Shown here: positions 1 through 13,625 of the stretch, piece after piece | How positions within the stretch are numbered: position 1 is the first letter of the stretch | How the letters are laid out: the number at the start of each line of letters is the position of its first letter | IMG/VR virus record: IMGVR_UViG_2681813234_000008 | Span: 1 to 13,625 of that record | DNA length: 13,625 nucleotides | Strand: one strand, 5' to 3' | Source of the DNA: a virus | Lineage: Duplodnaviria > Heunggongvirae > Uroviricota > Caudoviricetes | Made by a program: the position numbers and the translations under genes | The notes under the pieces: generated by a model | What the model was told of the DNA's origin: nothing | The model's input: only the letters and a program-made list of their open reading frames with translations | Databases searched by the model: none

Positions 1-74
1 TCCGTAACGCCTCTGCCACGCGCGTAACGTGACAGGGATTAAAGGTAAACCAATTGATTTTGCAAGTTTTTATT

Positions 75-1361
75 TTACCCCGCTTTCTTATGGGGCATGC
101 ATGGGACACTTTCAGATAGTCTTCTGTTAAGAAGTTCTATCTGTTCGTGATTGTTGTCTTTCATCCATGCTCCGTAAACATTGAATACCATTTGTGCGTT
201 TGTGTGGCCCATCTGGCTTGCGATAAAACTAGGATTAGCTCCTGCGGCAAGTGACCAGCATGCATAGGTATGCCTGGATTGATACGATTTTCTGTGTCTC
301 AGACCTGCGCGTTTTAAGATACTTGTCCATGACTCCCTGATGGAGTCAACCTTATAGTGCGGTCCGGAAAACTGCCGCTGTTTTATTACCTGAGGACTAA
401 AAACAAAAGTGCATTTATGCACAGTACTTCTCCCATATTCCCTCTGCTTTACCTCTACAGAATGCTGTTTTCCAAGCATGGTCATTTCCGCTTGGCTTTT
501 AAGAGCATCAATAGCTGGTTGAACTAGATGAATCGTTCTTCCGGTACCAGCATCAGTTTTTGGTGGAGTGAATTCGCCTAGTTTTGTATAATTCCGGCGG
601 ATGGTTATAGTCCTCGCTTTAAGGTCTATATCTTCCCAGGCCAGTGATACCAGCTCCCCGTGACGAATACCTGTGTATACAGCGATAATCCACAGGTTTT
701 TTGTTTGTTGATGACGGCAAGCCTCAATAAAACGAATAAATTCGTCACGGGTGAGGGGATCTGGTTCTATCCTGGACTTTTTTAATGGTGTCAGACCGTT
801 AAATGGATTTCCTGATGTATAACCATTATCTGTTGCAAATTGAAACATTCCAGCTATGGTTGTCATATAGTAGTTTACTGTGACCACTGAGCGTCCTTTT
901 ATGGAAGAAATTTTTCCGTTAGAAAGCTTTTGATAACCGGTCAACAGATCTCTCCTTACGAAAAGCAAATCCTCTTTTGTTACAGATGAAACCAGTCTTT
1001 TTTCACCTAACATTGGCAACATGTTTTTAATTACTGACTGGTAACGGTTAAGTGCATTTGCACAAATCTCTATTTTCTTCAGTTCAAGCCATCTTTCCGA
1101 AAGTGCTTTAATGGTTATCTCTCTTTTCCCCAGACCAAAGTGTTTCAGGTTAGGGGACTCAGGGAACTGTGCTGCATAGTCGAAACTCCCCATTCTTATT
1201 GCAAAACAAACGGAAGTGCGGAGGTCACCTGCGATTTTCCGGTTTTTGGCGGTGTCAGGAACACCGAGGTTTTCTCTGACACGTTTGCCGTTATAGTGAA
1301 ACCATATGCGGAGTGATCCGCCATGATTTTCAACGCCTGTTGGGTATGATGTATTACTCAT
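75..1361 (-). CDS. int: Tyrosine recombinase (phage integrase)
   Basis: 428-aa ORF with C-terminal catalytic signature (RHTYA, GHTNAQMVFNVYGAW with putative catalytic Tyr) and an N-terminal arm-type region (GSLRIWFHYNGKRVRE). Strong SD (GGAGG) 5 nt upstream of the ATG at 1361. Confidence 0.85.
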   Translation of the reverse strand: MSNTSYPTGVENHGGSLRIWFHYNGKRVRENLGVPDTAKNRKIAGDLRTSVCFAIRMGSFDYAAQFPESPNLKHFGLGKREITIKALSERWLELKKIEICANALNRYQSVIKNMLPMLGEKRLVSSVTKEDLLFVRRDLLTGYQKLSNGKISSIKGRSVVTVNYYMTTIAGMFQFATDNGYTSGNPFNGLTPLKKSRIEPDPLTRDEFIRFIEACRHQQTKNLWIIAVYTGIRHGELVSLAWEDIDLKARTITIRRNYTKLGEFTPPKTDAGTGRTIHLVQPAIDALKSQAEMTMLGKQHSVEVKQREYGRSTVHKCTFVFSPQVIKQRQFSGPHYKVDSIRESWTSILKRAGLRHRKSYQSRHTYACWSLAAGANPSFIASQMGHTNAQMVFNVYGAWMKDNNHEQIELLNRRLSESVPCMPHKKAG

Positions 1362-1394
1362 TAAACCTCCCAGACGTCCAGGAGCATTAACAGG

Positions 1395-1649
1395 TTAACC
1401 GGAACTTGCATTTTTAACACCTGGTTGTTTCTGATTTTCGATCCAGCGCATAATTTCCTCTATGTTGTATACGCATTCACTGTTGCTCTTCGGAATTCCA
1501 TCGACAGCGTAATGTCGATATTCTTTCCCCTGTAGCCATGATTTTTTCCTGGCTCGCTCAATGGTGCCTGGTTTTAGCCCTGTCGAAGCAATGAGGGTGC
1601 TTTCTGTACACCATTTACTTGGTGTTATTTGATAGATGATTGTCTGCAT
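1395..1649 (-). CDS. xis: Excisionase-like small DNA-binding protein
   Basis: 84-aa basic ORF 33 nt upstream of int on the same strand, with SD GAGGT. Position and size fit Xis/AlpA-type directionality factors; family assignment by eye only. Confidence 0.55.
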   Translation of the reverse strand: MQTIIYQITPSKWCTESTLIASTGLKPGTIERARKKSWLQGKEYRHYAVDGIPKSNSECVYNIEEIMRWIENQKQPGVKNASSG

Positions 1650-1656
1650 GTCAACC

Positions 1657-1803
1657 TCATAAAACTTTCAGCCCACGGCAGTGGCACCACACCTCAAACA
1701 TTCGTTTCACAACTTCACGGCAGTAGAAACCGTCAACATCTCGCGTCAGGTCATAACGATTGCCGTAACGCTGGCGTACCCATAGCTCAAACGCTTTATT
1801 CAT
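1657..1803 (-). CDS. Small hypothetical protein (48 aa), not in the ORF track
   Basis: Manual translation gives MNKAFELWVRQRYGNRYDLTRDVDGFYCREVVKRMFEVWCHCRGLKVL. ATG sits 3 nt after the stop of the upstream gene with an AAGGAAG SD about 6 nt upstream; it fills the gap between the 80-aa gene and xis. Confidence 0.3.
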   Translation of the reverse strand: MNKAFELWVRQRYGNRYDLTRDVDGFYCREVVKRMFEVWCHCRGLKVL

Positions 1804-1806
1804 TCG

Positions 1807-2049
1807 CTACTTCCTTTTCATGGCTCGTAATTTTTTCAGATGAGCTTCCTGCTCTGTTTCTGCCAGAATTTGTCGGTATTCCTGGTGATCGATCCGTTCA
1901 AACGATTCATTAAAATCGTTCATTTTTACCGATTGTGTTCGCCCATCCATTCTTCTGTACAACACGGTGTTATTTATGCAGCGAATAATTTTTACTGGGT
2001 AACCGGCACTGTCGGTATACAGTTGTCCCTGATTAATCAAAGCAAACAT
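1807..2049 (-). CDS. Hypothetical protein (80 aa)
   Basis: Track ORF 1807..2172, trimmed to the internal ATG at 2049, which has an AGGAG SD about 6 nt upstream. No recognisable domain. Confidence 0.5.
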   Translation of the reverse strand: MFALINQGQLYTDSAGYPVKIIRCINNTVLYRRMDGRTQSVKMNDFNESFERIDHQEYRQILAETEQEAHLKKLRAMKRK

Positions 2050-2080
2050 TTTTTCTCCTGCTCTCTGAATAGTGAGAACT

Positions 2081-2452
2081 TCAGAGCCGTATGTTTGTAG
2101 CGGGTTCAATACTGATAATTTCTGCTGAGATAAGCATCCCGGCAAGCCAGAGTTCTCTGGACAGGTCTTCATCCTGACATATCAGTTCGCCAATATTAAT
2201 GGTGGCCATGATATCTGTTTCCCCTGTGCGCTCATCCTCGACTTCTTCATAAGGCAGCGTTGCGTACAGGCTTTCAATAGCGCAACTGATAACATCCAGT
2301 CCGGTCAGATTGCCGCCGACAGTAACTTCGAATGTTTCGCGGTATTCCCATAGTCCGAAAGTTAATCGAACGGTTTGTTTTGCCATGCGTCCGCATGACG
2401 TCAGATTCGGGTCATAGTTCATTATTTGCGGTTGGGTATTATGGGTGTTCAT
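2081..2452 (-). CDS. Hypothetical acidic protein (123 aa)
   Basis: Track ORF with an AAGGGA SD-like sequence upstream, same strand as the neighbouring operon. No recognisable domain. Confidence 0.5.
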   Translation of the reverse strand: MNTHNTQPQIMNYDPNLTSCGRMAKQTVRLTFGLWEYRETFEVTVGGNLTGLDVISCAIESLYATLPYEEVEDERTGETDIMATINIGELICQDEDLSRELWLAGMLISAEIISIEPATNIRL

Positions 2453-2492
2453 CTGCTTTTCCCTTAGCCCGGCGGCCTGCCGGGCATATAAG

Positions 2493-3320
2493 TTATTTAA
2501 CCTGGATAAATGGCGTATTGGCGCCGCTGGTCATGTATTGCGGCAGTGTGCCGTTCCATTTATTGATGGCTTCCAGTTCCATAACTCCAGGGTTCTGGCG
2601 CAGAGCTTCACCGCGTAAACGAATAGCATCGGCTTCGGCCTGGGCTTTTGTGCGAATCGCATCAGCCTGTCCGGCAGCTTCCGCGCGCAGCATGTTGGCT
2701 TCCGCTTCGCGCTGTTTTACTTCCTGCTCGCGTTGCAGGGTTTTCTGGTTTGCCGTGACTTTGGCATTAATGCTGTCGATAACGGTTGGTGGGTACTCCG
2801 GTTTACCTACATATGAGAGGCTCACTACCTGAATACCGATGGGTGTCATTTCTGCCTGAATGTCTTTAAGAGCAGCATCCAGCAGTTCAGACTTGCCGCC
2901 GTCGATAAATTTGTCGGTGGTCATTTTGCTGGCCAGTCGGTTGAGTGCGTCGGCGATCTTCTGGCGCAGGTCGGTGTCGGTAATGTCATCCACGCCTTTG
3001 CGGTAAGTCTGAAACACCGTGGTAACTTTGGATGGATCAACTTTGTAGGCCACGCCAATGTGATAGCCGATGGTTGTACCGTCACTCATCTGGAAACTGA
3101 ACGGTTCATCGTAGGTCTTCATTTGTTTGAAGGTGGGGAAGATATAAACTTCAGTATTCCAGCCAGTCCAGTAGCGACCAACACCGACCACCTCACCGAC
3201 GCCTTTGTCGTCGCCCAGTTTATTTACCTTGATGCCAACATTACCTGGTTCAACGCGATCGCAACCGACAAGGCCAATAGTCGGCAGAACAATGGCTAAA
3301 GCAAAAATAATTTTTTTCAT
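2493..3320 (-). CDS. SPFH/Band-7 (HflK/HflC-like) lipoprotein, predicted inner-membrane anchored
   Basis: N-terminal signal peptide with lipobox LVGC followed by Asp at +2 (inner-membrane retention rule). Core resembles the HflK/HflC pattern (VEPGNVGIKVNKLG ... IGIQVVSLSYVGKPEYPPTV), followed by an Ala/Gln/Glu-rich coiled-coil tail. SD AAGGA; ATGA overlap with the upstream small gene. Confidence 0.7.
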   Translation of the reverse strand: MKKIIFALAIVLPTIGLVGCDRVEPGNVGIKVNKLGDDKGVGEVVGVGRYWTGWNTEVYIFPTFKQMKTYDEPFSFQMSDGTTIGYHIGVAYKVDPSKVTTVFQTYRKGVDDITDTDLRQKIADALNRLASKMTTDKFIDGGKSELLDAALKDIQAEMTPIGIQVVSLSYVGKPEYPPTVIDSINAKVTANQKTLQREQEVKQREAEANMLRAEAAGQADAIRTKAQAEADAIRLRGEALRQNPGVMELEAINKWNGTLPQYMTSGANTPFIQVK

Positions 3321-3505
3321 CTTTTATCCTTAGTGAAAGAAAGACCCTTGTAAATGGCATAAATGCAGGGCGGGGTCAGAAACGCCAGTGCAAAGCCAGA
3401 AATAACTGCTATCGTATCCTTCATGGATATAAGGAACGGAACGAGTAATCCGTAAATGCATGCGATAATTGCCAGTAAAATTACTATTGTGAAATACAGT
3501 CTCAT
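3317..3505 (-). CDS. Small two-helix membrane protein (62 aa), coupled to the SPFH gene
   Basis: Two hydrophobic stretches (YFTIVILLAIIACIYGLLVPFLI and IAVISGFALAFLTPPCIYAIY). Its stop overlaps the SPFH start as ATGA. Weak SD. Confidence 0.55.
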   Translation of the reverse strand: MRLYFTIVILLAIIACIYGLLVPFLISMKDTIAVISGFALAFLTPPCIYAIYKGLSFTKDKR

Positions 3506-3528
3506 TGGTCTGTGGTATCCCGATATTT

Positions 3529-3636
3529 TTAACCGACTGACAGCGCAATAAAGAGAATAATGATTTCAGTTAGTGTCAGTACTGTGGCAAGGATTAAAAT
3601 CAGTTTTACTCTGTTTAATTCACGGTTGCTTTTCAT
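3529..3636 (-). CDS. Putative 35-aa single-helix membrane peptide, not in the ORF track
   Basis: Manual translation gives MKSNRELNRVKLILILATVLTLTEIIILFIALSVG: charged N-terminus then one hydrophobic helix. It lies 46 nt after the 193-aa gene stop and 24 nt before the 62-aa membrane gene. No clear SD. Confidence 0.25.
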   Translation of the reverse strand: MKSNRELNRVKLILILATVLTLTEIIILFIALSVG

Positions 3637-3681
3637 ATAAACGGTTAGTAAAAGATGGAAGAATTATATTCTTCTTAATAT

Positions 3682-4263
3682 TTAATGTGTCACTGGCGCT
3701 TCTGACATACCATGAGTATTCAGGTCGTTAATCATTTCATCCAGAAGGAGTTCAAGCCCTTCGCGCCCCATAGCAGAGAGAATGAAACCATTATCAGGAT
3801 CTGCGATGAGCATTTTTTGATAGAGAAACAGAACTCGCCCGATGCCTTCAGTTTCGCCATATTTTTCAATAAATCCCCATTCGACATGGTTTTGCAGGGC
3901 AATGCGAAGTGGTCCTGGGTATATACTTATGCAACCATGTTTCCCCTTGTAAATAACTGCGCGATCTGTCGTCCCGTTATCGTTAGGGATATCAATAGTG
4001 CCGTTCTTGTCTTCCTCTTCACTGATAAACTTCATCACATACAGCCAGCGCCACTGAGCAACCTTCAGATCGACTGAAAATCTTCCCAGCAATCCGGCAT
4101 CATCAGCTTCGGCAAGACATTGCATGATTCTTAAACCGTGCCAGTATGGATTATCGAATTCGCCATCATTAAGCCGCTGTACGGCCTCAATATAATCAAT
4201 GGTTTTATTACCAATTTTTATGCCATGTGGCGTTACTTCTGGTCGGAACTCTGAATGATTCAT
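3682..4263 (-). CDS. Hypothetical protein (193 aa), distal gene of a coupled pair
   Basis: Track ORF 3682..4338, trimmed to the ATG at 4263 (MNHSEFRPEV...), which overlaps the upstream gene stop as ATGA. Very AT-rich; no recognisable domain. Confidence 0.6.
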   Translation of the reverse strand: MNHSEFRPEVTPHGIKIGNKTIDYIEAVQRLNDGEFDNPYWHGLRIMQCLAEADDAGLLGRFSVDLKVAQWRWLYVMKFISEEEDKNGTIDIPNDNGTTDRAVIYKGKHGCISIYPGPLRIALQNHVEWGFIEKYGETEGIGRVLFLYQKMLIADPDNGFILSAMGREGLELLLDEMINDLNTHGMSEAPVTH

Positions 4264-4448
4264 AATGTTTGCTCCTTTGCTGGTGGAATAATCGTGTAGC
4301 CAGCTCTTTTTGCCATCCACAGAAATGTATCCATGCAACCAACGAATTCATTATCCAACAGATGTTTTGAGTAAATTACTTCACCATTTTCAATAGTTAG
4401 CAACACTCTTACTTTTTTATGTGTTATGTTTTGTTGTTTTTCTTTCAT
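4260..4448 (-). CDS. Hypothetical small protein (62 aa), proximal gene of a coupled pair
   Basis: Track ORF with GGGAGA SD about 8 nt upstream of the ATG; AT-rich codon usage. Stop overlaps the start of the 193-aa gene. Confidence 0.5.
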   Translation of the reverse strand: MKEKQQNITHKKVRVLLTIENGEVIYSKHLLDNEFVGCMDTFLWMAKRAGYTIIPPAKEQTL

Positions 4449-4644
4449 TTATTTATCTCCCATATGCTTTGCGCAAATACAGGTTGGCTATATGAAGATA
4501 AGAATCTCCATGTTGTGCAATGAGGCAGGCAGTTTTATACGATGCCTTATGTTTCAGGAAAGTCATAACATAATCTCCTGCGAATAAAGGTTGCAACAAT
4601 CCCCGGCGATAAAACCGTAATAAACATTCAGGGAATATTTATTG

Positions 4645-5010
4645 TTATTGCGCTAATTCTTTTTCGGCAGCAGATTTTGCATATTCACATGCAAAATTCA
4701 GAATTTCGCTGCCAAGTGTTTTTGTTTCGTGATTACTGGACATATGTAATACCTGTGTTGCATGCAATAAATGATAAACATTTACCGCAAATGAATCAGG
4801 CTCCAGACAAATGCCTTCATAATCATCTTGTTGTGAGGTTGTTTCTGTCATTGCTCCTGAAGTGCATGCGAGCCTGTTTTTGACAATTCTCTTTCCTCTA
4901 ATCACTATATCGGCAACATCTATTGCCTTTACAACCTCCGGGAGAAGGTCCGGGTTTGTATAATCAAAGTCATTAACATGGAGAACAGTTATGTTTTCGA
5001 ACTTTTTCAT
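4645..5010 (-). CDS. Hypothetical protein (121 aa)
   Basis: Track ORF with GAGGAA SD upstream of the ATG at 5010. It lies downstream of an HTH gene on the repressor strand. No recognisable domain. Confidence 0.55.
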   Translation of the reverse strand: MKKFENITVLHVNDFDYTNPDLLPEVVKAIDVADIVIRGKRIVKNRLACTSGAMTETTSQQDDYEGICLEPDSFAVNVYHLLHATQVLHMSSNHETKTLGSEILNFACEYAKSAAEKELAQ

Positions 5011-5138
5011 GGCTTCCTCAGCTGACTTATATGTTCTGCTATATAGCGAGTCTCAGAAGTGTTTTCATATTGAGACTGTTTCCTCAATGATTGATAAAAA
5101 TGTTCGCATGTACCTTGAGGGGCGAAGCGGCGATTATG

Positions 5139-5657
5139 TCACCATTGGTATTGGTTCTTCCGTAGAAGAGCTTCGCGAGATAAGGAGCAAACTTGTTGAG
5201 ATGCGTCATGGTGTTGCTGCTCCTCACTTTTTGGTTGCTCCGGAGGAGTAACCTCACCAGTTAACAGCCACATCGGATCGCAGCCAAGAATATTTGCCAG
5301 TGGGATAAGCATACTGATAGTTGGTTCATACTTTCCGCTCTCCCACTGGATGATAATTTCTTCATCGAGATCGAGCAGCCTGGCGAGTTCGGCGGTTGTT
5401 AAGCCGCAAGCTTCGCGTTGAGTGCGAAGGCGGGAACTAATAGTCACCATAGCAAGGCGACGGCAAGATTTAGTGCGCTCTTGCCTTCTTTGTGAAAAAT
5501 CTTCTTGTGCAAGAGAAGATGCCAGTTCAGCTGAAATTAGAAGTAATGAATATGAAACATCTCGCTCTTTCTCGGTACCTGAAGACAACAAGCAGGCTGC
5601 GTTAAGGGATGCAGAAAGCTTGTTGATGTCATCTATAGCGTCAATAAAATCGATCAT
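5139..5657 (-). CDS. XRE-family helix-turn-helix protein (172 aa) with extra N-terminal region
   Basis: Central HTH_3-like segment (GLTTAELARLLDLDEEIIIQWESGKYEPTISMLIPLANILGCDPMWLLTGE). GGAG lies upstream of the ATG at 5657; the alternative start at M70 (5450) lacks an SD. Confidence 0.6.
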   Translation of the reverse strand: MIDFIDAIDDINKLSASLNAACLLSSGTEKERDVSYSLLLISAELASSLAQEDFSQRRQERTKSCRRLAMVTISSRLRTQREACGLTTAELARLLDLDEEIIIQWESGKYEPTISMLIPLANILGCDPMWLLTGEVTPPEQPKSEEQQHHDASQQVCSLSREALLRKNQYQW

Positions 5658-5697
5658 TTCTCAAAGCTCCAATAATGCGCTGTGAGGCAATGATTCA

Positions 5698-5728
5698 TCA
5701 ATTATAATTGATAGTCAAGTATGATTTA
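5698..5728. promoter_or_regulatory. Operator-like 14-bp perfect palindrome TCAATTATAATTGA (5698-5711) plus adjacent half-site TCAAGTA (5715-5721)
   Basis: Palindrome read directly from the sequence. It sits between the repressor stop and the start of the 172-aa HTH gene and matches the site family in the repressor/cro intergenic region. Confidence 0.45.
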
Positions 5729-6211
5729 GTCTTTTTGATTGAGTTTTTGCGTGATTAGCAAGATGTTTTTTGAGTGTTCTTCCAGAAGATTTTTTGCAAA
5801 ATCCAACACCTTTACCCTCTCTTTTGTGGGTAAATTCGCAAATATTTCAAATAAATAGCTTGTATCCTCAATGATTGTTGGATCTATAGATTCAATAATA
5901 CCTCGTATCAGTTTGTTGCTCATTGAATCAAAAAGAGTTTCTCCATTCTCCCGGGTAAGTGTGTACTTAGGTTTTTCTGTGTTTCCATTTAAAAGCCACT
6001 GTACGTCGCACTGTAAGAGTTCTGATAATTTCAATAGCTTATCGCTAGTTATGCTTGTCTTTCCTTTCTCCCACAAAGATACAGCAGCCATTGATACCCC
6101 CATTGCTTGTGCCAGCTTTAATTGACTTAAACCAAGTTCTTTTCTGCGTGACAGAATCCTGTGCCCCATTGAGAGTGGGGAAGACTGACATGACTTTAGT
6201 TTTGTATCCAT
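5726..6211 (-). CDS. Prophage repressor, XRE-family HTH, no recognisable S24 peptidase domain (CI analog)
   Basis: N-terminal HTH (LGLSQLKLAQAMGVSMAAVSLWEKGKTSITSDKLLKLSELLQCDVQWLLNG). Transcribed divergently from the Cro-like gene. Track ORF trimmed to the ATG at 6211, which has a GAGGG SD. The C-terminal 90 aa show no Ser/Lys autopeptidase motif. Confidence 0.7.
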   Translation of the reverse strand: MDTKLKSCQSSPLSMGHRILSRRKELGLSQLKLAQAMGVSMAAVSLWEKGKTSITSDKLLKLSELLQCDVQWLLNGNTEKPKYTLTRENGETLFDSMSNKLIRGIIESIDPTIIEDTSYLFEIFANLPTKERVKVLDFAKNLLEEHSKNILLITQKLNQKD

Positions 6212-6291
6212 ATTGCCCTCAAGTATACTTGATAGTAAGATTGTGTTGTAATTCCTGTTGCTAAGCTTAATCAATTAATGTTGAGGTCTCA
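6212..6291. promoter_or_regulatory. Divergent immunity promoter/operator region with two 14-bp sites, TCAAGTATACTTGA (6219-6232) and TCAATTAATGTTGA (6271-6284)
   Basis: The first site is a perfect palindrome and the second is a 12/14 match to the 5698 palindrome. Each abuts the SD of the gene on its side. -10-like hexamers (TATACT, TAAGAT) are present, but promoters are not mapped. Confidence 0.5.
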
Positions 6292-6531
6292 ATGATAAAG
6301 ATTAGTGCAATTAAGTTTTATGGTTCGCAAAGGGCGATTGCTCAATCACTGGGGATTAGCGAGCAAGCTGTTTCTCAATGGCCAGAACTCATTCCTAAAG
6401 GTGCAGCTCTGGAGCTTGAGAAACTCACTGATGGCGCTTTGAAGTGCGATCTGAACCTGTACAAGAACCGCTCGCGCAAAAACAAGCGTGAATTGCACCC
6501 AAGCTTAGCGCACACGGGGGAGGAGAAGTGA
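6292..6531 (+). CDS. Cro/YdaS-like small DNA-binding regulator
   Basis: 79-aa ORF with the YdaS/Cro-type motif GSQRAIAQSLGISEQAVSQW ... PKGAALELEKLTDGALKCD. Divergent from the repressor; GAGG SD. Confidence 0.7.
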   Translation: MIKISAIKFYGSQRAIAQSLGISEQAVSQWPELIPKGAALELEKLTDGALKCDLNLYKNRSRKNKRELHPSLAHTGEEK

Positions 6532-6851
6532 TGGGCGTGTACGTTGATCGTAGAGAAATACTTCTTGATTGCGTGCAGATAGACATGCCCTCGGCTTATA
6601 GCTCAGCAGATGCTGAGTGGATTAAGCAGCAGTTACTTAGCCTGACACTCACGGCACGACAAAAAGCCATCCAGCGTTATGGCGTTGTGTATCAGGAGGC
6701 ATTTGAGGCCGAACCCATTTCGTACCGTAAGGAGAACCGGGCAAGGCATGAAGCAAACACAAGGCTTCGCCTGTTTGTGAGAAATCAGGGCAGAGCTTTA
6801 CAGGGGTATGCCGCCGAACCTCCCCTGGCTGGAACGCAATCGCGATCCTGA
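6531..6851 (+). CDS. Hypothetical protein (106 aa) in the CII position, Arg-rich C-terminus
   Basis: ATG overlaps the cro stop (TGATG) with a GGAGGAG SD upstream. No recognisable HTH, so a CII-like role is a positional guess only. Confidence 0.5.
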   Translation: MGVYVDRREILLDCVQIDMPSAYSSADAEWIKQQLLSLTLTARQKAIQRYGVVYQEAFEAEPISYRKENRARHEANTRLRLFVRNQGRALQGYAAEPPLAGTQSRS

Positions 6852-6935
6852 TTGTTTCGGGTTTGAAGGTACCCGAACAGAAGCAGGCTTAAAGGTGCCT
6901 GTTCAGGTTGGCAACCAACTGACCCAATTCCTCAT

Positions 6936-6960
6936 GCGTACTAGGTAAGTAGTACGTTTT
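6936..6960 (+). terminator. Weak intrinsic-terminator-like hairpin
   Basis: Stem CGTACTA / TAGTACG with loop GGTAAG, followed by TTTT. AT-rich stem, so stability is modest. Lies about 85 nt after the 106-aa gene. Confidence 0.3.
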
Positions 6961-6963
6961 TAT

Positions 6964-7017
6964 GGGGAAGAGGGAAAGGGGGGAGGGGGGGGATTGGGTG
7001 CAGGGGTAGGAATAGGG
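6964..7017. repeat. G-rich polypurine tract with runs G4, G3, G6, G8, G3, G4, G3
   Basis: Read directly: GGGGAAGAGGGAAAGGGGGGAGGGGGGGGATTGGGTGCAGGGGTAGGAATAGGG. The first 30 nt are pure purine. It sits inside a 428-bp intergenic region. Confidence 0.9.
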
Positions 7018-7279
7018 ACTTTTCCAACAGGAGAGAGCCATTGGTTAAGTAGATCACTGTCTTAAGGGCGCAATTTAAAAAAACGCCTGTATCAGCAAGA
7101 TAGTACAAGGCGCTCAGGCGCTGAGAAACGAAAAAGGGTTCTTCCTGGAAGAGTGTTTTTCAGGGGAACTGAATCTGAAGGGAGGCTGGCAGCCTTTGGG
7201 GAGGCCACCAGCCATGTGAGGGGGAATCCATGAAAACCACATCACAAAATTATTATCTCATCAGCACTGGAGCAAAACA

Positions 7280-8932
7280 ATGGAGCTGACGATCACGCCG
7301 AATTTTGCACAGGAACGAGCGTTAAACATGTTGCGTCGTGACTGGAAGGCAAATGACACCTTCATGGTGTATTCGCCAACTGGTAGCGGTAAAACCGGTT
7401 TGGCCGCTTTCATCGTTGCAGGGTTTGTCAGCCGTGGTATGCGCGTTCTGTTTTGTGCACCGTACACTATCCTGATTGGTCAGACGGCTAATCGCTTCGT
7501 GGAGTACGGGTTACCGGAGGATGAAATCGGTTATATCTGGGCGGATCACCCGAACTACGATCCGGACCGGAAAATTCAGATTGCCAGCGCCGACACGCTT
7601 ATTCGTCGTGTTTTTCCTGAAAATATTGATCTGCTGATTATCGACGAAGCACACCTGCGTAAAAAACGCATCCTGAAGGATATCGAACGTCTGCGCGGCA
7701 AAGGCGTAAAGGTGATTGGCCTGTCGGGTACTCCGTTTTCCCCGTTCCTGGGCAAATACTATGACCGACTAATTAAACCGACCACCATCGGCGAGTTAAT
7801 CCAGCGTGGCGATCTGAGTAAATACGAATTTTATGCGCCAACAAAGCCGGATCTGAAAGGCGTAAAAACCAAGTCTTCACTTGAGTACGGCAACGATTAT
7901 AACGAAGCTCAACTGGCTGAAATCATGTGCGGCTCTACGCTGGTGGGCGACATCGTACAGAACTGGCTGGAGAATGGCCGGGATCTGCCGACAATCGCGT
8001 TCTGCGTCAACGTAGCCCATGCTAATTTTCTGACAATCCAGTTTAACCAGGCTGGCATTAACGCTGAGGTCATGACCGCCAACACGCCAGTGGATGAGCG
8101 TCAGACCATCATTCACCGCTTTGAAACTGGTGCAACGAAAATCATCGTTAGTGTGGGCGTTCTGGTGGCTGGCTTCGATAGTGACGTTCGTTGCATCATC
8201 TACGCCAGGCCAACAAAAAGTGAAATTCGCTGGCTGCAGGCGATTGGGCGCGGCCTGCGCACAGCGCCGGGTAAAGAATCTTGTCTCATATTCGATCACA
8301 GTGGCACCGTACACCGCCTCGGTTACCCGGATTCTATCGAGTATGACGATCTCCCCGGTAAGTCTGATGGCATGGAGGAAAGTGCGCGCCGTGCAGCTGA
8401 GGAGCGGGCCGAAAAACTCCCCCATGAATGTTCTCAATGCCACTACATGAAACCCGCTGGTGTCTACGTCTGCCCGAAATGCGGGCATAAGCCGTTGGGT
8501 GGTGAGGATGTCGATACCGATACCGGGCGCAAACTTAAAAAGCTGGGTAAAAATCAGCATCTATCGACAAAGGCAGAGAAACAGGCTTGGTGGAGCCAGA
8601 TCAAATTTTATCAGCGCCAGCGCGTATCGCAGGGGAAAAAGCCCGTTAGTGATGGCTGGTGCGCTCACATTTTCCGGGAGAAGTTCGGCGAATGGCCGGA
8701 TAACCTGAGTGATTTCCCGATGGAAATTACCCCGGAGGTAAGCAACTACATCAGATACAAACTCATCAGGTTTGCGAAAGGGCAAAAACGCCCCCCTCAA
8801 CCACAGACAGAATCTCATCATGCAGGCGCATTGCCGCTAGGTTGTGCCGCAATTTACGAGCTCCCTGAGAACTGCCCGACTAAGGCAATTATCAACGCCA
8901 AACAGCAACTTCAGAAAAATGTAGTGGTGTGA
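7280..8932 (+). CDS. Superfamily-2 DEAD/DEAH-type helicase with C-terminal zinc ribbon (replication module)
   Basis: Walker A SPTGSGKTG, motif II LIIDEAH, motif III LSGTP, motif VI QAIGRGLR, and a C-terminal CSQCHYMKPAGVYVCPKCGH. GGAG SD upstream of the ATG. Confidence 0.85.
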   Translation: MELTITPNFAQERALNMLRRDWKANDTFMVYSPTGSGKTGLAAFIVAGFVSRGMRVLFCAPYTILIGQTANRFVEYGLPEDEIGYIWADHPNYDPDRKIQIASADTLIRRVFPENIDLLIIDEAHLRKKRILKDIERLRGKGVKVIGLSGTPFSPFLGKYYDRLIKPTTIGELIQRGDLSKYEFYAPTKPDLKGVKTKSSLEYGNDYNEAQLAEIMCGSTLVGDIVQNWLENGRDLPTIAFCVNVAHANFLTIQFNQAGINAEVMTANTPVDERQTIIHRFETGATKIIVSVGVLVAGFDSDVRCIIYARPTKSEIRWLQAIGRGLRTAPGKESCLIFDHSGTVHRLGYPDSIEYDDLPGKSDGMEESARRAAEERAEKLPHECSQCHYMKPAGVYVCPKCGHKPLGGEDVDTDTGRKLKKLGKNQHLSTKAEKQAWWSQIKFYQRQRVSQGKKPVSDGWCAHIFREKFGEWPDNLSDFPMEITPEVSNYIRYKLIRFAKGQKRPPQPQTESHHAGALPLGCAAIYELPENCPTKAIINAKQQLQKNVVV

Positions 8933-8937
8933 GTTTT

Positions 8938-9906
8938 ATGAAAACAGTAGATGCTGCGAAAGGCCGCTGGCCTGAAATTTTAGAGCATTTTGGTCTGCCA
9001 CCGATAACTGGAAAAAATCACTATAAAGGAGAATGCCCTGTATGCGGTGCGCGCGGAAAGTTGCGAATTGATGACCGTGACGGGCGTGGAACGTGGATTT
9101 GTACTTGCGGCAGCGGTGACGGTATGAAGCTTGTCACCCTGACACAGGGAAAACCATTCAATGAGGTTTGTAGGGAAATAGACCACCTGATCGGTAATGA
9201 TTTTCAGCGTGTAAAAATCCCGGTCAGCAGCAGCGCTACCAGCCTGCGTACAAAGGTTCTGAATAAGTTCGCGAAGCTGCAGCCGTTACGTGGCACTTCT
9301 GGTGCTGCGTATCTCAATGCGCGCGGCATTTTCAGTCTGCCGCTTGAAGCGATCCGTTTCAACGATAAGCAGCGCCATGCCGGGAGGGTGTATCAGTCGC
9401 TTTATTCCCTCGCCACCGATGATAAAGGGGAACTGTGCTATCTGCATCAGACATTACTCGATGGCCCCAAAAAAGCAGATATCGGTGCCAGTGCAAAGCG
9501 CCAAAAATCCCTGCAGGAAGATAACTATCTTGATCACGCCCGTTCAGTAGCGATCCGGATGTTCCCGGTAGCCAGCACACTTGGCATCGCCGAAGGCATC
9601 GAAACGGCTCTGTCAGCGCACCAGATTTACAACGTAAACACCTGGGCAACTATGACGGCTAACTTCATGAAGAAATTTCGTGTTCCGGCTGGCGTTAAGC
9701 ACCTGATTATTTTTGCTGACCGTGACGAAAACAGTGCCACCGGATTGGCAGCGGCCTATGAATGCGCTCATGCCAATCTGCTGGCAAAGAATGACCTGCA
9801 GCGCGTGAGCGTGTACTGGCCCGATCACGATGATTTTAACAACATGCTCATGAACGGCGATCAGGTTCGTGAGCTGGTTTTCTACAAGAAAAAGGCGACT
9901 GCGTAA
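8938..9906 (+). CDS. DNA primase, N-terminal zinc ribbon plus TOPRIM-like domain
   Basis: CPVCGARGKLRIDDRDGRGTWICTCG zinc-binding motif and an acidic TOPRIM-like motif LIIFADRDENSATG. Coupled to the helicase stop; the track start is a GTG at 8929, and the ATG at 8938 is preferred. Confidence 0.65.
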   Translation: MKTVDAAKGRWPEILEHFGLPPITGKNHYKGECPVCGARGKLRIDDRDGRGTWICTCGSGDGMKLVTLTQGKPFNEVCREIDHLIGNDFQRVKIPVSSSATSLRTKVLNKFAKLQPLRGTSGAAYLNARGIFSLPLEAIRFNDKQRHAGRVYQSLYSLATDDKGELCYLHQTLLDGPKKADIGASAKRQKSLQEDNYLDHARSVAIRMFPVASTLGIAEGIETALSAHQIYNVNTWATMTANFMKKFRVPAGVKHLIIFADRDENSATGLAAAYECAHANLLAKNDLQRVSVYWPDHDDFNNMLMNGDQVRELVFYKKKATA

Positions 9907-10766
9907 TGCGTACAGATAACAACGAACATAAAGCACTATTCACCATCCCGACGGCAGCGCATAGCTCCGCCCTGGCAAACATCAAGCCTCTGCCTGAGCA
10001 ACAGAGAATCACCGGGCATAAACAGACCGATGCCTATCTGTGGGTACTGGAGGTCATCCGCCTGAACGAACCGGCACATCTGGACGCTGCAGAAGCAGCG
10101 CTGGAGAAAATTAAAATCTCTCCAAAAGAGGCCGAGGAGCGGTATTCCCGTTATCTGCTGGCGAATGGCTGTGATCCTTTCCAGGCAGCTTTCGGTACTA
10201 TCGGTATGGATAATCCAGCGAGAGCCATTGAAAATGCGCGTAAGAACATCAAGAAAGCTGCTGATGTTCGCGCTACGTTCGGCAGCTATGAGGCTGCGAT
10301 GGAGGACGTAGAGGCCGAGCGAGTGATCAGGTCTTCCCAAAAATTTACTGATGATTACCTGTGGGGCTGGACCGCAGACGAAAAGAGAGACGGAAGCATT
10401 AACGGCAGTCGTATGAATGAAATTGATGATCAGCGTCGCGCATATGTTGATGGCTATCGTGACGTTCTGCCAGAGCCTCATACACTGTCAGATGTTGTTC
10501 GTGAATTTGTTTACTGGGACTGGCTTTACAACGTTCGCCGTACTGCTGGCCAGGAACTCGGCTACGACTTTGGTTATTCCGAACACCATGAGTCTGTATA
10601 CGACCGTGAGCGATACCTGGAAAAATTACTGGCAACCATCAAACCGGTGACACGCGCTGAAGCTGTGGAGGTGTGCCGCTGGTTTCTGGCAAGCGGAAAG
10701 GACGAATACATGGAAGACAACGGGGCGGCAGTCATTCTTAATCTGGTTGGAGAGTGCGAACAATGA
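9906..10766 (+). CDS. Hypothetical protein (286 aa)
   Basis: ATG overlaps the primase stop (TAATG). Codon usage matches the replication module. No recognisable domain. Confidence 0.6.
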   Translation: MRTDNNEHKALFTIPTAAHSSALANIKPLPEQQRITGHKQTDAYLWVLEVIRLNEPAHLDAAEAALEKIKISPKEAEERYSRYLLANGCDPFQAAFGTIGMDNPARAIENARKNIKKAADVRATFGSYEAAMEDVEAERVIRSSQKFTDDYLWGWTADEKRDGSINGSRMNEIDDQRRAYVDGYRDVLPEPHTLSDVVREFVYWDWLYNVRRTAGQELGYDFGYSEHHESVYDRERYLEKLLATIKPVTRAEAVEVCRWFLASGKDEYMEDNGAAVILNLVGECEQ

Positions 10767-10906
10767 GACTTGAGGCATCGCTAAAACATTTCAACTTTCA
10801 GGGGAGCGCACAGGACTCTTCCAATGCAGCAGCCACAGCCGCGCAGATACAGCAACAAACGAACTGACAGCAGTAAGATGGAGCGTTTCTTTTGAACAAC
10901 CAGACA

Positions 10907-11149
10907 ATGACTTTTACCCCTGAACAATTACGCAAACAGGCGCAGGAAATGCTGCGACAGGCGGAACAACTGGAAAAATCAGGCGTAACAAAAGATGCCA
11001 TTCGTCGGGATATGGTACCCGCGCTCAGAGAACTGATGCAGGCAAAACACCGCGCACAAAAAGCGGTGGATGAGCTGGTGGATTGTGTGGCAGAGCTGGA
11101 AACAAAAGTTGGAAAATTTGAAAAATTGGTGCAGGGGGTACTGCGTTGA
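10907..11149 (+). CDS. Hypothetical small coiled-coil protein (80 aa)
   Basis: Track ORF starts at a TTG; trimmed to the first ATG. Charged, helix-prone sequence (EQLRKQAQEMLRQAEQLEK). Its stop overlaps the rusA start. Confidence 0.45.
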   Translation: MTFTPEQLRKQAQEMLRQAEQLEKSGVTKDAIRRDMVPALRELMQAKHRAQKAVDELVDCVAELETKVGKFEKLVQGVLR

Positions 11150-11520
11150 TGCGCTTAGAGTGTGTTTTACCTTACCCACCGACGGTGAACACCTACTGGC
11201 GTCGTCGTGGCAGCACATATTTTGTATCAAAAGCAGGGGAGCGTTATCGCCGGGATGTGGCGCTTATTGTTCGCCAGCAGCGACTGAAATTAAACCTGTC
11301 CGGAAGGCTGGCAATAAAAATTATTGCAGAGCCGCCGGATAAGCGCCGTCGTGACCTGGACAATATTCTGAAAGCACCACTGGATGCGCTGACGCATGCC
11401 GGACTACTTATAGACGACGAGCAGTTTGATGAAATCAATATTGTGCGCGGACTGCCTGTTCCTGGTGGGCGGTTGGGCGTGAAGATTTACGAAATTACAG
11501 GTGATAACGATGGTGCGTGA
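11149..11520 (+). CDS. rusA: Holliday-junction resolvase RusA family
   Basis: Matches the RusA pattern ([40 protein letters not shown]), including the acidic catalytic residues. Typical Nin-region position. Confidence 0.8.
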
Positions 11521-11896
11521 TATTCAGCAGGTTATGGAGCGGTGGGGATCATGGGCTGCGAACAATCACGAAGATGTGTCATGGGCGTCAATCGCTGCTG
11601 GTTTTAAAGGATTAATCCCGCCGAAAGTGAAATCACGCCCTCAGTGTTCTGATGATGATGCAATGATAATTTGTGGCTGTATGGCCCGGTTGAACAAGAA
11701 AAATCAGGATTTGCACGATTTGTTGGTGGATTATTACGTAGGTGGAATGACTTTTATGGGGTTGGCACGAAAGCATGGGTGTTCGGATACCTGTATTGGC
11801 AAGCGCCTGCAGAAAGCGGAAGGGGTTATTGATGGCATGTTGATGATGCTTGATATCCGACTAGAGATGGACAGATACGTAGAACGAATCATGTAG
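11510..11896 (+). CDS. Late-gene antiterminator Q (phage 82/DLP12 QuuD-like family)
   Basis: Motifs [21 protein letters not shown] and Cys cluster [16 protein letters not shown]. Immediately followed by a promoter-plus-terminator unit. Start placed at the ATG at 11510, which has an AGGTGA SD. Confidence 0.7.
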
Positions 11897-11900
11897 GAGC

Positions 11901-11930
11901 TTGACCAGACACATTGTCCGGGGCTATATT
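11901..11930 (+). promoter_or_regulatory. Candidate late promoter pR' (-35 TTGACC, 18-bp spacer, -10 TATATT)
   Basis: Near-consensus sigma-70 hexamers 5 nt after the Q stop, followed by short hairpins and an intrinsic terminator about 75 nt downstream. Confidence 0.45.
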
Positions 11931-11990
11931 CCTCACGCGCCAGCAAAATCTGGCGTCGGGATTGGCGTCCCGGATGAAAAAGGCGACAAC

Positions 11991-12012
11991 AGACGCGCCA
12001 GCGTCTTTTTTG
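11991..12012 (+). terminator. Intrinsic terminator (tR'-like)
   Basis: Stem AGACGC / GCGTCT with loop GCCA, followed by TTTTTT. Confidence 0.5.
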
Positions 12013-12169
12013 TTGTCGTTTGCACTGTCACATCTCAATGGTGGGCTGTGTGGGGGCGGAGCGATCCGCGCCGGTTCCTTTTTCCCGGTTACGCCAACCC
12101 TGCACAGTTCACCACCATACTGATTGGCGTCAGCAGTGGTGATGATTCACATAGAAAAAGGATCATCCT

Positions 12170-12658
12170 ATGGCTATTCAAATCTCAGTTGAAACTCTTT
12201 CCCCGATCACCCATAACCAAATCCCTGTCATTACTACCGAGCTTTTGGCACAACTTTATGGCACCGAAACTAATAACATCAAAGTGAACTATACACGCAA
12301 TGCCGAGCGTTTTGTTTGTGGGAAACACTACTTCAAATTGGAAGGGGCTGAGTTGCGGGAATTTAAGAACAAGGTTACTCAAAGTAACTTAGTTGCACCG
12401 CGTACAAAGCACCTCATCCTCTGGACAGAACGCGGAGCAGCCCGTCACGCCAAAATGCTGGAAACCGATCAGGCGTGGGAAGTGTTCGAAAAACTGGAAG
12501 ACTGTTATTTCAGCCAAAAACAACCACCAGCAGCACAAAACACCCCAACCCAAAATGATGGATGCGCATTACTGATCCACTTCGATAAACACGGTCAGGT
12601 CGACTTCACGGAAAAACTACCCGCCGATGCGATGGTATGCACTCTGGAACGGTTTTAA
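12170..12658 (+). CDS. ORF6N-domain protein (antirepressor-like N-terminal domain family)
   Basis: Pattern LAQLYGTETNNIKVNYTRNAERFVCGKHYFKLEGAELREFKN ... LILWTERGAARHAKMLETDQAW is typical of ORF6N/KilA-N-like phage proteins. AGGA SD 7 nt upstream. Confidence 0.65.
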   Translation: MAIQISVETLSPITHNQIPVITTELLAQLYGTETNNIKVNYTRNAERFVCGKHYFKLEGAELREFKNKVTQSNLVAPRTKHLILWTERGAARHAKMLETDQAWEVFEKLEDCYFSQKQPPAAQNTPTQNDGCALLIHFDKHGQVDFTEKLPADAMVCTLERF

Positions 12659-12734
12659 AAATTTTCCCCGAACGCTTTACGATCGTAAAAAGTTGAATAT
12701 CCTGTTAAGAGTGGTTACTACGCCAAACAGCTTA

Positions 12735-12760
12735 AACCCGCCACTGAGCGGGTTTTTTTA
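12735..12760 (+). terminator. Intrinsic terminator
   Basis: AACCCGC / GCGGGTT stem with short loop, followed by TTTTTTT; lies 77 nt after the ORF6N gene stop. Confidence 0.6.
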
Positions 12761-12881
12761 TGCCTGAAAAACGGTACAGGACGTTAAACGCGCTGGTGGT
12801 TGCGAATACTGGTCTTTCGGCTTGTATTTTTGTAAATCGATATATACTTATCTTGTGACCAGTAATGTCAGGGCAATTGAT

Positions 12882-13625
12882 ATGAATGAAGCTTGTTCTG
12901 TTGTTTTTGTTCATTCCCCGTTTGTTGTGCTCTTTGAAGGAAAAGAGCTCTCTCTGGAAAGTGGTAGTGCACTTCTTGTCAGGGGGGGAGCTGGATCGTT
13001 ATTGCCCTTTTCGGAATGTTTTCGGCGAATAAGTCTCAGTGAATCGACAATTATCCGTTACCTGTTGTGTGGAGACGAAAAACAGGATGTAGTTTTAGTC
13101 CGGCAAATACCACGATATCTTTGCGTGAGTTTTCCCAAGGCAGAATTGATGGGCATCCTGATTGATTATCTTTGTGAGGAAAAGATTCATACGGACAATT
13201 TAGCGGAAATGCTTTCCTTTTCGTGTCTGGCGTTTTTCTCATCAGAGAAAATGTTTTCGTCGTTTCTGACCGCGTGTATTGGCAATATTAGTGACAGGCT
13301 TAGTGCATTGTTTCGTACGGACATTGCAGCAAACTGGACTCTGAGAGATGTGTCTTCGCGGTTATGTATCAGTGAAAGTTTGTTAAAAAAAAGACTGAAA
13401 GAAGAAGGCACCTGTTTCAGTGAGTTGTTGCTTACAGAGAGAATGAGAATGGCAGCAATGCTGTTGAATCAATCTCGTTGCGCCATCAACAGAATCGCTG
13501 CTCAGTGTGGTTATAATTTTACATCTTATTTTATCAGCGTATTCAGGAGTTATTTTGGTGTTACACCGGCAGGTTACAGGATGGCTGCATTCAATGAGAT
13601 GAGTTTAAGTGTTACTCAAGAATAA
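12882..13625 (+). CDS. AraC/XylS-family transcriptional regulator, AppY/YdeO/GadX-like
   Basis: C-terminal AraC HTH (ESLLKKRLKEEGTCFSELLLTERMRMAAMLL ... CGYNFTSYFISVFRSYFGVTPAGY). N-terminus MNEACSVVFV resembles AppY as recalled from memory. Track start is a TTG at 12822; the ATG at 12882 is preferred. AT-rich gene. Confidence 0.8.
   Translation: MNEACSVVFVHSPFVVLFEGKELSLESGSALLVRGGAGSLLPFSECFRRISLSESTIIRYLLCGDEKQDVVLVRQIPRYLCVSFPKAELMGILIDYLCEEKIHTDNLAEMLSFSCLAFFSSEKMFSSFLTACIGNISDRLSALFRTDIAANWTLRDVSSRLCISESLLKKRLKEEGTCFSELLLTERMRMAAMLLNQSRCAINRIAAQCGYNFTSYFISVFRSYFGVTPAGYRMAAFNEMSLSVTQE

What the first reader, a model, noticed from the sequence alone, without database searches (positions are those of the whole stretch)
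1657..1803. Unannotated 48-aa ORF with a strong ribosome-binding site between the accessory operon and xis
A Cys- and Trp-containing small ORF with an AAGGAAG SD fills what would otherwise be a 157-bp gap, and ends within the xis ribosome-binding region. It may be a small regulator of excision or a zinc-binding peptide.
Basis: seen in the sequence. Interest (0 to 1): 0.35.

Follow-up and report, generated by a model that had tools for sequence, protein, structure and literature searches.

The report
Small conserved prophage gene before xis
The 48-codon reading frame is a real, conserved and already catalogued small phage gene of unknown function that sits just before the excision gene. It shows no sign of being a zinc-binding peptide, and relatives in other genomic positions argue against a role limited to excision.

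Summary
The ORF exists as described, on the minus strand (ATG 1803, TGA 1659-1657). It fills the 157-bp gap between a DUF4222 gene and xis. Its AAGGAAG ribosome-binding site lies in the last codons of DUF4222, and its stop codon overlaps the xis ribosome-binding site (TGAGG).

It is a genuine gene:
- The frame is intact in 104 of 107 related loci.
- dN/dS is 0.03-0.12 while synonymous sites are saturated.
- AlphaFold gives a confident helix-hairpin-helix model (pLDDT 91).
- The Sakai Sp15 homologue (ECs_5743, formerly ECs5482) passes published Ribo-seq translation thresholds.

It is not unannotated. It is identical to RefSeq WP_001030142.1 and belongs to PHROG 3871, a family of unknown function.

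The zinc idea fails, because the Cys and His residues are not conserved across the family.

An excision-specific role is unlikely:
- Homologues precede six unrelated excisionase families with a conserved junction.
- A diverged subfamily lies in the nin region just before the Q antiterminator.
- One homologue is in a phage with no annotated integrase.
- A Stx2a phage lineage has deleted the gene.

Most likely it is a delayed-early accessory protein that acts on a conserved host partner, and its 3' end supplies the xis ribosome-binding site. The finding is ordinary and of low interest.

The parts
1657..1803 (-). orf48: a 48-aa protein-coding gene, member of PHROG 3871, identical to RefSeq WP_001030142.1
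   Evidence: The ORF is. It matches phrog_3871 at E=2.4e-35. PGAP annotates it. dN/dS is 0.03-0.12. The sense frame is open in all 23 distinct homologues, and codon position 3 varies about twice as much as positions 1 and 2. The AF2 model has pLDDT 91.
1810..1816 (-). Shine-Dalgarno AAGGAAG of orf48, embedded in the last codons of the upstream DUF4222 gene, with a 6-nt spacer to the ATG
   Evidence: Read directly from the sequence. Purine-rich GGAG/GGAGG/AAGGA motifs occupy the same position in homologous loci.
1655..1659 (-). The orf48 stop codon TGA overlapping the xis Shine-Dalgarno (TGAGG), 5 nt before the xis ATG
   Evidence: Read from the sequence. A TGAGGT/TGAGGC-N3-8-ATG/GTG junction is conserved in front of six different excisionase families.
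1669..1689 (-). Codons 39-45 (TGG TGC CAC TGC CGT GGG CTG), a stretch with unusually low synonymous variation in the xis-adjacent clade that contains the short palindrome GCCAC-TGCC-GTGG(C)
   Evidence: Codon entropy is 0-0.7 bits here against about 1 bit elsewhere. Arg43 is CGT in 15 of 15 sequences. The palindrome is only partly kept in Salmonella variants and shows no compensatory changes. Folding of this region is not more stable than shuffled sequence, z=+0.68. This is unexplained.
1807..2049 (-). Upstream cistron, an 80-aa DUF4222 protein whose stop codon lies 3 nt before the orf48 ATG
   Evidence: Pfam PF13973 at E=7.6e-17. PGAP annotates it.
1395..1649 (-). Downstream cistron xis, an 84-aa DUF1233-type excisionase that starts 7 nt after the orf48 stop
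   Evidence: Pfam PF06806 at E=7e-31 and phrog_539 'excisionase'.
75..1361 (-). Tyrosine integrase, the last gene of the operon; the prophage end abuts mlrA in a near-identical E. coli genome
   Evidence: Pfam Arm-DNA-bind_2 plus Phage_integrase. The context in E. coli UTAK-5 and in Sakai Sp15 is.

Best explanation
orf48 is a genuine, translated gene for a small basic cytoplasmic protein with a helix, beta-hairpin, helix fold, belonging to PHROG 3871. The family is found mainly in temperate (lambdoid) phages of Enterobacterales. In this window it is the second-to-last small cistron of the leftward early (pL-type) operon. By analogy with Sakai Sp15 I infer that this operon is silent in the lysogen and read through after induction.

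The gene is packed so that ribosomes finishing DUF4222 can start on orf48, and ribosomes finishing orf48 stop on the xis ribosome-binding site. In cis, therefore, its 3' end is the xis translation-initiation region (this arrangement is shown by the sequence; actual coupling is inferred).

In trans, the protein most likely acts as an accessory early protein, like the many small 'ea' and 'nin' proteins. It probably binds a partner that is conserved across Enterobacterales hosts rather than a phage-specific Xis or Int (inferred). It is not a zinc-binding peptide and not a dedicated excision factor.
For: **Coding.**
- 104 of 107 loci keep a 44-50 codon frame.
- dN/dS is 0.03-0.12 with dS saturated.
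- Only the sense frame is open in all 23 distinct homologues.
- Only 0.9% of shuffles give such an ORF.
- The AF2 model is confident: pLDDT 91, H2-13, hairpin, H30-42.

**Translation.** The Sakai homologue ECs5482 is the same gene as ECs_5743; the 135-nt coordinate shift was verified on three neighbouring genes. It has RIBOseq RPKM 38.0, coverage 0.83 and RCV 0.32 in LB, and 15.8, 0.77 and 0.38 in BHI. The published thresholds are 1, 0.5 and 0.25.

**Operon.** No promoter-like or terminator-like site was found on the minus strand between 1650 and 2100. The gaps on either side are 3 nt and 7 nt. In Sp15 the gene lies at the end of the run N-cIII-kil-gam-bet-exo-...-xis-int.

**Not excision-specific.**
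- Nin-region homologues lie between NinG/NinH/RusA and Q.
- One homologue sits in a cluster of small accessory genes in phage vB_CfrS_K1M, which has no annotated integrase, excisionase or repressor.
- A deletion removes it from Stx2a phages and several STEC genomes.

**Host-conserved partner (inferred).** The protein stays 75-90% identical across Escherichia, Salmonella, Klebsiella, Citrobacter and Pantoea, while the adjacent Xis belongs to six unrelated families and Int identity drops as low as 30%.
Against: - No molecular function has been shown for any member. There is no Pfam, NCBIfam, PADLOC, PDB-sequence or PDB-fold match.
- The 'host partner' step is pure inference.
- The tight and conserved placement before xis, together with one in-frame orf48::Xis fusion, fits a link to excision better than a generic accessory role does.
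- The Ribo-seq data come from an 84%-identical, 44-aa homologue in uninduced cultures, not from this prophage.
- Translational coupling was not measured.
Confidence: 0.6

Rival explanations
1. orf48 is part of the excision module. It would be a Xis-family-independent helper that tunes excision, for example by setting Xis translation through coupling, or by acting with Xis at the recombination complex (intasome) or on host factors used by all excisionases such as IHF, Fis, Lon or FtsH.
For: - In species-representative genomes, 11 of 18 informative loci have an excisionase gene starting within about 10 nt of the orf48 stop, and 15-16 of 18 have one within two genes.
- The excisionases belong to six families: DUF1233/phrog_539, phrog_1553, AlpA-like phrog_66, PrtN/phrog_1300, phrog_2917 and PF07825.
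- The TGAGG junction is conserved.
- Synonymous variation is low in the last 7 codons before the junction.
- A natural in-frame fusion of an orf48-like domain to a DUF1233 Xis was read on two contigs; the one retrieved and inspected comes from a Logan assembly.
Against: - A subfamily lies in the nin region before Q, far from xis.
- One homologue is in a phage without an annotated integrase or excisionase.
- The gene is deleted in a widespread Stx2a-phage lineage.
- A 44-aa variant moves the stop 18 nt from the xis ATG.
- A protein partner as variable as Xis would not leave orf48 75-90% identical.
- The distal end of pL operons is a general dumping ground for accessory genes.
- The fusion is a single case among 1.84 billion representatives.
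Confidence: 0.2
2. The ORF matters only in cis, as a leader cistron that delivers ribosomes to xis, and the peptide itself is irrelevant.
For: The stop codon overlaps the xis ribosome-binding site in nearly all xis-adjacent loci.
Against: - Amino-acid-level purifying selection is strong along the whole protein.
- The predicted fold is confident.
- Homologues occur in contexts without xis.
- No stable RNA structure sequesters the xis start.
Confidence: 0.04
3. It is a zinc-binding (Cys/His) peptide.
For: The window protein has Cys28 and a Cys40-His41-Cys42 cluster.
Against: - None of these four residues is invariant, and whole clades lack them.
- There are only three Cys plus one His.
- Cys28 and Cys40/42 lie at opposite ends of a 13-residue helix in the model.
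- There is no match to any zinc-finger or zinc-ribbon family or fold.
- Part of the CHC codon conservation looks like a nucleotide-level constraint rather than a protein-level one.
Confidence: 0.03
4. It is a chance ORF in a non-coding spacer.
For: Short ORFs are abundant: there are 53 of at least 30 aa in the first 4.5 kb.
Against: All of the conservation, selection, structure and Ribo-seq evidence listed above.
Confidence: 0.01

Closest known systems
PHROG phrog_3871 (phage protein family of unknown function), which includes RefSeq WP_001030142.1, Sakai ECs_5743, Fels-1 STM0895.1n and BP-4795 ORF3
   Same: Full-length HMM match, residues 1-47 of a 48-position profile, E=2.4e-35. The window protein is 100% identical to WP_001030142.1. 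The position before xis is the same in Fels-1, BP-4795, VT1-Sakai and phiP27.
   Different: Nothing differs; it is a member. The family has no assigned function.
Lambda Ea8.5 and other small 'ea' genes at the distal end of the pL operon just before xis (from my own knowledge of the lambda map)
   Same: Small, non-essential-looking, delayed-early cistron that is the last accessory gene before xis-int.
   Different: No sequence or fold relationship was detected. The Pfam, PDB-sequence and PDB-fold searches gave nothing. The conserved-cysteine metal site that I recall for the Ea8.5 fold has no counterpart here.
Small nin-region proteins of lambdoid phages (NinD/NinF/NinH class)
   Same: A diverged orf48 subfamily (65-70% identity) sits between NinG/NinH/RusA and the Q antiterminator. 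It is overlapped with, or within a few bases of, its neighbours there.
   Different: No HMM match to any Nin family. The window copy lies in the pL arm, not the pR arm.
Excisionases / recombination directionality factors (DUF1233, HTH_17/AlpA, PrtN-type, lambda Exc)
   Same: Small, basic, and encoded next to int/xis.
   Different: No HMM match to any excisionase family. The predicted fold is helix-hairpin-helix, not a winged helix. Homologues occur without an integrase.
Small early phage proteins that bind host proteins, such as lambda CIII or Kil (analogy of mode of action only, from my own knowledge)
   Same: Similar size, early expression from pL, and cytoplasmic.
   Different: No sequence similarity, and no target is known for orf48. 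Sp15 carries its own cIII and kil in addition.

Membership tests
PHROG phrog_3871 | Significant, full-length match to the family HMM | tested here: met
   E=2.4e-35, 121.6 bits, residues 1-47 on profile positions 1-47 of 48.
PHROG phrog_3871 | Length of about 44-50 aa and the conserved core FE.W...YG.RYDL.RD..G.Y.RE.V.RM...W | tested here: met
   Alignment A1 has invariant E6, Y17, Y27, R29, E30, R34 and W39. Lengths are 44-50 aa in 104 of 107 loci.
Excisionase / recombination directionality factor | Match to an excisionase HMM (DUF1233, Exc, HTH_17/MerR-type, PrtN-type, or the PHROG excisionase families) | tested here: not met
   The Pfam and PHROG scans of orf48 return none of these, whereas the neighbouring gene scores 7e-31 on DUF1233.
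Excisionase / recombination directionality factor | Winged-helix or HTH DNA-binding fold | tested here: not met
   The AF2 model is helix 2-13, short hairpin, helix 30-42. No PDB fold match has E<1.
Excisionase / recombination directionality factor | Always encoded together with a site-specific recombinase | tested here: not met
   Copies occur in the nin region and in phage vB_CfrS_K1M, which has no annotated integrase.
Excisionase / recombination directionality factor | Stimulates excision or inhibits integration in vivo or in vitro | not testable with these tools
   This needs genetics or biochemistry.
Zinc-binding mini-protein (zinc finger / zinc ribbon) | Four conserved Cys/His ligands in a metal-binding geometry | tested here: not met
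   Cys28, Cys40, His41 and Cys42 all vary. Morganella and Xenorhabdus homologues lack them. In the model they sit at opposite ends of helix 2.
Zinc-binding mini-protein (zinc finger / zinc ribbon) | Bound metal in purified protein | not testable with these tools
   This needs ICP-MS or a PAR assay.
Lambda Ea8.5-like proteins | Sequence or fold similarity to Ea8.5 homologues with solved structures | tested here: not met
   The profile search against PDB sequences gave only E>1. The Foldseek search against PDB gave a best E of 4.7. That Ea8.5-homologue structures are in the PDB is recalled from memory, not checked.
Translationally coupled operon cistron | Stop and start codons of neighbouring genes within a few nucleotides, with the downstream Shine-Dalgarno inside the upstream ORF | tested here: met
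   The DUF4222 stop lies 3 nt before the orf48 ATG. The orf48 TGA overlaps the xis GAGG, 7 nt before the xis ATG. The arrangement is conserved.
Translationally coupled operon cistron | Downstream translation depends on upstream translation | not testable with these tools
   This needs reporter fusions with upstream nonsense mutations.
Nin-region small proteins (Pfam NinD/NinF/NinH etc.) | HMM match to a Nin family | tested here: not met
   No Nin family appears in the Pfam scan of orf48. Only the location of a subfamily is shared.

The most novel reading that the evidence does not exclude
orf48 could be a portable 'front end' for excisionase genes. On this reading a conserved small protein, together with a conserved 3' nucleotide element (codons 39-45 plus the TGAGG junction), is swapped in front of at least six unrelated Xis families. 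It would set Xis output by translational coupling, and the protein itself would take part in directionality control through a host factor common to all these systems. The natural orf48::Xis fusion would then be a gene-fusion ('Rosetta stone') trace of that partnership.
Probability: 0.12. Interest if true: 0.55.

Novelty: already known. Interest (0 to 1): 0.2.

Why it matters
As it stands, this mainly confirms annotation. The gene is real, it is already in RefSeq and PHROGs, and older reference phage records (phiP27, VT1-Sakai) should carry it.

It adds one more widespread prophage small protein of unknown function, found in Shiga-toxin phages, Fels-1 and Klebsiella prophages. The region that contains it matches in about 15% of complete E. 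coli genomes.

The modest added value is the comparative picture. There is a constant small cistron and junction in front of six different excisionase families, a paralogous clade in front of Q, and one fusion to Xis. Together these give a cheap, testable hypothesis about how Xis translation is set in these phages. That question matters for the induction and spread of Stx phages.

Tried and rejected
- **Family scans.** Pfam, NCBIfam and PADLOC scans of orf48 gave nothing significant.
- **Structure searches.** The PDB sequence-profile search and the Foldseek-versus-PDB search gave no meaningful match; the best values were E=1.3 and E=4.7. Foldseek against the BFVD library of predicted viral structures found only one family member and weak hits to uncharacterised phage proteins.
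- **Exhaustive profile search.** Only 30 representatives were found among 1.84 billion proteins. There were no informative multidomain relatives except the Xis fusion; a 993-aa repeat protein and a 204-aa repeat protein are spurious low-complexity hits.
- **Structure of the fusion.** AlphaFold on the natural fusion P0172 without an alignment gave pLDDT 36 and was useless.
- **RNA structure at the orf48/xis junction.** It is not more stable than shuffled sequence, z=+0.68, so I dropped the idea that a hairpin sequesters the xis start.
- **Hairpin or palindrome GCCAC-N4-GTGGC.** The arms are invariant in 13 of 15 diverse sequences, but there are no compensatory changes and the element is broken in two Salmonella variants. 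I left it as unexplained.
- **Promoter/terminator scan.** Nothing was found on the minus strand inside or next to the ORF, so there is no support for an own promoter.
- **Literature.** Locus tags, accession numbers and the PHROG id returned no papers. The only experimental data found were Ribo-seq values in PMC5597208.
- **RgdR lead.** I checked whether the Ribo-seq entry ECs5420, or the rgdR locus (which carries a DUF4222 domain), holds another copy. It does not.

Full report
**1. What is there**

On the minus strand an ORF runs from ATG (1803-1801) to TGA (1659-1657). It encodes MNKAFELWVRQRYGNRYDLTRDVDGFYCREVVKRMFEVWCHCRGLKVL, 48 aa, with pI 9.3, a mass of 6.0 kDa, 3 Cys and 2 Trp.

It is one cistron in a tightly packed minus-strand array (Pfam and PHROG assignments):

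| Gene | Coordinates |
|---|---|
| SPFH lipoprotein | 3320-2493 |
| DUF5406 | 2452-2081 |
| DUF4222 | 2049-1807 |
| orf48 | 1803-1657 |
| DUF1233 excisionase (xis) | 1649-1395 |
| tyrosine integrase (int) | 1361-75 |

- The AAGGAAG motif (1816-1810) lies 6 nt before the ATG, inside the last codons of DUF4222 (AAA AGG AAG TAG cga ATG).
- The orf48 stop overlaps the xis ribosome-binding site (T-GAGG-ttgac-ATG).
- Only 0.9% of shuffles of that gap contain a complete ORF of at least 48 aa.
- No promoter-like or terminator-like site lies on the minus strand in or next to the ORF.

The corrections concern the strand, the operon membership and the word 'unannotated'.

**2. It is already annotated and catalogued**

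- A 99.7%-identical prophage next to mlrA in E. coli UTAK-5 carries the ORF as WP_001030142.1, 'hypothetical protein'.
- The 1.2-kb region around it matches in 793 of 5,426 complete E. coli genomes.
- The protein is a full-length member of PHROG phrog_3871, function unknown, E=2.4e-35. It has no Pfam, NCBIfam or PADLOC family.
- Homologues fall into 120 clusters at 90% identity. They come from Escherichia, Shigella, Salmonella, Klebsiella, Enterobacter, Citrobacter, Cronobacter, Pantoea and others, and every one that carries a name is called 'hypothetical' or 'bacteriophage protein'.
- The family is narrow. An exhaustive profile search of 1.84 billion representatives found only 30.
- It is present in phiP27, Fels-1 (STM0895.1n), BP-4795 (ORF3), VT1-Sakai, YYZ-2008, many Stx1a and Stx2 phages and Klebsiella prophages.
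- Several older records omit it, including phiP27 NC_003356 and VT1-Sakai AP000400.

**3. It is a real, translated gene**

- Across 107 loci fetched from genomes, phage records and IMG/VR, 104 keep an intact 44-50 codon frame.
- Against the window copy, dN/dS is 0.03-0.12. Synonymous sites are saturated in most comparisons while the protein stays 75-90% identical.
- The sense frame is the only one open in all 23 distinct sequences. Codon position 3 varies about twice as much as positions 1 and 2.
- AlphaFold2 with the family alignment gives a confident model: pLDDT 91, helix 2-13, short hairpin around residues 21-27, helix 30-42.

Experimental support comes from published Ribo-seq data.
- The Sakai Sp15 homologue ECs_5743 (NC_002695.2 positions 2942155-2942289, 44 aa, 84% identical) is the gene listed as ECs5482 (2942020-2942154) in Hücker et al. 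2017.
- The 135-nt coordinate shift between genome versions is verified by ECs2997, ECs3004 and ECs3006. The amino-acid composition also fits.
- Its values exceed the paper's thresholds:

| Condition | RIBOseq RPKM | Coverage | RCV |
|---|---|---|---|
| LB | 38.0 | 0.83 | 0.32 |
| BHI | 15.8 | 0.77 | 0.38 |
| Threshold | 1 | 0.5 | 0.25 |

- In Sp15 the gene lies at the far end of the N-cIII-kil-gam-bet-exo-...-xis-int operon. This supports delayed-early expression from pL, by analogy.

**4. Testing the two proposed functions**

*Zinc binding.* The alignment shows invariant E6, Y17, Y27, R29, E30, R34 and W39, but none of Cys28, Cys40, His41 or Cys42.
- Morganella and Xenorhabdus homologues read YAREIVRRMFEVWRAAKG.
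- Salmonella variants read WRYLRG or WRYCHG.
- Pantoea copies have CECKG.
- In the model, Cys28 and Cys40/42 lie at opposite ends of a 13-residue helix.
- No zinc-finger family or fold matches.

I reject this reading.

*Excision regulator: the positional evidence is real.* In species-representative genomes the gene directly precedes an excisionase in 11 of 18 informative loci, and lies within two genes of one in 15-16 of 18. The excisionases belong to six different families:
- DUF1233 / phrog_539
- phrog_1553 (HTH_17)
- AlpA-like phrog_66
- PrtN-type PF11112 / phrog_1300
- phrog_2917
- lambda-type Exc PF07825

The junction TGAGG(T/C)-N3-8-ATG/GTG is kept throughout. One metagenomic phage has an in-frame fusion of an orf48-like domain to a DUF1233 Xis, followed by int.

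*Excision regulator: the evidence against.*
- A diverged subfamily (65-70% identity) sits at the end of the nin region, between NinG/NinH/RusA and the Q antiterminator. It is overlapped with, or within a few bases of, its neighbours there too.
- A 74%-identical copy lies in a cluster of small accessory genes (with DUF551 and DUF2591) in Citrobacter phage vB_CfrS_K1M. That phage has no annotated integrase, excisionase or repressor.
- A lineage of Stx2a phages and STEC genomes carries a deletion of about 240 bp. It joins the head of DUF4222 to the tail of orf48.
- A common 44-aa variant arises from a 1-nt deletion and ends 18 nt before xis.
- orf48 stays highly conserved while Xis and Int partners are swapped for unrelated ones. 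I infer that any protein partner is a conserved host component rather than a specific Xis or Int.

**5. Best reading**

orf48 is a small, basic, folded, delayed-early accessory protein of lambdoid phages. It occupies the last slot before a key downstream gene: xis in the pL arm, Q in the pR arm.
- In cis, its 3' end provides the xis ribosome-binding site and probably couples xis translation to upstream translation. The arrangement is shown by the sequence; the coupling is inferred.
- In trans, its target is unknown and probably host-encoded (inferred).
- My confidence that it is a real, translated gene of this family is above 0.95. My confidence in the mechanistic part is about 0.35.

**6. An unexplained detail**

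In 15 diverse xis-adjacent copies, codons 39-45 (TGG TGC CAC TGC CGT GGS CTG; window 1689-1669) show almost no synonymous variation.
- Arg43 is CGT in 15 of 15, whereas other Arg codons in the gene vary freely.
- The stretch contains the palindrome GCCAC-TGCC-GTGGC. The three substitutions seen among those 15 fall in the loop or outside the arms.
- Salmonella variants keep it only partly, with one G-U change and two broken pairs. There are no compensatory changes.
- The region does not fold better than shuffled sequence.

It could be a nucleotide-level element linked to xis expression. It could equally be a short homology tract at the joint where int-xis modules are exchanged. I could not decide between these.

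**7. Comparison with known systems, and verdict**

The protein is a member of PHROG 3871.
- It resembles lambda's small 'ea' and 'nin' accessory genes in position and size, but it has no detectable sequence or fold relationship to them or to anything in the PDB.
- It fails the defining tests for an excisionase and for a zinc-binding mini-protein.

The finding is real but ordinary, and the gene is already known as a hypothetical protein. Interest is low. The only lead with some novelty is the constant cistron-plus-junction in front of six excisionase families, together with the single Xis fusion.

Noticed in passing
window 11924-12119 (+): Rfam gathering-level matches to isrK (79 bits), C4 antisense RNA (74 bits) and the c4 a1/b1 target sites. 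This is a P1/P7-type antisense immunity and antirepressor control module inside this lambdoid prophage.
   Followed up: no
window 1669-1689 (-): The last codons of orf48 (TGG TGC CAC TGC CGT GGG CTG) show almost no synonymous variation in 15 diverse xis-adjacent homologues. They contain the palindrome GCCAC-N4-GTGG(C). There is no covariation, the element is partly broken in Salmonella, and it is not thermodynamically notable.
   Followed up: partly
L027 3962-4336 (Logan DRR526068 contig): A natural in-frame fusion of an orf48-like N-terminal domain to a DUF1233 excisionase, followed by an integrase. A deletion of about 25 nt removed the usual stop and spacer.
   Followed up: partly
L003 (LC567818 Stx2a phage) 1372-1510; also the E. 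coli genomes listed as hits H51-H60: A deletion of about 240 bp joins codons 1-41 of DUF4222 to the out-of-frame tail of orf48. Both genes are therefore lost in a widespread Stx2a-phage lineage, while the TGAGG-xis junction remains.
   Followed up: partly
L002 (phiP27 NC_003356) 1647-1790; VT1-Sakai AP000400 54165-54296: Reference phage records lack the gene although it is 94% and 84% identical. phiP27 also carries over-extended, overlapping calls for L03 and L04 where PGAP calls DUF4222 (80 aa) and DUF5406 (123 aa).
   Followed up: yes
L011 (contig titled Chryseobacterium sp. 18061); phage record OM284015 'Elizabethkingia phage EKP1': Homologues that are 79-83% identical sit in Enterobacterales-type prophage context but are attributed to Flavobacteriia hosts. 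I suspect contamination or a wrong host assignment.
   Followed up: no
window 1807-2049 (-): The upstream neighbour is a DUF4222 protein. The same Pfam domain is reported in RgdR (Sakai ECs1581), a prophage-encoded activator of the LEE type III secretion system (PMC10877973). Pairwise similarity to RgdR is weak (E=0.11), and the rgdR locus has no orf48 copy next to it.
   Followed up: partly
window 2493-3505 (-): A 62-aa predicted membrane protein (3505-3317) overlaps by 4 nt the start of a 275-aa SPFH/Band-7 lipoprotein (3320-2493). Neither matches PADLOC. This accessory pair is conserved in phiP27 and in Stx phages.
   Followed up: no
L022 (Morganella morganii CP173058) 3001-3012: The orf48 homologue carries a nonsense codon at position 4. 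It is the only point-mutation pseudogene among the 107 loci.
   Followed up: no
L084-L086, L102, L105; Sakai ECs_5743: A common 44-aa variant arises from a 1-nt deletion in GGGCTG, giving GGC TGA. The old TGAGG junction is left 12 nt downstream, so the last four residues (LxVV) are dispensable.
   Followed up: yes

Follow-up and report, generated by a model that had tools for sequence, protein, structure and literature searches.

Lambdoid early regions and the phiP27-type left arm

Phage lambda has att, int, xis, the leftward early genes, OL/PL, the repressor gene, OR, cro and the rightward replication genes up to Q in that order; from ea10 to cI it has 42.4% GC, in the exo/bet island 52% and from cro to Q 48.7%. 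Other points of comparison are the left arm of the Stx2e phage phiP27 (L03-L10), the Stx2a-converting phages, and the RacR-YdaS-YdaT module of the Rac prophage, which is the only close analogue with experimental H-NS work.

The stretch of viral DNA analyzed here (13,625 nucleotides, henceforth the window) makes up the left end of a lambdoid prophage that is integrated beside mlrA (yehV) and has a left arm of phiP27 type. In the relatives GF60 and UTAK-5, the DNA aligned to the window borders an annotated mlrA, directly ahead of the integrase gene. Families were assigned in the window by Pfam and PHROG (phrog) profile matches and through PGAP annotation in relatives; the resulting gene order is int, xis, small genes, HTH regulator, OL, repressor, OR, cro, helicase/primase, RusA and Q (Table 1). 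This is the map logic of the early-left and immunity regions of lambda (ea10-ral-sieB-N / rexBA-cI, OL, OR), and the compositional pattern is likewise that of lambda. In all likelihood, then, 1807-6300 holds no inserted foreign block and represents a lambdoid prophage's usual leftward early operon together with its immunity region.

Table 1. Features of the left part of the window, with the matches or measurements on which each rests.
Feature	Coordinates	Strand	Basis
Host/prophage junction (attL side), adjoins mlrA (yehV)	1..74		Alignment to relatives
Tyrosine integrase, IntR type	75..1361	-	Pfam Arm-DNA-bind_2 + Phage_integrase; 42.8% GC
Excisionase, DUF1233/XisR type	1395..1649	-	Pfam PF06806, E 7e-31; 42.4% GC
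48-aa conserved small ORF	1657..1803	-	Annotated in all relatives; dN/dS 0.09-0.16
DUF4222 protein	1807..2049	-	Pfam PF13973, E 2e-16; phrog_285
DUF5406 protein	2081..2452	-	Pfam PF17400, phrog_3409; 47% GC
GC-normal island (DUF5406 + SPFH) within the block first claimed	2134..3296		51.1% GC, segmentation
SPFH/Band-7 lipoprotein	2493..3320	-	Pfam Band_7, E 5.5e-31; phrog_200 'lipoprotein'; 50.5% GC
AT-rich compositional domain proper	3297..6321		39.7% GC, segmentation
62-aa hydrophobic membrane protein	3317..3505	-	phrog_1130 'membrane protein', E 2.5e-23
AT-rich intergenic gap	3506..3681		33% GC
193-aa protein, phrog_1515 (phiP27 L06)	3682..4263	-	E 2e-91; 44% GC
62-aa protein, phrog_340 (phiP27 L07)	4260..4448	-	34% GC, GC3 0.29
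AT-rich intergenic gap	4449..4644		37.8% GC
Small protein, phrog_5451/4587 (phiP27 L08)	4645..4851	-	phrog match; GC3 0.23
Possible opposite-strand ORF, phrog_6104	4991..5251	+	E 1.6e-49
HTH regulator, XRE/DicA-like; first gene of leftward operon	5139..5657	-	Pfam HTH_3
Putative OL/PL	5690..5728	-	Palindromes and promoter-like site (sequence matches)
cI-like immunity repressor, 161 aa	5726..6211	-	Pfam HTH_3; 37% GC
Putative OR, repressor-cro interval	6219..6284		Palindromes TCAAGTATACTTGA 6219-6232, TCAATTAATGTTGA 6271-6284
Cro-like regulator, P22_Cro/YdaS family	6292..6531	+	Pfam PF14549, E 1.3e-16; PF15943

There are also clear differences from each of these systems. The gene content of lambda is unrelated, N, cIII, red and rex were not identified in the window by Pfam or phrog, and the repressor of the window lacks the peptidase S24 (self-cleavage) domain in a Pfam search. 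With no gene separating the repressor gene from OL, the putative OL and OR of the window are only ~0.5 kb apart; in lambda, annotated coordinates put the distance at ~2.3 kb. The genes and order of phiP27 and the Stx2a-converting phages are those of the window; however, phiP27 has another integrase and integration site (yecE side), and its immunity region is a different one that includes an extra antirepressor module. Where the window has a DEAD-helicase/primase pair, phiP27 has replication genes of DnaC/DnaB type, and the stx gene of the Stx phages is absent from the window. As for Rac, the integrase and excisionase of the window are annotated as IntR/XisR type (the excisionase homologue in GF60 carries the xisR annotation) and the cro-like protein matches the YdaS family, a likeness at the level of family and annotation rather than of detectable DNA homology. 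Since orf107 of the window has no family match, no YdaT equivalent is shown, and the essentiality of RacR and toxicity of YdaS/T are not known to extend to the present prophage.

Extent and reality of the compositional dip

The first-pass annotation had described 1807-6300 as a single AT-rich accessory block. Recursive entropy segmentation (200 Bernoulli nulls per split, the independent-base null being liberal) placed boundaries at 6321, 3296, 2133 and 12141, with an LLR of 28.2 at 6321 against a null maximum of 8.5. The dip itself therefore stands but its claimed extent does not: the range is split by edges at 2133 and 3296, the AT-rich domain is 3297-6321, and 2134-3296 is GC-normal. The remaining segments have 42.9% (1-2133), 50.9% (6322-12141) and 42.9% GC (12142-13625), and fixed segments give 43.5% (1-1806), 42.7% (1807-6300), 50.7% (6301-12000) and 44.1% (12001-13625). 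Position 1807 is no compositional boundary, because int/xis on its left share the same GC, the integrase gene matching the claimed block in AT content. The right edge at ~6300 is real and is located at the divergent repressor/cro control region, where the cro-like gene opens the GC-normal rightward operon and GC climbs to 48-52% from 6292.

The figure of 27-35% GC given earlier for the region around 3500-4450 holds for some 60-nt windows only (32-37% over 3481-3720, 38-52% over 3721-4320 and 27-33% over 4321-4500) and fails as an average, which is 39.9%; the helicase gene, put at ~53%, has 51.5%. That the low figure fits selected windows, with much of 3721-4320 well above it, could suggest that hand counts on a handful of 60-nt stretches created the dip, with no real compositional structure behind it. 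We see next to no chance of this, as the idea is refuted both by the segmentation and by two whole related elements: in phiP27, whose GC profile is that of the homologous region here, and in the UTAK-5 prophage, the homologous 3-kb window from ~3301 has the lowest GC of the entire element (0.40 against means of 0.495 and 0.511, respectively; sd 0.036-0.039), 2.6-2.9 sd below the mean. GC3 and codon usage also agree with a real dip, and the earlier proviso that a full calculation might show no GC difference is not borne out, the difference being significant.

Codon usage separates the AT core (GC3 0.37, Karlin B 0.43 against host genes) from the rightward early operon (GC3 0.53, B 0.26). The int/xis genes (B 0.47) and the post-Q ORF6N/AraC genes (B 0.43) are as atypical as the AT core, and the island has GC3 0.53 and B 0.32 against host genes. 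PMC4631060 reports codon adaptation in lambdoid coliphages to be generally poor.

A valley around the repressor in lambdoid prophages

A 3-kb window centred on the repressor gene has 42-44% GC in the 12 prophages examined from E. coli and Citrobacter, lambda included (43.1% around lambda cI, 44.1% here). Segmentation of the relatives gives a domain of 40-41% GC that ends on the cro side, and the Citrobacter prophages show the same valley with unrelated genes. The recurrence of the valley around the repressor with differing genes and alleles speaks against a foreign insert, and the low-GC stretch is very probably the normal AT-rich repressor/early-gene region, as in lambda-like E. coli prophages. 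We are likewise confident that the domain is made up of the repressor gene, flanking OL/PL and OR, the HTH regulator, small conserved genes and AT-rich gaps. Our verdict is that the AT-rich stretch of the window is a known, ordinary feature.

The valley is very probably a positional, architectural trait, found around the repressor whatever genes or alleles fill the position, built of three or more modules with independent recombination in the phage gene pool, and kept over long divergence with no fading toward host composition. Its cause would be twofold: dense AT-rich regulatory DNA, and small, weakly expressed, poorly codon-adapted genes that evolve in a phage pool more AT-rich than the host. 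A GC-normal cassette of the DUF5406 and SPFH genes lies to the left of the AT-rich domain, and beyond it comes the AT-rich int/xis end.

Repressor, putative operators and conditional expression

The N-terminal, DNA-binding domain of the repressor matches P22 C2 (E 3e-11) and the 434 repressor, and the protein is also DicA-like. In strain 52F4 the repressor is annotated as a 486-nt gene with 97.5% DNA identity; an alternative TTG start lies at 6274. We infer OL and OR from palindromes and position. The exact pattern TCAA-N6-TTGA occurs three times in the 13.6-kb window and all three copies flank the repressor gene, with 0.45 expected and three reached in only 2/200 shuffles. At OL, the perfect palindrome TCAATTATAATTGA (5698-5711) is accompanied by a degenerate copy at 5715-5728 and sits in the spacer of a putative leftward PL (TTGACT 5718-5713, 17-nt spacer, AATCAT 5695-5690), which matches the consensus at 9/12 positions in a promoter scan that is not enriched overall (8 found versus 11 expected).

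In the lysogen, the cI-like repressor would bind TCAA-N6-TTGA at OL and OR, silencing the early promoters in both directions but leaving its own gene on; such a shut-off would make expression of the block conditional. H-NS, earlier invoked to explain conditional expression, is not needed for it, as repressor/operator control would already account for this. Nor is the domain simply accessory, for it includes the cI-like repressor of the prophage itself, OL and OR, and the first part of the early-left operon.

Conservation, mosaicism and the question of import

The genes of the domain are conserved, syntenic and under purifying selection (dN/dS 0.01-0.45 for every comparable gene). DNA identity is 97.5% to phiP27 over 1654-5433 and ~85% to Stx2a phages over 89-4622; of 5426 complete E. 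coli genomes, 389 (~7%) carry the AT core, 166 at a coverage of 80% or more. This string of genes recurs in prophages whose integrases (at mlrA or yecE), immunity alleles and replication modules differ. The domain itself is pieced together from three or more modules, each of them AT-rich, that recombine independently. In the identity profiles, mosaic junctions fall at ~1700, 3800, 4800-5250 and 5430, off the GC boundaries 2133, 3296 and 6321, and the immunity segment 5256-6515 is shared with 52F4, the segment to its left with another prophage. Two alleles of core genes, at dS 1.0-2.4, both have low GC3 (0.29/0.25, 0.23/0.25-0.26 and 0.41/0.39-0.42).

These observations bear on the model of the first-pass annotation, namely that 1807-6300 is one cargo block from an AT-rich donor, silenced by H-NS and hence conditionally expressed. 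The difference in GC and codon usage from the rightward operon is real, four patches reach 68-76% AT, and it is established that H-NS prefers foreign DNA of low GC (Navarre 2006; Lucchini 2006, as cited in PMC4720273). Further, the distant homologues that the 193-aa and 62-aa genes have in Citrobacter show normal GC (GC3 0.47-0.57); the alleles of the E. coli lineage have therefore shifted to AT at some time, and may long ago have passed through a phage or host pool richer in AT. However, the model is already largely contradicted and we consider it very unlikely: 1807 is not a boundary and part of the block is GC-normal; the domain includes its own repressor and operators, and the lysogen must express the repressor gene; the junctions lie off the GC boundaries and delimit at least three segments with separate histories; low GC3 is stable across dS >1; and the valley recurs around non-homologous repressor alleles, also in lambda. 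No AT-rich donor lineage or homologue from an AT-rich genus was found, the named homologues of the 193-aa gene being limited to Escherichia and Citrobacter.

H-NS as a possible auxiliary layer

Like H-NS-silenced xenogeneic islands, the domain is low in GC, ~11 points under the rightward operon and host flanks, and its codon usage is unlike that of host genes. It differs from them in having no boundaries of its own; it belongs to a phage circuit that regulates itself through a dedicated repressor, and one of its genes has to be transcribed in the lysogen. By composition (60% AT, with 100-bp peaks of 68-76%, the sort of DNA that H-NS favours), binding of the domain by H-NS is plausible, and H-NS may bind its most AT-rich patches as an auxiliary layer at most.

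A stronger proposal is that H-NS, together with StpA/Hha, uses the patches of at least 68% AT mapped at 3556-3705, 4321-4515, 5641-5945 and 6221-6330 in this otherwise ordinary prophage DNA as nucleation sites and, next to the cI-like repressor, measurably strengthens the repression of the leftward operon or of int/xis. Rac offers a precedent, in that its racR-ydaS intergenic DNA pulls down H-NS (PMC11879457) and H-NS influences its excision (PMC4632033), int/xis of the window being of the same IntR/XisR type. However, promoter activity in the Rac immunity region was unchanged by hns/hha deletion (PMC11879457), Rac is the only one of nine K-12 prophages whose excision H-NS is reported to control (PMC4632033), and near-matches to the high-affinity H-NS motif do not discriminate, with 1.98/kb in the AT core versus 4.3/kb in the GC-normal SPFH segment. 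We accordingly regard such reinforcement as unlikely.

Small genes of the leftward operon

The DUF4222 gene encodes 80 aa (243 nt, PGAP) in relatives, its ORF being open up to 2172, and in GF60 an ORF6N gene and two others stand in place of the DUF5406 gene. The SPFH protein, whose N-terminal sequence ends in LVGC, has only weak, sub-cutoff similarity to HflC/HflK, and its gene has a dN/dS of 0.01-0.04. The stop of the phrog_1130 gene, which has 97-100% amino acid identity in relatives, overlaps the SPFH start. The gap at 3506-3681 has a weak hairpin just past the phrog_1515 stop codon (fold z -1.8, not significant), and no significant RNA fold was found in the gap at 4449-4644 (z -0.6). The phrog_1515 protein belongs to a family of 58 clusters, the named ones from Escherichia or Citrobacter only; an AF2 model (pLDDT 89) found no structural neighbour in PDB or BFVD, and dN/dS is 0.14-0.17. 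The phrog_340 gene has dN/dS 0.16-0.18 and a GC3 of 0.25 in the diverged allele. The phrog_5451/4587 ORF is open up to 5010 (121 aa) with a conserved core of 66-68 aa (68 aa by PGAP in relatives); the diverged allele conserves the C-terminal 66 aa only, and dN/dS is 0.30-0.33. The possible opposite-strand ORF has no PGAP call in relatives, a shorter plus-strand L09 being annotated nearby in phiP27. Finally, the HTH regulator matches phrog_4739 and phrog_4836 'CII-like regulator', its likeness to DicA being under cutoff, and has a GGAG 9 nt upstream of its ATG.

Gene organization and compositional domains

The ORF listing combined with family searches reads the window as the left end of a standard lambdoid prophage, with its genes arranged as tabulated below, and alignment with the closest chromosomal relatives starts directly next to mlrA (yehV), a site of prophage integration. 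None of the database records searched covers at least 80% of the window, which is a new mosaic built from known modules. Across 1807-6300, the PADLOC defence models returned generic HTH matches and no known defence system, and Rfam at a permissive threshold returned no RNA family, its matches being confined to the DNA downstream of the Q antiterminator gene.

Genes of the prophage left end, in window coordinates
Gene or genes	Position	Strand	Basis
Tyrosine integrase	75-1361	-	Pfam integrase
DUF1233 excisionase	1395-1649	-	Pfam
48-aa ORF, DUF4222 protein, DUF5406 protein	after the excisionase, in that order	-	ORF listing and families
SPFH/Band-7 lipoprotein	2493-3320	-	family search
62-aa membrane protein overlapping the SPFH gene	2493-3505 together with SPFH	-	family search
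Three small to medium proteins, PHROG families only	3682-4263, 4260-4448, 4645-4851/5010	-	
XRE-type HTH regulator	5139-5657	-	family search
cI-like HTH repressor, 161 aa	5726-6211	-	family search
P22-Cro/YdaS-family gene	6292-6531	+	family search
orf107, DEAD-box helicase, toprim primase, RusA, Q antiterminator (Phage_antitermQ)	after the cro-like gene	+	

The first-pass annotation had described 1807-6300 as a single AT-rich accessory block. The interval has 42.7% GC, as against 43.5% over 1-1806, 50.7% over 6301-12000, 44.1% over 12001-13625 and 51.5% in the helicase gene. The 27-35% GC that had been estimated by hand around 3500-4450 holds, in 60-nt windows, at 4321-4500 (27-33%) and partly at 3481-3720 (32-37%), and fails at 3721-4320 (38-52%), so that 3500-4450 as a whole stands at 39.9%. 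Recursive maximum-likelihood segmentation against simulated independent-base nulls split the window at 6321 (LLR 28.2 vs a null maximum of 8.5), 3296, 2133 and 12141, with successive segments of 42.9, 51.1, 39.7, 50.9 and 42.9% GC. The discontinuity is thus significant in a full calculation, but its proposed geometry has to be redrawn: there is no compositional boundary at 1807, a GC-normal island with the DUF5406 and SPFH genes lies inside the block, and the true AT-rich domain is 3297-6321, its right edge falling in the divergent repressor/cro region. Because the independent-base null is liberal, we also examined whole elements: in both the Stx2e phage phiP27 and the UTAK-5 prophage, no 3-kb window of the entire element falls below the homologous one, which starts near 3301 (GC 0.40 vs element means of 0.495 and 0.511, respectively; sd 0.036-0.039).

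Codon usage, measured as Karlin B against about 3300 host codons from the flanks, agrees with the GC result in marking the AT core as atypical: it scores 0.43 (GC3 0.37), as against 0.26 (0.53) for the rightward operon, 0.245 (0.59) for the structural genes of UTAK-5 and a mean of 0.31 (0.56) for host genes compared with each other. The integrase and excisionase genes (0.47; GC3 0.39) and the post-Q ORF6N/AraC genes (0.43; GC3 0.42) are no less atypical. Predicted RNA folds of two AT-rich intergenic gaps were not significant (z-scores of -1.8 and -0.6).

The AT-rich domain contains the predicted immunity region

The N-terminal domain of the 161-aa protein is homologous to the DNA-binding domains of P22 C2 (E = 3e-11) and of the 434 repressor, and its gene is divergent from the Cro-family gene. 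The palindrome TCAA-N6-TTGA has three exact copies in the 13.6-kb window against 0.45 expected (at least three occurred in 2 of 200 shuffles), and all three are confined to the two short gaps around the repressor gene: one (5698-5711) in the left-hand gap and two (6219-6232 and 6271-6284) in the right-hand gap, with a degenerate fourth copy at 5715-5728. The 5698-5711 palindrome falls between the two hexamers of a leftward promoter-like site (TTGACT-17-AATCAT, 5718-5690, minus strand), the only site that we used, as supporting evidence, from a promoter scan that was unenriched (8 sites vs 11 expected). The HTH gene has a GGAG 9 nt upstream of its ATG at 5657. Terminator-like sites number 14 vs 6.3 expected, but most lie within genes or on the wrong strand.

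The order seen in the sequence, with a predicted left operator and promoter (OL/PL), the repressor and a predicted right operator (OR), is the classic immunity layout, in which the repressor would bind the operators and repress PL and PR; such a layout would already explain why the leftward operon is expressed conditionally. The AT-rich domain is hence not simply accessory, as it holds the prophage's own cI-like repressor along with its predicted operators. In function the region appears to match the early-left and immunity region of lambda, and every sequence-level hallmark that we sought is present: leftward int/xis at the att-proximal end with a host mlrA junction in relatives; an HTH repressor divergent from a cro-like gene with two palindromes between them (6219-6284, OR); a second predicted operator set with a leftward promoter-like site across the repressor gene; and a rightward series of DEAD helicase, toprim primase and RusA followed by the Q antiterminator. 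The likeness is also one of composition, the stretch from ea10 to cI in lambda having 42.4% GC, exo/bet 52% and cro to Q 48.7%. Lambda DNA as such is uneven in composition, its central and right portions being AT-rich. Compositional mosaics are familiar from lambdoid prophages, and the feature described here is thus an ordinary one.

Directly on the other side of the predicted OL from the repressor is another HTH regulator, DicA-like; the two genes together span 5139-6211 (-). The immunity repressor itself has no peptidase S24 self-cleavage domain, and a search of the whole window for the LexA box CTGT-N8-ACAG with at most one mismatch gave 6 sites vs 4.3 expected, none perfect, and hence no SOS box. 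With neither an S24 domain nor a convincing LexA box found, induction may involve an antirepressor.

Conservation, mosaicism and the question of an AT-rich donor

The first-pass annotation had the block acquired from a different, AT-rich source. Its conservation, purifying selection, patchwork history, stable GC3 and positional recurrence contradict such an import. Over 1654-5433 the window shares 97.5% identity with phiP27 and about 85% with many Stx2a phages. Of 5426 complete E. coli genomes, 389 have a match to the AT core (3297-5430), and in 166 the match covers 80% or more of it. The same gene string occurs behind two integrase/att types, several immunity alleles and two types of replication module, and every comparable gene has a dN/dS of 0.01-0.45.

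Along the block, identity to Stx2a-type relatives is 90-99% over 1900-3800 and 60-80% over 3800-4800 and is lost beyond 4800 save for a 94% island at 5300-5400; identity to the LH50-c prophage is 86-100% over 1700-5430 and is lost beyond that; and the immunity segment 5256-6515 is common to yet another prophage, that of 52F4, at 97.5%. None of the resulting mosaic junctions (~1700, 3800, 4800-5250 and 5430) coincides with a GC boundary (2133, 3296 or 6321). Junctions that lie off the GC boundaries, together with segments common to different prophages, indicate that the AT-rich domain was put together from three or more modules, each AT-rich and each with its own history.

Two alleles of core genes that are dS 1.0-2.4 apart share the same low GC3 (0.29 vs 0.25, 0.23 vs 0.25-0.26 and 0.41 vs 0.39-0.42), which is not how DNA ameliorating toward its host after recent import behaves. 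Two of the genes have GC-normal homologues in Citrobacter (GC3 0.47-0.57), so that the E. coli-lineage alleles must have grown more AT-rich at some earlier time. The valley also recurs by position. Fine segmentation of the prophages of GF60, 52F4, LH50-c and STEC276 gave in each a domain of 40-41% GC extending from just beyond the SPFH gene to the cro side, whichever repressor allele occupies the site; a 3-kb window centred on the repressor gene has 42-44% GC in 12 of the 12 prophages examined; and Citrobacter prophages have a valley of 36-44% GC at the equivalent position with unrelated genes.

The region also fails to behave as a discrete inserted island. Its GC boundaries differ from its homology boundaries, and there is no presence/absence polymorphism among the close Escherichia relatives retrieved: all of these keep the SPFH-to-HTH string, with UTAK-5 lacking one small gene and GF60 having DUF5406 alone exchanged for other genes, and different genes at the position of the block are found in distant Citrobacter prophages. 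With the 193-aa protein (phrog_1515; L06 in phiP27) as the sole query, no donor lineage of matching composition was found: the protein forms 58 clusters in 5.8 billion proteins, all the named ones from Escherichia or Citrobacter, and a scan of GTDB species representatives gave 69 pattern matches, of which 0 were confirmed as close relatives.

A low-GC stretch in a prophage is thus not automatically foreign cargo; here it is the phage's own control region with its early-left genes. The importance of this is small beyond correct annotation, with three by-products: a corrected map of compositional domains, an inferred TCAA-N6-TTGA operator motif with an OL/OR layout for this immunity type, and a valley that keeps its place in one lambdoid prophage after another and persists over long divergence.

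H-NS and the AT-rich domain

The block had further been proposed as a likely target of H-NS silencing. The preference of H-NS for low-GC foreign DNA is well established, according to the references gathered in PMC4720273. The composition of the domain is of this type: its AT content of 60.3% exceeds that of the rightward operon (49.1%) and of the host flank (47.5%, i.e. 52.5% GC), with peaks of 68-76% and four patches of at least 68% AT (3556-3705, 4321-4515, 5641-5945 and 6221-6330), which map to intergenic/operator DNA, to the gene of the 62-aa protein (4260-4448) and to the 3' portion of the repressor gene. Such a composition, sustained over 3 kb, makes H-NS binding plausible. Near-matches (at most two mismatches) to the published high-affinity H-NS nucleation motif, TCGATAAATT-like, fail to discriminate between segments, with 1.98/kb in the AT core, 4.3/kb in the GC-normal SPFH segment and 0.86/kb in the rightward operon.

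The argument for silencing is weakened because the lysogen has to transcribe the repressor gene, which at 37% GC is the most AT-rich of the domain's sizeable genes, and because the predicted operator/promoter layout already offers an explanation for conditional expression. Our literature search, which covered H-NS ChIP on Stx and lambdoid prophages, found no H-NS occupancy or transcriptome data for this block and no H-NS data for the left arms of Stx phages. Among systems studied so far the closest is Rac, with IntR/XisR-type int/xis genes and a YdaS-family cro, as in the window: H-NS was pulled down on its racR-ydaS intergenic DNA, but deletion of hns/hha left promoter activity unchanged (PMC11879457), and Rac alone among the nine K-12 prophages is reported to have its excision affected by H-NS (PMC4632033).

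A broader reading would be that the AT valley is a selected architecture, acting via recruitment of H-NS/StpA or via a flexibility or ease of melting that aids OL-OR communication. The valley is positional and stable across unrelated genes and alleles; these data do not imply a cause, and we regard selection of this kind as quite improbable. If true, it would add a second, host-dependent level to the lysis-lysogeny switch, and the four patches offer concrete targets should a role of H-NS in lambdoid switches be examined.

Additional features of the region

The SPFH gene and its overlapping 62-aa partner (2493-3505, -) form a GC-normal cassette under extreme constraint, with a dN/dS of 0.01-0.04 for SPFH and 97-100% amino acid identity for both proteins, as against 50-69% for those of adjoining genes. 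The SPFH protein has weak similarity to HflK/HflC only, and our search of the literature on phage SPFH proteins found nothing specific to this module; a membrane, FtsH-related or exclusion role would be speculation. Just past the SPFH stop codon, in the 40-nt gap before DUF5406, is a GC-rich hairpin with a 7-bp stem (2467-2485, -; CCCGGC...GCCGGG) that has no U-run and a folding z-score of -1.9. A PDB sequence search with the SPFH and 193-aa proteins gave no match. The 193-aa protein has a confident AlphaFold (AF2) model (pLDDT 89, pTM 0.85), and comparison of this model with PDB and BFVD, which assigned no function, gave nothing below E = 0.06 (cut-off 0.001) and TM-scores of at most 0.22.

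A 16-nt inverted repeat (3375-3390/3691-3706; 94% complementary, arms 300 nt apart; rough chance expectation about 0.1 per region) encloses an AT-rich intergenic gap together with the 5' part of the SPFH-overlapping 62-aa gene, near the onset of the identity drop against Stx2a-type relatives. The stretch 4852-5251 may be read as lengthening the 4645-4851 gene (-) by 53 aa at its N terminus or as carrying an 86-aa plus-strand ORF (4991-5251, phrog_6104) that shares sequence with the HTH gene at the latter's 3' end; phiP27 is annotated with both kinds and PGAP gives neither in relatives, which over this stretch are either nearly identical or non-homologous and thus offer too few substitutions to choose between the readings.

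To the right, a 428-bp gap between orf107 and the helicase gene (6852-7279) is devoid of a convincing gene, short repeats being all that was found in it; its equivalent is unannotated in STEC276 and holds a NUMOD4 (homing-endonuclease-like) gene in GF60. The gap could hold a replication origin. Directly past Q (11924-12119, +) are strong Rfam matches to isrK (79 bits), the C4 antisense RNA (74) and its a1b1 target (52), followed by an ORF6N-domain, antirepressor-like gene (12170-12658), which in UTAK-5 is split by an IS66 element; this set looks like an antisense-RNA switch of the P1 c4/Gifsy isrK type over the downstream gene. A second AT-rich segment (12142-13625, 42.9% GC) begins here and includes, at 12822-13625 (+), an AraC-family regulator gene that runs off the end of the window. 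The gene shares 99.7% identity with the UTAK-5 copy and occupies the position where Stx phages bear their toxin genes; its product most resembles YdeO and GadX, with scores below the equivalog cutoffs, and through it the prophage may regulate acid-resistance genes of the host.

Follow-up and report, generated by a model that had tools for sequence, protein, structure and literature searches.

Two adjacent genes at positions 2493 to 3505 of the window, the whole 13,625-nucleotide stretch of DNA analyzed here, make up a conserved, horizontally mobile two-gene envelope module that is carried by temperate and virulent phages alike. One gene encodes a putative lipoprotein of the SPFH/Band-7 superfamily, and the gene overlapping its 5' end encodes a 62-amino-acid membrane protein predicted to fold as a hairpin of two transmembrane (TM) helices. 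Homologs of the SPFH protein, collected as PHROG 200, are present in 652 phage genomes, and PHROG 200 and PHROG 1130, the family of the hairpin, were verified as adjacent on the same strand in more than 10 phage lineages. It is this distribution, a mobile cassette common to temperate and virulent phages, that is new here. The SPFH gene itself was already recognized by databases, as L05 of phage phiP27, as PHROG 200 "lipoprotein," and by PGAP as "SPFH domain-containing protein," and some phage homologs are annotated as members of the prohibitin family. The statement in an earlier note on this DNA that the arrangement is not a described phage function therefore holds for function, but not for recognition. 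No published function for the phage SPFH family was found in the full-text literature, which held genome-annotation mentions only, and neither the N4 lysis paper nor the CRISPRi-ART paper mentions the N4 homologs gp19 and gp20.

The window represents a lambdoid prophage of the phiP27 type and has a STEC-type prophage as a relative. On its minus strand, the list of open reading frames (ORFs) and profile matches place int at 75 to 1361 and xis at 1395 to 1649, followed by two small DUF genes, the cassette, three unknown genes, and two HTH repressor-like genes at 5139 to 5657 and 5726 to 6274, after which a P22_Cro-type gene lies on the plus strand. The cassette stands between the xis and repressor genes, a place in the prophage gene order equivalent to the cIII/kil/sieB region of lambda, as the earlier note had claimed. 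Both ORFs are also where that note had put them, the SPFH gene at 2493 to 3320 (minus strand; 275 amino acids) and the hairpin gene at 3317 to 3505 (minus strand; 62 amino acids), and the coupling it described between the two is seen in an ATGA stop/start overlap at 3317 to 3320 on the same strand, which suggests translational coupling. An AAGGA Shine-Dalgarno sequence for the SPFH gene sits within the 3' end of the hairpin ORF. The same 4-nucleotide overlap occurs in P88, Pylas, Hali, Burkholderia phage PR1, a Klebsiella prophage, and IMG/VR loci. Assignment of the pair to an early-left operon is sound by synteny, given the minus-strand gene order; consensus scans for a promoter or terminator, including one of the cassette's own as in a moron, found none above the shuffled expectation.

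Membership of the larger protein in the SPFH superfamily was borne out by both profile and fold comparisons. Residues 22 to 208 (2697 to 3257, minus strand) match Pfam Band_7 (PF01145) at 108.4 bits against a cutoff of 23.6 (E = 5.5e-31), a profile search against phrog_200 gave an E value of 3.3e-114, and the protein is 99.3% identical in amino acid sequence to L05 of phiP27. The AlphaFold (AF2) monomer model had a pLDDT of 77, with values of 85 to 95 in the core, and DSSP assigned to it an SPFH alpha/beta core followed, as in cage-forming members, by a long continuous helix rich in Ala, Glu, and Gln (residues 178 to 242; 2595 to 2789, minus strand). This 65-residue helix, which corresponds to the coiled-coil wall of SPFH cages, can be aligned with the CC region of HflK. 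Foldseek matched the model with a probability of 1.00 to prohibitin, HflK/C, erlin, stomatin, flotillin, and QmcA, and it ranked prohibitin, HflK/C, erlin, and stomatin equally, at 14 to 18% identity throughout. Near the C terminus, the motif KWNGTLP (residues 254 to 260; 2541 to 2561, minus strand) belongs to a tail consensus, KW(N/D)GxLP, that runs across the family, with K254, W255, G257, and P260 invariant in an alignment of eight phages extending from those of E. coli through Staphylococcus phage K. Since the helix and the C-terminal motif are conserved, assembly into a ring or cage would be expected.

The N terminus, MKKIIFALAIVLPTIGLVGC followed directly by DR, begins with MKK, has a basic n-region, and ends in GLVGC. 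It matches PROSITE PS51257, which calls for a cysteine at positions 15 to 35 and a basic n-region, and the signal peptide and lipobox are thereby predicted at residues 1 to 20 (LVGC; 3261 to 3320, minus strand), with Cys20 as the lipobox cysteine. The pattern fits 98 of 120 close homologs, Asp-Arg stands at +2 and +3 in 93, and the lipobox cysteine is invariant in the alignment of eight distant phages. The residues that follow it are Tyr-Asp in N4, Glu-Arg in KNP2, and Ser-Lys in the Pseudomonas phages. Across the family the anchor is mostly a lipobox, with a plain signal-anchor helix in some members. Entry into LolCDE is blocked by Asp or Glu at +2 together with a hydrophilic residue at +3 (PMC9595528). 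Asp+2/Arg+3 agrees with this Lol-avoidance rule, so that retention in the inner membrane is predicted, and the inner-membrane type of lipobox reported earlier was found as described. Considering these two residues, the TM-anchored relatives, and the inner-membrane partner together, we infer that the protein resides in the inner membrane.

The hairpin protein has hydrophobic segments at residues 7 to 25 and 32 to 50 and a basic C terminus, and it matches phrog_1130, "membrane protein," with an E value of 2.5e-23. The positive-inside rule predicts an N-in/C-in topology, and a conserved motif, LVPFLISMKDT, is located at the predicted periplasmic turn. Across the family, hairpin proteins are about 60 to 80 residues long. 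Searches of Pfam, NCBIfam, and PADLOC returned no match to this protein or to a 35-amino-acid ORF upstream, and the database homologs of the hairpin are all labeled "hypothetical protein," none with a Pfam domain. Its identification as an NfeD, Imm, or Sie protein was rejected on these grounds.

A homologous hairpin gene stands immediately upstream of the SPFH gene in phiP27, Stx2 phages, the P2-like phage P88, a P1-like phage, N4, Pylas, KNP2, Pseudomonas phage Hali, and Burkholderia phage PR1, and in a Klebsiella lambdoid prophage the pair is again found between cI and int. The N4 genes are direct homologs, with gp20 62% identical to the SPFH protein and gp19 bearing the same hairpin motif, and they show the same gene order and overlap as the pair in the window; N4 differs in being virulent and in the residues after its lipobox. 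In N4-like Pylas and Vequintavirinae the hairpin homolog is adjacent to, or at most two genes from, the SPFH gene, and in Bruynoghevirus it lies some 450 nucleotides upstream. SPFH homologs are also present in Kayvirus and in haloarchaeal viruses, those of Staphylococcus phages and haloarchaeal viruses being more distant. A first scan of IMG/VR, using the C-terminal motif as a pattern, gave near-identical loci only, and for diversity a second was seeded with a Pseudomonas phage homolog. Of 80 IMG/VR loci whose SPFH genes are nearly identical, about 73 contain an intact hairpin ORF. When 2,082 ORFs taken from 36 divergent loci were scanned with a hidden Markov model (HMM) built on six enterobacterial hairpins, the best 30 or so matches (E from 1.6e-10 upward; E ≤ 0.01 in 20 loci) all lay upstream of the SPFH gene and on its strand, most of them abutting it and those of the Bruynoghevirus type about 450 nucleotides off.

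Homologs of the SPFH protein were found in 682 of 5,426 complete E. coli genomes (~13%, about one in eight), carried on prophages and phage-plasmids, with 349 placements on plasmids and 419 on chromosomes. These plasmid and chromosomal sites, together with the confinement of nucleotide identity with P88 and P1-like phages to the SPFH core, indicate that the cassette is mobile. The N4 pair is among the middle genes, and that of P88 is in the early operon, between cox and a replication gene. An argument from the P2 defense hotspots was rejected, as the P88 cassette lies outside both the tin/old and Z/fun sites, and its location thus offers no guilt by association.

The earlier note had proposed that the SPFH protein could mimic HflK/C, tune FtsH, and bias lysis versus lysogeny. 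On this reading a periplasmic SPFH cage would capture FtsH or displace host HflKC, so that CII-like regulators or membrane substrates would be turned over at a different rate. The predicted topology, with an inner-membrane anchor and a periplasmic SPFH domain, is indeed that of HflK/C and is probably uncommon in bacterial members of the superfamily. By sequence, HflK is the best match in the PDB (E = 1e-3), the top matches by fold include HflK/C-FtsH structures, and the gene lies in the presumed early-left operon, where lambda has the FtsH inhibitor cIII. The solved HflK/C-FtsH cages (PDB 7VHP/7VHQ, 7WI3, and 9CZ2) share with the phage protein an SPFH core, a long coiled-coil helix, and a C-terminal cap element. 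However, the description "HflK/HflC-like" holds at the superfamily level only. The equivalog HMMs for HflC (TIGR01932) and HflK (TIGR01933) scored 26.6 and 23.1 bits against cutoffs of 134.4 and 159.4, identity is ~17%, and prohibitin, erlin, and stomatin fit the model as well as HflK/C does. In place of a K/C pair there is a single SPFH subunit type, with a predicted lipid anchor and no TM helix of its own, and its neighbor is a separate two-TM hairpin rather than an SPFH paralog. Moreover, strictly virulent phages often have the module (N4, Pylas, Vequintavirinae, Bruynoghevirus, and, as SPFH homologs, Kayvirus), and SPFH homologs occur in haloarchaeal viruses, whose hosts are not known to have FtsH. 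Occurrence in strictly lytic phages such as N4 weakens the FtsH-CII idea and makes a dedicated lysis-lysogeny switch unlikely, and we consider the mimic as a whole quite improbable. If it were true, it would be a second phage strategy, beside lambda CIII, for control of the CII protease.

The best explanation as a whole, to which we assign a probability of roughly 0.4, is an envelope module in which an SPFH cage and its hairpin partner protect the inner membrane. We infer oligomerization, lipidation, localization, and contact between the hairpin and the SPFH protein. Like every solved SPFH protein of the same architecture, the phage protein would oligomerize into a ring or cage, and an equimolar hairpin would dock via its conserved periplasmic turn, adding the transmembrane "fence" for which a lipid anchor by itself would not suffice. 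Together they would enclose a patch of inner membrane or a host membrane complex. Presumably made early, here from the leftward early operon, the module may shield the inner membrane against secondary insults, in the infected cell or the lysogen. The foremost candidate among these is genome entry by superinfecting phages, which would be blocked by a logic like that of T4 Imm and Sp on an SPFH scaffold. Our confidence in such a role, chiefly a superinfection block and not the tuning of CII stability, is low; a membrane-level exclusion module, the alternative offered in the earlier note, is plausible. Presence in virulent phages fits a function that is used during infection. Generic SPFH biology is equally consistent with membrane stabilization or protease control.

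Known superinfection-exclusion proteins, such as T4 Imm and Sp, T5 Llp, P22 SieA, and HK97 gp15, are early-expressed and act at the envelope as small inner-membrane proteins and/or lipoproteins. They resemble the module in being accessory genes carried by virulent as well as temperate phages, but they have no sequence or fold relationship to it, and none has an SPFH domain. By Pfam, PHROG annotation, and PADLOC, the cassette showed no sequence similarity to known exclusion or defense proteins, and it has no Pfam or PHROG annotation as T4 Imm, P22 SieA/SieB, Cor, or Llp. Assignment to a defense system was rejected after PADLOC-DB v2 gave no match at E ≤ 0.01 for the SPFH protein, both small ORFs, and five neighbors. 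The superinfection-exclusion system of N4 is explicitly described as still unidentified (PMC12642591). It is doubtful that the cassette is an unrecognized pan-phage device for inner-membrane gating or superinfection exclusion, in which an SPFH cage fenced by an equimolar two-TM protein would seal off or sequester a membrane site or host complex that incoming phage DNA needs. Such a device would be common to lambdoid, P1-like, and P2-like prophages, phage-plasmids, and virulent phages such as N4, where it could turn out to be the exclusion system that has been missing and that provides the input for lysis inhibition.

Two further explanations were weighed. As a scaffold for membrane integrity or lysis timing, a flotillin- or Psp-like cage would steady the energized inner membrane in long infections, delay premature holin triggering or leakage, and raise the burst. 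SPFH proteins generally organize or protect membranes, and the family turns up often in phages whose genomes are large or whose cycles are long (N4, with its lysis inhibition, Vequintavirinae, Kayvirus, CbK-like phages, and jumbo phages); in phage K the pair comes directly after the endolysin gene, between terminators. We nevertheless regard this explanation as unlikely, given that the genes of N4, P88, and phiP27 are in early or middle regions outside the lysis cassettes and that more than 60 spontaneous rapid-lysis mutants of N4 mapped elsewhere. The other explanation is lysogenic conversion, with a surface or vesicle lipoprotein that would help the host inside animals by way of immune stimulation, serum resistance, or adhesion, as claimed for the Pasteurella multocida prophage protein PM0222. 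This "HflK/C-like" protein, of 25 to 35 kDa, is reported to be expressed in the lysogen, to occur in OMVs, and to signal through TLR1/2, and its deletion to attenuate virulence (PMC9872710). The TLR1/2 signaling fits a triacylated lipoprotein, and the relationship of the window to a STEC-type prophage points the same way, but conversion leaves both the module in virulent phages and the conserved inner-membrane partner unaccounted for, and in E. coli the +2 Asp speaks against sorting to the outer membrane. Conversion is accordingly very improbable in our judgment. Orthology of the Pasteurella protein, if real, would argue for another location and role.

Other SPFH systems resemble the module in part. 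Prohibitin (human PHB1/2, PDB 8RRH/9O9Z, and the bacterial "prohibitin family") gave the best Foldseek match (E = 3.6e-13) and is of similar size, but identity is 15 to 16% and the membrane and anchoring differ. The client of prohibitin is the m-AAA protease. The SPFH-NfeD operons of E. coli, QmcA-YbbJ (PDB 8Z5G) and YqiJ-YqiK, likewise pair an SPFH gene with a gene for a small membrane protein, the two being co-transcribed, and the QmcA-YbbJ architecture of a cage with an enclosed partner, which the phage SPFH protein matches at the fold level, has been solved. The phage partner, however, has no NfeD/OB-fold domain or Pfam match, and QmcA faces the cytoplasm, whereas the phage SPFH protein should face the periplasm.

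Structures of SPFH cages, including those of HflK/C, prohibitin, stomatin, flotillin, and erlin, are rapidly being solved, and the effect of the cage on the enclosed membrane is debated. Phages seem to have taken up a pared-down form, in which a lipid anchor is combined with a two-helix partner as a protein of its own, and its spread covers hosts from enterobacteria and Pseudomonas to Burkholderia. A defined phenotype would establish what one of the largest phage protein families without annotation does, would supply a compact model SPFH system, and might reveal an input to superinfection exclusion or lysis inhibition in N4.

The earlier note had extended the cassette to 2493 to 3636, implying an additional ORF, and a candidate single-TM ORF of 35 amino acids is present upstream at 3529 to 3636 (minus strand). 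It has no Shine-Dalgarno sequence and no family match in PADLOC, PHROG, or NCBIfam profile searches. The ORF is intact in phiP27 and Stx2d_112808, and the relatives, at ~94 to 97% nucleotide identity, are too similar for a test of selection. A TATAAT within a 7-bp palindrome, with a GTGACA at 19-nucleotide spacing, was seen during the promoter scan.

The window covers the left and center of a lambdoid prophage of the phiP27 type; over region 2300-3800, DNA identity is 97% with Enterobacteria phage phiP27 and 94% with a set of Stx2-converting phages. Genes for an integrase (75-1361), an excisionase (1395-1649), a DUF4222 protein (1807-2172), and a DUF5406 protein (2081-2452) are followed by the SPFH-hairpin cassette (2493-3505), three genes without assigned function (between the cassette and 5010), and two HTH repressor-like genes (5139-5657 and 5726-6274), all on the minus strand. 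The plus strand carries a P22_Cro-type gene and genes for a helicase, a Toprim primase, RusA, a Q antiterminator, an ORF6N protein, and an AraC-type regulator. The cassette lies between xis and the immunity region, the site of the lambda early-left accessory genes. The early-left position proposed in an earlier note holds as a statement about synteny (the xis-immunity interval) rather than about transcription. A consensus scan gave no promoter or terminator signals above shuffled expectation, and an ARAGORN search of the window for tRNA genes was negative.

Both ORFs previously proposed for the cassette are present, at 2493-3320 (-) and 3317-3505 (-), and the SPFH domain predicted for the first was recovered as a Pfam Band_7 match over residues 22-208 (108 bits, E = 5.5e-31; gathering score, 23.6). 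The 275-amino-acid protein was also assigned to PHROG 200 (E = 3e-114). An AlphaFold2 model built from 17 homologues (mean pLDDT, 77; core, 85 to 95) runs from a signal helix through the SPFH alpha/beta core and an unbroken helix at 178-242 to a low-confidence tail. Foldseek comparison with the PDB gave probability 1.00, E values of 1e-13 to 1e-7, and 14 to 18% identity for every listed match, among them the human prohibitin complex, E. coli HflK/C (with and without FtsH), erlin1/2, stomatin, and flotillin, as well as QmcA-YbbJ and the vault shoulder domain. Sequence comparison with the PDB recovered just HflK (E = 1e-3) and a fragment of prohibitin-2. The NCBIfam equivalog models yielded 26.6 bits for HflC and 23.1 bits for HflK, versus cutoffs of 134 and 159, respectively. 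On the Foldseek and equivalog results, the product is a full-length SPFH protein of predicted cage type. The label HflK/HflC-like was too specific, since the protein is an orthologue of neither, scoring far under both cutoffs, and the prohibitins are structurally just as close.

The proposed lipobox is borne out, as MKKIIFALAIVLPTIGLVGC-DR matches the PROSITE lipoprotein pattern with Cys20 as the predicted lipidated residue. In a structural study of LolCDE, the Lol-avoidance signal was Asp at +2 plus certain +3 residues, and entry was blocked by Asp or Glu at +2 or by a hydrophilic +3 residue (PMC9595528). Because the SPFH protein has Asp-Arg at +2/+3, an inner-membrane lipobox is a reasonable reading for this predicted lipoprotein. 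The lipobox cysteine is unchanged across the alignment, from E. coli phages through phage K. The two residues after it are Asp-Arg in this protein and in 93 close homologues, Tyr-Asp in N4, Glu-Arg in KNP2, and Ser-Lys in phages of Pseudomonas. Several distant homologues lack the cysteine and have an N-terminal hydrophobic anchor alone; such signal-anchored proteins can reside only in the cytoplasmic membrane, their SPFH domain facing outward.

The second ORF encodes 62 amino acids, including two hydrophobic stretches and a basic C terminus, and matches phrog_1130, "membrane protein." Its TGA overlaps the SPFH ATG (ATGA at 3317-3320), and an AAGGA ribosome-binding site lies within its final codons, a classic layout for predicted translational coupling. 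A same-strand small gene whose end coincides with or lies within the SPFH start codon was found in all lineages inspected for gene neighborhood. These include N4 (gp19), P88 (gp11, in the early operon 3' of cox), a P1-like phage (between the tRNA cluster and ban), the N4-like Klebsiella phage Pylas (gp28, annotated "2 TMDs N in C in"), KNP2, Pseudomonas phage Hali, Burkholderia phage PR1, and a lambdoid prophage of Klebsiella, in which the pair is once more between cI and int. The partners share a TM1, short turn, TM2, and basic tail, with a motif centered on the turn (e.g., LVPFLISMKDT, LLPSMVSALDS, LLPRMISSDSS, VLPAMISAKDT, and IGPALVSSRDD). An HMM made from six enterobacterial partners was searched against 2,082 ORFs (25 to 200 amino acids, both strands) from 36 divergent loci. 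The approximately 30 top matches were all on the same strand and upstream of the SPFH gene, the majority abutting it, with E values from 1.6e-10 up and ≤0.01 in 20 of the loci; in Bruynogheviruses, the hairpin homologue is two genes upstream. About 73 of the 80 IMG/VR loci whose SPFH genes are near-identical have an intact hairpin ORF, of three sequence types. An NfeD identity was rejected, as the partner lacks any Pfam domain and its database relatives are all labeled "hypothetical protein."

SPFH homologues were detected by tblastn in 652 phage records among 50,697 phage genomes, 594 of them nearly full length. Identity to the SPFH protein is 97 to 99% in phiP27 and Stx phages, 91% in a P1-like phage, about 79% in phage-plasmids, 73% in Pylas, 62% in coliphage N4 gp20, and 47 to 50% in Vequintavirinae (e.g., PVP-SE1, GAP31, and KNP2). 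It falls to 25 to 45% in phages of Pseudomonas, Stenotrophomonas, Burkholderia, Erwinia, Caulobacter, and Desulfovibrio and to 24 to 28% in Staphylococcus Kayviruses, including phage K, and haloarchaeal tailed viruses. Strictly virulent phages are numerous among the carriers. DNA similarity to P88 and P1-like phages is limited to the SPFH gene core, which indicates mosaic exchange. A related gene, labeled "SPFH domain-containing protein" by PGAP, occurs in 682 of 5,426 complete E. coli genomes, at 419 sites on chromosomes and 349 on plasmids. About half of these occurrences are on plasmids of ∼95 to 110 kb, the size of P1-like or SSU5-like phage-plasmids, and the plasmid copies are more divergent alleles (76 to 89% nucleotide identity; e.g., NZ_CP124469 3194-3927 and NZ_AP027178 86522-87262).

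Taken together, the comparisons establish a conserved pair, translationally coupled by its layout, whose SPFH member is predicted to be exported, membrane anchored, and of cage type; the hairpin's best-conserved part would be its sole part able to reach the periplasm. SPFH subunits would form a ring or cage, as in all solved relatives of the same architecture. The hairpin, in equal amounts, may dock through its turn and supply a transmembrane palisade, for which HflK/C, stomatin, and flotillin use their own TM or hairpin segments instead. Such an assembly could seal off a membrane patch or host complex. The module appears to be early or middle wherever gene position permits judgment. Functions of envelope protection or superinfection exclusion are encoded early by virulent and temperate phages via small inner-membrane proteins and lipoproteins, and we therefore tentatively favor this overall picture with such a role, at a probability of about 40%. 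A full-text literature search found no functional study of any family member, and a study of N4 lysis gives the superinfection-exclusion system of that phage as still unknown (PMC12642591).

A role in membrane stability or lysis timing is a doubtful alternative, comparable in probability to the FtsH model described next. The earlier note had proposed an HflK/C mimic that acts on FtsH and biases lysis versus lysogeny, and the HflK/C-like topology and genomic position of the cassette fit that model. It is nevertheless unlikely, as the protein is not specifically HflK/C-like by equivalog scores or Foldseek, there is a single SPFH subunit type, the module is common in phages that never lysogenize, and homologues occur in archaeal viruses. 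Lysogenic conversion, claimed for a Pasteurella prophage "HflK/C-like" protein present in outer-membrane vesicles (PMC9872710), at most a putative homologue, would leave the virulent-phage members unexplained and is very improbable.

The earlier note also knew of no described phage function with this arrangement. The SPFH gene entered GenBank with the phiP27 sequence and is annotated as a matter of routine; in itself, therefore, the observation is not new. We could not find described a conserved cassette of SPFH lipoprotein and homologous two-TM hairpin across very different phages, its distinction from the SPFH-NfeD pairing, or its distribution, which argues against a lysogeny-specific role. 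The cassette is real, widespread, and cheap to test, while assignment of any particular function remains speculative.

Several neighboring features deserve mention. In N4 (2407-3831 of locus L002), gp18, annotated "similar to P22 gp17," is directly upstream of gp19/gp20, and gp18-gp20 are located right after the RNAPII genes. P22 gene 17 is required to escape exclusion by another prophage. In phage K (2154-3253 of locus L010), the gp197 SPFH gene has a noncanonical "LLMC" box and is paired with a 102-amino-acid one-TM protein, different from the hairpin partner. That pair forms a terminator-flanked unit right after the endolysin gene, a context unlike that in Gram-negative phages.

Upstream of the hairpin gene, a candidate 35-amino-acid single-TM ORF (MKSNRELNRVKLILILATVLTLTEIIILFIALSVG) at 3529-3636 (-) is intact in phiP27 and one Stx2d phage; it has no Shine-Dalgarno sequence or family match, and its status is uncertain. 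Pylas has a one-TM protein of a different kind (gp27) whose gene overlaps that of the hairpin, and a third membrane component may thus be common. At 3658-3693 (-) is a perfect 7-bp palindrome, GAAGAAT-ATA-ATTCTTC, with an exact TATAAT inside (3663-3668) and followed by CATCTTTT; GTGACA (3688-3693), 19 nt upstream of TATAAT, overlaps the preceding gene's stop. This may serve as a weak promoter/operator, or else as a weak terminator, immediately before the small ORFs. It is kept in phiP27 and the Stx2d phage, both too similar to inform.

The DUF4222 and DUF5406 genes (1807-2452, -) overlap by ∼90 nt when called from their first start codons. Given a similar annotated overlap of phiP27 L03/L04 and a Pfam match beginning at residue 45, the DUF4222 gene probably begins in fact at an internal start codon. 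Two neighboring HTH_3 repressor-like genes (5139-6274, -; 172 and 182 amino acids) stand in place of a single cI, unlike in phiP27, whose L10/L11 differ in size; a Pfam scan of both gave solely HTH-type DNA-binding and related families. The AraC-family gene (HTH_18/HTH_AraC; 12822-13625, +), cut by the window end, lies 3' of the Q antiterminator and ORF6N genes, where Stx phages carry stx, and recalls the prophage-encoded AraC-like regulators of EHEC.

What the first reader, a model, noticed from the sequence alone, without database searches (positions are those of the whole stretch)
3529..3636. Unannotated 35-aa single-helix membrane peptide ahead of the membrane module
A short ORF with a charged N-terminus and one hydrophobic helix lies in the 176-bp gap immediately upstream of the 62-aa membrane protein. 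Small hydrophobic peptides of this size include type I toxins and phage membrane-depolarising peptides. It may be a third component of the SPFH module or a toxic peptide. Support is weak because it lacks a clear SD.
Basis: seen in the sequence. Interest (0 to 1): 0.4.

Follow-up and report, generated by a model that had tools for sequence, protein, structure and literature searches.

The report
Unannotated small prophage membrane-peptide gene
A 35-codon reading frame in a gap of a phiP27-like E. coli prophage looks like a real but never-annotated gene for a tiny single-helix membrane protein, found only in this phage lineage; it is an optional add-on rather than a fixed part of the neighbouring membrane module, and nothing marks it as a toxin.

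Summary
The ORF is present as described: 3529-3636 on the minus strand, 35 aa, a basic N-terminus and one 24-residue hydrophobic helix. It lies in the 176-bp gap upstream of the 62-aa membrane gene of a phiP27-like prophage. It has no Shine-Dalgarno sequence and no RefSeq or GenBank record annotates it.

It is not a chance ORF. No dinucleotide shuffle of the gap gives such a hydrophobic ORF (0/5000). Its codon usage matches real genes of the window (0/524 open wrong-frame windows score as high). It is intact in 46 of 47 haplotypes. Amino-acid changes are conservative, with 1 disruptive change against 5.7 expected, and the start region is unusually unstructured.

Against it: the nonsynonymous:synonymous ratio is neutral (20:10), one haplotype has lost the start codon, and it has no relatives anywhere else.

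The SPFH + 62-aa pair occurs without this ORF in about 115 of 248 E. coli genomes and in Klebsiella and Fraca phages. It is therefore an optional cassette, not a core third component.

The type I toxin reading finds no support: no antisense promoter above chance, no RNA structure, no family match.

Best reading (about 0.5): a real, lineage-restricted small inner-membrane protein co-transcribed with the module. Modest interest.

The parts
3529..3636 (-). ORF35: candidate CDS for a 35-aa single-pass (N-in) membrane peptide, MKSNRELNRVKLILILATVLTLTEIIILFIALSVG; stop TAA at 3531-3529
3637..3657 (-). AU-rich, unstructured leader without Shine-Dalgarno sequence. Most haplotypes carry a T6-7 run here; the window has CATCTTTT
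3658..3674 (-). Weak AT-rich palindromic hairpin GAAGAAT-ATA-ATTCTTC (-4.9 kcal/mol), starting 8 nt after the stop of the 193-aa gene (7 intervening bases). It contains a perfect TATAAT (3668-3663) and is followed by the T-rich run. It is terminator-like but below the scan threshold, and the stem is not maintained by compensatory changes
3506..3528 (-). 23-nt spacer between the ORF35 stop and the start of the 62-aa gene. It holds only a weak SD (GGGA, -4.1 kcal/mol)
3497..3661 (-). Exchangeable mosaic cassette that carries ORF35. Other prophages replace it with a 92-aa soluble-protein gene (EC12 type) or with a 60-bp spacer containing AGGAGG plus a 130-aa gene (90-3040 type)
3317..3505 (-). 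62-aa two-helix membrane protein gene (phrog_1130, 'moron... membrane protein'), immediate downstream neighbour, overlapping the SPFH start by 4 nt
2493..3320 (-). SPFH/Band_7 lipoprotein gene (lipobox LVGC, Asp at +2)
3682..4263 (-). 193-aa hypothetical protein gene (phrog_1515), immediate upstream neighbour on the same strand

Best explanation
ORF35 is a genuine, previously unannotated, lineage-restricted gene for a 35-aa single-pass inner-membrane peptide, with a basic N-terminus in the cytoplasm, one helix and a buried Glu24. It sits on an exchangeable cassette in the leftward, integrase-proximal operon of phiP27-like prophages and is transcribed with its same-strand neighbours. Inferred steps: it is translated without an SD from an AU-rich, unstructured start region; it inserts into the inner membrane; and it acts as an optional accessory of the 62-aa + SPFH-lipoprotein module that it always precedes. 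Its translation may also deliver ribosomes to the SD-poor 62-aa gene 23 nt downstream. Shown: the ORF, its composition and codon signatures, its conservation, and its distribution. Inferred: translation, topology, partnership and coupling.
For: Hydrophobic ORF far beyond chance: 0 of 5000 shuffles, and one of only two such ORFs among 83 in the window, the other being a recognised gene. Codon log-odds is +10.8 to +11.1 bits, the same as real 35-codon windows (9.8 +/- 5.1). It is reached by 0 of 524 open wrong-frame windows and by 0.17% of open shuffles. Synonymous codon choice is better than 5000 of 5000 composition-weighted draws. The frame is intact in 46 of 47 haplotypes, with 17-19 peptide variants, all 35 aa. 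The gap length is 176 or 177 nt in 56 of 60 sampled genomes out of 133; the other four aligned from query base 3 (174 nt), so no internal indel was seen, and the only indels lie upstream of the ORF. Changes are conservative: mean BLOSUM 0.8 against 0.23 expected (p = 0.03). Disruptive changes number 1 against 5.7 expected (p = 0.006, category defined post hoc). Events by codon position are 13:5:12, a depletion at position 2 (p = 0.036). K2, R5, R9, K11 and E24 are invariant. Variable-site density is 0.25, the same as the 62-aa gene (0.24), against 0.43 in the upstream spacer. The start region has an MFE of -3.7 kcal/mol, among the least structured 3% of ATG sites. The same slot holds a real gene in other mosaics. 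In those mosaics the 62-aa gene has an overlapping stop/start or a strong AGGAGG, whereas here it has only a weak SD. JGI and ENA gene callers called the ORF on a few metagenome contigs.
Against: There is no SD at all. The N:S ratio is 20:10, indistinguishable from neutral (expected 20.2:9.2), whereas the neighbouring 62-aa gene shows a clear synonymous excess on the same haplotypes. One haplotype has ATG->ATA. There is no relative in 1.84 billion representative proteins apart from its own cluster and none in 185,579 species genomes. All divergence is 8% or less, so the selection tests have little power. The module functions elsewhere without it. No translation data are available.
Confidence: 0.5

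Rival explanations
1. Non-functional ORF. The cassette is a spacer or a decaying remnant of an older membrane-protein gene. Its hydrophobic, gene-like composition is inherited, the ORF is not translated to any useful extent, and the gap merely holds a weak terminator-like hairpin between two gene blocks.
For: No SD. Neutral N:S. A start-loss haplotype. Orphan status. Never called by PGAP in 133 genomes. Dispensable for the module. A hairpin plus T-run sits just upstream. There is a weak, non-significant match of residues 1-28 to the first 28 positions of a 67-residue PHROG (phrog_33190, E = 0.055), which could hint at a truncated ancestor.
Against: No indel or stop in 47 haplotypes. Depletion of disruptive changes and of codon-position-2 changes. 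Variability equals that of the neighbouring real gene and is below that of the adjacent spacer. Synonymous codon choice fits the phage's genes. Phage genomes rarely keep 165 bp of useless DNA in a packed operon (general knowledge).
Confidence: 0.3
2. A toxic small membrane peptide: a type I toxin controlled by an antisense RNA from the plus strand, or a kil-like host-killing or membrane-depolarising peptide made on induction.
For: The size and architecture (charged N-terminus, helix running to the C-terminus, one acidic residue in the helix) resemble ShoB, Ibs, DinQ and ZorO-type toxins (my knowledge of those families). Its location is the early-left operon, where lambdoid phages keep kil functions (general knowledge). 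Two plus-strand promoter-like matches lie inside the ORF, and the palindromic hairpin could end a ~75-110-nt antisense RNA.
Against: Promoter-like sites occur at the chance level (3 found, 2.0 +/- 1.2 expected). The -10 of the better-placed site is lost in 19 of 47 haplotypes. There is no stable or unusual RNA structure on either strand (z = -0.54 and +0.48), whereas type I toxin mRNAs are strongly structured. There is no Rfam hit and no Pfam, NCBIfam or PADLOC toxin family hit. It lies inside an operon rather than being a stand-alone locus.
Confidence: 0.1
3. The conserved feature is non-coding: a promoter, operator, terminator or small RNA that happens to overlap an open frame.
For: A perfect TATAAT lies within the hairpin at 3668-3663, with GTGACA 19 bp upstream. 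A T-run follows the hairpin in most haplotypes.
Against: These elements lie upstream of the ORF, not in it. The TATAAT is altered in 16 of 47 haplotypes and the spacing is non-canonical. There is no terminator by the scan criteria, no RNA structure and no Rfam match. This reading does not explain the triplet periodicity, the codon bias or the hydropathy.
Confidence: 0.07

Closest known systems
Small single-pass membrane proteins encoded next to, and acting on, larger membrane complexes (E. coli KdpF, CydX, AcrZ, MgtS, MgrB)
   Same: It is 30-50 aa with one helix and a short charged cytoplasmic end. It is co-transcribed with membrane-protein genes and is routinely missed by annotation. Sequence constraint falls mainly on hydrophobicity (knowledge of the class; pattern seen).
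   Different: No sequence relationship. The partner is unproven. The module exists without it in many phages. No SD.
Type I toxins with the helix at the C-terminus (ShoB, IbsC, DinQ, ZorO; also Ldr, 35 aa)
   Same: Length, charged N-terminus followed by a helix, and an acidic residue within the helix.
   Different: No supported antisense RNA, no structured mRNA, no family match, and not a stand-alone locus.
NfeD-type partners of bacterial SPFH proteins (YbbJ/QmcA, YqiJ/YqiK)
   Same: A membrane protein gene placed directly before an SPFH gene in one operon.
   Different: ORF35 has no NfeD domain. It is two genes away from SPFH. It does not co-occur consistently with SPFH; the conserved partner here is the 62-aa protein.
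Lambdoid 'moron'/accessory cassettes of the early-left region
   Same: A small exchangeable unit with sharp mosaic junctions, restricted to a subset of related prophages.
   Different: No promoter or terminator of its own was detected. It appears to rely on operon transcription.

Membership tests
Type I toxin-antitoxin system | Small hydrophobic toxin ORF (under ~60 aa, one helix) | tested here: met
   35 aa, hydropathy 2.79, helix at residues 3-34
Type I toxin-antitoxin system | Antisense or divergent small RNA with its own promoter and terminator overlapping the toxin mRNA | tested here: not met
   Plus-strand promoter-like sites occur at the chance level. The -10 TAAAAT becomes TAAAAG or TAAAAA in 19 of 47 haplotypes. 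No Rfam hit. Plus-strand fold z = +0.48. Transcription itself is not testable here.
Type I toxin-antitoxin system | Highly structured toxin mRNA that sequesters its ribosome-binding site | tested here: not met
   Minus-strand fold z = -0.54. The start region is among the least structured in the window, and there is no SD to sequester.
Type I toxin-antitoxin system | Homology to a known toxin family (Hok, Ldr, Ibs, ShoB, TisB, DinQ, Zor and others) | tested here: not met
   No Pfam, NCBIfam or PADLOC hit at E <= 1-10
Type I toxin-antitoxin system | Toxicity on expression | not testable with these tools
   Needs controlled expression
Core component of the prophage SPFH membrane module | Co-occurs with the SPFH gene wherever the module occurs | tested here: not met
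   133 of 248 E. coli genomes with the module have the cassette. It is absent in the EC12, 90-3040, EC2 and PEC240 mosaics and in the Klebsiella and Fraca phages. The converse holds: ORF35 is never seen without the module.
NfeD family (SPFH partner) | NfeD domain (Pfam NfeD/OB-fold) | tested here: not met
   No Pfam hit; 35 aa is too short
Bona fide protein-coding gene | Open frame kept across relatives | tested here: met
   46 of 47 haplotypes intact, no indels in the ORF, gap length constant across 60 sampled genomes
Bona fide protein-coding gene | Codon usage and periodicity of the genome's genes | tested here: met
Bona fide protein-coding gene | Excess of synonymous over nonsynonymous change | tested here: not met
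   20 N: 10 S against 20.2: 9.2 expected. Power is low (30 events, 8% divergence or less). Constraint is seen only as conservative replacements (p = 0.03 and 0.006).
Bona fide protein-coding gene | Ribosome-binding site | tested here: not met
   Anti-SD duplex +1.2 kcal/mol. An unstructured AU-rich start region is a possible substitute.
Bona fide protein-coding gene | Detected translation product | not testable with these tools
   No paper in the library mentions the peptide

The most novel reading that the evidence does not exclude
ORF35 is a phage-made small membrane effector that works through the periplasmic SPFH-lipoprotein / 62-aa assembly. For example, it could be a pore-forming or depolarising peptide that the SPFH cage holds in check or releases. 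That would give a three-part membrane switch for superinfection exclusion, abortive infection or lysis timing in Stx-converting phiP27-like prophages.
Probability: 0.1. Interest if true: 0.6.

Novelty: new member of a known kind. Interest (0 to 1): 0.3.

Why it matters
If it is translated, this is one more small membrane protein missed by standard annotation. It is present in about 2.5% of complete E. coli genomes, including Stx2-converting prophages of O26, O111, O145, O103 and some O157 strains. It would also give a handle on a prophage SPFH-lipoprotein module whose function is unknown. It shows how a small helix-only gene can fail the usual dN/dS test while still showing constraint on hydrophobicity. 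By itself it does not open a long-standing question.

Tried and rejected
A query padded with 9 in-frame upstream residues found only three 35-aa clusters at 91-94% identity.
- Exact look-up: four peptide variants are absent from the 15-billion-protein collection.
- Full HMMER scan of 1.84 billion representatives: only the peptide's own cluster.
- DNA pattern scans of GTDB species genomes, with an exact flank pattern and with a degenerate back-translation of residues 1-12: 0 hits each.
- Family libraries: Rfam (gathering and E <= 10), Pfam, NCBIfam and PADLOC gave nothing relevant. PHROGs gave one non-significant hit.
- Terminator scan: none by its criteria.
- Third-subunit idea: rejected as a conserved feature after reading the mosaics.
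- Remnant idea: the alternative cassette genes (92 aa, 130-141 aa) are soluble and unrelated to ORF35.
- Literature: no paper mentions the peptide, and no paper combined SPFH, prophage and 'phage defense'.

Full report
**1. The observation**

The window is a phiP27-like lambdoid prophage of E. coli. The region is 97.4% identical to phage phiP27 (AJ298298/NC_003356) and 96.4% identical to several Stx2a/2d-converting phages. In E. coli chromosomes the element sits next to yecN/cmoA/cmoB and a DUF72 (yecE-type) gene.

All genes from about 5657 down to the integrase (75-1361) are on the minus strand. The order is: 193-aa hypothetical (3682-4263), a 176-bp gap, the 62-aa membrane protein (3317-3505), the SPFH lipoprotein (2493-3320), DUF5406, DUF4222, excisionase, integrase.

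The reported ORF is real: 3529..3636 (-), ATG, 35 aa, MKSNRELNRVKLILILATVLTLTEIIILFIALSVG. There is no in-frame upstream alternative start, because a TAA lies 10 codons upstream (read). AlphaFold2 predicts a single helix over residues 3-34 with pLDDT 93.

No record inspected annotates it. The RefSeq (PGAP) records list 'none' under the gap in all 60 of 60 sampled genomes. phiP27 and the Stx2 phage records skip it as well.

The best anti-SD duplex in the 19 nt upstream is +1.2 kcal/mol, the worst of 17 starts tested. Most other genes give -4 to -11.

**2. Is it more than chance?**

Yes.
- Dinucleotide shuffles of the 176-bp gap (33% G+C) give some ATG-ORF of at least 35 aa in 8.4% of trials. 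None of 5000 gives one with a 19-residue hydropathy of 2.5 or more; the observed value is 2.79.
- Among all 83 ATG-ORFs of 25-80 aa in the six frames of the window, only two exceed 2.0: the accepted 62-aa gene (2.92) and ORF35. The next best is 1.99.
- A codon log-odds score was trained on the window's long genes against their five wrong frames. ORF35 scores +11.1 bits (+10.8 with the 62-aa gene left out of training). Real 35-codon windows score 9.8 +/- 5.1 and open wrong-frame windows score -2.7 +/- 6.3. None of 524 open wrong-frame windows reaches the ORF35 score. The other five frames of the ORF35 region score -3 to -47.
- Only 0.17% of open mononucleotide shuffles of the ORF reach its score. 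Given the peptide, its synonymous codon choices fit the phage's genes better than 5000 of 5000 composition-weighted random choices.

**3. Conservation**

The gap occurs in 133 of 5426 complete E. coli genomes at 92-99.4% identity. Its length was 176 or 177 nt in 56 of the 60 sampled rows; the other four alignments started at query base 3 (174 nt aligned), so no internal length change was seen.

I collected 132 copies from RefSeq, IMG/VR and metagenomes, which make 47 haplotypes over 3300-3800.
- The frame is intact in 46 haplotypes. One (L057) has ATG->ATA.
- There are no indels or stops in the ORF. The only indels lie in the spacer upstream.
- I counted 30 substitution events: 20 nonsynonymous, 10 synonymous, 0 stops.
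- Placing the same base changes at random positions gives 20.2: 9.2: 0.7. There is therefore no synonymous excess (P = 0.44). On the same haplotypes the 62-aa gene shows 22 N: 27 S against 33: 14.7 expected (P < 0.001).
- The replacements are milder than random: mean BLOSUM62 is 0.8 against 0.23 expected (P = 0.029).
- I defined 'disruptive' changes as a stop, loss of the start, a polar, charged or Pro residue entering the helix, or loss of an N-terminal Lys/Arg. These number 1 against 5.7 expected (P = 0.006). I defined this category after seeing the data.
- Events by codon position are 13:5:12 (position 2 depleted, one-sided P = 0.036).
- K2, R5, R9, K11 and E24 never vary.
- Variable-column density is 0.25 in the ORF, 0.24 in the 62-aa gene, 0.22 in the 23-nt downstream spacer and 0.43 in the upstream spacer.

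This pattern is what one expects of a helix-only peptide selected for hydrophobicity and charge rather than residue identity. The divergence is small, so none of these tests is strong on its own.

**4. Distribution and synteny**

ORF35 has no relatives outside this cassette.
- A full HMMER scan of 1.84 billion representative proteins returned only its own 35-aa cluster.
- The word-indexed search returned three 35-aa clusters at 91-94% identity, from JGI and ENA metagenome gene calls in the same context.
- A degenerate back-translated pattern found nothing in 185,579 species genomes.
- The same pattern found only phiP27-type contigs in IMG/VR.

The SPFH + 62-aa pair is the conserved unit. It is found with overlapping stop/start in E. 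coli prophages of several mosaics, in Klebsiella phages and in phage Fraca, at 77-89% DNA identity. What lies upstream of the pair differs:
- In strain EC12 a 92-aa soluble-protein gene overlaps the 62-aa start.
- In strains 90-3040, EC2 and PEC240 there is a 60-bp spacer with AGGAGG and then a 130-aa gene.
- In Fraca and the Klebsiella phages there is a 135-141-aa gene with an overlapping stop/start.

Homology to the window breaks at about 3661 and resumes at about 3497. ORF35 therefore sits on a 165-bp exchangeable cassette that also includes the first three codons of the 62-aa gene.

About 115 of the 248 E. coli genomes that match the module lack the cassette. ORF35 is not an obligatory third component, yet it is never seen apart from the module.

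Prophages whose 193-aa protein is only 68-69% identical still carry the gap at 95-96% identity. This shows that the cassette travels with the downstream block.

**5. RNA and regulatory alternatives**

- Rfam finds nothing in 3250-3950 even at E <= 10. All hits are eukaryotic or irrelevant families scoring far below threshold.
- Neither strand of 3495-3700 folds better than shuffles: z = -0.54 for the minus strand and +0.48 for the plus strand.
- The promoter scan found three promoter-like sites (two on the plus strand, inside the ORF) against 2.0 +/- 1.2 expected, and no terminator.
- The -10 of the plus-strand site best placed to make an antisense RNA across the start codon (TAAAAT, 3595-3600) reads TAAAAG or TAAAAA in 19 of 47 haplotypes.
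- Starting 8 nt after the stop of the 193-aa gene there is a weak AT-rich hairpin (3658-3674, -4.9 kcal/mol). Most haplotypes follow it with T6-7; the window has CATCTTTT. It contains a perfect TATAAT.
- The stem and the TATAAT carry uncompensated changes in many haplotypes. At most it is a weak terminator of the readthrough type. It lies outside the ORF.

**6. Translation without an SD**

The -30..+30 region around the ATG is 70% A+U and has an MFE of -3.7 kcal/mol. Only 3% of the 263 plus-strand ATG sites in the window are as open (mean -11.5), and only one real gene of the window has a weaker ensemble energy. Absence of structure can substitute for an SD in E. coli; this is established knowledge and was not tested here.

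The 62-aa gene itself has only a weak SD in this arrangement (-4.1 kcal/mol). In every other arrangement it has either an overlapping upstream stop or AGGAGG. I infer, without proof, that ribosomes finishing ORF35 23 nt upstream may help start the 62-aa gene.

**7. Verdict**

- Most likely (about 0.5): ORF35 is a real, lineage-restricted small inner-membrane protein gene carried on an optional cassette in front of the 62-aa/SPFH pair.
- Second (about 0.3): it is a non-functional or decaying frame whose gene-like composition is inherited.
- Toxic peptide or type I toxin (about 0.1): only the architecture supports this.
- Purely non-coding element (about 0.07): this does not explain the triplet signals.

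It belongs to no known family. As a kind of thing, a small hydrophobic accessory ORF in a prophage, it is familiar, hence 'new member of a known kind' and modest interest.

Noticed in passing
window 11924-12119 (+): Rfam gathering-level hits to isrK (79 bits), C4 antisense RNA (74 bits) and its a1/b1 target (52 bits). This is a P1/P7-type C4 antisense immunity RNA region inside this lambdoid prophage.
   Followed up: no
window 2493-3320 (-): The SPFH/Band_7 protein starts MKKIIFALAIVLPTIGLVGC-D. This is a lipobox with Asp at +2, which by the Lol-avoidance rule predicts an inner-membrane-anchored periplasmic SPFH lipoprotein. Older phage records call it 'serine protease', for which Pfam gives no support: it hits only Band_7, plus one sub-threshold DUF7945 match. 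No PADLOC hit.
   Followed up: partly
window ~3497 (5' end of the 62-aa gene) and ~3661: Sharp mosaic junctions. At least four different upstream arrangements join the SPFH + 62-aa pair at the same point, a few codons into the 62-aa gene.
   Followed up: partly
L006 3156-3374, L007 3168-3386, L008 3158-3376: In the mosaics that lack ORF35, a 'ParE family toxin-like protein' gene lies two genes upstream of the SPFH pair.
   Followed up: no
window 3658-3674 (-): A palindromic AT-rich hairpin containing a perfect TATAAT, followed in most haplotypes by T6-7. It may be a weak bidirectional terminator or a cryptic promoter. It is variable among haplotypes.
   Followed up: partly
window 4449-4644 and 5011-5138: Two further same-strand intergenic gaps (196 and 128 bp) in the leftward operon. 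They were not examined. Related prophages annotate extra small genes in this stretch.
   Followed up: no
window 3682-4338 (-): The mechanical ORF list gives a 218-aa TTG-start frame. PGAP and homologues use the ATG at 4263 (193 aa), which has a good SD (AAGGAG, -7.9 kcal/mol).
   Followed up: yes
L057 (IMGVR_UViG_2737471857_000010), ORF35 start: This is the only haplotype with ATG->ATA at the ORF35 start and is otherwise identical in the peptide. It could be a true loss or a sequencing error.
   Followed up: no

Follow-up and report, generated by a model that had tools for sequence, protein, structure and literature searches.

Introduction

Several accessory proteins of the lambda pL operon inhibit host proteins, and Ral, Gam, Kil and cIII are examples of the products of that operon. 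[quoted passage not shown] Lambda and the Shiga-toxin-converting (Stx) phages also carry the exo-xis genes (orf60a, orf61, orf63, orf73, ea22 and ea8.5), small conserved genes of the leftward operon between the recombination/immunity region and xis. Three studies describe the exo-xis genes as conserved, mostly without assigned function, expressed very early and able to affect lysogenisation and induction (PMC3824215, PMC4195576, PMC8614690).

We analysed a stretch of viral DNA of 13,625 nt (IMG/VR record IMGVR_UViG_2681813234_000008), called the window below. It covers the left arm, together with the immunity region, of a lambdoid prophage of the phiP27-like, Shiga-toxin type. Two minus-strand genes of this arm, at 4260-4448 and 3682-4263, encode proteins of 62 and 193 aa and correspond to phiP27 L07 (P27p07) and L06 (P27p06), with protein identities of 98% and 96%. 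Bases 3300-4800 are 98.3% identical to phiP27 at the DNA level. The initial annotation saw in the pair a strong candidate for an undescribed TA, abortive-infection or anti-defence system.

The locus resembles both kinds of described system in part. Like type II TA modules, it translationally couples a small gene to a larger one downstream, and members of the small family in sister phages overlap a ParE_like gene. Unlike those modules, the pair has no toxin or antitoxin domain, no detected DNA-binding antitoxin fold and no autoregulated promoter, and its genes are separable and do not co-evolve. Its position in the leftward operon is like that of the exo-xis genes, but the proteins are unrelated to those of the exo-xis region, and phiP27-type phages have no Red genes in this arm. 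L07 and L06 are probably tightly packed delayed-early genes of the leftward operon, belonging to independent families, rather than a TA or defence pair.

Results

From upstream to downstream the arm runs cI-like repressor, pL/oL, L10, L08, a 37-aa gene, L07, L06, a membrane and SPFH gene module, DUF5406, DUF4222, xis and int, the last four following the SPFH gene in the leftward order. The features around the pair are as follows.

5726-6274, minus strand: cI-like repressor gene (ORF map and annotation of near-identical prophages)
5690-5728, minus strand: putative pL/oL, two operator-like palindromes (TCAANTATANTTGA) over a sigma-70-like leftward promoter
5139-5657, minus strand: L10, gene for an HTH protein (ORF map and annotation of near-identical prophages)
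4645-5010, minus strand: L08 gene (ORF map and annotation of near-identical prophages)
4453-4566, minus strand: gene for a 37-aa basic protein, conserved, unannotated in phiP27
4260-4448, minus strand: 62-aa gene (L07) with an ATG start, phrog_340
4260-4263, minus strand: ATGA shared by the stop of the 62-aa gene and the start of the 193-aa gene (ORF coordinates)
3682-4263, minus strand: 193-aa gene (L06) with an ATG start, phrog_1515
3317-3505, minus strand: gene for a 62-aa membrane protein, phrog_1130 (ORF map)
2493-3320, minus strand: gene for a 275-aa SPFH/Band-7 protein (Pfam E 5.5e-31)

The pair thus shares its strand with xis-int and falls in the interval from the immunity region to these genes, downstream of a putative repressor-controlled promoter, which is the setting of pL-operon accessory genes. 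Its initial placement in the accessory part of the prophage was correct. The integrase of this P27-like prophage is of the yecE-side type.

The SPFH gene, labelled variously 'serine protease' or 'lipoprotein' in annotations, is itself ATGA-coupled to the gene for the 62-aa membrane protein. In the window this module follows the 193-aa gene, in Klebsiella phage P18-100 it precedes that gene, and phage ASU11 has no such module. Because its position and presence differ between these genomes, it behaves like a mobile cassette.

The stop-to-start overlap of the 62-aa and 193-aa genes is real. Shine-Dalgarno-like sites precede both starts, GGGAG 8 nt upstream of the 62-aa gene and AAGGAG 9 nt upstream of the 193-aa ATG. 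RefSeq/PGAP makes identical CDS calls for both genes in a 98.7%-identical prophage, and M1 of the 193-aa protein is invariant in 22 homologues. The phiP27 annotation differs, giving longer starts (67 and 212 aa) that overlap by 61 nt; the conserved M1 and the Shine-Dalgarno sites favour the shorter ones. The overlap is not distinctive in this window, where four-base overlaps are common: the identical overlap recurs at three further junctions (3317-3320, 6528-6531 and 8929-8932), and one more junction overlaps by 1 nt.

Base composition sets the pair apart less than had been thought. A block of roughly 27-35% GC beside genes near 53% was an overstatement, as GC is 41.6% over 3682-4448 (44.0% in the 193-aa gene and 33.9% in the 62-aa gene), the flanks are at about 50-51%, and only local 100-nt windows drop to 24%.

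The local unit is one of three genes. Both members of the proposed pair are real genes, but the conserved 37-aa gene, which stops 4 nt upstream of the 62-aa gene, had been overlooked. It is unannotated in phiP27 and annotated in PhiR49_2 and Stx1_499, and in one database entry, P0088, its product is joined in frame to the small protein. All three genes are under purifying selection, strongly so for the 37-aa gene, with dN/dS of 0.07-0.23 for the 37-aa gene, 0.15-0.34 for the 62-aa gene and 0.09-0.26 for the 193-aa gene, ranges that leave out near-identical pairs with too few substitutions for an estimate.

The putative pL consists of TTGACT and AATCAT with a 17-nt spacer. Its immediate upstream neighbour is the cI-like gene, and L10, L08, the 37-aa gene, L07 and L06 all follow it. 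Palindromes of the TCAANTATANTTGA type, with up to two mismatches, occur four times in the window against 0.7 expected by chance; all four are at 5698-5728 and 6219-6284, and none is found elsewhere in the window. Two are in the cI-cro region and the other two overlap the leftward promoter-like site. Judged by consensus matches only, they look like oR and oL/pL. Around the pair itself no promoter or terminator signal rose above chance, and an Rfam scan found no RNA element in that region. With an operator-flanked leftward promoter upstream of it, the pair should be repressed in the lysogen. It most likely belongs to a repressor-controlled pL operon that would be silent in the lysogen, while its expression there from an unrecognised internal promoter is possible.

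Both proteins match PHROG families over their full length, the 62-aa protein phrog_340 (E 3.2e-24, residues 2-61) and the 193-aa protein phrog_1515 (E 4.9e-90, residues 1-193). Both families are labelled as of unknown function, and all public records name both proteins hypothetical. Pfam and NCBIfam contain no domain for either protein, and with PADLOC-DB 2.0 neither they nor six proteins encoded nearby had a match at E<=1. Searches of the PDB by sequence and by profile found no relative of either protein, and comparison of the predicted models with PDB folds found no structural relative. The initial view of a pair of unknown function without a recognisable motif thus held up under remote-homology and structure searches, which led only to the two PHROGs without an assigned function. 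No paper on either family came up in literature searches that used accessions and PHROG or domain ids. The hhalign comparison of the 62-aa protein with the large family found no relationship between them.

AlphaFold modelled both proteins with confidence (pLDDT 89.4 and pTM 0.84 for the 193-aa protein, pLDDT 86 for the 62-aa protein). In the predictions the small protein has a beta-hairpin at residues 14-30 and then a single helix at 39-48, and the large one has a mixed alpha/beta fold without a known relative. The 193-aa protein is soluble and acidic, with a pI of 4.9 and a net charge of -12, and this acidity holds across its family (pI 4.7-4.9, charge -12 to -14). An exhaustive HMMER search put the large family at 132 clusters, and nearly all of these are standalone proteins, 190-220 aa long, that contain no Pfam domain. 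A profile search of the small family gave 631 proteins, which makes it the larger of the two. phrog_1515 also takes in distant homologues of the 193-aa protein. Among 60 diverse sequences of the large family the near-invariant positions are limited to G34, D37, R72, W73, R120, E128, Y148, M151, G166 and His193. The last residue, encoded at 3682-3687 of the window, is His in at least 90% of these 60 members, typically in a ...P-x-x-H ending; conservation of this kind at a C-terminus is unusual.

Three labels found in databases were rejected. Weak precomputed DUF5375 (PF17345) labels gave no consistent signal, as 2 of 60 members match (E 0.16). Pfam failed to reproduce the UniRef label 'DUF905' on one small-family cluster. 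No search supported the name '2-polyprenylphenol hydrolase/hydroxylase related flavodoxin oxidoreductase' given to large homologues in Klebsiella phages, which is borne by records MF695815, MK416014, MN166823, MK422455, MK433579 and MK416019.

Both families are spread through enterobacterial temperate phages, and phrog_1515 extends to integrative elements and P4-like satellites. Most records from a plasmid search were non-mobilizable and about 40 kb long; these are probably phage genomes entered as plasmids.

We compared loci from phage records, IMG/VR and metagenome assemblies, placing both families by HMMs. In the E. coli clade, defined by 66-97% identity to the 193-aa protein, the small gene directly precedes the large gene in 78 of 80 loci. 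Among 85 junctions in this clade, 55 have the ATGA overlap and 29 a 5-nt spacer. Adjacency and overlap are limited to this lineage. The Klebsiella/CharmingMan clade has both genes in 78 of 80 loci, never adjacent and always with two to four genes between them, at a distance of about 0.6 or 1.7 kb. The order there is phrog_1737 (gsn), small gene, ParE_like gene, phrog_1886 and large gene in about 76 of the 80 loci, and in 24 loci the membrane and SPFH module is additionally inserted.

In the Klebsiella clade, where the genes are unlinked, the divergence of the small proteins is uncorrelated with that of the large ones (Spearman -0.01), and large proteins that are 100% identical have small partners that share only 32-38% identity. 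The corresponding correlation of 0.73 in the E. coli clade comes from linkage alone. Each gene is also found by itself. Phage AsXd-1, locus L166 and the P4-like loci L199, L206 and L207 have the large gene but not the small one, and Fels-1 and 7 of 25 loci seeded with the small protein have the small gene but not the large one. In AsXd-1 the core of the small gene is deleted, the upstream phrog_1737 protein bears its C-terminal tail, and the ParE-like gene is kept. The pair is therefore not a fixed unit, and its ATGA overlap is lineage-specific. The two families do meet in one operon in four different architectures, so their products could still interact physically, and this recurrent co-occurrence may reflect a looser functional link.

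Sister phages have a 73-aa ParE_like (PF24732) gene that shares 29 nt with the 3' end of the small gene, at these positions.

L004, 3766-3987: ParE_like gene (PF24732)
L007, 1870-2091: ParE_like gene (PF24732)
L013, 2361-2582: ParE_like gene (PF24732)

This link is not obligatory, as L166 and AsXd-1 have ParE-like genes without the small gene.

A second family is related to the 193-aa protein. The 120-aa phrog_1737 proteins ('RKTGSN') are homologous to its residues 65-184 (hhalign 96.9%, E 1.7e-10), and PHROG assignment places both branches of phrog_1737 in one family.

L007, 1286-1651: phrog_1737 protein, matching window stretch 3712-4071
L208, 3633-4001: phrog_1737 protein, matching window stretch 3712-4071

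These proteins differ from the 193-aa protein in having neither its N-terminal 64 residues nor its conserved C-terminal His. The phrog_1737 gene often precedes the small gene in other phages and is in the same operon as the 193-aa family in most Klebsiella-clade and primase-linked loci. Many operons thus hold a full-length and a half-length paralogue, and this paralogy within one operon is previously unrecorded. The present window differs in having no phrog_1737, and by hhalign L08 is unrelated to that family.

In distant elements the large gene lies directly upstream of a primase-helicase gene (D5_N/Toprim or DUF927), sometimes overlapping it, and also near SSB, ORF6N antirepressors, Ash and AlpA. 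phrog_1737 too is found immediately upstream of a primase-helicase gene in other elements. In locus L204 (222-626) a 134-aa fusion joins a DnaG-type primase zinc ribbon (residues 1-64) to a C-terminal phrog_340 domain (residues 70-131; E 1.4e-17). The fusion recurs in 10 IMG/VR contigs (L211-L220), from one moderately diverse lineage, and in 9 of these 10 it is followed, about 2 kb further on, by phrog_1737 and the large gene in that order.

Discussion

L07 and L06 are probably two of a chain of packed delayed-early genes in a P27-like leftward operon. Each behaves as an independently shuffled, mosaic and non-essential module, able to exist alone, and one lineage has packed the two tightly together with the 37-aa gene. 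The ATGA overlap would then reflect operon compaction and translational coupling within one sub-lineage rather than mark a two-component system.

The description of the pair as a TA, abortive-infection or anti-defence system, and as a strong candidate for an undescribed one, does not agree with genes that behave as independently shuffled early-operon modules. In a type II-like TA or abortive-infection pair the 62-aa protein would act as a short-lived antidote, produced in fixed ratio to a toxin of 193 aa, stabilising the prophage or killing infected cells. The small-then-large order with its ATGA overlap and the adjacency in 78 of 80 E. coli-clade loci would suit such a pair, and the overlap of the small family with a bona fide ParE_like gene hints at antitoxin-like behaviour. 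However, ParE-like genes also occur without the small gene, and Pfam, NCBIfam and PADLOC gave no toxin or antitoxin domain. Neither a recognised toxin fold (RelE/ParE, MazF/CcdB, PIN, HipA, Fic/Doc, zeta, GNAT or others) nor a DNA-binding antitoxin domain (RHH, HTH, AbrB or Phd/YefM) with a toxin-binding tail was found. Obligate adjacency, co-inheritance and co-evolution are contradicted by the Klebsiella gaps, by the lack of correlation in that clade and by the solo occurrences, which include a large gene without its supposed antidote in P4-like elements and in the sequenced, apparently intact AsXd-1 genome. No promoter signal stands out from chance at the pair, only 4 nt separate it from the gene before it, and it lies inside what seems to be a repressor-controlled early operon, whose expected silence in the lysogen is a poor fit to a defence or addiction role. 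We regard the TA reading as very improbable.

An early role against the host is easier to reconcile with the position of the pair under the putative oL/pL, and other lambda pL accessory proteins offer a precedent. The acidic 193-aa protein, with or without the 62-aa protein, would block a host immune or housekeeping protein early. A soluble acidic family, encoded by a non-essential, mosaic gene in both phages and satellites, is consistent with this, and the few invariant polar residues across so deep a family speak against a classical enzyme. Against it, comparisons with known anti-defence proteins in Pfam, PHROG and the PDB were all negative, and the dN/dS of the large gene does not point to an arms race. 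The 193-aa protein is also only moderately acidic, far less so than DNA mimics like Ocr or ArdA. Anti-defence or host takeover is, on balance, unlikely. Less probable again is that the two proteins modulate the lysis-lysogeny decision as exo-xis genes do, shifting the efficiency of lysogenisation and induction. The pair matches those genes in its relative position in the leftward operon, from immunity region to xis-int, and ea22 and eaA-type genes directly follow the cassette in phage PhiR49_2; the properties described for exo-xis genes in parts of the lambda and Stx phage literature (PMC3824215, PMC4195576, PMC8614690) point the same way. Yet neither protein has homology to exo-xis proteins, which in PhiR49_2 are encoded by separate genes, and phrog_1515 also lies beside primase genes in satellites that lack a lambda-type decision circuit.

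If L07 and L06 are packed delayed-early genes, the next question is what their products do. Tentatively, and with more doubt than confidence, both may be small protein-binding accessory factors that act early after derepression or infection and are tied to the start of DNA replication of the element. The link to replication is drawn by association, from the fusion of phrog_340 to a primase zinc ribbon and the location of phrog_1515 and phrog_1737 beside primase-helicase and SSB genes. The replication genes of this phage are on the other arm and not beside the pair, so the primase synteny in satellites may merely reflect the single early operon there. The acidity of the 193-aa protein and the accessory position of its gene would also fit an anti-defence or host-takeover role.

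A broader and rather doubtful proposal is that phrog_340, phrog_1515 and phrog_1737 form an unrecognised, loosely linked early set with new folds, shared by enterobacterial temperate phages and satellites. Such a set might act at the primase-helicase interface, where it could, for instance, recruit or disable DnaG/DnaB of the host or a primase encoded by the element, or it might be a new anti-defence module. The 62-aa/193-aa pair would then be the most compact form of the set.

The two genes are of a known kind, the accessory ORFans found in early operons of lambdoid phages, and have been listed as hypothetical ever since the phiP27 genome; this analysis produced no evidence for a novel mechanism. 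In practical terms the outcome is negative for a new TA or defence system. Sharper leads are the cassette of 37-, 62- and 193-aa genes, the phrog_1737 paralogy, the primase zinc-ribbon fusion and the primase-helicase synteny. Carriers include many Shiga-toxin-converting and related E. coli prophages, those of O157:H7 among them, and Klebsiella prophages; the exact sequences of the two genes are on up to 1000 or more contigs. If the proteins modulate early replication, takeover or immunity, they would affect prophage induction, and in Stx phages such modulation could also affect toxin output.

The right arm of the window has its own RNA elements. Rfam matches above the gathering score cover 11924-12119 on the plus strand, and mark a P1/P7-type antisense immunity or anti-Q style module.

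11924-11976, plus strand: a1/b1 targets of the C4 antisense RNA (Rfam)
11937-12011, plus strand: isrK Hfq-binding sRNA (Rfam)
12034-12119, plus strand: C4 antisense RNA (Rfam)

What the first reader, a model, noticed from the sequence alone, without database searches (positions are those of the whole stretch)
4645..5657. HTH protein plus 121-aa protein occupying the rex position downstream of the repressor
In lambda, the genes just downstream of cI on the same strand (rexA-rexB) are expressed in the lysogen and form an exclusion system. Here that slot holds a 172-aa XRE-type HTH protein with an extra N-terminal region, followed by a 121-aa protein with no recognisable domain. A 14-bp operator-like palindrome precedes them. 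They may be a lysogen-expressed defence or toxin-antitoxin-like pair, or a second immunity regulator.
Basis: partly seen in the sequence, partly recalled or inferred. Interest (0 to 1): 0.58.

Follow-up and report, generated by a model that had tools for sequence, protein, structure and literature searches.

The report
Repressor-controlled early regulator gene pair
The two genes next to this E. coli prophage's repressor are real and form a conserved pair: a regulator-type protein and a partner made of the regulator family's 'head' domains without a DNA-binding domain. They sit behind the repressor-controlled early promoter, not in the lysogen-expressed 'rex' slot, and their function is untested.

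Summary
The window carries a 172-aa XRE-HTH protein (5139-5657, -), a 121-aa protein (4645-5010, -) and a perfect 14-bp palindrome (5698-5711).

The 'rex slot' reading does not hold. The palindrome belongs to a four-site operator set, TCAANTATANTTGA. Two sites lie between repressor and cro, and two lie directly after the repressor's stop codon. A promoter-like TTGACT-17-AATCAT overlaps the exact copy there. In relatives with other immunity types, an intrinsic terminator and a near-consensus promoter separate cI from the HTH gene. The pair is therefore probably the first two genes of the repressor-controlled leftward early operon (lambda's N position).

The pairing is real. In 161 of 168 related loci the HTH gene is followed by a protein built from module A, module B or both. 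Module B is homologous to the N-terminal head of many family members (hhalign 97%). Module A is fused to the same HTH domains in Salmonella. The HTH protein's head co-varies one-to-one with repressor type.

I found no toxin, defence or membrane signature, and the pair is almost absent from plasmids.

Best guess: an early regulator plus a head-only modulator with SinR/SinI-like logic. This is untested, and the HTH domain is unusually acidic.

The parts
5139..5657 (-). Gene for the 172-aa head + XRE-HTH + tail protein. Head = residues 1-72 (5442-5657), HTH domain = residues 73-137 (5247-5441), tail = residues 138-172 (5142-5246).
   Evidence: ORF. HTH_3 E 2.4e-11. phrog_4739 and phrog_4836. AlphaFold2 gives helices 2-24 and 29-83, an HTH at 88-133 with pLDDT about 90, and a disordered tail. 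HTH domain pI 4.36.
4645..5010 (-). Gene for the 121-aa HTH-less partner. Module A = residues 1-47 (4870-5010), linker = residues 48-69 (4804-4869), module B helical hairpin = residues 70-121 (4648-4803).
   Evidence: ORF. phrog_5451 6e-82. AlphaFold2, pLDDT 60: small alpha/beta module, disordered linker, two helices. Module B matches the head of P0040-type HTH proteins by hhalign (probability 97.2%, E 3.6e-11). Module A is fused to HTH-HTH in Salmonella proteins.
5698..5711 (.). Left operator, exact copy (TCAATTATAATTGA).
   Evidence: 2 exact matches, 0.00 expected. 89% identical over 18 nt to 6219-6236.
5715..5728 (.). Second left operator copy (TCAAGTATGATTTA, 2 mismatches). It overlaps the repressor's stop codon.
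   Evidence: It starts 17 bp after the exact copy starts.
5690..5718 (-). Promoter-like site TTGACT-17-AATCAT reading towards the HTH gene. The exact operator lies in its spacer. Candidate pL.
   Evidence: 9 of 12 matches; the scan as a whole is not above chance. The position is supported by near-consensus promoters at the same place in other immunity types.
5726..6211 (-). Immunity repressor: 161 aa from ATG 6211, XRE HTH, no S24 peptidase domain.
   Evidence: HTH_3 6.9e-15. Annotated as 161 aa in strain 52F4. HTH domain pI 9.7.
6219..6232 (.). Right operator, exact copy (TCAAGTATACTTGA), between repressor and cro.
6271..6284 (.). Right operator, 2-mismatch copy (TCAATTAATGTTGA), just upstream of cro.
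6292..6531 (+). cro-like gene (P22_Cro / YdaS family), divergent from the repressor gene.
   Evidence: P22_Cro 1.3e-16.
5011..5138 (-). Spacer between the two genes. No promoter-like site was found on this strand, and the predicted RNA fold is not significant. It is replaced by other DNA or deleted in relatives.
   Evidence: (z -0.76)..
5425..5435 (.). Mosaic junction. DNA shared with phiP27 and 300+ E. coli prophages ends here, at the head/HTH domain boundary.
   Evidence: matches end at query position 1025-1034, which is window 5424-5433.

Best explanation
The two genes are the first two genes of the leftward early operon that the prophage repressor controls (the pL equivalent). They occupy lambda's N position, not its rex position.

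Expected behaviour: in a lysogen, repressor bound at 5698-5728 keeps them off, apart from possible read-through from the repressor's own transcript. On induction or infection they are among the first genes made.

The 172-aa protein is a modular member of an enterobacterial prophage family. It has a fast-evolving N-terminal helical 'head' that always travels with one repressor type. Behind it sit a nearly invariant XRE helix-turn-helix domain and an optional tail.

The 121-aa protein has no DNA-binding domain. It consists of two head-type modules, A and B, joined by a disordered linker.

The most likely mechanism is that the HTH protein is an early regulator that assembles or finds its partner through its head. 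The head-only protein would then modulate it by protein-protein contact, either through mixed oligomers or by competing for the head's ligand. SinI does this to SinR, and AimX does it to AimC.

Shown: position, operators, modular homology, conserved pairing.
Inferred: repression in the lysogen, physical interaction, regulatory output.
For: Position:
- The 14-bp operator pattern occurs exactly at 5698 and 6219 (0 expected). Degenerate copies lie at 5715 and 6271. That gives one pair between repressor and cro and one pair right after the repressor stop codon.
- Promoter-like TTGACT-17-AATCAT overlaps the 5698 copy.
- In other immunity types the repressor-HTH spacer holds an intrinsic terminator (L148: -12.2 kcal/mol stem plus T8; L086 by eye) followed by TTGACA-17-TATTAT or TAATAT (11 and 10 of 12 matches).
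- In the phiP27-type and L103-type, that spacer shares 12-13-mers with the phage's own repressor-cro spacer (0 of about 155 control segments).
- Every annotated relative has the HTH gene directly downstream of cI.

Pairing:
- 161 of 168 loci have an A and/or B module protein right after the HTH gene.
- The ATGA stop/start overlap occurs in 52F4, L006 and L084, and an 8-bp overlap occurs in L165.

Module links:
- p121 residues 58-115 match the head of P0040/P0105-type HTH proteins (hhalign 97.2%, E 3.6e-11; tblastn 39-59% identity).
- Module A is fused to HTH-HTH in Salmonella proteins P0165 and P0167.
- Salmonella locus L169 has B-HTH-HTH, A-HTH-HTH and a B-only protein in tandem.

Head and immunity:
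- Head type and repressor type pair one-to-one across about 10 types.
- The DNA mosaic junction lies at the domain boundary.

Precedents: SinR/SinI (PMC3163267) and AimC/AimX (bioRxiv 10.1101/2025.11.23.689978).
Against: - No transcript data exist. In this immunity type no terminator lies between the repressor stop (5726) and the HTH start (5657), so lysogenic read-through is possible.
- The promoter match is only 9 of 12, and the scan overall is not above chance (8 found, 7.6 expected).
- This window's own head (type 3) shows no detectable similarity to p121's module B (hhalign probability 0.2%).
- p121 is nearly the same (93-100% identical) next to six different head types. There is therefore no co-variation that would indicate a specific head-to-B contact.
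- The HTH domain is acidic (pI 4.36). By my manual alignment to the 434 repressor, it has Glu-Glu-Ile where 434 has its DNA-contacting Gln28-Gln29-Ser30 (the contact residues are from my own knowledge). It may not bind DNA in the usual way.
- I found no target site for it.
- Structure models are of low to moderate confidence (pLDDT 60 and 69.5).
- The one-to-one head/repressor link could be mere physical linkage.
Confidence: 0.45

Rival explanations
1. One reading: a lysogen-expressed exclusion or toxin-antitoxin pair, transcribed with the repressor. Known examples of that arrangement are rexAB in lambda, hex in 434, and paaA2-parE2 behind PaaR2 in CP-933P.
For: - The genes are on the same strand as the repressor and only 68 bp downstream, with no terminator detected between them in this immunity type.
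- The order HTH protein then small protein resembles antitoxin then toxin.
- Real precedents exist for cargo behind cI (PMC8630535; PMC3564112).
Against: - Operator copies and a promoter-like site sit between cI and the pair. In CP-933P the TA genes lie upstream of the PL promoter and its operators.
- Relatives have a terminator plus a strong promoter there.
- No toxin, defence or Rex family match.
- No membrane segment.
- p121 is acidic and shares a domain with the HTH family's head.
- Gene spacing ranges from a 4-bp overlap to about 1.5 kb.
- Only 1 hit in 72,556 plasmids, and always next to a cI gene.
Confidence: 0.08
2. A lysogeny-establishment pair working like lambda CII and CIII. The HTH protein would be an unstable early activator of repressor and integrase synthesis. 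The head-only protein would protect it by acting as a decoy for the protease or partner that recognises the head.
For: - Early, repressor-controlled position.
- phrog_4836 and the ASU11 record call relatives 'CII-like'. These are annotation names only.
- No recognisable CII in the rightward operon: the 107-aa ORF after cro has no Pfam or NCBIfam match.
- The tail is predicted to be disordered and could serve as a degradation tag.
- The partner shares a domain with the regulator family.
Against: - No Phage_CII family match.
- The HTH domain is acidic and atypical.
- I found no repeated binding sites near the repressor or integrase genes.
- The 107-aa ORF after cro could itself be the CII analogue.
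Confidence: 0.15
3. The HTH domain no longer binds DNA. The 172-aa protein would be a protein-binding early factor, for example an anti-repressor whose head recognises its own phage's repressor or Cro. It could also be an acidic mimic aimed at a host factor. p121 would be a related head-only binder.
For: - HTH domain pI is 4.36, against 9.7 for the neighbouring repressor's HTH.
- The recognition-helix positions read Asp-Glu-Glu-Ile. Basic residues that flank the 434 helix-turn-helix are replaced by Glu, Pro and Ile (my manual alignment to 434 and P22 C2, which match at E 1e-4 to 1e-5).
- Head type tracks repressor type one-to-one.
- The repressor lacks a peptidase domain, so it must be inactivated by a protein.
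Against: - No head resembles its cognate repressor (all E > 0.1).
- Helix 1 keeps the conserved arginines of DNA-binding XRE domains.
- More distant relatives have ordinary recognition helices.
- A separate antisense-RNA-controlled antirepressor module is already present at 11924-12658.
- The head/repressor link may be linkage only.
Confidence: 0.17
4. The two genes are unrelated neighbours with independent functions. Their adjacency would reflect only shared ancestry of the phiP27-like left arm.
For: - Most loci collected are close relatives of one left arm at 93-98% DNA identity, so the 161 of 168 count is heavily redundant.
- The spacer between the genes is variable.
Against: - The pairing persists in distant relatives: L165 at 44% identity with overlapping genes, and Salmonella L169.
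- Modules A and B are each found fused to the same HTH domains.
- ATGA coupling occurs in three variants.
Confidence: 0.08

Closest known systems
SinR/SinI of Bacillus subtilis, and the phage pair AimC/AimX
   Same: - An XRE-type HTH protein carries a helical oligomerisation hairpin.
- An adjacent gene encodes a small HTH-less protein that copies that hairpin.
- In the known systems the small protein forms a mixed complex and switches the regulator off (PMC3163267; bioRxiv 10.1101/2025.11.23.689978).
   Different: - The hairpin here is N-terminal, not C-terminal.
- There is no sequence match to SinI or SinR.
- The partner also carries a second module (A).
- In this window the regulator's own head is of a different, not detectably related type.
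- No interaction has been shown.
Lambda rexA-rexB, 434 hex, and paaR2-paaA2-parE2 of CP-933P (cargo transcribed with the repressor)
   Same: The genes lie immediately downstream of the immunity repressor, on the same strand.
   Different: - Those genes lie between the repressor and the left operator/promoter and are expressed in the lysogen (PMC8630535).
- Here the left operators and a promoter-like site come first.
- There is no homology to Rex, Hex, PaaA2 or ParE2.
Lambda N (first gene of the pL operon)
   Same: - Same map position.
- An N-terminal part differs between immunity types while the remainder is conserved, as in the N proteins of lambda, 21 and P22 (my own knowledge).
   Different: - The fold is entirely different (XRE HTH rather than an arginine-rich peptide).
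- There is no evidence of antitermination.
- I did not look for nut-like sites.
Lambda CII/CIII
   Same: An early HTH regulator plus a small helical early protein. Relatives carry 'CII-like' annotation.
   Different: - No Phage_CII match.
- Both genes are in the leftward operon.
- The partner is a paralogue of the regulator family's head, which CIII is not.
phiP27 L10 and L08 (hypothetical proteins), PHROGs 4739/4836 and 5451/4587
   Same: Direct homologues: L08 is 98% identical to the 121-aa protein, and the L10 HTH domain is 91% identical.
   Different: - L10 has another head and lacks the tail.
- About 580 bp of other DNA separates the two genes in phiP27.
- None of these proteins has been studied, as far as the held literature shows.

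Membership tests
Pfam HTH_3 / XRE (Cro/C1-type) helix-turn-helix | Profile match above the curated threshold | tested here: met
   172-aa protein, residues 77-131: 43.9 bits against a cut-off of 23, E 2.4e-11. Matches the P22 C2 and 434 repressor N-terminal domains.
Pfam HTH_3 / XRE (Cro/C1-type) helix-turn-helix | Polar or basic DNA-contacting residues in the recognition helix; sequence-specific DNA binding | tested here: inconclusive
   Domain pI is 4.36. Asp-Glu-Glu-Ile sits at the start of helix 3 (my manual alignment to 434). Binding itself is not testable here.
Lambda Rex-type lysogen-expressed exclusion genes | Located between the repressor gene and the left operator/promoter, and co-transcribed with the repressor | tested here: not met
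   Operator copies at 5698 and 5715 and a promoter-like site at 5690-5718 precede the pair. Relatives have a terminator plus promoter there.
Lambda Rex-type lysogen-expressed exclusion genes | Homology to RexA/RexB, or a membrane channel component | tested here: not met
   No Pfam, PADLOC or NCBIfam match. The highest 19-residue hydropathy is 0.90 (p121) and 1.49 (HTH protein), both below 1.6.
Lambda Rex-type lysogen-expressed exclusion genes | Expression in the lysogen and exclusion of superinfecting phage | not testable with these tools
   Needs transcript mapping and plating assays.
Type II toxin-antitoxin system with XRE antitoxin | Recognisable toxin domain in the partner | tested here: not met
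   p121 has no family in Pfam, NCBIfam or PADLOC. No PDB sequence match below E = 1. No fold match below E = 1 (low-confidence model).
Type II toxin-antitoxin system with XRE antitoxin | Tight bicistronic unit found in many genomic contexts (plasmids, islands, phages) | tested here: not met
   Gene spacing runs from -4 bp to about 1.5 kb. 1 of 72,556 plasmids holds it. It is always next to a cI gene in the loci examined.
Type II toxin-antitoxin system with XRE antitoxin | Toxicity of the partner, neutralised by the HTH protein | not testable with these tools
   Needs expression experiments.
SinR/SinI-like regulator and head-only antagonist (mechanistic class, not a sequence family) | Regulator = XRE HTH plus a helical hairpin oligomerisation domain | tested here: met
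   HTH_3. AlphaFold2 predicts helices 2-24 and 29-83 ahead of the HTH, at pLDDT 56-72 only.
SinR/SinI-like regulator and head-only antagonist (mechanistic class, not a sequence family) | Adjacent HTH-less protein homologous to the regulator's hairpin | tested here: inconclusive
   Met at family level: hhalign 97.2%, E 3.6e-11, against P0040-type heads. Not met for this window's own head (probability 0.2%).
SinR/SinI-like regulator and head-only antagonist (mechanistic class, not a sequence family) | Sequence membership in the SinR/SinI families | tested here: not met
   No SinI or SinR-specific Pfam hit.
SinR/SinI-like regulator and head-only antagonist (mechanistic class, not a sequence family) | Mixed complex that alters the regulator's activity | not testable with these tools
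Needs complex prediction or binding assays.
Lambda CII | Phage_CII family match; gene in the rightward operon after cro | tested here: not met
   No such Pfam hit. The gene is leftward, downstream of the repressor. The 'CII-like' label is annotation only.

The most novel reading that the evidence does not exclude
The variable heads are immunity-specific recognition modules. Each would bind its own phage's repressor or Cro, or another product of the immunity cassette. The conserved acidic HTH domain would engage a common partner. The first pL gene product would then be a protein-level commitment or cross-talk device among the many co-resident E. coli prophages. The head-only protein (modules A+B) would act as a decoy, tuning it or interfering with the equivalent proteins of rival prophages.
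Probability: 0.12. Interest if true: 0.75.

Novelty: new variant of a known kind. Interest (0 to 1): 0.45.

Why it matters
The block from the HTH domain through the 121-aa gene is present in about 6% of complete E. coli genomes (318 of 5,426), and relatives of the pair occur in Stx1- and Stx2-converting phages.

These phages have no recognisable N gene. The first two products of their early leftward operon are annotated only as hypothetical or generic HTH proteins.

Three results give a concrete, testable entry point into how the lysis-lysogeny switch of this prophage group, including toxin-converting phages, is wired:
- The pair is conserved.
- One partner is a head-only copy of the regulator family's swappable N-terminal modules.
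- The regulator's head always travels with one repressor type.

The result also corrects a tempting map-position analogy: 'next to cI' is not the same as 'rex slot'.

Tried and rejected
- **Psr idea.** I suspected the common 230-aa homologue was the prophage-encoded secretion regulator PsrA/B of O157. It is not: Psr proteins are AraC-type (PMC10877973).
- **Fold search.** Foldseek of the p121 model against the PDB gave no match below E = 1, and the model is low-confidence (pLDDT 60). PDB sequence searches with p121 and with a module A profile found nothing credible.
- **Plus-strand ORF 4991/5009-5251 (phrog_6104).** It is intact in 38 of 39 unique relatives. However, it is cut to 30 aa in phiP27 and deleted in 52F4, L006 and L084. 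The overlapping HTH tail is conserved as protein in other architectures (P0030). Codon-position counts were too few to decide. I treat it as probably not a gene.
- **RNA structure in the 5011-5138 spacer.** Not significant (z -0.76). No Rfam family there.
- **Head as a copy of the cognate repressor's dimerisation domain (subunit poisoning).** No similarity.
- **Species-representative genomes.** Two scans (module A profile, HTH profile) found nothing related. The family lives in accessory prophages.
- **Exact k-mer sharing between left and right operator regions.** Significant in only 2 of 8 types. It is too crude a test for the others.
- **Common DNA motif for the conserved HTH domain.** An inspection by eye of the repressor-HTH spacers found none that was convincing.
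Full report
**What is in the window.** The window is the left arm and immunity region of an E. coli lambdoid prophage. From the left, on the minus strand, it carries:
- integrase (75-1361) and excisionase (1395-1649);
- small early genes, including an SPFH lipoprotein gene (2493-3320);
- the 121-aa gene (4645-5010);
- the 172-aa HTH gene (5139-5657);
- a repressor gene (5726-6211, using the ATG that gives 161 aa).

On the plus strand follow a P22_Cro/YdaS-type cro (6292-6531), replication genes and a Q-like gene. The DNA left of about 5430 is 93-98% identical to phage phiP27 and to prophages in 318 of 5,426 complete E. coli genomes.

**Check of the observation.**
- The 172-aa ORF has an ATG with GGAG 9 nt upstream. 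Pfam HTH_3 covers residues 77-131 (E 2.4e-11), which leaves a head of about 70 aa.
- The 121-aa ORF has no Pfam, NCBIfam or PADLOC family. It matches phrog_5451 (6e-82).
- TCAATTATAATTGA at 5698-5711 is a perfect palindrome.

**The palindrome is an operator of the neighbouring repressor, and it marks a left operator.**
- The pattern TCAANTATANTTGA occurs exactly twice in 13.6 kb, at 5698 and 6219. None is expected (200 shuffles).
- An 18-nt stretch around the two copies is 89% identical.
- Each exact copy has a 2-mismatch copy beside it, at 5715-5728 and 6271-6284.
- One pair therefore lies between the divergent repressor and cro genes. The other begins on the repressor's stop codon.
- A promoter-like TTGACT-17-AATCAT (5718 to 5690, minus strand) has the exact left copy in its spacer.
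- On its own that promoter match is weak: 9 of 12, in a scan no richer than shuffles.

**The same place in other immunity types is much clearer.**
- L148 has a -12.2 kcal/mol hairpin plus T8, followed by TTGACA-17-TATTAT.
- L086 has a GC hairpin plus T6, followed by TTGACA-17-TAATAT.
- L103 has TTGACA-17-TATTGT.
- In the phiP27-type and L103-type spacers, 12- and 13-mers are shared with the phage's own repressor-cro spacer and with none of about 155 control segments.
- In all annotated relatives the HTH gene is the gene directly downstream of cI.

**Map position.** In lambda the order is cI, rexA, rexB, terminator, OL/pL, N. In CP-933P the toxin-antitoxin genes likewise lie before the PL promoter (PMC8630535). 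Here nothing lies between the repressor gene and the left operators. The pair is in the N position, not the rex position.

One caveat applies. In this immunity type the spacer is only 68 bp and holds no terminator. Read-through from the repressor's own transcript in the lysogen cannot be excluded.

**The HTH protein is modular, and its head travels with the immunity type.**
- Homologues are 136-265 aa long, and nearly all are from E. coli prophages.
- They share an almost invariant HTH domain: 34 invariant columns among 16 proteins with different heads.
- They differ in the N-terminal 65-90 residues, in the presence of a second HTH domain, and in a C-terminal tail.
- The DNA mosaic junction in the window (about 5430) falls on the head/HTH boundary.
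- In 168 loci from viral contigs and phage records, head cluster and repressor cluster pair one-to-one across about 10 types. The single apparent exception involves repressors only 49% identical.
- This may reflect a functional link. It may also be linkage: the head-coding DNA abuts the left operators and shares no homology across types.
- No head resembles its cognate repressor.

**The 121-aa protein is made of head modules.**
- AlphaFold2 (pLDDT 60, so only indicative) gives a small alpha/beta module (residues 9-45), a disordered linker (48-69) and a two-helix hairpin (74-120).
- The hairpin, module B, is homologous to the head of P0040/P0105-type HTH proteins: hhalign probability 97.2%, E 3.6e-11, 40% identity over 58 columns. 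This agrees with the phrog_4836 hit and with tblastn hits of 39-59% identity.
- A full HMMER scan of 1.84 billion representative proteins found only 33 relatives.
- Among them, module B occurs alone (60-83 aa) or at the N-terminus of an HTH protein (P0173, Yokenella).
- Module A occurs alone, with other C-termini, or fused directly to one or two HTH domains of this same family (P0164; P0165 and P0167 from Salmonella enterica).
- In Salmonella locus L169 a B-HTH-HTH protein, an A-HTH-HTH protein and a 71-aa B-only protein are encoded in tandem downstream of cI.
- A and B are therefore alternative heads of one HTH family. The 121-aa protein is A plus B without the HTH.

**The pairing is conserved.**
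- In 161 of 168 loci the HTH gene is followed by an AB, B-only or A-containing ORF. The loci are redundant, so this is not 161 independent observations.
- The pairing holds in a relative with 44% identity, where the genes overlap by 8 bp (L165), and in Salmonella.
- In 52F4, L006 and L084 the HTH stop and the p121 start overlap as ATGA, with GGAG upstream. These include the two loci that share this window's immunity type.
- In the window, 128 bp separate the genes. That spacer has no promoter-like site on the coding strand and no significant RNA fold.

**Evidence against a toxin-antitoxin or defence module.**
- No toxin, defence or Rex family match.
- No membrane segment.
- Both proteins are acidic, with pI 4.8 and 5.1.
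- Spacing is variable.
- One hit in 72,556 plasmids, on a 393-kb record.
- Twenty-four phage records, 23 of which also hold the HTH homologue.
- The cassette is locked to one genomic context, unlike mobile toxin-antitoxin or defence cassettes.

**An oddity of the HTH domain.** Its pI is 4.36, against 9.7 for the neighbouring repressor's HTH. I aligned it by eye to the 434 repressor and P22 C2, which it matches at E 1e-4 to 1e-5. Positions that contact DNA in 434 (Gln28, Gln29, Ser30; from my own knowledge) read Glu, Glu, Ile. Basic residues after the helix are Glu, Pro and Ile in most members. Helix 1 keeps its arginines, and distant relatives have ordinary recognition helices. DNA binding is therefore uncertain, not excluded.

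**Most likely mechanism.** The pair is an early, repressor-controlled regulator cassette. The HTH protein uses its head to assemble or to find a partner. The head-only protein modulates it by protein contact, as SinI does with SinR (PMC3163267) and AimX does with the phage repressor AimC (bioRxiv 10.1101/2025.11.23.689978).
- I put about 0.8 on the map-position claim.
- I put about 0.4 on the interaction model.
- The main weaknesses are threefold. This window's own head is not detectably related to module B. The same p121 sits next to six head types. No target site is known.

**Novelty.** No member of either family has been studied in the literature I could search. All database names are 'hypothetical', 'HTH domain-containing' or unverified 'CII-like'/'DicA'. 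The general kind is known: an XRE regulator with a head-only antagonist, among early phage regulators. The architecture is a new variant. Its features are swappable N-terminal heads tied to immunity type, a partner made of two heads, and a position as the first pL genes in N-less lambdoid prophages.

Noticed in passing
window 11924-12658 (+): Rfam finds isrK (79 bits), C4 antisense RNA (74 bits) and the c4 a1/b1 target element (52 bits) at 11924-12119. A 162-aa ORF follows at 12170-12658. This looks like a P1 immI / Gifsy-1 IsrK-type antisense-RNA-controlled antirepressor module. It fits a repressor that has no self-cleaving peptidase domain.
   Followed up: partly
window 12822-13625 (+): An AraC-family ORF of 267 aa. 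The best NCBIfam matches are YdeO (1e-42) and GadX (6e-28), both below the family cut-offs. It may be a prophage-borne acid-resistance or virulence regulator of the Psr/PatE kind.
   Followed up: no
window 4991-5251 (+): An 86-aa ORF antisense to the 3' end of the HTH gene and the 5' end of the 121-aa gene. From Met7 (80 aa) it matches phrog_6104 (1.6e-49). GGAG lies 7 nt before the 4991 ATG, and TATAAT lies at 4959-4964. The ORF is intact in 38 of 39 unique relatives but truncated or deleted in phiP27, 52F4, L006 and L084.
   Followed up: partly
window 5011-5251: This stretch (the spacer plus the HTH tail) varies less among 39 unique relatives (7-9% variable columns) than the flanking coding DNA (17-19%). 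It is unexplained. It could reflect recent spread of an inserted segment, or a constraint on the other strand.
   Followed up: no
window 6528-6851 (+): A 107-aa ORF in the cII position after cro. It matches only phrog_852 (unknown function) and no Pfam or NCBIfam family. It is not YdaT-like and has no detected HTH.
   Followed up: no
L169 2022-2647 (Salmonella enterica contig AAEEPD010000024.1): Between cI and the first head-HTH gene, two opposite-strand genes are inserted: 95 aa with a weak HTH_3 hit, and 113 aa with no family.
   Followed up: no
L024, L056, L057, L076 (about 4300-5700): In some relatives, 1.25-1.5 kb of extra DNA separates the HTH gene from the 121-aa gene. I did not examine its content; it may be an insertion sequence.
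   Followed up: no

What the first reader, a model, noticed from the sequence alone, without database searches (positions are those of the whole stretch)
5698..6284. Family of 14-bp TCAA-N6-TTGA palindromes marks the immunity switch and a second promoter
Two perfect palindromes (TCAAGTATACTTGA at 6219-6232 and TCAATTATAATTGA at 5698-5711) and one 12/14 variant (TCAATTAATGTTGA at 6271-6284) share the same architecture and differ at symmetric positions. One abuts the repressor SD, one the cro SD, and one precedes the 172-aa HTH gene. This suggests a single repressor regulon that also controls the rex-position genes, or cross-talk between the two HTH proteins.
Basis: seen in the sequence. Interest (0 to 1): 0.5.

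Follow-up and report, generated by a model that had tools for sequence, protein, structure and literature searches.

The report
Prophage repressor operator sites, OL and OR
The three 14-bp palindromes are very probably the DNA sites through which a phiP27-like E. coli prophage's repressor and Cro proteins control its early promoters: an ordinary lambda/P22-style immunity switch whose recognition sequence has not, as far as I could find, been described.

Summary
TCAA-N6-TTGA occurs exactly three times in the 13.6-kb window (0.45 expected), at the stated coordinates. All three lie in the two short intergenic regions flanking a 161-aa HTH repressor gene. One detail is wrong: the third site has 4 of 7 symmetric pairs (8/14), not 12/14.

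The sites are best read as lambdoid operators. Two lie in the repressor/cro intergenic region (OR). One, plus a degenerate neighbour at 5715-5728, lies at the leftward early promoter just past the repressor's stop codon (OL/PL).

- Heteroimmune phiP27-like relatives each carry their own operator motif in both intergenic regions.
- More distant relatives, with repressors 34-46% identical, keep a TCAA-N6-TTGA site in the same slot: -35, 1 nt, site, 2 nt, -10.
- The repressor's DNA-binding domain resembles P22 C2, and the sites have P22 geometry (TCAAG-N4-CTTGA against TTAAG-N4-CTTAA).

The 172-aa HTH gene is therefore the first gene of the leftward early operon, not a rex-like gene. Its HTH is invariant across immunity types with unrelated operators, which argues against cross-talk.

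This is a new specificity of a well-known kind of switch, and of low interest. No binding was tested.

The parts
5698..5711 (.). OL1: perfect palindrome TCAATTATAATTGA (16-bp perfect with flanks, 5697-5712), lying in the 17-bp spacer of the leftward promoter-like pair
   Evidence: A TCAA-N6-TTGA site occupies the same slot (-35, 1 nt, site, 2 nt, -10) in L001, L031, L033 and L032.
5715..5728 (.). OL2 candidate: TCAAGTATGATTTA. One arm mismatch; overlaps the -35 of PL and the repressor stop codon
   Evidence: It shares the 8-mer TCAAGTAT with the 6219 site. A 12/14-identical copy, TCAAGCATAATTTA, abuts the strong left site in L030. It is only 17 bp centre-to-centre from OL1, so its function is uncertain.
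5690..5718 (-). PL candidate: TTGACT (5718-5713), 17 bp, AATCAT (5695-5690), reading into the 172-aa gene
   Evidence: Found by the consensus scan (9/12 matches) and by my own scan. The architecture is conserved in diverged relatives.
6219..6232 (.). OR site a: perfect palindrome TCAAGTATACTTGA, overlapping the repressor's Shine-Dalgarno sequence. It lies in the spacer of a rightward promoter-like pair
   Evidence: It is identical in all 17 same-immunity loci checked. L030 has TCAATTATAATTGA at the same place.
6271..6284 (.). OR site b: TCAATTAATGTTGA. Only the arms are symmetric. It overlaps the cro Shine-Dalgarno sequence and lies in the spacer of a leftward promoter-like pair
   Evidence: The allelic form TCAATTAATATTGA in L012 and L023-L026 keeps both arms.
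6213..6241 (+). PR candidate (low confidence): TTGCCC, 17 bp, TAAGAT
   Evidence: 8/12 matches, below the threshold of the scan. L031 and L033 have TTGGCA, 17 bp, TAAACT at the equivalent place next to the repressor start.
6264..6292 (-). PRM candidate (low confidence): TTGAGA (6292-6287), 17 bp, TAAGCT (6269-6264)
   Evidence: The same -35 position over the cro start, with a 17-bp spacer, appears in L030 (TTGAGA/TAAACT) and L032 (TTGAGG/TAAAAT).
5726..6211 (-). Repressor gene: 161 aa, N-terminal HTH_3 domain, no S24 peptidase domain
   Evidence: Pfam. The N-terminal domain matches the P22 C2 N-terminal domain at E 3e-11 and the 434 repressor at 5.5e-7. The best NCBIfam hit is DicA at 68.6 bits, below the 101 cutoff.
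6292..6531 (+). cro-like gene: 79 aa, P22_Cro family
   Evidence: Pfam P22_Cro, E 1.3e-16. NCBIfam DicC scores 51 bits, below the 130 cutoff. The recognition helix S(E/D)QAVSQW is shared with L030 and L031 and varies by one or two residues in L033 and L032; all four carry TCAA half-sites.
5139..5657 (-). 172-aa HTH gene (homologue of phiP27 L10): first gene downstream of PL. It is a target of the switch, not a binder of these sites
   Evidence: Its HTH and C-terminus are conserved across immunity types, while its N-terminal ~75 aa swaps with the immunity module.

Best explanation
**What it is.** The palindromes are the operators of a lambdoid (phiP27-like) prophage immunity region.

**The binders (inferred).** The 161-aa repressor has a P22-C2-like HTH domain and a non-peptidase C-terminal domain. 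It is inferred to bind as a dimer to (A)TCAAK-N4-MTTGA(T) sites. The P22_Cro-family Cro is inferred to bind the same sites.

**The left side (best supported).** OL1 at 5698-5711 fills the 17-bp spacer of the leftward early promoter (TTGACT/AATCAT). The degenerate OL2 covers its -35. Bound repressor should therefore exclude RNA polymerase and silence the leftward early operon, which starts with the 172-aa L10-like HTH gene and runs to xis/int.

**The right side (less certain).** The two OR sites, 52 bp apart, overlap the core or initial transcribed regions of the divergent cro and repressor promoters.
- The most consistent reading puts each site in the spacer of one promoter.
- The perfect site at 6219-6232 would control the rightward cro promoter.
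- The imperfect site at 6271-6284 would control the leftward repressor promoter. It would act as a low-affinity autoregulatory or Cro-preferred site, like lambda OR3.

**Induction (inferred).** The repressor has no S24 cleavage domain, so induction presumably needs an antirepressor, as for DicA and the Gifsy repressors.

**Shown versus inferred.** Shown here: site positions, enrichment, conservation, and co-variation with the immunity module. Inferred: who binds, the promoter assignments in OR, and the induction route.
For: 1. **Enrichment and position.** There are exactly 3 copies, all in the 148 bp flanking the repressor gene. No other copy occurs in 50 kb around a same-immunity prophage.

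2. **Gene context.** A repressor with HTH_3 is divergent from a P22_Cro-family gene, inside a phiP27-like left arm (int, SPFH) and replication module (DEAD helicase, primase).

3. **Co-variation across immunity types.** In six heteroimmune relatives, the left intergenic region shares sequence words with its own right intergenic region far more than with those of other types.
   - For 8-mers, the cognate sum is 23, against a non-cognate mean of 3.6 and maximum of 10.
   - The true pairing is the best of 720 permutations.
   - Examples: phiP27-type GATAC-N4-GTATC-like sites in both regions, and GAAATCTAGGTT shared in L004.

4. **Conservation at distance.** Cro relatives from other enterobacteria have repressors 34-46% identical to this one. 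L031 and L033 have the identical recognition helix GVSMAAVSLWE. These relatives keep TCAA-N6-TTGA sites.
   - At the left promoter the layout is TTGAYT, 1 nt, TCAA-N6-TTGA, 2 nt, -10, with unrelated flanks and variable centres.
   - Half-site density is about 10-fold higher in the intergenic regions than elsewhere in the window, L030, L031 and L033, and about 5-fold in L032.
   - It is only about 2-fold in control loci L034 and L035, which have other repressors and other motifs.

5. **Protein fit.** The repressor N-terminal domain aligns without gaps to P22 C2.
   - P22 operators are TTAAG half-sites around a 4-bp non-contacted centre (PMC5175364; PMC4267663). That is the same 5-4-5 geometry, with one base changed.
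   - The P22 contact residues V33 and Q37 are replaced here by A42 and L46 (alignment).

6. **Promoter context.** All three exact sites lie wholly inside the 17-bp spacer of a promoter-like hexamer pair. The background is 1.8% of window positions, and the joint flank-shuffle probability is about 5e-4.
Against: - There are no binding or transcript data of any kind.
- OR shows two clear sites, not the three typical of lambda, P22 and phiP27. The candidate middle site at 6236-6249 matches only 5 of 8 arm positions.
- The OR promoter candidates are weak (8/12) and were not reported by the stricter scan. Other assignments exist, for example TATACT inside the 6219 palindrome as a -10.
- The score threshold in the spacer test was chosen after seeing the data.
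- Same-immunity relatives are too close (97-100% identical) to show purifying selection on the sites. Their few differences include two in the site centres.
- No terminator was found between the repressor gene and the 172-aa gene in this allele. Read-through from the repressor promoter could therefore express that gene in lysogens.
- OL1 and OL2 are only 17 bp apart centre-to-centre, which is awkward for two dimers.
Confidence: 0.8

Rival explanations
1. The 172-aa L10-like HTH protein binds some or all of the palindromes. This would be autoregulation at 5698-5711, or cross-talk with the repressor at OR.
For: It has a bona fide HTH_3 domain. One palindrome sits in its own promoter region. Its N-terminal ~75 aa co-segregates with the immunity module.
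Against: Its HTH domain (RTQREACGLTTAELARLLDLDEEIIIQWESG...) is nearly invariant in loci whose operators are unrelated: TCAA-N6-TTGA, GATAC-N4-GTATC, TCGAAA-type and CTAT-N11-ATAG-type. L031 and L033 share the repressor helix and the operators but differ in this protein's recognition helix. No motif common to all left intergenic regions was seen.
Confidence: 0.05
2. The left site is mainly a distal partner for long-range repressor looping with OR (as lambda OL-OR), or an autoregulatory element for a repressor/172-aa co-transcript. In that case the 172-aa gene would be a lysogen-expressed, rex-like passenger rather than a repressed early gene.
For: No terminator separates the repressor gene from the 172-aa gene in this allele, and the gap is only 68 bp. 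The OL and OR sites are about 520-570 bp apart, a loopable distance.
Against: The site lies exactly in the spacer of the best promoter-like match of the region, and that layout is conserved in diverged relatives. In immunity types B and F, terminator-like GC-rich hairpins with T-runs (read by eye, not confirmed with a tool) follow the repressor gene, so the second gene would need its own promoter. All genes from here to int form one leftward string, as in a PL operon. Looping and promoter repression are not mutually exclusive.
Confidence: 0.1
3. The palindromes are by-products of AT-rich promoter DNA. TTGA is the start of the -35 consensus, and TATAAT/TATACT sits in two of the centres. On this reading they are not protein-specific operators.
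For: TTGA equals the first four bases of TTGACA. The centres of two sites read TATAAT and TATACT. L004, which has a different repressor, has one TCAAGTGTAATTGA at its left promoter's -35.
Against: There are three exact copies against 0.45 expected. There is none in the other promoters of the window or in 50 kb of L036. Enrichment of half-sites is 10-fold in loci with related recognition helices, but only about 2-fold in control loci L034 and L035 with other repressors. The arms are conserved with variable centres across diverged relatives.
Confidence: 0.04
4. The palindromes act as RNA hairpins (terminator, attenuator or ribosome-binding-site occlusion) in the repressor, cro or L10-like transcripts.
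For: Two sites overlap Shine-Dalgarno sequences. Perfect palindromes can fold.
Against: The predicted hairpins are weak: -4.3, -4.3 and -2.8 kcal/mol, with z-scores of -1.1, -1.6 and -0.6 against shuffles. They have no T-run, and no terminator-like site was reported there. The third site has no stem beyond 4 pairs.
Confidence: 0.01

Closest known systems
Phage P22 immC: C2 repressor and Cro with OL/OR operators
   Same: - The repressor N-terminal domain is the best solved-structure match (E 3e-11, gap-free), and Cro belongs to Pfam P22_Cro.
- The operator geometry is the same: 5-bp half-sites around a 4-bp AT-rich centre, TCAAG-TATA-CTTGA against TTAAG-ATAT-CTTAA.
- Operators sit on both sides of the repressor gene.
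   Different: - The half-site differs at one base (TCAAG, not TTAAG), and contact residues V33 and Q37 are A42 and L46 here.
- There is no S24 peptidase domain.
- There are two clear OR sites 52 bp apart rather than three adjacent ones.
- P22 operators are described as 18 bp. Here symmetry extends to 16 bp at most.
Lambda OL/OR immunity switch
   Same: It has a divergent repressor/cro pair, the same operator family at the rightward and leftward early promoters, and operators that change with immunity type.
   Different: - The operators are 14-16 bp rather than 17 bp.
- No rex genes lie between the repressor gene and the left operators.
- No tripartite OR is evident.
- The OR promoters may be arranged crossing rather than back-to-back (inference).
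DicA/DicC of the Qin prophage, and the Gifsy repressors (short, non-cleavable, antirepressor-controlled)
   Same: - The repressor is a short HTH protein without an Ala-Gly/S24 cleavage module.
- The best NCBIfam hits are DicA and DicC, and tblastn finds dicA-annotated genes at about 32% identity.
- These systems are described as CI/Cro-like bistable switches relieved by antirepressors (PMC10448788).
   Different: - Scores are below NCBIfam's cutoffs: 68.6 against 101, and 51 against 130.
- DicA's Oc operator is a 20-nt inverted repeat, TTGTTAGTCATAACTAACAA (PMC3441716), unrelated to TCAA-N6-TTGA.
- No antirepressor or LexA box was identified in the window.
Phage 434 operators (14 bp, ACAA-N6-TTGT; own knowledge)
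   Same: The operators have the same length and layout: 4-bp conserved arms and a variable 6-bp centre. The 434 repressor is the second-best structural relative of the N-terminal domain (E 5.5e-7).
   Different: The outermost base differs (T...A instead of A...T). The repressor is closer to P22 C2. The 434 operator sequence is recalled from memory, not checked here.
Phage phiP27 (Stx2e phage) immunity region L10-L11-L12
   Same: The gene order and flanking modules are the same, and the 172-aa gene is an L10 homologue. The left intergenic region also repeats the right region's operators.
   Different: phiP27's L11 is a 218-aa protein, 1 residue different from a RefSeq 'LexA family protein'. It has six GATAC-N4-GTATC-like sites (3 + 3). 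The window has a different immunity module: repressor, Cro HTH, L10 N-terminus and operators.

Membership tests
Lambdoid immunity-region operators (OL/OR) | Divergent repressor and cro genes separated by a short region carrying repeated (pseudo)palindromic sites | tested here: met
   The repressor is at 5726-6211 (-) and cro at 6292-6531 (+). The 80-bp gap holds two TCAA-N6-TTGA sites.
Lambdoid immunity-region operators (OL/OR) | A second set of the same sites at the leftward early promoter, beyond the 3' end of the repressor gene | tested here: met
   Sites lie at 5698-5711 (plus 5715-5728), inside or over a promoter-like pair reading leftward. The same layout appears in diverged relatives.
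Lambdoid immunity-region operators (OL/OR) | Operator sequence changes together with the repressor/cro module in heteroimmune relatives | tested here: met
   Cognate left and right regions share words, and the true pairing is the best of 720 permutations. Control loci with other repressors lack the motif.
Lambdoid immunity-region operators (OL/OR) | Sites overlap the core elements of PR and PRM | tested here: inconclusive
   Only weak promoter-like matches were found (8/12), and none passed the stricter scan. Every candidate assignment overlaps a site, but the real transcription starts are unknown.
Lambdoid immunity-region operators (OL/OR) | Three adjacent operators per side, with cooperative binding | tested here: not met
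   OR has two clear sites 52 bp apart, and the best middle candidate matches 5 of 8 arm positions. OL has one perfect site plus one degenerate site.
Lambdoid immunity-region operators (OL/OR) | Physical binding by repressor and Cro | not testable with these tools
   This needs EMSA, footprinting or ChIP.
P22 C2-type repressor/operator pair | Homologous N-terminal HTH domain | tested here: met
   1adr and 2r1j match at E 3e-11 to 7e-11, covering residues 15-79 without gaps.
P22 C2-type repressor/operator pair | Operator consensus ATTTAAGATATCTTAAAT (TTAAG half-sites) | tested here: not met
   The geometry is the same, but the half-site is TCAAG/TCAAT. The specificity is therefore different.
P22 C2-type repressor/operator pair | C-terminal S24/LexA-like self-cleaving domain | tested here: not met
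   There is no Peptidase_S24 hit, and the protein is 161 aa.
DicA/DicC-type (short non-cleavable repressor plus P22_Cro-type partner) | Protein reaches the NCBIfam DicA or DicC curated cutoff | tested here: not met
   DicA scores 68.6 against 101, and DicC 51.1 against 130.
DicA/DicC-type (short non-cleavable repressor plus P22_Cro-type partner) | Short HTH repressor lacking a cleavage module, divergent from a P22_Cro-family gene | tested here: met
DicA/DicC-type (short non-cleavable repressor plus P22_Cro-type partner) | Relief of repression by a dedicated antirepressor | not tested
   No candidate was identified in the window, and there is no exact LexA-box match; the one-mismatch matches are at chance level. 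Relatives carry Rha/Ash/Ant-type genes right of cro.

The most novel reading that the evidence does not exclude
The switch may be a minimal one-operator-per-promoter design. Each of the three early promoters (PL, PR, PRM) would carry a single dimer site filling its 17-bp spacer. PR and PRM would cross each other, with -35 boxes next to the opposite gene's start codon and start sites about 10 bp apart and convergent. RNA-polymerase occupancy would then be mutually exclusive. The decision would rest on a perfect site (lytic promoters) against an imperfect site (repressor promoter), rather than on lambda-style cooperative tripartite operators. A related open possibility is that the immunity-specific N-terminal domain of the L10-like protein contacts its cognate repressor.
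Probability: 0.2. Interest if true: 0.4.

Novelty: new member of a known kind. Interest (0 to 1): 0.2.

Why it matters
The finding gives a specific, testable operator consensus, (A)TCAAK-N4-MTTGA(T), for an immunity type of phiP27-like E. coli prophages. The exact repressor is on record in 96 blocks of the public assembly collection. It helps annotation by showing that the gene downstream of the repressor is a repressed early gene, not a lysogenic-conversion (rex-like) gene. It adds a natural one-base specificity variant (TCAAG against TTAAG, with V33A and Q37L) to the well-studied P22 C2 recognition problem. It does not change how such switches are understood.

Tried and rejected
- **Same-immunity relatives as a conservation test.** The 17 loci (L001, L012-L027) are 97-100% identical. 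The arms are unchanged, but with about 8 substitutions in 148 bp this is not significant.
- **Repressor relatives.**
  - Only 4 protein clusters were found at E<=1e-10.
  - There was nothing in the species-representative genomes.
  - IMG/VR gave 1 identical and 2 remote hits.
  - Switching to the Cro N-terminal half as query is what produced useful diverged relatives.
- **Naive IG1-versus-IG2 comparison.** The longest-common-substring and best-14-mer matrices were noisy because of AT-richness. I replaced them with canonical k-mer sharing and a permutation test.
- **A third OR operator.** None is convincing; the best candidate is 6236-6249, with 5 of 8 arm positions.
- **LexA box or antirepressor in the window.** There is no exact match, and one-mismatch matches are at chance level.
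- **RNA-structure reading.** The hairpins are weak.
- **The phiP27 genome paper** (PubMed 11895953) is not held. A full-text search surfaced no paper on phiP27 operators; the six hits that mention phiP27 were not opened.
- **N-terminal truncation of the L10-like gene.** I checked whether the gene is truncated in some lysogens. It is not; the difference is only in gene-caller start choice.
Full report
**1. The observation**

The three sequences are at the stated coordinates.
- TCAA-N6-TTGA occurs exactly three times in 13,625 bp, against 0.45 expected. Only 2 of 200 dinucleotide shuffles reach three.
- The position is more telling than the count. All three lie in the 68-bp and 80-bp gaps on either side of one gene, which together make up 1.1% of the window.
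- The first two are perfect 14-bp palindromes. The window holds only one other perfect 14-bp palindrome.
- The third site was described as a '12/14 variant', which is wrong. Only its four outer pairs are symmetric (8/14), and it is 11/14 and 10/14 identical to the other two.
- Allowing one mismatch gives no general enrichment (8 found, 10 expected). It does reveal TCAAGTATGATTTA at 5715-5728, 3 bp from the first site.

**2. Context**

| Gene (window coordinates) | Product | Evidence |
|---|---|---|
| 5726-6211 (-) | 161-aa protein, N-terminal HTH_3 domain, no S24 peptidase domain | |
| 6292-6531 (+) | 79-aa member of Pfam P22_Cro, divergent from the repressor gene | |
| 5139-5657 (-) | 172-aa protein with a central HTH_3 domain, downstream of the repressor gene | |

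- The rest of the window carries an integrase, an SPFH protein, a DEAD-box helicase and a primase.
- DNA comparison shows a mosaic E. coli prophage of the phiP27 type. The 172-aa gene is the homologue of phiP27 L10, and the repressor and cro occupy the L11 and L12 positions.
- The exact repressor protein is on record in 96 blocks of the public assembly collection.

**3. The left site is OL/PL, not a rex-position promoter**

I compared the window with E. coli prophages and phages that share the flanking DNA but carry other repressors.

- **The module borders.** The conserved DNA ends inside the 172-aa gene and inside cro. The L10-like protein keeps its HTH and C-terminus, and Cro keeps its C-terminal half. 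The L10 N-terminal ~75 aa, the repressor, both intergenic regions and the Cro HTH are exchanged as one block.
- **Each type repeats its own motif.** In each immunity type the left intergenic region repeats that type's own right-region motif.
  - phiP27 and its close relatives have GATAC-N4-GTATC-like 14-mers, three on each side.
  - L004 has TCGAAATCTAGGTT-type sites.
  - L007 and L011 have CTAT-N11-ATAG-type sites.
- **Permutation test.** Over six types, cognate left and right regions share 23 canonical 8-mers. Non-cognate pairings share a mean of 3.6 and a maximum of 10. The true pairing is the best of 720 permutations.
- **Terminators.** In types B and F, terminator-like GC-rich hairpins with T-runs follow the repressor gene, so the next gene would need its own promoter. 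I read these by eye from the sequences and did not confirm them with a tool.
- **Gene order.** All genes from the L10-like gene to xis/int point leftward.

This is the standard lambdoid arrangement of a leftward early promoter with its operators just beyond the repressor gene.

**4. Conservation**

- **Close relatives are uninformative.** Seventeen loci with the same immunity keep all three sites. The only changes are at central positions 5 or 10: TCAACTATAATTGA and TCAATTAATATTGA. These loci are 97-100% identical overall, so this says little.
- **More distant relatives.** The repressor itself has almost none detectable. Searching with the N-terminal half of Cro gave homologues 53-77% identical, some named by their sources as Kluyvera, Citrobacter, Salmonella and Hafnia.
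- **Their partner repressors.** In the four loci with the closest Cro (69-77% identical) the partner repressors are 34-46% identical to this one. L031 and L033 have the identical recognition helix GVSMAAVSLWE.
- **Their sites.** These loci carry TCAAGATATCTTGA, TCAAGATAACTTGA, TCAATTATAATTGA, TCAATTATTGTTGA and TCAAACTAAATTGA in the homologous intergenic regions.
- **The left promoter.** The alignment shows one architecture amid unrelated flanks: TTGAYT, 1 nt, TCAA-N6-TTGA, 2 nt, then a -10-like hexamer.
- **Half-site density.** TCAAK/MTTGA half-sites occur at 4.0-4.8 per 100 bp in the intergenic regions of the window, L030, L031 and L033 (2.6 in L032). Elsewhere the density is about 0.5. The Salmonella and Hafnia control loci L034 and L035, which have S24-type repressors and an ATAGAAAACTATC-type motif on both sides, show only 1.2-1.3.
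- **Regulon size.** In 50 kb around a same-immunity prophage remnant, the exact motif occurs only at the three homologous sites. The regulon is therefore the immunity region itself.

**5. Which protein binds**

- **The repressor.** Its N-terminal domain aligns without gaps to the P22 C2 N-terminal domain (E 3e-11), and next best to the 434 repressor.
- **P22 geometry.** P22 operators have the consensus ATTTAAGATATCTTAAAT. TTAAG half-sites are contacted by V33 and Q37, around a non-contacted 4-bp centre (PMC5175364; PMC4267663). The window's sites have the same 5-4-5 geometry with one base changed, TCAAG-TATA-CTTGA. The aligned residues are A42 and L46. That fits a related but distinct specificity. 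This step is inference.
- **Cro.** Cro's helix, S(E/D)QAVSQW, is shared with L030 and L031, varies by one or two residues in L033 and L032, and differs in type B.
- **The 172-aa protein.** It is an unlikely binder. Its HTH is essentially invariant across immunity types with unrelated operators. L031 and L033, which share operators, differ in that protein's helix.

**6. Promoters**

- **PL.** The consensus scan reports TTGACT, 17 bp, AATCAT on the minus strand (5718-5690), with the palindrome filling the spacer.
- **OR.** In the repressor/cro gap only weak candidates exist.
  - Rightward: TTGCCC, 17 bp, TAAGAT (6213-6241), with the 6219 site in its spacer.
  - Leftward: TTGAGA, 17 bp, TAAGCT (6292-6264), with the 6271 site in its spacer.
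  - Relatives show hexamer pairs at the equivalent places.
- **Spacer test.** All three exact sites are spacer-embedded. The background is 1.8% of window positions and the joint flank-shuffle probability is about 5e-4. The threshold was set after seeing the data.
- **What this would imply.** If these assignments are right, PR and PRM cross each other with start sites about 10 bp apart. That would be closer to the face-to-face promoters of phages 186 and P2 (own knowledge) than to lambda's back-to-back pair. I hold this with low confidence, because other assignments are possible.
- **RNA alternatives.** RNA-hairpin and terminator readings are weak, at -2.8 to -4.3 kcal/mol with no T-run.

**7. 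Comparison with known systems**

- The system works like a lambdoid OL/OR switch.
- By sequence, the repressor and Cro are nearest to P22 C2 and P22_Cro, and to DicA and DicC. They fall below NCBIfam's DicA and DicC cutoffs, and the sites are unlike DicA's Oc operator TTGTTAGTCATAACTAACAA (PMC3441716).
- Like DicA and the Gifsy repressors, the protein lacks a cleavage module. Those repressors are relieved by antirepressors (PMC10448788). No antirepressor or LexA box was identified in the window.

**8. Verdict**

That promoter is the ordinary PL/OL, and the cross-talk idea is not supported.
- This is a new specificity within a very well-known kind of system, and interest is low.
- Nothing here demonstrates binding. 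The operator assignment rests on position, enrichment, conservation and co-variation.

Noticed in passing
window ~5434 (inside the 172-aa gene) and ~6400 (inside cro): The immunity-module borders fall inside coding sequences, at domain borders. The L10-like protein's N-terminal ~75 aa and Cro's N-terminal HTH swap with the repressor. The L10 HTH and C-terminus, and Cro's C-terminal half (ALELEKLTDGALKCDL...), stay conserved across six immunity types. Whether the L10 N-terminal domain works with its cognate repressor or is merely linked to it is open.
   Followed up: partly
L030-L033, locus 2010-2023 (codons 4-8 of cro); window 6301-6314: Four diverged relatives carry a further TCAA-N6-TTGA inside the first codons of cro. 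L032 keeps it with different codons (TCAAGTGCCATTGA against TCAAGTGTAGTTGA). The window has only ATTAGTGCAATTAA at that place.
   Followed up: no
L010 (phiP27) 4006-4108 and 4766-4876; also L005, L006, L008: phiP27 and its close relatives show six GATAC-N4-GTATC-like 14-mers: three between L11 and L12, and three between L10 and L11. These look like a complete tripartite OR and OL for that phage. I found no description of them in the searchable literature.
   Followed up: partly
L009 (phage PhiR49_2) 3689-3833 and 4524-4656: This phage's intergenic regions are rich in ATCAAG half-sites like the window's, including TCAAGTTATAATTGA. Its cI, however, is a 229-aa repressor only 37% identical in the HTH region. 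The half-site preference may be partly shared.
   Followed up: no
window 6852-7279, especially ~6964-7010: A 430-bp non-coding gap lies between the ORF after cro and the helicase gene. It contains a long G-rich run (GGGGAAGAGGGAAAGGGGGGAGGGGGGGGATTGGGTGCAGGGGTAGG).
   Followed up: no
window 5727-5743 and 6288-6304: A 17-nt imperfect inverted repeat (82% complementary) joins the 3' end of the repressor gene and the start of cro, just outside the operator sites on each side. It may be chance.
   Followed up: no
window 5450 versus 5657 (start of the 172-aa gene); L013, L015, L018, L021, L022: Some assemblies' gene calls start this gene at Met70 (103 aa), although the DNA is identical. The long ORF stays open in all immunity types, and a GGAG precedes the ATG at 5657, so the 172-aa form is more likely.
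   Followed up: yes
L002 686-904 and L006 142-360: Some relatives carry a ParE-family toxin-like gene in the leftward early region. This recalls the prophage paaR2-paaA2-parE2 system described in PMC8630535. The window has no such gene.
   Followed up: no

What the first reader, a model, noticed from the sequence alone, without database searches (positions are those of the whole stretch)
5726..6211. Repressor appears to lack a LexA-type autopeptidase domain, implying non-canonical induction
The HTH is followed by about 90 residues with no Ser-Lys dyad pattern typical of CI/LexA self-cleavage. Induction may therefore need an antirepressor or another signal. An ORF6N-domain protein, a family often found in antirepressors, is encoded at 12170-12658 and is a candidate partner.
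Basis: inference. Interest (0 to 1): 0.42.

Follow-up and report, generated by a model that had tools for sequence, protein, structure and literature searches.

The report
Non-cleavable DicA-like prophage immunity repressor

Summary
Observation confirmed. The gene at 5726-6211 (-) encodes a 161-aa protein with one HTH_3 domain (aa 21-73) and an 88-aa tail. The tail shows no Peptidase_S24 signal by Pfam or hhalign, has no Ala-Gly or Cys-Gly site, and has no real homologue among 1.84 billion representative proteins. Three exact TCAA-N6-TTGA palindromes, the only ones in the window, flank the gene, and a P22_Cro-type gene diverges from it, so it is the immunity repressor. Its N-domain is 43% identical to DicA, and its architecture matches the DicA/GtgR class, whose members are inactivated by small antirepressors (Lemire 2011; Ragunathan 2023).

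Interpretation partly supported. ORF 4260-4448 (-) falls in phrog_340 together with the proven antirepressors FsoA and Rem. The ORF6N family also carries an FsoA/Rem-like C-terminal module (hhalign 92%). In this window that module has lost 24 codons and lies behind Q, a late promoter and a terminator. The same repressor occurs without the ORF6N gene in two other prophage contexts. No LexA box exists in the window or in a complete 42-kb relative, so both modules sit downstream of the repressor. They fit a latch or crosstalk role better than an SOS trigger. This is a new member of a known kind, of modest interest.

The parts
5726..6211 (-). Immunity repressor, 161 aa: HTH_3 N-domain (aa 21-73) plus an 88-aa non-S24 tail
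   Evidence: N-domain resembles the P22 C2 N-domain, E 3e-11; 43% identical to DicA; no S24; tail is an orphan
6219..6232 (.). Operator-like palindrome TCAAGTATACTTGA (OR side, overlaps the repressor's ribosome-binding region)
   Evidence: 3 exact matches in the window against 0.45 expected, all flanking the repressor gene
6271..6284 (.). Operator-like palindrome TCAATTAATGTTGA (OR side, just upstream of cro)
5698..5711 (.). Operator-like palindrome TCAATTATAATTGA (OL side, inside the spacer of the pL-like promoter)
5715..5728 (.). Second OL-side operator-like site TCAAGTATGATTTA (1 mismatch, overlaps the -35)
   Evidence: inferred
5690..5718 (-). pL-like promoter TTGACT-17-AATCAT that drives the leftward early operon
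   Evidence: consensus match only
6292..6531 (+). Cro analogue (P22_Cro / YdaS family), divergent from the repressor
   Evidence: PF14549, E 1e-16
5139..5657 (-). Second HTH protein (172 aa), first gene after pL. Its 5' part (5257-5657) travels with the immunity cassette
4260..4448 (-). 62-aa FsoA/Rem-family (phrog_340) small antirepressor homologue in the leftward early operon
11501..11896 (+). Late antiterminator Q
   Evidence: PF06530, E 6e-52
11901..11930 (+). pR'-like late promoter TTGACC-18-TATATT
   Evidence: 10 of 12 consensus positions
11991..12016 (+). tR'-like intrinsic terminator between the late promoter and the ORF6N gene
12170..12658 (+). ORF6N-domain protein (162 aa) with a truncated FsoA/Rem-like C-terminal module (aa ~126-162)
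12734..12765 (+). Intrinsic terminator closing the ORF6N unit

Best explanation
The 161-aa protein is the CI-type immunity repressor of a phiP27-like lambdoid prophage integrated beside mlrA. It belongs to the short, non-self-cleaving DicA/GtgR class.

Shown or directly supported:
- It has an N-terminal HTH that resembles the P22 C2 and DicA DNA-binding domains.
- It is flanked on both sides by 14-bp TCAA-N6-TTGA palindromes. These overlap a leftward pL-like promoter and the region in front of a divergent cro.
- It has no S24 domain.

Inferred:
- The repressor binds these operators as a dimer held together by its helical tail.
- It is removed from DNA by stoichiometric binding of a small antirepressor, not by RecA-stimulated autocleavage.
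- The antirepressor is of the FsoA/Rem type. The window encodes this module twice: an intact 62-aa stand-alone gene (4260-4448) in the pL operon, and a C-terminally truncated copy fused to an ORF6N DNA-binding domain (12170-12658) behind Q, pR' and tR'.

Both copies lie downstream of promoters that the repressor silences, directly or through Q. No LexA box is present. They therefore cannot start induction. They would act after a first leak of pL/pR, as a positive-feedback latch that titrates the remaining repressor, and as trans-acting inducers of co-resident prophages that carry DicA/GtgR-type repressors.

The initiating event must come from elsewhere. Candidates are an antirepressor made by another prophage, stochastic Cro takeover, or an unknown non-SOS signal.
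For: - Repressor identity and switch anatomy.
- No S24.
- DicA-class resemblance: BLASTP against DicA gives 43% identity, E 9e-18. hhalign against a DicA/GtgR profile gives E 1e-15 and extends to the LF..LP..E tail motif.
- Sister prophages carry 218-229-aa S24-type repressors in the same slot, so this is a cassette swap.
- ORF 4260-4448 hits phrog_340 at E 3e-24. FsoA (E 1e-26) and Rem (E 4e-21) hit the same family.
- FsoA was identified as Fels-1 STM0898.2n from the published primers. The window ORF is 54% identical to its core.
- FsoA inactivates GtgR and Rem inactivates DicA, both shown experimentally (PMC3121763, PMC10448788).
- The 62-aa gene is intact in all 8 retrieved contigs that carry the identical repressor.
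- ORF6N C-domain against the FsoA/Rem family: hhalign 91.8%, E 7e-7. The reciprocal HMM picks the 62-aa proteins as the only non-self hits among 852 ORFs.
- No LexA box: the best score in the window and in a rebuilt 42,235-nt relative is 25 of 34. Gifsy-2 and Fels-1 boxes score 31, and 12 E. coli boxes recalled from memory score 26-32.
Against: - No interaction was tested, and antirepressor specificity is narrow and unpredictable. GtgR, for example, ignores GfoA and GfhA (PMC3121763).
- The 62-aa gene belongs to the left-arm backbone. It is 98-100% identical in sister prophages whose repressors are S24-type. It therefore does not co-vary with this immunity cassette and, like FsoA in Fels-1, may have nothing to do with its own prophage's repressor.
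- Similarity of the repressor tail to DicA/GtgR is weak when tested alone (hhalign E 0.006, probability 6.5%, 24 columns).
- The 62-aa protein shows no pairwise BLAST similarity to GftA or Rem. The link rests on profiles.
- The helical prediction for the tail comes from a low-confidence model.
- A repressor that is neutralised by a gene in its own early operon is a plausible circuit but an unproven one.
Confidence: 0.5

Rival explanations
1. One reading: the ORF6N protein at 12170-12658 is the cognate antirepressor whose synthesis triggers induction.
For: - ORF6N domain and PHROG 'anti-repressor' families match strongly.
- The family's C-terminal domain is homologous to FsoA/Rem.
- The gene is present in 5 of 6 near-clonal copies of this prophage that cover the region.
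Against: - A 72-bp deletion removes 24 codons. These include most of the helix that the AF2 model of the homologous 62-aa protein places at aa 39-48.
- The gene lies after Q, a pR'-like promoter and a terminator, and no LexA box or other independent promoter was found.
- The repressor occurs without it in L011 (another Q plus the Kiwa defence system) and in the 52F4/IMG-VR type.
- The same gene is split by an IS in UTAK-5.
Confidence: 0.1
2. The tail is a cryptic or degenerate S24 peptidase and the repressor is still cleaved in a RecA-dependent way.
For: A 'DSM' tripeptide (S96) followed by K134 at LexA-like spacing.
Against: - No S24 hit at E<=1.
- hhalign probability is 0.7%.
- No Ala-Gly or Cys-Gly site, and only 88 residues where the fold needs about 120.
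- Composition is helical and Gly-poor.
Confidence: 0.03
3. Gifsy-type wiring: a LexA-repressed antirepressor operon of this same prophage lies outside the window and couples induction to SOS.
For: This is the documented solution for GfoR, GfhR and GtgR, for 186 and for N15. The window shows only 13.6 kb of the prophage.
Against: A complete 42,235-nt viral contig with a 99%-identical repressor has no site scoring above 25 of 34. Its single CTGT-N8-ACAG match lies in tail genes with a GC-rich spacer. That contig is a mosaic relative and differs from this prophage to the right of cro, so the late half of this exact prophage was not examined.
Confidence: 0.12
4. No dedicated antirepressor is needed. 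The repressor is intrinsically unstable or is removed by host proteases or stress, and the Cro analogue flips the switch. This was reported for Rem-independent, DicC-dependent derepression of the Qin DicA switch.
For: PMC10448788 reports about 1% spontaneous switching and urea or heat induction of DicA-controlled promoters without Rem. No SOS link was found here.
Against: This does not explain the retention of two FsoA/Rem-type modules. There are no data on the stability of this protein.
Confidence: 0.2
5. The neighbouring 172-aa HTH protein (5139-5657) is the real or a co-equal immunity determinant, and the 161-aa protein has another role.
For: Its 5' part co-transfers with the cassette (window 5257-6516 matches 52F4 at 97.5%). 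It carries an HTH_3 domain.
Against: The operators and the divergent cro bracket the 161-aa gene, not the HTH2 gene. HTH2 homologues also accompany S24-type repressors.
Confidence: 0.05

Closest known systems
DicA / DicC / Rem of the Qin cryptic prophage (E. coli K-12)
   Same: - A short HTH_3 repressor without an S24 domain; the N-domains are 43% identical.
- A divergent Cro-like gene.
- An LF..LP..E helix motif in the tail.
- The antirepressor Rem falls in the same PHROG (phrog_340) as the window's 62-aa protein.
   Different: - The tail is 26 aa longer and is otherwise unrelated (an orphan).
- The Cro analogue is P22_Cro type.
- rem lies in the rightward nin region of Qin, whereas the homologue here lies in the leftward operon.
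Gifsy repressors GtgR/GfoR/GfhR with antirepressors GftA/GfoA/GfhA, and Fels-1 FsoA (Lemire et al. 2011)
   Same: - Non-cleaved repressors of about 140 aa that are inactivated by binding of 60-80-aa proteins.
- The window's 62-aa protein is a positional and sequence homologue of FsoA: left operon, 54% core identity.
- The left-arm and early gene order resembles Fels-1.
   Different: - The Gifsy antirepressors sit in a LexA-controlled dinI operon. No LexA box is found here.
- Fels-1 itself has an S24 repressor, and FsoA acts on a foreign repressor.
Lambda CI / P22 C2 / LexA (S24 self-cleaving repressors)
   Same: The N-terminal HTH matches P22 C2 at E 3e-11. The position in the genome and the divergent cro/operator layout are the same.
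   Different: There is no S24 domain, no cleavage site and no detectable dyad context.
Coliphage 186 CI-Tum and N15 CB-AntC (from the literature cited in PMC3121763)
   Same: The repressor is inactivated by antirepressor binding rather than by cleavage.
   Different: Those antirepressors are LexA-controlled and are unrelated in sequence to phrog_340. The repressor families also differ.
P22 Ant and PHROG 'anti-repressor' ORF6N/KilAC proteins
   Same: The ORF6N protein matches phrog_2379, phrog_1760 and phrog_4792, all labelled anti-repressor.
   Different: The label is inherited by annotation. I found no paper that tests an ORF6N protein as an antirepressor. The allele here is truncated.

Membership tests
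LexA/CI-type self-cleaving repressors (Peptidase_S24) | C-terminal Peptidase_S24 domain detectable by profile | tested here: not met
   Pfam at E<=1 gives none. hhalign of the tail against S24 repressors gives 0.7% probability.
LexA/CI-type self-cleaving repressors (Peptidase_S24) | Ala-Gly or Cys-Gly scissile bond in the linker | tested here: not met
   No AG or CG dipeptide anywhere in the 161 aa.
LexA/CI-type self-cleaving repressors (Peptidase_S24) | Ser-Lys dyad in a G-D/N-S-M ... K context | tested here: not met
   Only a bare 'DSM' (S96) and K134. There is no GDSM and no profile support.
LexA/CI-type self-cleaving repressors (Peptidase_S24) | RecA-stimulated autocleavage | not testable with these tools
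   Needs a western blot after mitomycin C.
DicA/GtgR-class short non-cleavable prophage repressors | HTH_3 N-domain homologous to DicA/GtgR and a total length of about 135-160 aa | tested here: met
   161 aa; 43% identical to DicA, E 9e-18; hhalign E 1e-15.
DicA/GtgR-class short non-cleavable prophage repressors | Immunity-region layout: divergent cro-type gene, with operators on both sides | tested here: met
DicA/GtgR-class short non-cleavable prophage repressors | Homologous C-terminal (dimerisation) segment | tested here: inconclusive
   A 24-column LF..LP..E motif; hhalign E 0.006 but probability 6.5%. The rest of the tail is an orphan.
DicA/GtgR-class short non-cleavable prophage repressors | Not cleaved on induction; displaced from DNA by antirepressor binding | not testable with these tools
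   Biochemistry is required.
FsoA/Rem small antirepressors (phrog_340), for ORF 4260-4448 | Profile membership together with the experimentally proven members | tested here: met
   phrog_340: window ORF E 3e-24, FsoA E 1e-26, Rem E 4e-21. FsoA identity was fixed by the published primers.
FsoA/Rem small antirepressors (phrog_340), for ORF 4260-4448 | Small (60-85 aa) protein with the conserved IENG.V ... DTF ... AG core | tested here: met
   Alignments A5 and A7. The AF2 model has pLDDT 84 and shows a beta-hairpin plus a helix.
FsoA/Rem small antirepressors (phrog_340), for ORF 4260-4448 | Binds and inactivates a DicA/GtgR-type repressor | not testable with these tools
   No multimer prediction or experiment was available.
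ORF6N-domain proteins, for ORF 12170-12658 | PF10543 match above the gathering score | tested here: met
   77.2 bits against a cutoff of 27.8.
ORF6N + FsoA/Rem-like fusion 'anti-repressors' | Complete C-terminal FsoA/Rem-like module | tested here: not met
   Family-level homology is supported, but this allele lacks the last 24 codons.
Gifsy/186/N15-type SOS-coupled antirepression | LexA box in front of the antirepressor operon | tested here: not met
   No site scores above 25 of 34 in the window or in the 42-kb relative; controls score 26-32.

The most novel reading that the evidence does not exclude
This prophage type has no SOS sensor of its own. A non-cleavable repressor sits upstream of two FsoA/Rem-type antirepressor modules, one free and one tethered to an ORF6N DNA-binding domain. 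The prophage would then be a 'listener': it is induced only in trans by antirepressors of co-resident prophages, or by a non-SOS cue. It then amplifies and rebroadcasts the signal to other DicA/GtgR-type prophages. ORF6N 'anti-repressors' in general would owe their activity to this small C-terminal module.
Probability: 0.2. Interest if true: 0.55.

Novelty: new member of a known kind. Interest (0 to 1): 0.3.

Why it matters
Whether prophages at the mlrA (yehV) and yecE sites of E. coli, both classic Stx-phage sites, respond to DNA-damaging antibiotics depends on how their repressors are inactivated.

A repressor that cannot self-cleave, in a prophage with no LexA box, predicts induction that depends on which other prophages are present. 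This is the crosstalk first shown in Salmonella. Here it adds a widespread E. coli example: the identical protein is indexed in 96 blocks of the assembly collection.

The link between the C-terminal domain of ORF6N 'anti-repressors' and the proven FsoA/Rem module gives a testable reason for an annotation that has so far only been inherited.

Tried and rejected
- Word-indexed and exhaustive searches for homologues of the repressor tail found only near-identical copies and repeat artefacts.
- AF2 of the repressor without an alignment gave pLDDT 44. It was used only as a weak hint of helicity.
- PDB sequence search matched only the HTH.
- Pairwise BLASTP of the 62-aa protein against GftA, Rem and the ORF6N protein gave nothing significant. 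The relationships hold only at profile level.
- Foldseek of the 62-aa model against PDB and BFVD found no significant fold match.
- I first read the gene-call table as showing ORF6N absent from L009, L012 and L013. tblastn showed that the CDS is present there, so I dropped the '2 of 6' claim.
- Two 1-mismatch LexA-like sites were rejected as coding sequence with a broken CAG core: 4467-4482, inside a small ORF upstream of the 62-aa gene, and 3482-3501, inside codons 2-8 of a membrane-protein gene.
- 52F4, a complete-genome carrier of the cassette, turned out to be a defective prophage and was uninformative for the late genes.
- CP057485 is not in the annotated collection.
- The literature search for tested ORF6N antirepressors found none.

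Full report
**What the window is.** The window holds the left arm and early region of a phiP27-like lambdoid prophage inserted beside mlrA (yehV).

The gene order is as follows:
- integrase, 75-1361 (-)
- excisionase, 1395-1649 (-)
- a leftward early operon
- a second HTH gene, 5139-5657 (-)
- the gene in question, 5726-6211 (-)
- a P22_Cro-family gene, 6292-6531 (+)
- helicase and primase
- RusA
- antiterminator Q, 11501-11896
- the ORF6N gene, 12170-12658
- an AraC-family gene that runs off the end

The window is 100% identical over all 13,625 bases to GCA_001575535.1 contig LOOM01000003.1.

**The observation.** The ORF from the ATG at 6211 encodes 161 aa. A GAGGG lies five bases upstream, and PGAP uses the same start in a 99%-identical copy.

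- Pfam at E<=1 gives only HTH families (HTH_3, aa 21-73) and no Peptidase_S24.
- The PDB sequence search matches only the N-domain; the best hit is the P22 C2 N-terminal domain at E 3e-11.
- As a direct test for a cryptic S24 fold, I aligned three S24-bearing repressors that occupy the same slot in sister prophages (SE11, UTAK-5, Fels-1) and compared profiles. Only aa 14-81 align (96% probability). The tail alone gives 0.7%.
- The protein has no AG, CG or GDSM. It does contain 'DSM' (S96) and K134 at LexA-like spacing. I regard this as coincidence. The tail is 88 aa, Gly-poor, Leu/Glu/Lys/Ile-rich, and helical in a low-confidence model.
- An exhaustive phmmer search of the tail against 1.84 billion representatives returned only its own cluster and three long proteins. 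These proved to be translated tandem repeats.

**It is the immunity repressor.** The window contains three exact TCAA-N6-TTGA palindromes, against 0.45 expected; only 2 of 200 shuffles reach three. All three lie in the two short intergenic regions that flank the gene:
- 5698-5711 on the left, with a one-mismatch neighbour at 5715-5728. Both overlap a pL-like promoter, TTGACT-17-AATCAT.
- 6219-6232 and 6271-6284 on the right, between the repressor and cro.

In sister prophages with the same backbone, this slot holds 218-229-aa 'LexA family/XRE' repressors. The short repressor therefore arrived by a cassette swap. The cassette (window 5257-6516) is 97.5% identical in strain 52F4 on an otherwise different prophage.

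**Which kind of repressor.** The best phage-database relatives are DicA-like proteins.
- Against K-12 DicA, the N-domain is 43% identical (E 9e-18).
- In a multiple alignment, the end of the tail (LFEIFANLPTKERVKVLDF...) lines up with LLELFNALPESEQ of DicA and LLSLFNQLPEAEKLRV of Gifsy-2 GtgR.
- hhalign of the whole protein against a DicA/GtgR profile gives E 1e-15 and runs through this motif. The tail alone gives E 0.006 and 6.5% probability, so tail homology is unproven.

Lemire et al. 2011 (PMC3121763) showed that GfoR, GfhR and GtgR are not cleaved. They are stripped from DNA by small antirepressors. The authors argued that repressors of about 150 aa, explicitly including DicA and RacR, are candidates for the same control. 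Ragunathan et al. 2023 (PMC10448788) showed that Rem is the antirepressor of DicA.

**A better candidate partner.** ORF 4260-4448 (-), 62 aa, is annotated 'hypothetical' everywhere. It is 54% identical over its core to Fels-1 STM0898.2n (E 9e-11).

The primers in Table S1 of Lemire et al. encode MNSQQMM... and ...EAGIRFEEISNVG, which identifies STM0898.2n as FsoA. The window protein (E 3e-24), FsoA (E 1e-26) and Rem (E 4e-21) all fall in phrog_340, which PHROGs lists as 'unknown function'. A 24-member family profile also aligns with GftA (hhalign E 2e-4, 45% probability), although pairwise BLAST sees nothing.

With a 37-sequence alignment, AF2 gives pLDDT 84 and a beta-hairpin (aa 14-30) plus a helix (aa 39-48). 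No solved or viral predicted structure resembles it.

Like fsoA, the gene lies in the leftward early operon. It is intact in all eight retrieved contigs that carry the identical repressor. It is also 98-100% identical in sister prophages with S24 repressors. It therefore belongs to the backbone, not the cassette. As with FsoA in Fels-1, it may target foreign repressors.

**The ORF6N protein.** The domain call is right (PF10543, E 1e-21; phrog_2379, E 3e-78).

Eighty relatives from IMG/VR show that the usual form is 186-187 aa and ends ...CTLERFKFYLEQRGWIVARKEQLVERLMRL. The window allele stops at ...CTLERF because a 72-bp in-frame deletion between short direct repeats removed the last 24 codons.

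The C-terminal domain of the full-length family is homologous to the FsoA/Rem family (hhalign 91.8%, E 7e-7, 50 columns). An HMM of that domain, searched against 852 ORFs, hits only the 62-aa proteins besides itself (E 0.005 and 0.009). Both proteins also hit phrog_25059. These 'anti-repressors' thus look like an ORF6N DNA-binding domain fused to a FsoA/Rem module.

In this window, however:
- The module lacks most of its helix.
- The gene follows Q, a strong late-promoter-like site (11901-11930) and a terminator (11991-12006), and is closed by another terminator. It should therefore be silent until Q acts.
- The repressor occurs without the gene in L011, where another Q and the Kiwa genes KwaA/KwaB take its place, and in the 52F4/IMG-VR prophage type.
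- In UTAK-5 the gene is split by ISEc23.

**No SOS link.** There is no exact CTGT-N8-ACAG in the window, and one-mismatch hits occur at chance frequency.

A weighted 20-mer score gives at most 25 of 34 in the window. The Gifsy-2 dinI box and a Fels-1 box score 31, and twelve E. coli boxes recalled from memory score 26-32.

I rebuilt a complete 42,235-nt viral contig carrying a 99%-identical repressor from four overlapping loci with no conflicts. Its best score is also 25. Its single CTGT-N8-ACAG lies in tail genes. That contig differs from this prophage to the right of cro, so the late half of this exact prophage remains unexamined.

**Mechanism proposed.**
- Shown: an S24-less HTH repressor bracketed by operator-like palindromes; an intact FsoA/Rem-family gene in the pL operon; a truncated second module behind Q; no LexA box.
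- Inferred: the repressor is inactivated by antirepressor binding. Because both modules are downstream of repressed promoters, they act as a latch after a first leak and as trans-inducers of other DicA/GtgR-type prophages. The initiating signal comes from another prophage's antirepressor, from stochastic Cro takeover, or from an unknown cue.

I put about 0.5 on this package. The rivals are:
- intrinsic instability or host proteolysis: 0.2
- a LexA-controlled antirepressor in the unseen late region: 0.12
- ORF6N as the trigger: 0.1
- HTH2 as the real repressor: 0.05
- cryptic S24: 0.03

**Verdict.** This is a correct observation of a repressor type that has been known since 2011 and is common in E. 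coli. It is a new member of a known kind. The added value is the unannotated FsoA/Rem homologue, the FsoA/Rem-like module in ORF6N 'anti-repressors', and the absence of any SOS box. Interest is modest (0.3).

Noticed in passing
window 12560-12660; L030, L036: The ORF6N allele here is a 72-bp in-frame deletion variant (162 aa) of a 186-187-aa protein. The deletion lies between short direct repeats (CGGTT(T/C)AAA and CGGCTTTAAA). The truncated allele is common, with at least 13 identical or near-identical copies in IMG/VR.
   Followed up: yes
L011 3286-4694 (equivalent to window ~11150-12800): In one otherwise 99.4%-identical prophage, the Q-ORF6N block is replaced by a different Q plus the Kiwa defence genes KwaA/KwaB. 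The space between Q and the AraC and lysis genes therefore acts as a cargo or defence hotspot.
   Followed up: partly
L003 19340-22227 (UTAK-5): The same ORF6N gene is interrupted by an IS66-family element (ISEc23) in a sister prophage.
   Followed up: no
window 4991-5251 (+) and 5139-5657 (-): Two convergent ORFs overlap by 113 nt, and both have very strong PHROG matches (phrog_6104, E 2e-49; phrog_4739, E 2e-55). Some gene callers call both.
   Followed up: no
window 5256/5257: The left boundary of the exchangeable immunity cassette falls inside the second HTH gene. Its N-terminal ~135 codons travel with the repressor and cro, while its 3' end belongs to the backbone.
   Followed up: partly
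L007 5796-5815 (Fels-1): A near-consensus LexA box, CACTGTATTTATTTACAGTA (score 31 of 34), lies inside the coding sequence of the Fels-1 repressor gene fsoR.
   Followed up: no
L009 and L012 3925-4311 (window 11901-12287): Some assemblies call a 128-aa ORF ('Phage_ASH weak') across the late promoter and terminator region instead of the ORF6N gene, although the ORF6N CDS is 100% present. Gene tables alone give a false absence.
   Followed up: yes
window 12822-13625: An AraC-family regulator (247 aa in relatives) sits as cargo between the late promoter region and the holin and endolysin genes.
   Followed up: no
window 2493-3505: The leftward operon contains an SPFH/Band_7 protein (275 aa) overlapping a 62-aa predicted membrane protein. 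This pair is conserved across all the sister prophages seen.
   Followed up: no
P0006-P0008: The apparent distant 'homologues' of the repressor tail (E down to 5e-21) are translations of ~52-codon tandem repeats. Their scores are summed weak repeat matches, so they are artefacts.
   Followed up: yes
L009, L013, L015 and L001 versus L010, L012, L014, L016: The identical immunity cassette and left arm occur at two different attachment sites, with two integrase types: beside mlrA, and beside the DUF72 gene next to yecN-cmoA. This shows recent mobility or recombination of the module.
   Followed up: partly

Follow-up and report, generated by a model that had tools for sequence, protein, structure and literature searches.

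The window, meaning the whole 13,625-nt stretch of DNA that was analysed and over which all positions are counted, contains a small open reading frame directly after cro (6531-6851), here labelled X. It is followed by a noncoding spacer and then by genes for a helicase, a primase and a further protein (Table 1). The ATG of X overlaps the cro stop codon and is preceded by a strong SD-like run, suggesting that X is probably translationally coupled to cro. An alternative call places the start at GTG 6528, one codon upstream, and gives a protein of 107 aa.

Table 1 Features at the X locus, with window positions and the basis of each call
Feature	Position	Strand	Basis or remarks
cro, P22_Cro/DicC-like HTH	6292..6531	+	PF14549, E = 1.3e-16; variable immunity module
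SD-like GGGGGAGGAG (6516-6525), then ATG of X in the cro stop (TGATG)	6516..6533	+	Sequence reading
Gene X	6531..6851	+	ATG at 6531, stop ends at 6851, 106 aa; ORF call and translation
X as cassette gene 1			PHROG 852; core of three predicted helices, the third basic, then a conserved C-terminal tail
Conserved core of X	6585..6851	+	Begins at Met19-Pro20; blastn starts and protein alignment
Noncoding spacer, X to helicase	6852..7279	+	428 nt, no credible ORF; strongly constrained
Inverted repeat GCGTACTA-GGTAAG-TAGTACGT, then TTTTTA	6936..6963	+	Terminator scan
Purine-rich tract, nearly C-free, core GGGGGGAGGGGGGGG at 6978-6992 (G6AG8)	6966..7020	+	
19-codon uORF MKTTSQNYYLISTGAKQWS, SD-like GAGGGGG	7231..7289	+	Sequence reading; overlaps helicase start codon
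SF2 DEAD/DEAH-box helicase, Zn-ribbon, Eru1A-like	7280..8932	+	Pfam ResIII, Helicase_C, DEAD; phrog_16
P4-alpha-type primase, Zn-ribbon, DUF7146, Toprim, Eru1B-like	8929..9906	+	Pfam; phrog_510
286-aa protein, phrog_6204, without Pfam match	9906..10766	+	PHROG match

X is a genuine gene. Over 6606-6848, its dN/dS among 68 close relatives is 0.15, which identifies it as a real protein-coding gene under purifying selection. An identical protein is E. coli WP_072291181.1, named 'hypothetical protein', and RefSeq holds start variants of 97 aa and 88 aa in its 90% cluster. Conservation sets in only at residue ~19-25, the first 18-24 residues being variable. In most related loci, blastn similarity to the window likewise begins inside X, at 6582-6606 (about codon 18-25), which places a mosaic joint with the immunity region in the 5' end of the gene. 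The homologue in Stx phage P13374, ORF34, begins at the position of Met19, making this residue a possible alternative or ancestral start. Given this start and the 88- and 97-aa versions, the first 18 codons of X may be an extension derived from the junction.

The protein has 12 Arg residues and a computed pI of 9.25. Its basic character is concentrated in residues 63-90 (net charge +6, pI 11.9), the remainder being neutral or acidic. The preliminary description had reported a 106-aa protein with an Arg-rich stretch directly after cro, and this is borne out, the string YRKENRARHEANTRLRLFVRNQGRA being found exactly at residues 65-89. The core of this stretch, A-R-x-x-A-N-x-R-L-R, is kept at 86-99% across 140 diverse family members, so the Arg-rich character is not a product of chance.

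X matched PHROG 852 with E = 1.4e-37 (residues 15-105 onto profile positions 7-97 of 98). The database labels this family 'unknown function', so membership names X without explaining it. A word-indexed search retrieved 371 relatives; the named ones, which came from Escherichia, Citrobacter, Enterobacter, Salmonella, Klebsiella, and Leclercia, were all 'hypothetical'. When 1.84 billion cluster representatives were searched with a profile, 239 clusters matched at E <= 0.001 and 69 of these at E <= 1e-10, giving a family of at least 239 clusters (clustering at 50% identity). Its core motif reads D-x-x-W-I...Y...A-R-x-x-A-N-x-R-L-R-x-F-V. P20, D27, W30, Y50, A71, R72, A75, N76, R78, L79, and R80 are each conserved at 86-99% in the 140 diverse members, and the key residues stay near-invariant even in highly divergent phages, among them relatives from Vibrio, Shewanella, and Gilliamella. 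Pfam and NCBIfam scans of X returned zero matches even at E <= 1; the same searches assigned cro to P22_Cro and both leftward repressor-like proteins to HTH_3. A Pfam scan of the 140 relatives revealed no common family, only eight families that each matched one relative. PADLOC gave no family for X at E <= 0.001, and PDB sequence searches with two X profiles gave nothing below E = 0.1.

We modelled X with AlphaFold, and the mean pLDDT rose from 69 with a shallow alignment to 86.8 with the 140 diverse relatives. The model contains helices at residues 25-36, 40-60, and 64-90 (12, 21, and 27 residues), then a tail at 91-106. Ten-residue block means of pLDDT are 94-98 for residues 21-80 and 88-98 for the basic helix 64-90, and the 16-residue tail is of lower confidence. 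The predicted fold is a long helical hairpin with a short capping helix, not an HTH. The Arg-rich stretch had been described as the C-terminus of the protein. It is indeed Arg-rich, but it forms helix 3 and the tail comes after it, so it is not the extreme C-terminus. The absence of a recognisable HTH held up, as no HTH model matched X and the model is a hairpin of long helices. In a Foldseek search against PDB, the best match had E = 1.4 and HTH proteins were absent among the matches; against BFVD, only unnamed family members were found, at 23-39% identity. Apart from PHROG 852, the profile and structure searches pointed to no function for X, and no solved structure resembles it. The conserved polar residues of X could be structural rather than functional.

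We then compared gene neighbourhoods across ~190 related loci, where helicase and primase were almost always linked to X and the upstream cro and CI genes varied. The close set consisted of 82 loci (80 IMG/VR contigs, Fels-1, and phage Fostie). In every one of these that extended long enough downstream, a helicase gene lay ~430 nt downstream of X and was followed by the primase. A cro homologue (39% identity) was found in 8 of the 82 and went undetected in the other 74, and CI homologues were similarly rare. The linkage to the helicase, the variability of cro and CI, and the start of homology within X itself identify X as the first gene of a replication cassette. The earlier view of X as a regulator in the CII slot is therefore not upheld: the gene belongs with the helicase and primase, which are constant, while cro and CI vary, and its 'CII slot' is a positional coincidence. 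Many relatives, though not every one, have inherited the gene for the 286-aa phrog_6204 protein together with the cassette (tblastn across loci).

The wider set comprised 109 further loci, retrieved by a degenerate DNA pattern built on the hallmark motif. In class A, the order was X, a spacer or extra ORF(s), a helicase 57-97% identical to that of the window, and the primase. X itself was 35-89% identical, and the helicase still followed at 35%, for example in a Gilliamella prophage; a pattern scan of genome contigs yielded a single locus, from Gilliamella. Class A was present in the Stx phages P13374 (from the O104:H4 outbreak), TL-2011c, PA2, phi191, and VT2phi_272, in Fels-1 (where X is STM0899.1n), ENT39118, Fostie, several Klebsiella prophages, and Vibrio phages, and in records of 37-43 kb deposited as plasmids. 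In class B (at least 12 distinct loci), a distant SF2 helicase of 600-660 aa (phrog_16, 24-29% identical) was encoded upstream of X, a phrog_824 protein lay between the two in several loci, and X was short (69-135 aa). Among annotated phages, Serratia phage Eta shows the class B order, with X downstream of the helicase; neither cro nor cI was found beside X within the 5.8 kb viewed. The linkage between X and the helicase thus survives a change in gene order.

Measured against the window protein, the identity of X correlated with that of the helicase (Spearman 0.76-0.78) and of the primase (0.82). In class A proteins, helix 3 is followed by a tail motif, G-[YLI]-[TV]-x-x-P-[PK]-L, whereas class B proteins stop directly after the helix; the tail accompanies only the arrangement with a P4-type primase and a short helicase. 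The middle of the cassette was exchangeable and contained a RepL-like winged-HTH protein, a member of the STM0899/ORF35 family, or noncoding DNA, which indicates that recombination between X and the helicase occurs. In a few relatives, genes for SSB or a DNA methyltransferase adjoined X. Some family members had no detectable helicase nearby, a fusion to a P-loop domain, or a PcfJ neighbour. In this comparison, X accompanies the helicase more constantly than any other gene, whichever of the two comes first. What this linkage shows is module membership, as distinct from a physical interaction or a role in replication.

The cassette resembles the Eru1 module of non-lambdoid Stx phages, whose helicase, primase, and DUF1367 genes were named eru1A, eru1B, and eru1C by Llarena et al. 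2021 (PMC8044961). Both have cI, cro, a small ORF, an SF2 DEAD/DEAH helicase, and a Toprim primase in place of lambda O/P. In a protein-level comparison of the full genes, the window and P13374 are 67% identical for the helicase (ORF36), 57% for the primase (ORF37), and 49% for X (ORF34). P13374 also has GGGGGTAAGGGGG after its X gene. In contrast, the window lacks eru1C (DUF1367/NinB) as a third gene, having the phrog_6204 protein instead, and it lacks ORF35 at the position where P13374 has it. Eru1 is defined by eru1A, eru1B, and eru1C at > 80% nucleotide identity and coverage to TL-2011c (PMC8044961). On these comparisons, the cassette of the window is Eru1-like and not strictly Eru1. A megablast of window positions 5100-7300, which include X and the spacer and end just 21 nt into the helicase gene, reached Stx phages via the repressor region only.

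Cassettes with X replicate the Stx2a phages of the 2011 O104:H4 and 2006 O103:H25 outbreaks (PMC8044961), as well as Fels-1 of Salmonella LT2 and many Klebsiella, Enterobacter, and Citrobacter prophages. Published accounts of Eru1 name the helicase and the primase and omit the small ORF between cro and the helicase; it is not discussed in PMC8044961, PMC8951638, or a 2025 lambdoid-phage paper. The X family is already catalogued, is widespread and has members in medically important phages. With a confidently predicted fold and no solved relative, X is a cheap target for studying how non-lambdoid phages start replication. Since toxin output follows phage replication, X also bears on influencing Stx production.

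The spacer between X and the helicase is itself under strong constraint. Column identity in 15-nt blocks was mostly 0.86-1.00 (69 sequences), and the divergence of 0.085 compares with a dS of 0.437 for X, i.e., 0.19 times the synonymous rate. The central part (~6870-7166) is swapped for an ORF cassette in four loci (L001, L050, L052, and L053). The uORF at the end of the spacer is almost invariant (column identity 0.96-1.00). The inverted repeat may serve as a terminator-like hairpin or as a palindrome bound by a protein, GTACTA-N6-TAGTAC. Within 250 nt after X, GTAC-N(6-16)-GTAC occurred in 26 of 83 unique loci (0.02 expected per window). The only k-mers enriched downstream of X in 41 diverse representatives were G-runs (15-18 of 41) and GTACTAG (11 of 41). 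None was common to all 41, so a universal DNA target beside X is unlikely.

The core of the purine-rich tract reads GGGGGGTAAGGGGGG in most relatives. A core of the form G5+-N(1-4)-G5+ was found in 57 of the 109 loci, always on the X strand and at a median of 115 nt past the X stop; there was none elsewhere in 1.1 Mb. Both G-runs are invariant even where the flanks are unalignable, P13374 included, and the G4Hunter score of the tract (2.72) is the window maximum. Loci whose spacer encodes a RepL-like winged-HTH protein or, mostly, an STM0899/ORF35-family protein are exactly the ones without the tract. RNAalifold returned 0 pairs for 16 diverse regions, so a base-paired RNA motif at the G-tract was rejected, and an Rfam scan of 5000-8000 found nothing relevant. 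The motif AGATCAC lies further along the spacer, past the G-tract.

We compared X with known early phage proteins by hhalign. Against lambda CII, the 140-sequence profile gave a probability of 0.1%. X shares with CII its place right after cro on the early rightward transcript, but it differs from CII, CP76, and YdaT in having no HTH, no Pfam match, and no profile similarity, and in being linked to replication genes. By sequence (Pfam, hhalign) and by predicted fold, X is not an analogue of CII or YdaT, in agreement with the preliminary description. For CIII, the probability was <= 0.2%. Lambda P (PF06992) gave 0.1-0.2% with a single sequence and with a 22-sequence profile. A weak visual resemblance between helix 3 and residues 40-75 of lambda P was rejected, as these probabilities did not exceed 0.2%. 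Like lambda P, X is small, helical, and encoded in a replication operon beside a helicase function. The helicase loaded by lambda P is DnaB of the host, whereas the phage studied here brings an SF2 helicase of its own. SF2 helicases are not known to require loaders, which counts against an adaptor role for X.

P4 Cnr (ORF106, DUF5375) also has 106 aa, a coincidence of length, and is encoded directly upstream of a P4-type primase gene. As a relative of X it was rejected, with an hhalign probability of 0.2% over 2 aligned columns and no DUF5375 Pfam match. X differs from Cnr in being basic with a three-helix core. The systems differ as well, in that P4 alpha carries its own SF3 helicase and a separate SF2 protein is encoded here. 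Cnr reportedly controls P4 replication via the alpha primase-helicase. In functional terms, Cnr is the nearest precedent for a small protein that partners a P4-type primase.

The best-supported role of X lies in the Eru1-type replication module and not in the lysogeny decision. The cassette consists of X, a variable middle element, the SF2 helicase, and the P4-type primase, and X stands outside the lysis-lysogeny switch. We tentatively favour X as an accessory or adaptor of the helicase-primase module that acts at initiation, a reading that we hold at somewhat short of an even chance. Building on the observed membership, conservation, and tail retention and on the predicted fold, we infer a mechanism, binding surfaces, and partners as follows. 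X would be expressed along with Cro from the early rightward transcript and fold as a compact three-helix unit. It would act at or just before replication initiation, beside the helicase-primase pair. The basic face of helix 3 (R72, N76, R78, and R80) may contact nucleic acid or an acidic partner, and the flexible conserved tail, G-Y-T-x-x-P-P-L, may dock onto a class A-specific partner. Counting against this reading are the exchangeable middle of the cassette, the lack of a k-mer common to all 41 representatives, the family members found apart from a helicase or as fusions, and a possible structural role of the conserved polar residues.

The basic helix would also suit an RNA-binding or elongation-modulating factor, in line with the antitermination idea of the preliminary description. 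X might govern read-through of the downstream hairpin and G-tract, and so set helicase and primase expression or act as a switch between transcription and priming. The hairpin with its T-run at 6936-6963 fits such a role, and so does the G-tract, which lies on the sense strand 51-807 nt past X wherever it occurs. In a Vibrio phage relative, a strong terminator directly after X is followed by a promoter-like site before the replication genes. Eru1 phages are said to lack homologues of lambda N, CII, and CIII (PMC8044961), and no N-like Pfam match was found among the left-operon ORFs scanned. X thus resembles lambda N in being an Arg-rich early gene product of phages said to lack N. However, hhalign of X against lambda N gave no similarity (probability 0.1%), and the basic motif lies within a confidently folded helix near the C-terminus, whereas that of N is in a disordered N-terminal arm. 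The overlap of cro and X leaves no space for a nut site there. After X, we found hairpins and the terminator-like element, but no boxB-like or nut-like site. Also counting against control of read-through are P13374 and phage Eta, which have no terminator after X, the position of X downstream of the helicase in at least 12 loci, the absence of the G-tract from half of the loci, and a spacer with neither conserved Watson-Crick RNA structure nor an Rfam match. We consider this role unlikely.

X could instead be an early protein directed at the host, for instance one that inhibits or recruits a host protein of replication, repair, or defence, and would travel with the cassette only as a passenger. 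It is small, early, and basic, and its flexible tail contains a short linear motif that is conserved. Residues nearly invariant across diverse phages would fit a host target better than a phage-specific DNA site, and some family members are not beside a helicase. Against this, X is tightly linked to the helicase whichever gene comes first, and the two diverge in parallel. PADLOC offered no match, and by Pfam and Foldseek X is unlike any known host-takeover protein. Such a function is thus quite improbable, more so than control of read-through.

A more speculative proposal joins X and the constrained spacer into a transcription-primed origin, or switch, for helicase-primase phages; we regard it as very unlikely. 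The 15-mer GGGGGGTAAGGGGGG is the exact reverse complement of the vertebrate mitochondrial CSB-2 core, C6-TTA-C6, as printed in PMC6295329. A G6-N(1-3)-G6 tract would stall the early transcript, and an R-loop or G-quadruplex would prime or open the origin. X would then choose between read-through, with expression of helicase and primase, and priming, in analogy to mitochondrial CSB II and TEFM. A RepL-like winged-HTH initiator in the spacer with no G-tract would be as expected of two alternative origin solutions. Exclusivity of the 15-mer to the X module was refuted, as 97 of 113 further IMG/VR contigs with it lack X nearby; we estimate that this is about what chance would give for a 15-mer in such a collection. 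Because the bare 15-mer is not specific, the origin and R-loop reading is offered as a hypothesis and not as a finding. For Eru1-type phages, the constrained spacer with its G-tract is a candidate origin.

It is extremely unlikely that X is a functional analogue of CII, i.e., an unstable activator of lysogeny with FtsH turnover modulated by the prophage SPFH protein: X does follow cro immediately, both here and in numerous relatives, a homologue is labelled 'CII transcriptional activator' in one phage record, and the window includes an SPFH lipoprotein gene, but X has neither an HTH nor a Pfam family match, has no profile similarity to lambda CII, sits in the replication cassette and not in the immunity module, and occurs in phage Eta without an adjacent cro or cI. 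The link to SPFH suggested in the preliminary description found no support either, since an SPFH homologue was found in just 10 of the 139 relatives with at least 4 kb upstream, and the two are not co-inherited. All other records of X homologues are hypothetical. The best match cited in the GenBank record with the CII label is gene 7 of Serratia phage Eta, itself 'hypothetical' and located after the helicase, so the label is positional. Our analysis corrects this annotation by position, which has already entered at least one GenBank record. In the window, the gene that matches the PHROG family 'CII-like regulator' (E = 2e-39) is another one, on the minus strand at 5139-5657, which also counts against X as the CII analogue.

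The gene directly after cro (X, encoding a 106-aa PHROG 852 protein) and the helicase gene are separated by a noncoding spacer (6852-7279), whose divergence of 0.085 is about one-fifth of the synonymous value in the adjacent gene (0.437). We compared this X-to-helicase interval across related loci and found it to be occupied by three alternative cassettes. In Salmonella prophage Fels-1 and three IMG/VR loci, an ORF-bearing cassette substitutes for the central spacer (about 6870-7166). The winged-HTH cassette and the G-tract were not found together in any of the related loci.

Features of the window and alternative contents of the X-to-helicase interval in related loci (L-numbers)
Feature	Position	Strand	Matches and remarks
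SPFH/Band 7 protein	2493-3320	minus	phrog_200 'lipoprotein' match
HTH protein, 172 aa, left of the CI-like repressor	5139-5657	minus	PHROG 4739 and 4836
CI-like repressor, HTH, adjoins cro	5726-6274	minus	
Palindrome, then TTTTTA	6936-6963		GCGTACTA-GGTAAG-TAGTACGT
Purine-rich tract, almost C-free	6966-7020, core 6978-6992	sense strand of X	two long G-runs
Upstream ORF (uORF), 19 codons	7231-7289		MKTTSQNYYLISTGAKQWS; own Shine-Dalgarno-like GAGGGGG
ORF6N-domain protein, antirepressor-like	12170-12658		further right than the CI-like repressor
Alternative 1: winged-HTH protein, 133-181 aa	e.g. L092:4766-5206, L101:3541-4083, L196:4611-5012		RepL/HTH_36 matches; 12 distinct versions
Alternative 2: 115-134 aa family	e.g. 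L001:3988-4356, L193:4990-5367		function unknown; Fels-1 STM0899, P13374 (Stx phage) ORF35
Alternative 3: G-tract-bearing noncoding DNA	between X and helicase gene		

Just 3' of X, 57 of the 109 related loci carry a sense-strand G-tract, which is found at no other position within the loci. Its core is G6AG8 in the window and mostly GGGGGGTAAGGGGGG among relatives, and the purine-rich tract has the window's maximum G4Hunter score (2.72). Read as its reverse complement, the common form matches the core of vertebrate mitochondrial CSB-2. Viral contigs that lack X also contain the exact 15-mer, at a frequency close to chance.

The palindrome may be a protein-binding site just as well as a terminator, because its GTACTA...TAGTAC is conserved as sequence, with no covariation, and occurs in two copies in some relatives. 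At the other end of the spacer, the uORF overlaps the start codon of the helicase gene (7280) and is almost invariant among close relatives. It may encode a leader peptide or act as a translational-coupling device. The Shine-Dalgarno-like sequence of the uORF adjoins positions 7208-7221. Of the 14 nucleotides here, 12 (86%) are complementary to a segment of the same length (CCTCCCCTGGCTGG, 6819-6832) that lies 375 nt upstream, within the 3'-terminal part of the X ORF. Long-range RNA pairing spanning the spacer is possible.

Searches for related proteins revealed the X domain fused to other parts on short contigs (P0246, P0254, P0258, P0245, and P0255). In high-GC metagenome proteins, a Cys-rich region (CxxC...CxxC) precedes the X domain, which is C-terminal. 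The P0245 protein has the domain at its N-terminus, followed by a P-loop (AAA_18-like) region, and a PcfJ-like gene adjoins.

The preliminary description had placed X in the CII slot. The HTH protein at 5139-5657 matches PHROG 4836 ('CII-like regulator', E = 2e-39) as well as PHROG 4739, a family of unknown function, and is a better candidate for a lysogeny regulator than X. The SPFH/Band 7 protein, proposed earlier to affect the stability of X, has a lipoprotein-type signal (…LVGC) at its N-terminus. Its gene behaves like optional cargo, as it is present in only 10 of 139 related prophages. No peptidase S24 domain match was detected in the CI-like repressor; prophage induction may proceed via an antirepressor instead of RecA-mediated cleavage. 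Complete phage genomes (37-43 kb) that carry the replication cassette of X, helicase and primase have been entered in the database under Klebsiella, Enterobacter, and Morganella as non-mobilizable plasmids (e.g. NZ_CP076549.1, L201); these could be episomal or induced forms.

What the first reader, a model, noticed from the sequence alone, without database searches (positions are those of the whole stretch)
6852..7279. Long intergenic region with a G-quadruplex-capable polypurine tract including a G8 homopolymer
A 428-bp non-coding gap separates the immunity genes from the replication genes. It contains a 54-nt G-rich tract at 6964-7017, which is rare in enterobacterial DNA, plus several short inverted repeats. 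This is where an origin, an antitermination site or a regulatory RNA might lie. The G8 run is also a possible slipped-strand hotspot that could modulate downstream replication-gene expression.
Basis: seen in the sequence. Interest (0 to 1): 0.5.

Follow-up and report, generated by a model that had tools for sequence, protein, structure and literature searches.

The report
Conserved G-run element beside phage replication genes
The G-rich stretch is a real, strongly conserved non-coding signal that always lies just upstream of this prophage's helicase and primase genes. Its core, two long G-runs a few bases apart, has the same design as the element that primes DNA replication in animal mitochondria, so it is most likely part of the phage's replication start site.

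Summary
6852-7279 is non-coding apart from a 19-codon leader ORF. 6964-7017 is a 54-nt tract with 35 G, the only canonical G4 motif in the window.

The tract is under selection: 96.6% mean pairwise identity among 56 distinct homologues, against 79.6% at helicase third-codon positions. A pair of G>=5 runs 1-3 nt apart is kept as far as Xenorhabdus.

The G8 is not conserved. Relatives carry G6-TAA-G6, so the slippage idea is weak.

The tract always lies between an uncharacterised small gene (phrog_852) and a RadD-like SF2 helicase plus toprim primase (72/72 loci). It is always on the sense strand.

The same G6-N1-3-G6 design recurs in unrelated phages inside replication-initiator genes, next to AT-rich DNA and iteron-like repeats. 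There it is read in all three frames, so the constraint is on the DNA. It is also letter-identical to mitochondrial CSB II (C6TTAC6; human G6AG8).

Best reading (about 0.4): part of the module's origin or priming region, working as a transcription-dependent R-loop / hybrid-G4 element. Rivals are a transcription attenuator and a Rho-loading site for antisense transcripts. Nothing here is tested experimentally.

The parts
6528..6851 (+). phrog_852 gene (107 aa, uncharacterised; Arg-rich helix YRKENRARHEANTRLRLFVRN). It always lies immediately upstream of the element.
   Evidence: PHROG 852, E=1e-37, with no Pfam or NCBIfam hit. All database homologues are named 'hypothetical'. The model is three helices at pLDDT 67, with no fold match. 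It is followed by the tract and the helicase in 72/72 loci that have room.
6856..6877 (+). Hairpin A: stem TTCGGGT/ACCCGAA, loop TTGAAGGT
   Evidence: Conserved 8-nt loop with covarying stems across 35 distinct instances. Six of 7 pairs change on both sides, and 0/500 shuffles reach the observed score.
6882..6903 (+). Hairpin B: stem AGCAGGC/GCCTGTT, loop TTAAAGGT
   Evidence: Same evidence as hairpin A. There are 1-3 copies per locus. The window holds no further hairpin copy.
6936..6962 (+). Palindrome GCGTACTAG-GTAAG-TAGTACGT followed by T5 (terminator-like)
   Evidence: The terminator scan hits it. The palindrome sequence (TGTACTAG..CTAGTACA) is kept in diverged relatives, but the T-run is not.
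6964..7017 (+). G-rich tract; its core is G6-A-G8 at 6978-6992 (G6-TAA-G6 in homologues)
   Evidence: G4Hunter 2.22. 96.6% mean pairwise identity against 79.6% at helicase third-codon positions. A G>=5-N1-3-G>=5 pair is present in nearly all of 96 distinct gap sequences from 109 loci. RNAfold with a G4 term gives -22.3 kcal/mol against 0.0 without it.
7019..7028 (+). Invariant CTTTTCCAAC directly after the last G-run. The T4 can pair with GGGAAAGG at 6972-6979.
   Evidence: 96.9% mean pairwise identity. Kept in relatives whose helicase is 75-80% identical. The pairing appears in the fold.
7038..7057 (+). Conserved box CCATTGGTTAAGTAGATCAC, containing a GATC site (7052-7055)
   Evidence: 94.3% identity. 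Recognisable in Xenorhabdus loci, and duplicated in L015.
7077..7112 (-). A7 followed by a second copy of the palindrome motif (TGTATCAG..TAGTACA). On the minus strand it reads as a hairpin plus T7, so it is terminator-like.
   Evidence: Read directly from the sequence. The motif is conserved in the alignment. The only Rfam signal is a weak sub-threshold Esr41 hit.
7130..7161 (.). A5-hairpin-T5, a possible bidirectional terminator
   Evidence: MFE folds of both strands; 92% identity.
7170..7279 (+). Conserved helicase leader, also shared by Fels-1-type relatives. It includes the hairpin GGCTGG..CCAGCC at 7184-7213.
   Evidence: 93-96% identity even in loci that share nothing else of the gap. 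The leader hairpin is 98% identical.
7230..7289 (+). 19-codon leader ORF (MKTTSQNYYLISTGAKQWS) with Shine-Dalgarno GAGGGGG. Its stop overlaps the helicase ATG at 7280.
   Evidence: Present in 82 of 96 distinct sequences. Variation is 0.077 at third codon positions against 0.033 at the others.
7280..8932 (+). SF2 helicase, RadD/YejH-like
   Evidence: Pfam ResIII and Helicase_C. PDB RadD 6jde at E=1e-19, with weak matches to UvsW, RecQ and Rad25. NCBIfam RadD, plus weak RecG and PriA.
8929..9906 (+). Toprim / zinc-ribbon primase
   Evidence: Pfam Toprim_3, Zn_Ribbon_Prim and DUF7146. PHROG 510 'DNA primase'.

Best explanation
The G-rich tract is a cis-acting DNA element of the phrog_852 / SF2-helicase / primase replication module, and most likely part of its replication origin or priming region.

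Proposed mechanism:
1. Rightward early transcription (cro, then phrog_852, then onward) runs into the tract, whose G-rich strand is the non-template strand.
2. The paired long G-runs, helped by the flanking G3-4 runs, hold the nascent G-rich RNA on the C-rich template. The result is a stable R-loop or DNA:RNA hybrid G-quadruplex, as at mitochondrial CSB II.
3. That opens the duplex and/or leaves an RNA 3' end near the conserved T4.
4. The RadD/PriA-like branched-DNA helicase and the primase, encoded just downstream, use this structure to start replication with host proteins.
5. The flanking palindromes and the GATC box would give specificity and timing.

Shown:
- The tract is conserved and non-coding.
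- It is linked to the module and always on the sense strand.
- It can form a G4.
- The same motif recurs at origin-like sites elsewhere.

Inferred:
- That it is the origin.
- That R-loops or G4s form in vivo.
- That the phage proteins use them.
For: 1. Purifying selection. The tract is 96.6% identical against 79.6% at helicase third-codon positions. The gap as a whole is more conserved than either flanking gene.

2. Depth of conservation. A G>=5-N1-3-G>=5 pair lies 34-161 nt after the phrog_852 stop in almost all of 96 distinct gap sequences from 109 loci. These include Xenorhabdus loci with only 66-69% helicase identity, where the rest of the gap no longer aligns.

3. Linkage. phrog_852, tract and helicase occur together in 72/72 loci with room. 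The immunity region upstream can differ, as in phage Fostie. A 42.9-kb circular copy of such a phage shows no other replication gene in PLSDB's incomplete gene table.

4. Independent origin context. The consensus 15-mer G6TAAG6 lies inside replication-initiator genes of unrelated phages. These belong to several PHROG families: O-like, DnaD-like loader, primosomal and replisome organizer, often upstream of DnaB-type helicases.
   - It is translated in all three frames: PPLPP 20, PLTP 16, PPYPP 5. The constraint is therefore on the DNA.
   - It is followed by AT-rich DNA: 63% against 39% upstream, p=9e-7.
   - It is followed by repeats: 29 against 4 repeated 7-mers, p=3e-6.
   - The same holds with any 1-3-nt spacer.

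5. Design identity with CSB II. Gecko CSB-2 is AAACCCCCCTTACCCCCC (PMC6295329). G6AG7 and G6AG8 are the commonest human variants (PMC5027508). The function of CSB II in hybrid-G4/R-loop primer formation is established (PMC3488243, PMC4176368).

6. Strand. The G-rich strand is the sense strand wherever the tract is present among the 109 loci.

7. Helicase type. It belongs to the RadD/RecG/PriA/UvsW branched-DNA group, not to the hexameric replicative helicases.
Against: - The gap has no iteron array and no AT-rich unwinding element: GC stays at 45-57%. It does not look like a classical theta origin.
- The initiator-embedded motifs differ in context. They have an upstream C-run that this family lacks, and there the G-rich strand is the template strand of the surrounding gene. 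One shared mechanism is not guaranteed.
- The motif was the search key, and an unbiased sample of 8 related initiator genes showed a related motif in only 1.
- A terminator-like hairpin plus T5 lies just before the tract and would limit transcription into it.
- Fels-1-type relatives have a weaker G4-A-G5, and a Colwellia relative has none.
- E. coli RNA polymerase is not the T7-like enzyme for which CSB II termination was shown.
- The GC-skew turn at the element is confounded by the pL/pR divergence.
- There are no experimental data.
Confidence: 0.4

Rival explanations
1. Transcription attenuator of the helicase-primase operon. The hairpin plus T5 (6936-6962) and the G-tract plus T4 form a tandem stop or pause signal, as an RNA or hybrid G4 followed by U-rich RNA. 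This limits read-through from pR into the replication genes. Relief would come from an RNA-binding factor acting at the two TTAAAGGT-loop hairpins just upstream, possibly the Arg-rich phrog_852 protein. This would be a nut/tR1-like arrangement.
For: - A terminator-like site lies at 6936-6962.
- The hairpins have an invariant loop and covarying stems, the signature of a protein-binding RNA.
- The G4 is strongly favoured in RNA: -22.3 against 0 kcal/mol.
- CSB II itself acts by terminating transcription (PMC5027508, PMC4176368).
- The position corresponds to the delayed-early boundary of lambdoid phages.
- phrog_852 has an Arg-rich helix.
Against: - The T-run after the palindrome is lost in diverged relatives, while the palindrome sequence is kept. 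That fits a DNA site better than a terminator.
- No boxA and no second hairpin copy in a leftward operon.
- phrog_852 matches no antiterminator family or fold.
- An attenuator does not explain the same G-run pair beside iterons in other phages' initiator genes.
- This reading is compatible with the origin reading rather than exclusive of it.
Confidence: 0.25
2. Rho-loading (rut) site for leftward antisense transcripts. On the minus strand the tract is 54 nt with 35 C and 1 G, which is ideal for Rho. It would stop transcripts that start near the helicase leader from running back into phrog_852, cro and the immunity region.
For: - Composition.
- The minus strand over the tract is untranslated, with no codon periodicity.
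- A conserved extended -10-like TGAGATAAT (7260 to 7252, minus strand) and two minus-strand terminator-like hairpins suggest that leftward transcription exists.
Against: - rut sites are defined by composition and are usually poorly conserved. Here the non-G positions are also nearly invariant, and the specific two-long-run design is kept across genera.
- The putative antisense promoter lies inside the leader ORF, so its conservation is uninformative.
- Two intrinsic terminators already lie between it and the tract.
- This does not explain the motif in translated initiator genes.
Confidence: 0.12
3. Sequence-specific protein-binding site. A phage or host DNA-binding protein, for example the phrog_6204 HTH protein encoded at 9906-10766, reads the tract as duplex DNA, with no role for G4 or R-loop structures.
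For: - The non-G positions (AAGA, AAA, TAA, ATT) are almost invariant within Enterobacteriaceae.
- Palindromic sites flank the tract.
- An HTH protein is part of the module in many loci.
Against: - Across wider divergence only the G-run pair survives, and the spacer varies: TAA, TA, TTA, A, AAA, TTT.
- In unrelated phages with unrelated proteins the same design occurs with many spacers. That argues for a structural rather than a base-specific reading.
- The flanking palindrome type can be swapped while phrog_852 and the helicase stay the same.
Confidence: 0.1
4. Phase-variable homopolymer. Slippage in the G8 run modulates expression of the replication genes.
For: Some run-length variants exist among relatives: G7TAG7, G6TAG7, G7TAAG7, G7TAAG8.
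Against: - The runs are G6/G6 in the large majority.
- The G8 occurs only in this window and may be an error.
- The tract lies neither in a promoter spacer nor in an ORF, and it is about 290 nt from the helicase start.
Confidence: 0.03

Closest known systems
[quoted passage not shown]
   Same: - Two long G-runs separated by 1-3 nt on the non-template strand.
- The phage consensus G6TAAG6 is the exact complement of gecko CSB-2 (C6TTAC6). The window's G6AG8 equals a common human variant.
- A T-run follows.
- It lies next to replication functions.
- In mitochondria it forms a hybrid G4/R-loop that ends transcription and makes the replication primer (PMC3488243, PMC4176368).
   Different: - The host polymerase is the multisubunit bacterial RNAP, not a T7-like enzyme.
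- The phage tract carries extra G3-4 runs and flanking palindromes.
- No termination, R-loop or priming has been measured here.
- The resemblance may be convergent.
ColE1-type and T4 oriF/oriG R-loop origins
   Same: T4 also encodes an SF2 helicase (UvsW) that acts on such R-loops. The window's helicase has weak similarity to UvsW.
   Different: - No RNA II-like folded preprimer and no Rfam match.
- No dependence on RNase H or Pol I is known.
- The helicase is closest to RadD, not UvsW.
Lambda-type origins inside O-like initiator genes (iterons + AT-rich region + palindrome)
   Same: In unrelated phages the same G-run pair sits in exactly this layout, in the linker of O-like, DnaD-like or replisome-organizer genes.
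   Different: The window's module has no O-like initiator, no iteron array and no AT-rich block. The tract is intergenic and lacks the upstream C-run.
Lambda nutR-boxB / tR1 region
   Same: Hairpins with a conserved loop and covarying stems, followed by a terminator-like hairpin, lie downstream of cro-side early genes.
   Different: - An 8-nt TTAAAGGT loop rather than a GNRA-like pentaloop.
- No boxA and no nutL counterpart.
- No recognisable N protein.
- This concerns the hairpins, not the G-tract.
EBV oriLyt G4-associated R-loop
   Same: A viral lytic origin with a G4/R-loop element formed by a non-coding transcript (PMC12203722, listed; title and abstract only).
   Different: A eukaryotic herpesvirus, with unrelated proteins and sequence.

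Membership tests
Canonical intramolecular G-quadruplex motif | Four or more G3+ runs with loops of 1-7 nt, and a G4Hunter score above about 1.5 | tested here: met
   Nine overlapping motif matches at 6964-6986. G4Hunter is 2.22 over 54 nt. RNAfold with a G4 term predicts G4s at -22.3 kcal/mol. Folding in vitro or in vivo was not tested.
CSB II-type priming element | Two G-runs of 5 or more separated by 1-3 nt on the non-template strand of a transcript that enters the element | tested here: met
   G6-A-G8 in the window and G6-TAA-G6 in homologues, always on the strand of cro, phrog_852 and the helicase. The transcript itself is inferred from gene order and from a weak promoter-like site before cro.
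CSB II-type priming element | Transcription ends at or just after the G-runs, and the RNA primes DNA synthesis | not testable with these tools
   Needs Term-seq or 3' RACE, DRIP, and mapping of RNA-DNA junctions.
Iteron-type theta origin (lambda ori-like) | Array of three or more direct repeats (iterons) for an initiator | tested here: not met
   Only two-copy short repeats and inverted repeats were found in 6800-7320. The palindrome motif occurs twice, at 6936-6958 and 7088-7107.
Iteron-type theta origin (lambda ori-like) | Adjacent AT-rich unwinding region | tested here: not met
   GC is 0.45-0.57 in all 100-nt windows of the gap. Only short T5 and A7 runs occur.
Intrinsic (Rho-independent) terminator | GC-containing hairpin followed directly by a U-run, conserved as a structure | tested here: inconclusive
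   6936-6962 fits in the window. In relatives with 75-80% helicase identity the hairpin sequence is kept but the T-run is replaced by TGAATAAGG.
Lambda-type nut site | boxB hairpin with conserved loop and covarying stem | tested here: met
   Six of 7 stem pairs covary, 90.6% of cells are paired, and 0/500 shuffles reach the observed score. This applies to 6856-6903, not to the G-tract.
Lambda-type nut site | boxA, a second site in the leftward operon, and an N-type antiterminator | tested here: not met
   No other hairpin with this loop exists in the window. phrog_852 matches no antiterminator family or fold. boxA was looked for by eye only.
Rho utilisation (rut) site | An untranslated, C-rich, G-poor stretch of 50-80 nt or more on an RNA that is actually made | tested here: inconclusive
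   Composition is met on the minus strand (35 C, 1 G in 54 nt) and the strand is not coding. The existence of a leftward transcript was not tested.
Known RNA families (Rfam 15) | Covariance-model match at the gathering score | tested here: not met
   No match in the gap at the gathering score. Only sub-threshold noise appears at E up to 10.
Phase-variable homopolymer (contingency locus) | Run length varies among close relatives and changes a promoter spacer or a reading frame | tested here: not met
   The runs are G6/G6 in most of the 96 distinct sequences, and variants are rare. The tract lies in neither a promoter spacer nor an ORF.

The most novel reading that the evidence does not exclude
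Pairs of long G-runs (G6-N1-3-G6) are a widespread, previously unrecognised building block of phage replication origins. They act as mitochondrial CSB II does, holding an RNA or opening the duplex through an R-loop / hybrid G-quadruplex so that replication can be primed. On this reading the mitochondrial CSB II mechanism is the eukaryotic survivor of a phage-type origin device, in keeping with the phage-like mitochondrial replication enzymes. The window's module, in which the element is followed by a PriA/RadD-like helicase and a primase instead of an iteron-binding initiator, would be a structure-started, initiator-less phage replicon.
Probability: 0.15. Interest if true: 0.9.

Novelty: new variant of a known kind. 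Interest (0 to 1): 0.66.

Why it matters
The origin of this common helicase-primase replication module of enterobacterial HK97-like prophages is not known. The papers retrieved describe such 'non-lambdoid' modules but name no origin.

If the G-run element is the start site, it gives a bacterial, genetically tractable model of R-loop / hybrid-G4-primed replication. It also gives a concrete sequence to mutate.

The wider pattern suggests a general origin component that has gone unnoticed. The same G-run pair sits beside iterons in many unrelated initiator genes, kept at the DNA level across three reading frames. A full-text search for the motif found only mitochondrial CSB-2 papers.

There is a practical point too. 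Short-read assemblies often break exactly at this tract, so prophages with this module tend to be split there.

Tried and rejected
- **Known RNA family.** None matches at the gathering score or at E up to 10.
- **Protein-coding gap.** The ORFs of 43-55 aa have no PHROG hit. The minus-strand ORFs over the tract show no codon periodicity, and nearly every substitution changes the amino acid. Rejected, although phage Fostie's record annotates two such ORFs.
- **Classical iteron / AT-rich origin.** Not found.
- **Which protein reads the flanking palindromes.** Loci L029 and L058 have essentially the same phrog_852 and a similar helicase but different palindrome types (GTACTAG..CTAGTAC versus TAGACGTCTA). 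Covariation therefore did not identify a binder.
- **phrog_852 function.** All homologues are 'hypothetical'. The AlphaFold model is three helices at pLDDT 67, and Foldseek against the PDB finds nothing with E below 1.
- **nutL-like second hairpin.** Absent.
- **GC-skew mapping of the origin** on a complete 42.9-kb circular copy. There is a turn at the element, but it coincides with the pL/pR divergence, so it is uninformative.
- **Separating the tract from the helicase or from phrog_852 through mosaic genomes.** They never separate (72/72).
- **Is the TAA spacer specific?** No. With the spacer left free, TAT, TA, TTA, TGT, TAA and others all occur in the same context.
- **Is the motif universal in that initiator family?** No. 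Only 1 of 8 unbiased relatives has a related motif.
- **Profile-based locus search with the initiator C-terminal domain.** It failed because the alignment was too diverse.
- **Literature on origins of such modules.** Nothing was found.
Full report
**Context**

The window is a lambdoid-type prophage segment.
- Integrase: 75-1361, minus strand.
- HTH repressor: 5726-6274, minus strand.
- P22-Cro-like gene: 6292-6531.
- Small gene of PHROG family 852, function unknown: 6528-6851.
- The 428-bp gap.
- SF2 helicase: 7280-8932.
- Toprim / zinc-ribbon primase: 8929-9906.
- PHROG 6204 protein: 9906-10766.

A complete 42.9-kb circular copy of a related phage has HK97-type head genes and lambda-type tail genes. 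PLSDB's incomplete gene table shows no other replication gene.

**The observation**

The sequence is as described.
- 6964-7017 holds 35 G, 13 A, 5 T and 1 C.
- G6 is at 6978-6983 and G8 at 6985-6992.
- G4Hunter is 2.22 over the tract, and the 25-nt maximum is 2.72. The largest value in 300 shuffles of the window is 2.32.
- These are the only canonical G4 motifs in the window.
- With a G4 energy term, RNAfold gives the tract -22.3 kcal/mol. Without it the tract has no structure at all.

**Is the gap coding?**

No.
- Its ORFs of 43-55 aa have no PHROG match.
- The minus-strand ORFs that cross the tract vary equally at all three codon positions.
- One exception: a 19-codon ORF at 7230-7289 with a strong Shine-Dalgarno sequence ends 10 nt inside the helicase gene. 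It is kept in 82 of 96 distinct sequences and varies most at third positions.

**Conservation**

The gap is found in 80 of 5,426 complete E. coli genomes, in phages Fostie, YP3 and ENT39118, and in many Citrobacter, Enterobacter, Leclercia and Salmonella prophages. It is more conserved than the genes on either side.

| Region (56 distinct sequences) | Mean pairwise identity |
|---|---|
| G-tract | 96.6% |
| Helicase, 1st codon positions | 97.3% |
| Helicase, 2nd codon positions | 98.4% |
| Helicase, 3rd codon positions | 79.6% |
| Least conserved stretches of the gap | 80-84% |

The consensus is ATGGGGAAGAGGGAAAGGGGGGTAAGGGGGGATTGGGTG.AGGGG.AGGAATAGGG.CTTTTCCAAC.

The window is the only sequence with G6-A-G8 in place of G6-TAA-G6. 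The two have the same total length and differ at three adjacent positions. Its closest relative is a contig that breaks inside the tract and reads GAAG7ATT, so the G8 is a private variant or an error.

Across 109 loci with both flanking genes, a G>=5-N1-3-G>=5 pair lies 34-161 nt after the phrog_852 stop in nearly all. The spacers seen are TAA, TA, TTA, A, AAA and TTT. Fels-1-type relatives have G4-A-G5 instead. Xenorhabdus loci (helicase 66-69% identical) keep GGGGAAGAGGG and the G-run pair, while most of the rest of the gap no longer aligns. A Colwellia relative (54%) has none.

**Anatomy of the gap**

1. Two hairpins with an invariant TTAAAGGT loop and covarying stems (6856-6877, 6882-6903).
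2. A palindrome, TGTACTAG-N5-CTAGTACA, with T5 (6936-6962).
3. The G-tract.
4. An invariant CTTTTCCAAC.
5. A GATC-containing box (7038-7057).
6. A7 and a second copy of the palindrome motif (7077-7112).
7. An A5-hairpin-T5 (7130-7161).
8. A leader shared even with Fels-1-type phages (7170-7279).

The palindrome is conserved as sequence, not as a covarying structure, and its T-run is lost in diverged relatives. It therefore looks more like a DNA site than a terminator. In some lineages a different palindrome (TTTAGACGTCTAAA) takes its place while the G-tract stays.

**Linkage**

phrog_852, the tract and the helicase never separate (72 of 72 loci with room). The immunity region upstream can differ.

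**The same motif elsewhere**

About 24 of these belong to the family. Among the 99 other occurrences:
- 45 lie in ORFs of 150 aa or more on the opposite strand.
- 41 of these read the 15-mer as a Pro-rich peptide, in all three frames: PPLPP 20, PLTP 16, PPYPP 5.
- The ORFs sampled are replication initiators of several different families: HTH_36, DUF1376, and PHROGs annotated as O-like initiator, DnaD-like helicase loader, primosomal protein or replisome organizer.
- They often lie upstream of a DnaB-type helicase.
- The motif sits in the linker, between iteron-like tandem repeats and the C-terminal domain.

In 32 such loci the 40 nt next to the motif are 63% AT, against 39% on the other side (p=9e-7). 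The next 200 nt hold 29 repeated 7-mers, against 4 (p=3e-6).

With the spacer left free, the pattern C5-N1-4-G6-N3-G6 recurs in the same setting with T/A-rich spacers such as TAT, TA, TTA, TGT and TAA. Of 68 such loci, 51 lie inside long opposite-strand ORFs.

So the element is structural, and its constraint is on the DNA. It is not universal: of eight phages chosen only by homology of the initiator's C-terminal domain, seven had clear tandem repeats in the stretch before that domain (none was evident in Rhizobium phage RHph_Y25), and only one had a related motif.

**Link to mitochondria**

A full-text search for the 15-mer returned only vertebrate mitochondrial papers.
- CCCCCCTTACCCCCC is the core of CSB-2 in geckos and in other vertebrates.
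- G6AG7 and G6AG8 are the commonest human CSB 2 variants.
- At CSB II the G-rich non-template strand and the nascent RNA form a hybrid G-quadruplex / R-loop. This stops transcription near a T-run and yields the primer for DNA replication (PMC3488243, PMC4176368, PMC5027508).

The phage tract has the same strand relation to the early operon wherever it is present among the 109 loci, and a conserved T4 follows it.

**The helicase**

It is closest to RadD (PDB 6jde, E=1e-19). It has weak similarity to UvsW, RecG, PriA and Hef. These enzymes act on branched DNA and R-loops, not as replicative hexamers.

**Interpretation**

The tract is best read as part of the origin or priming region of this module, acting through an R-loop or hybrid G4 made by rightward transcription. 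I put this at about 0.4.

Points against:
- No iterons and no AT-rich block in the gap.
- The context and strand relation differ from the initiator-embedded motifs.
- A terminator-like site lies just upstream.
- There is no experiment.

Rivals:
- A transcription attenuator, possibly relieved through the upstream hairpins (0.25). This could coexist with an origin role.
- A Rho-loading site for antisense RNA (0.12).
- A base-specific protein site (0.10).
- Phase variation (0.03).

**Novelty**

No paper retrieved describes an origin for this module or a CSB II-like element in phage origins.

Noticed in passing
window 6856-6877 and 6882-6903: Two tandem hairpins with an invariant 8-nt loop (TTAAAGGT) and covarying stems. 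There are 1-3 copies per locus, directly after the phrog_852 gene, whose product has an Arg-rich helix. This looks like a protein-binding RNA site (boxB-like), but there is no second site elsewhere in the window and no recognisable N protein.
   Followed up: partly
window 7230-7289: A 19-codon leader ORF (MKTTSQNYYLISTGAKQWS) with a strong Shine-Dalgarno sequence. Its stop overlaps the helicase ATG, which suggests translational coupling. It is kept in 82/96 distinct sequences and varies most at third codon positions. L010 and L215 have GTG at the same position and were scored as lacking it, because only ATG starts were counted.
   Followed up: partly
window 7260-7252 (minus strand), 7161-7130 and 7112-7077: A conserved extended -10-like TGAGATAAT on the minus strand, followed by two minus-strand terminator-like hairpins with T-runs. 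This could be an antisense RNA of about 85-165 nt against the helicase leader, reminiscent of leader-peptide/antisense control of plasmid rep genes. The promoter lies inside the leader ORF, so its conservation proves nothing.
   Followed up: no
loci L020, L024, L052, L066, L067, L070, L075, L085, L099 (start in the tract); L231, L235, L269, L299 (end in it): Short-read contigs from isolate genomes break exactly at the G-run core. That is 9 of 80 loci from one side and 4 of 80 from the other, sometimes as the two halves of one genome (IMG 2791355272). L247 has an N inside the tract. The tract is a recurrent assembly gap, so run lengths in public assemblies are unreliable.
   Followed up: partly
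IMG/VR loci L112-L217 and L309-L409: C5+-N1-4-G6-N1-3-G6 next to AT-rich DNA and tandem repeats, inside replication-initiator genes of several families. It is read in all three frames. This may be a general origin element. A Faecalibacterium phage (Lagaffe) has the variant GGGGGATACCCCCATAACCCCC after GTAGACCAGA repeats.
   Followed up: partly
loci L029/L061 (gap 851 nt), L014; L058 and other Fels-1-type loci; L015, L017: Genes are inserted between the conserved element and the helicase leader. Some loci carry an HNH/NUMOD-type homing endonuclease (identified by eye). It is accompanied by a switch of the flanking palindrome to TAGACGTCTA in L029 and L061; L014 has both palindrome types. Others carry a protein of about 125 aa (MSxELKxKLIxLLEEQF...). 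The G-run element stays in place.
   Followed up: no
window 11924-12119: Rfam matches above the gathering score to isrK (79 bits), C4 antisense RNA (74 bits) and its a1/b1 targets. An ORF6N-domain gene follows at 12170-12658. This is a P1/P7 immI-like antirepressor control module, as in Gifsy-type prophages.
   Followed up: no
window 6972-6979 with 7018-7025: GGGAAAGG can pair with (A/T)CTTTTCC and so enclose the long G-runs. In diverged relatives the purine arm changes A to G (GGAGAAGG, GGGAGAGG) and still pairs with CCTTTTCC. This could be a hairpin-versus-G4 switch or a triplex-prone mirror. The changes are one-sided only, so support is weak.
   Followed up: no
locus L228 (NZ_CP083847.1, 42,856 bp): A record filed as a non-mobilizable Enterobacter asburiae plasmid is a complete circular HK97-like phage genome that carries this module and an integrase. 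It is probably an excised or replicating prophage.
   Followed up: partly
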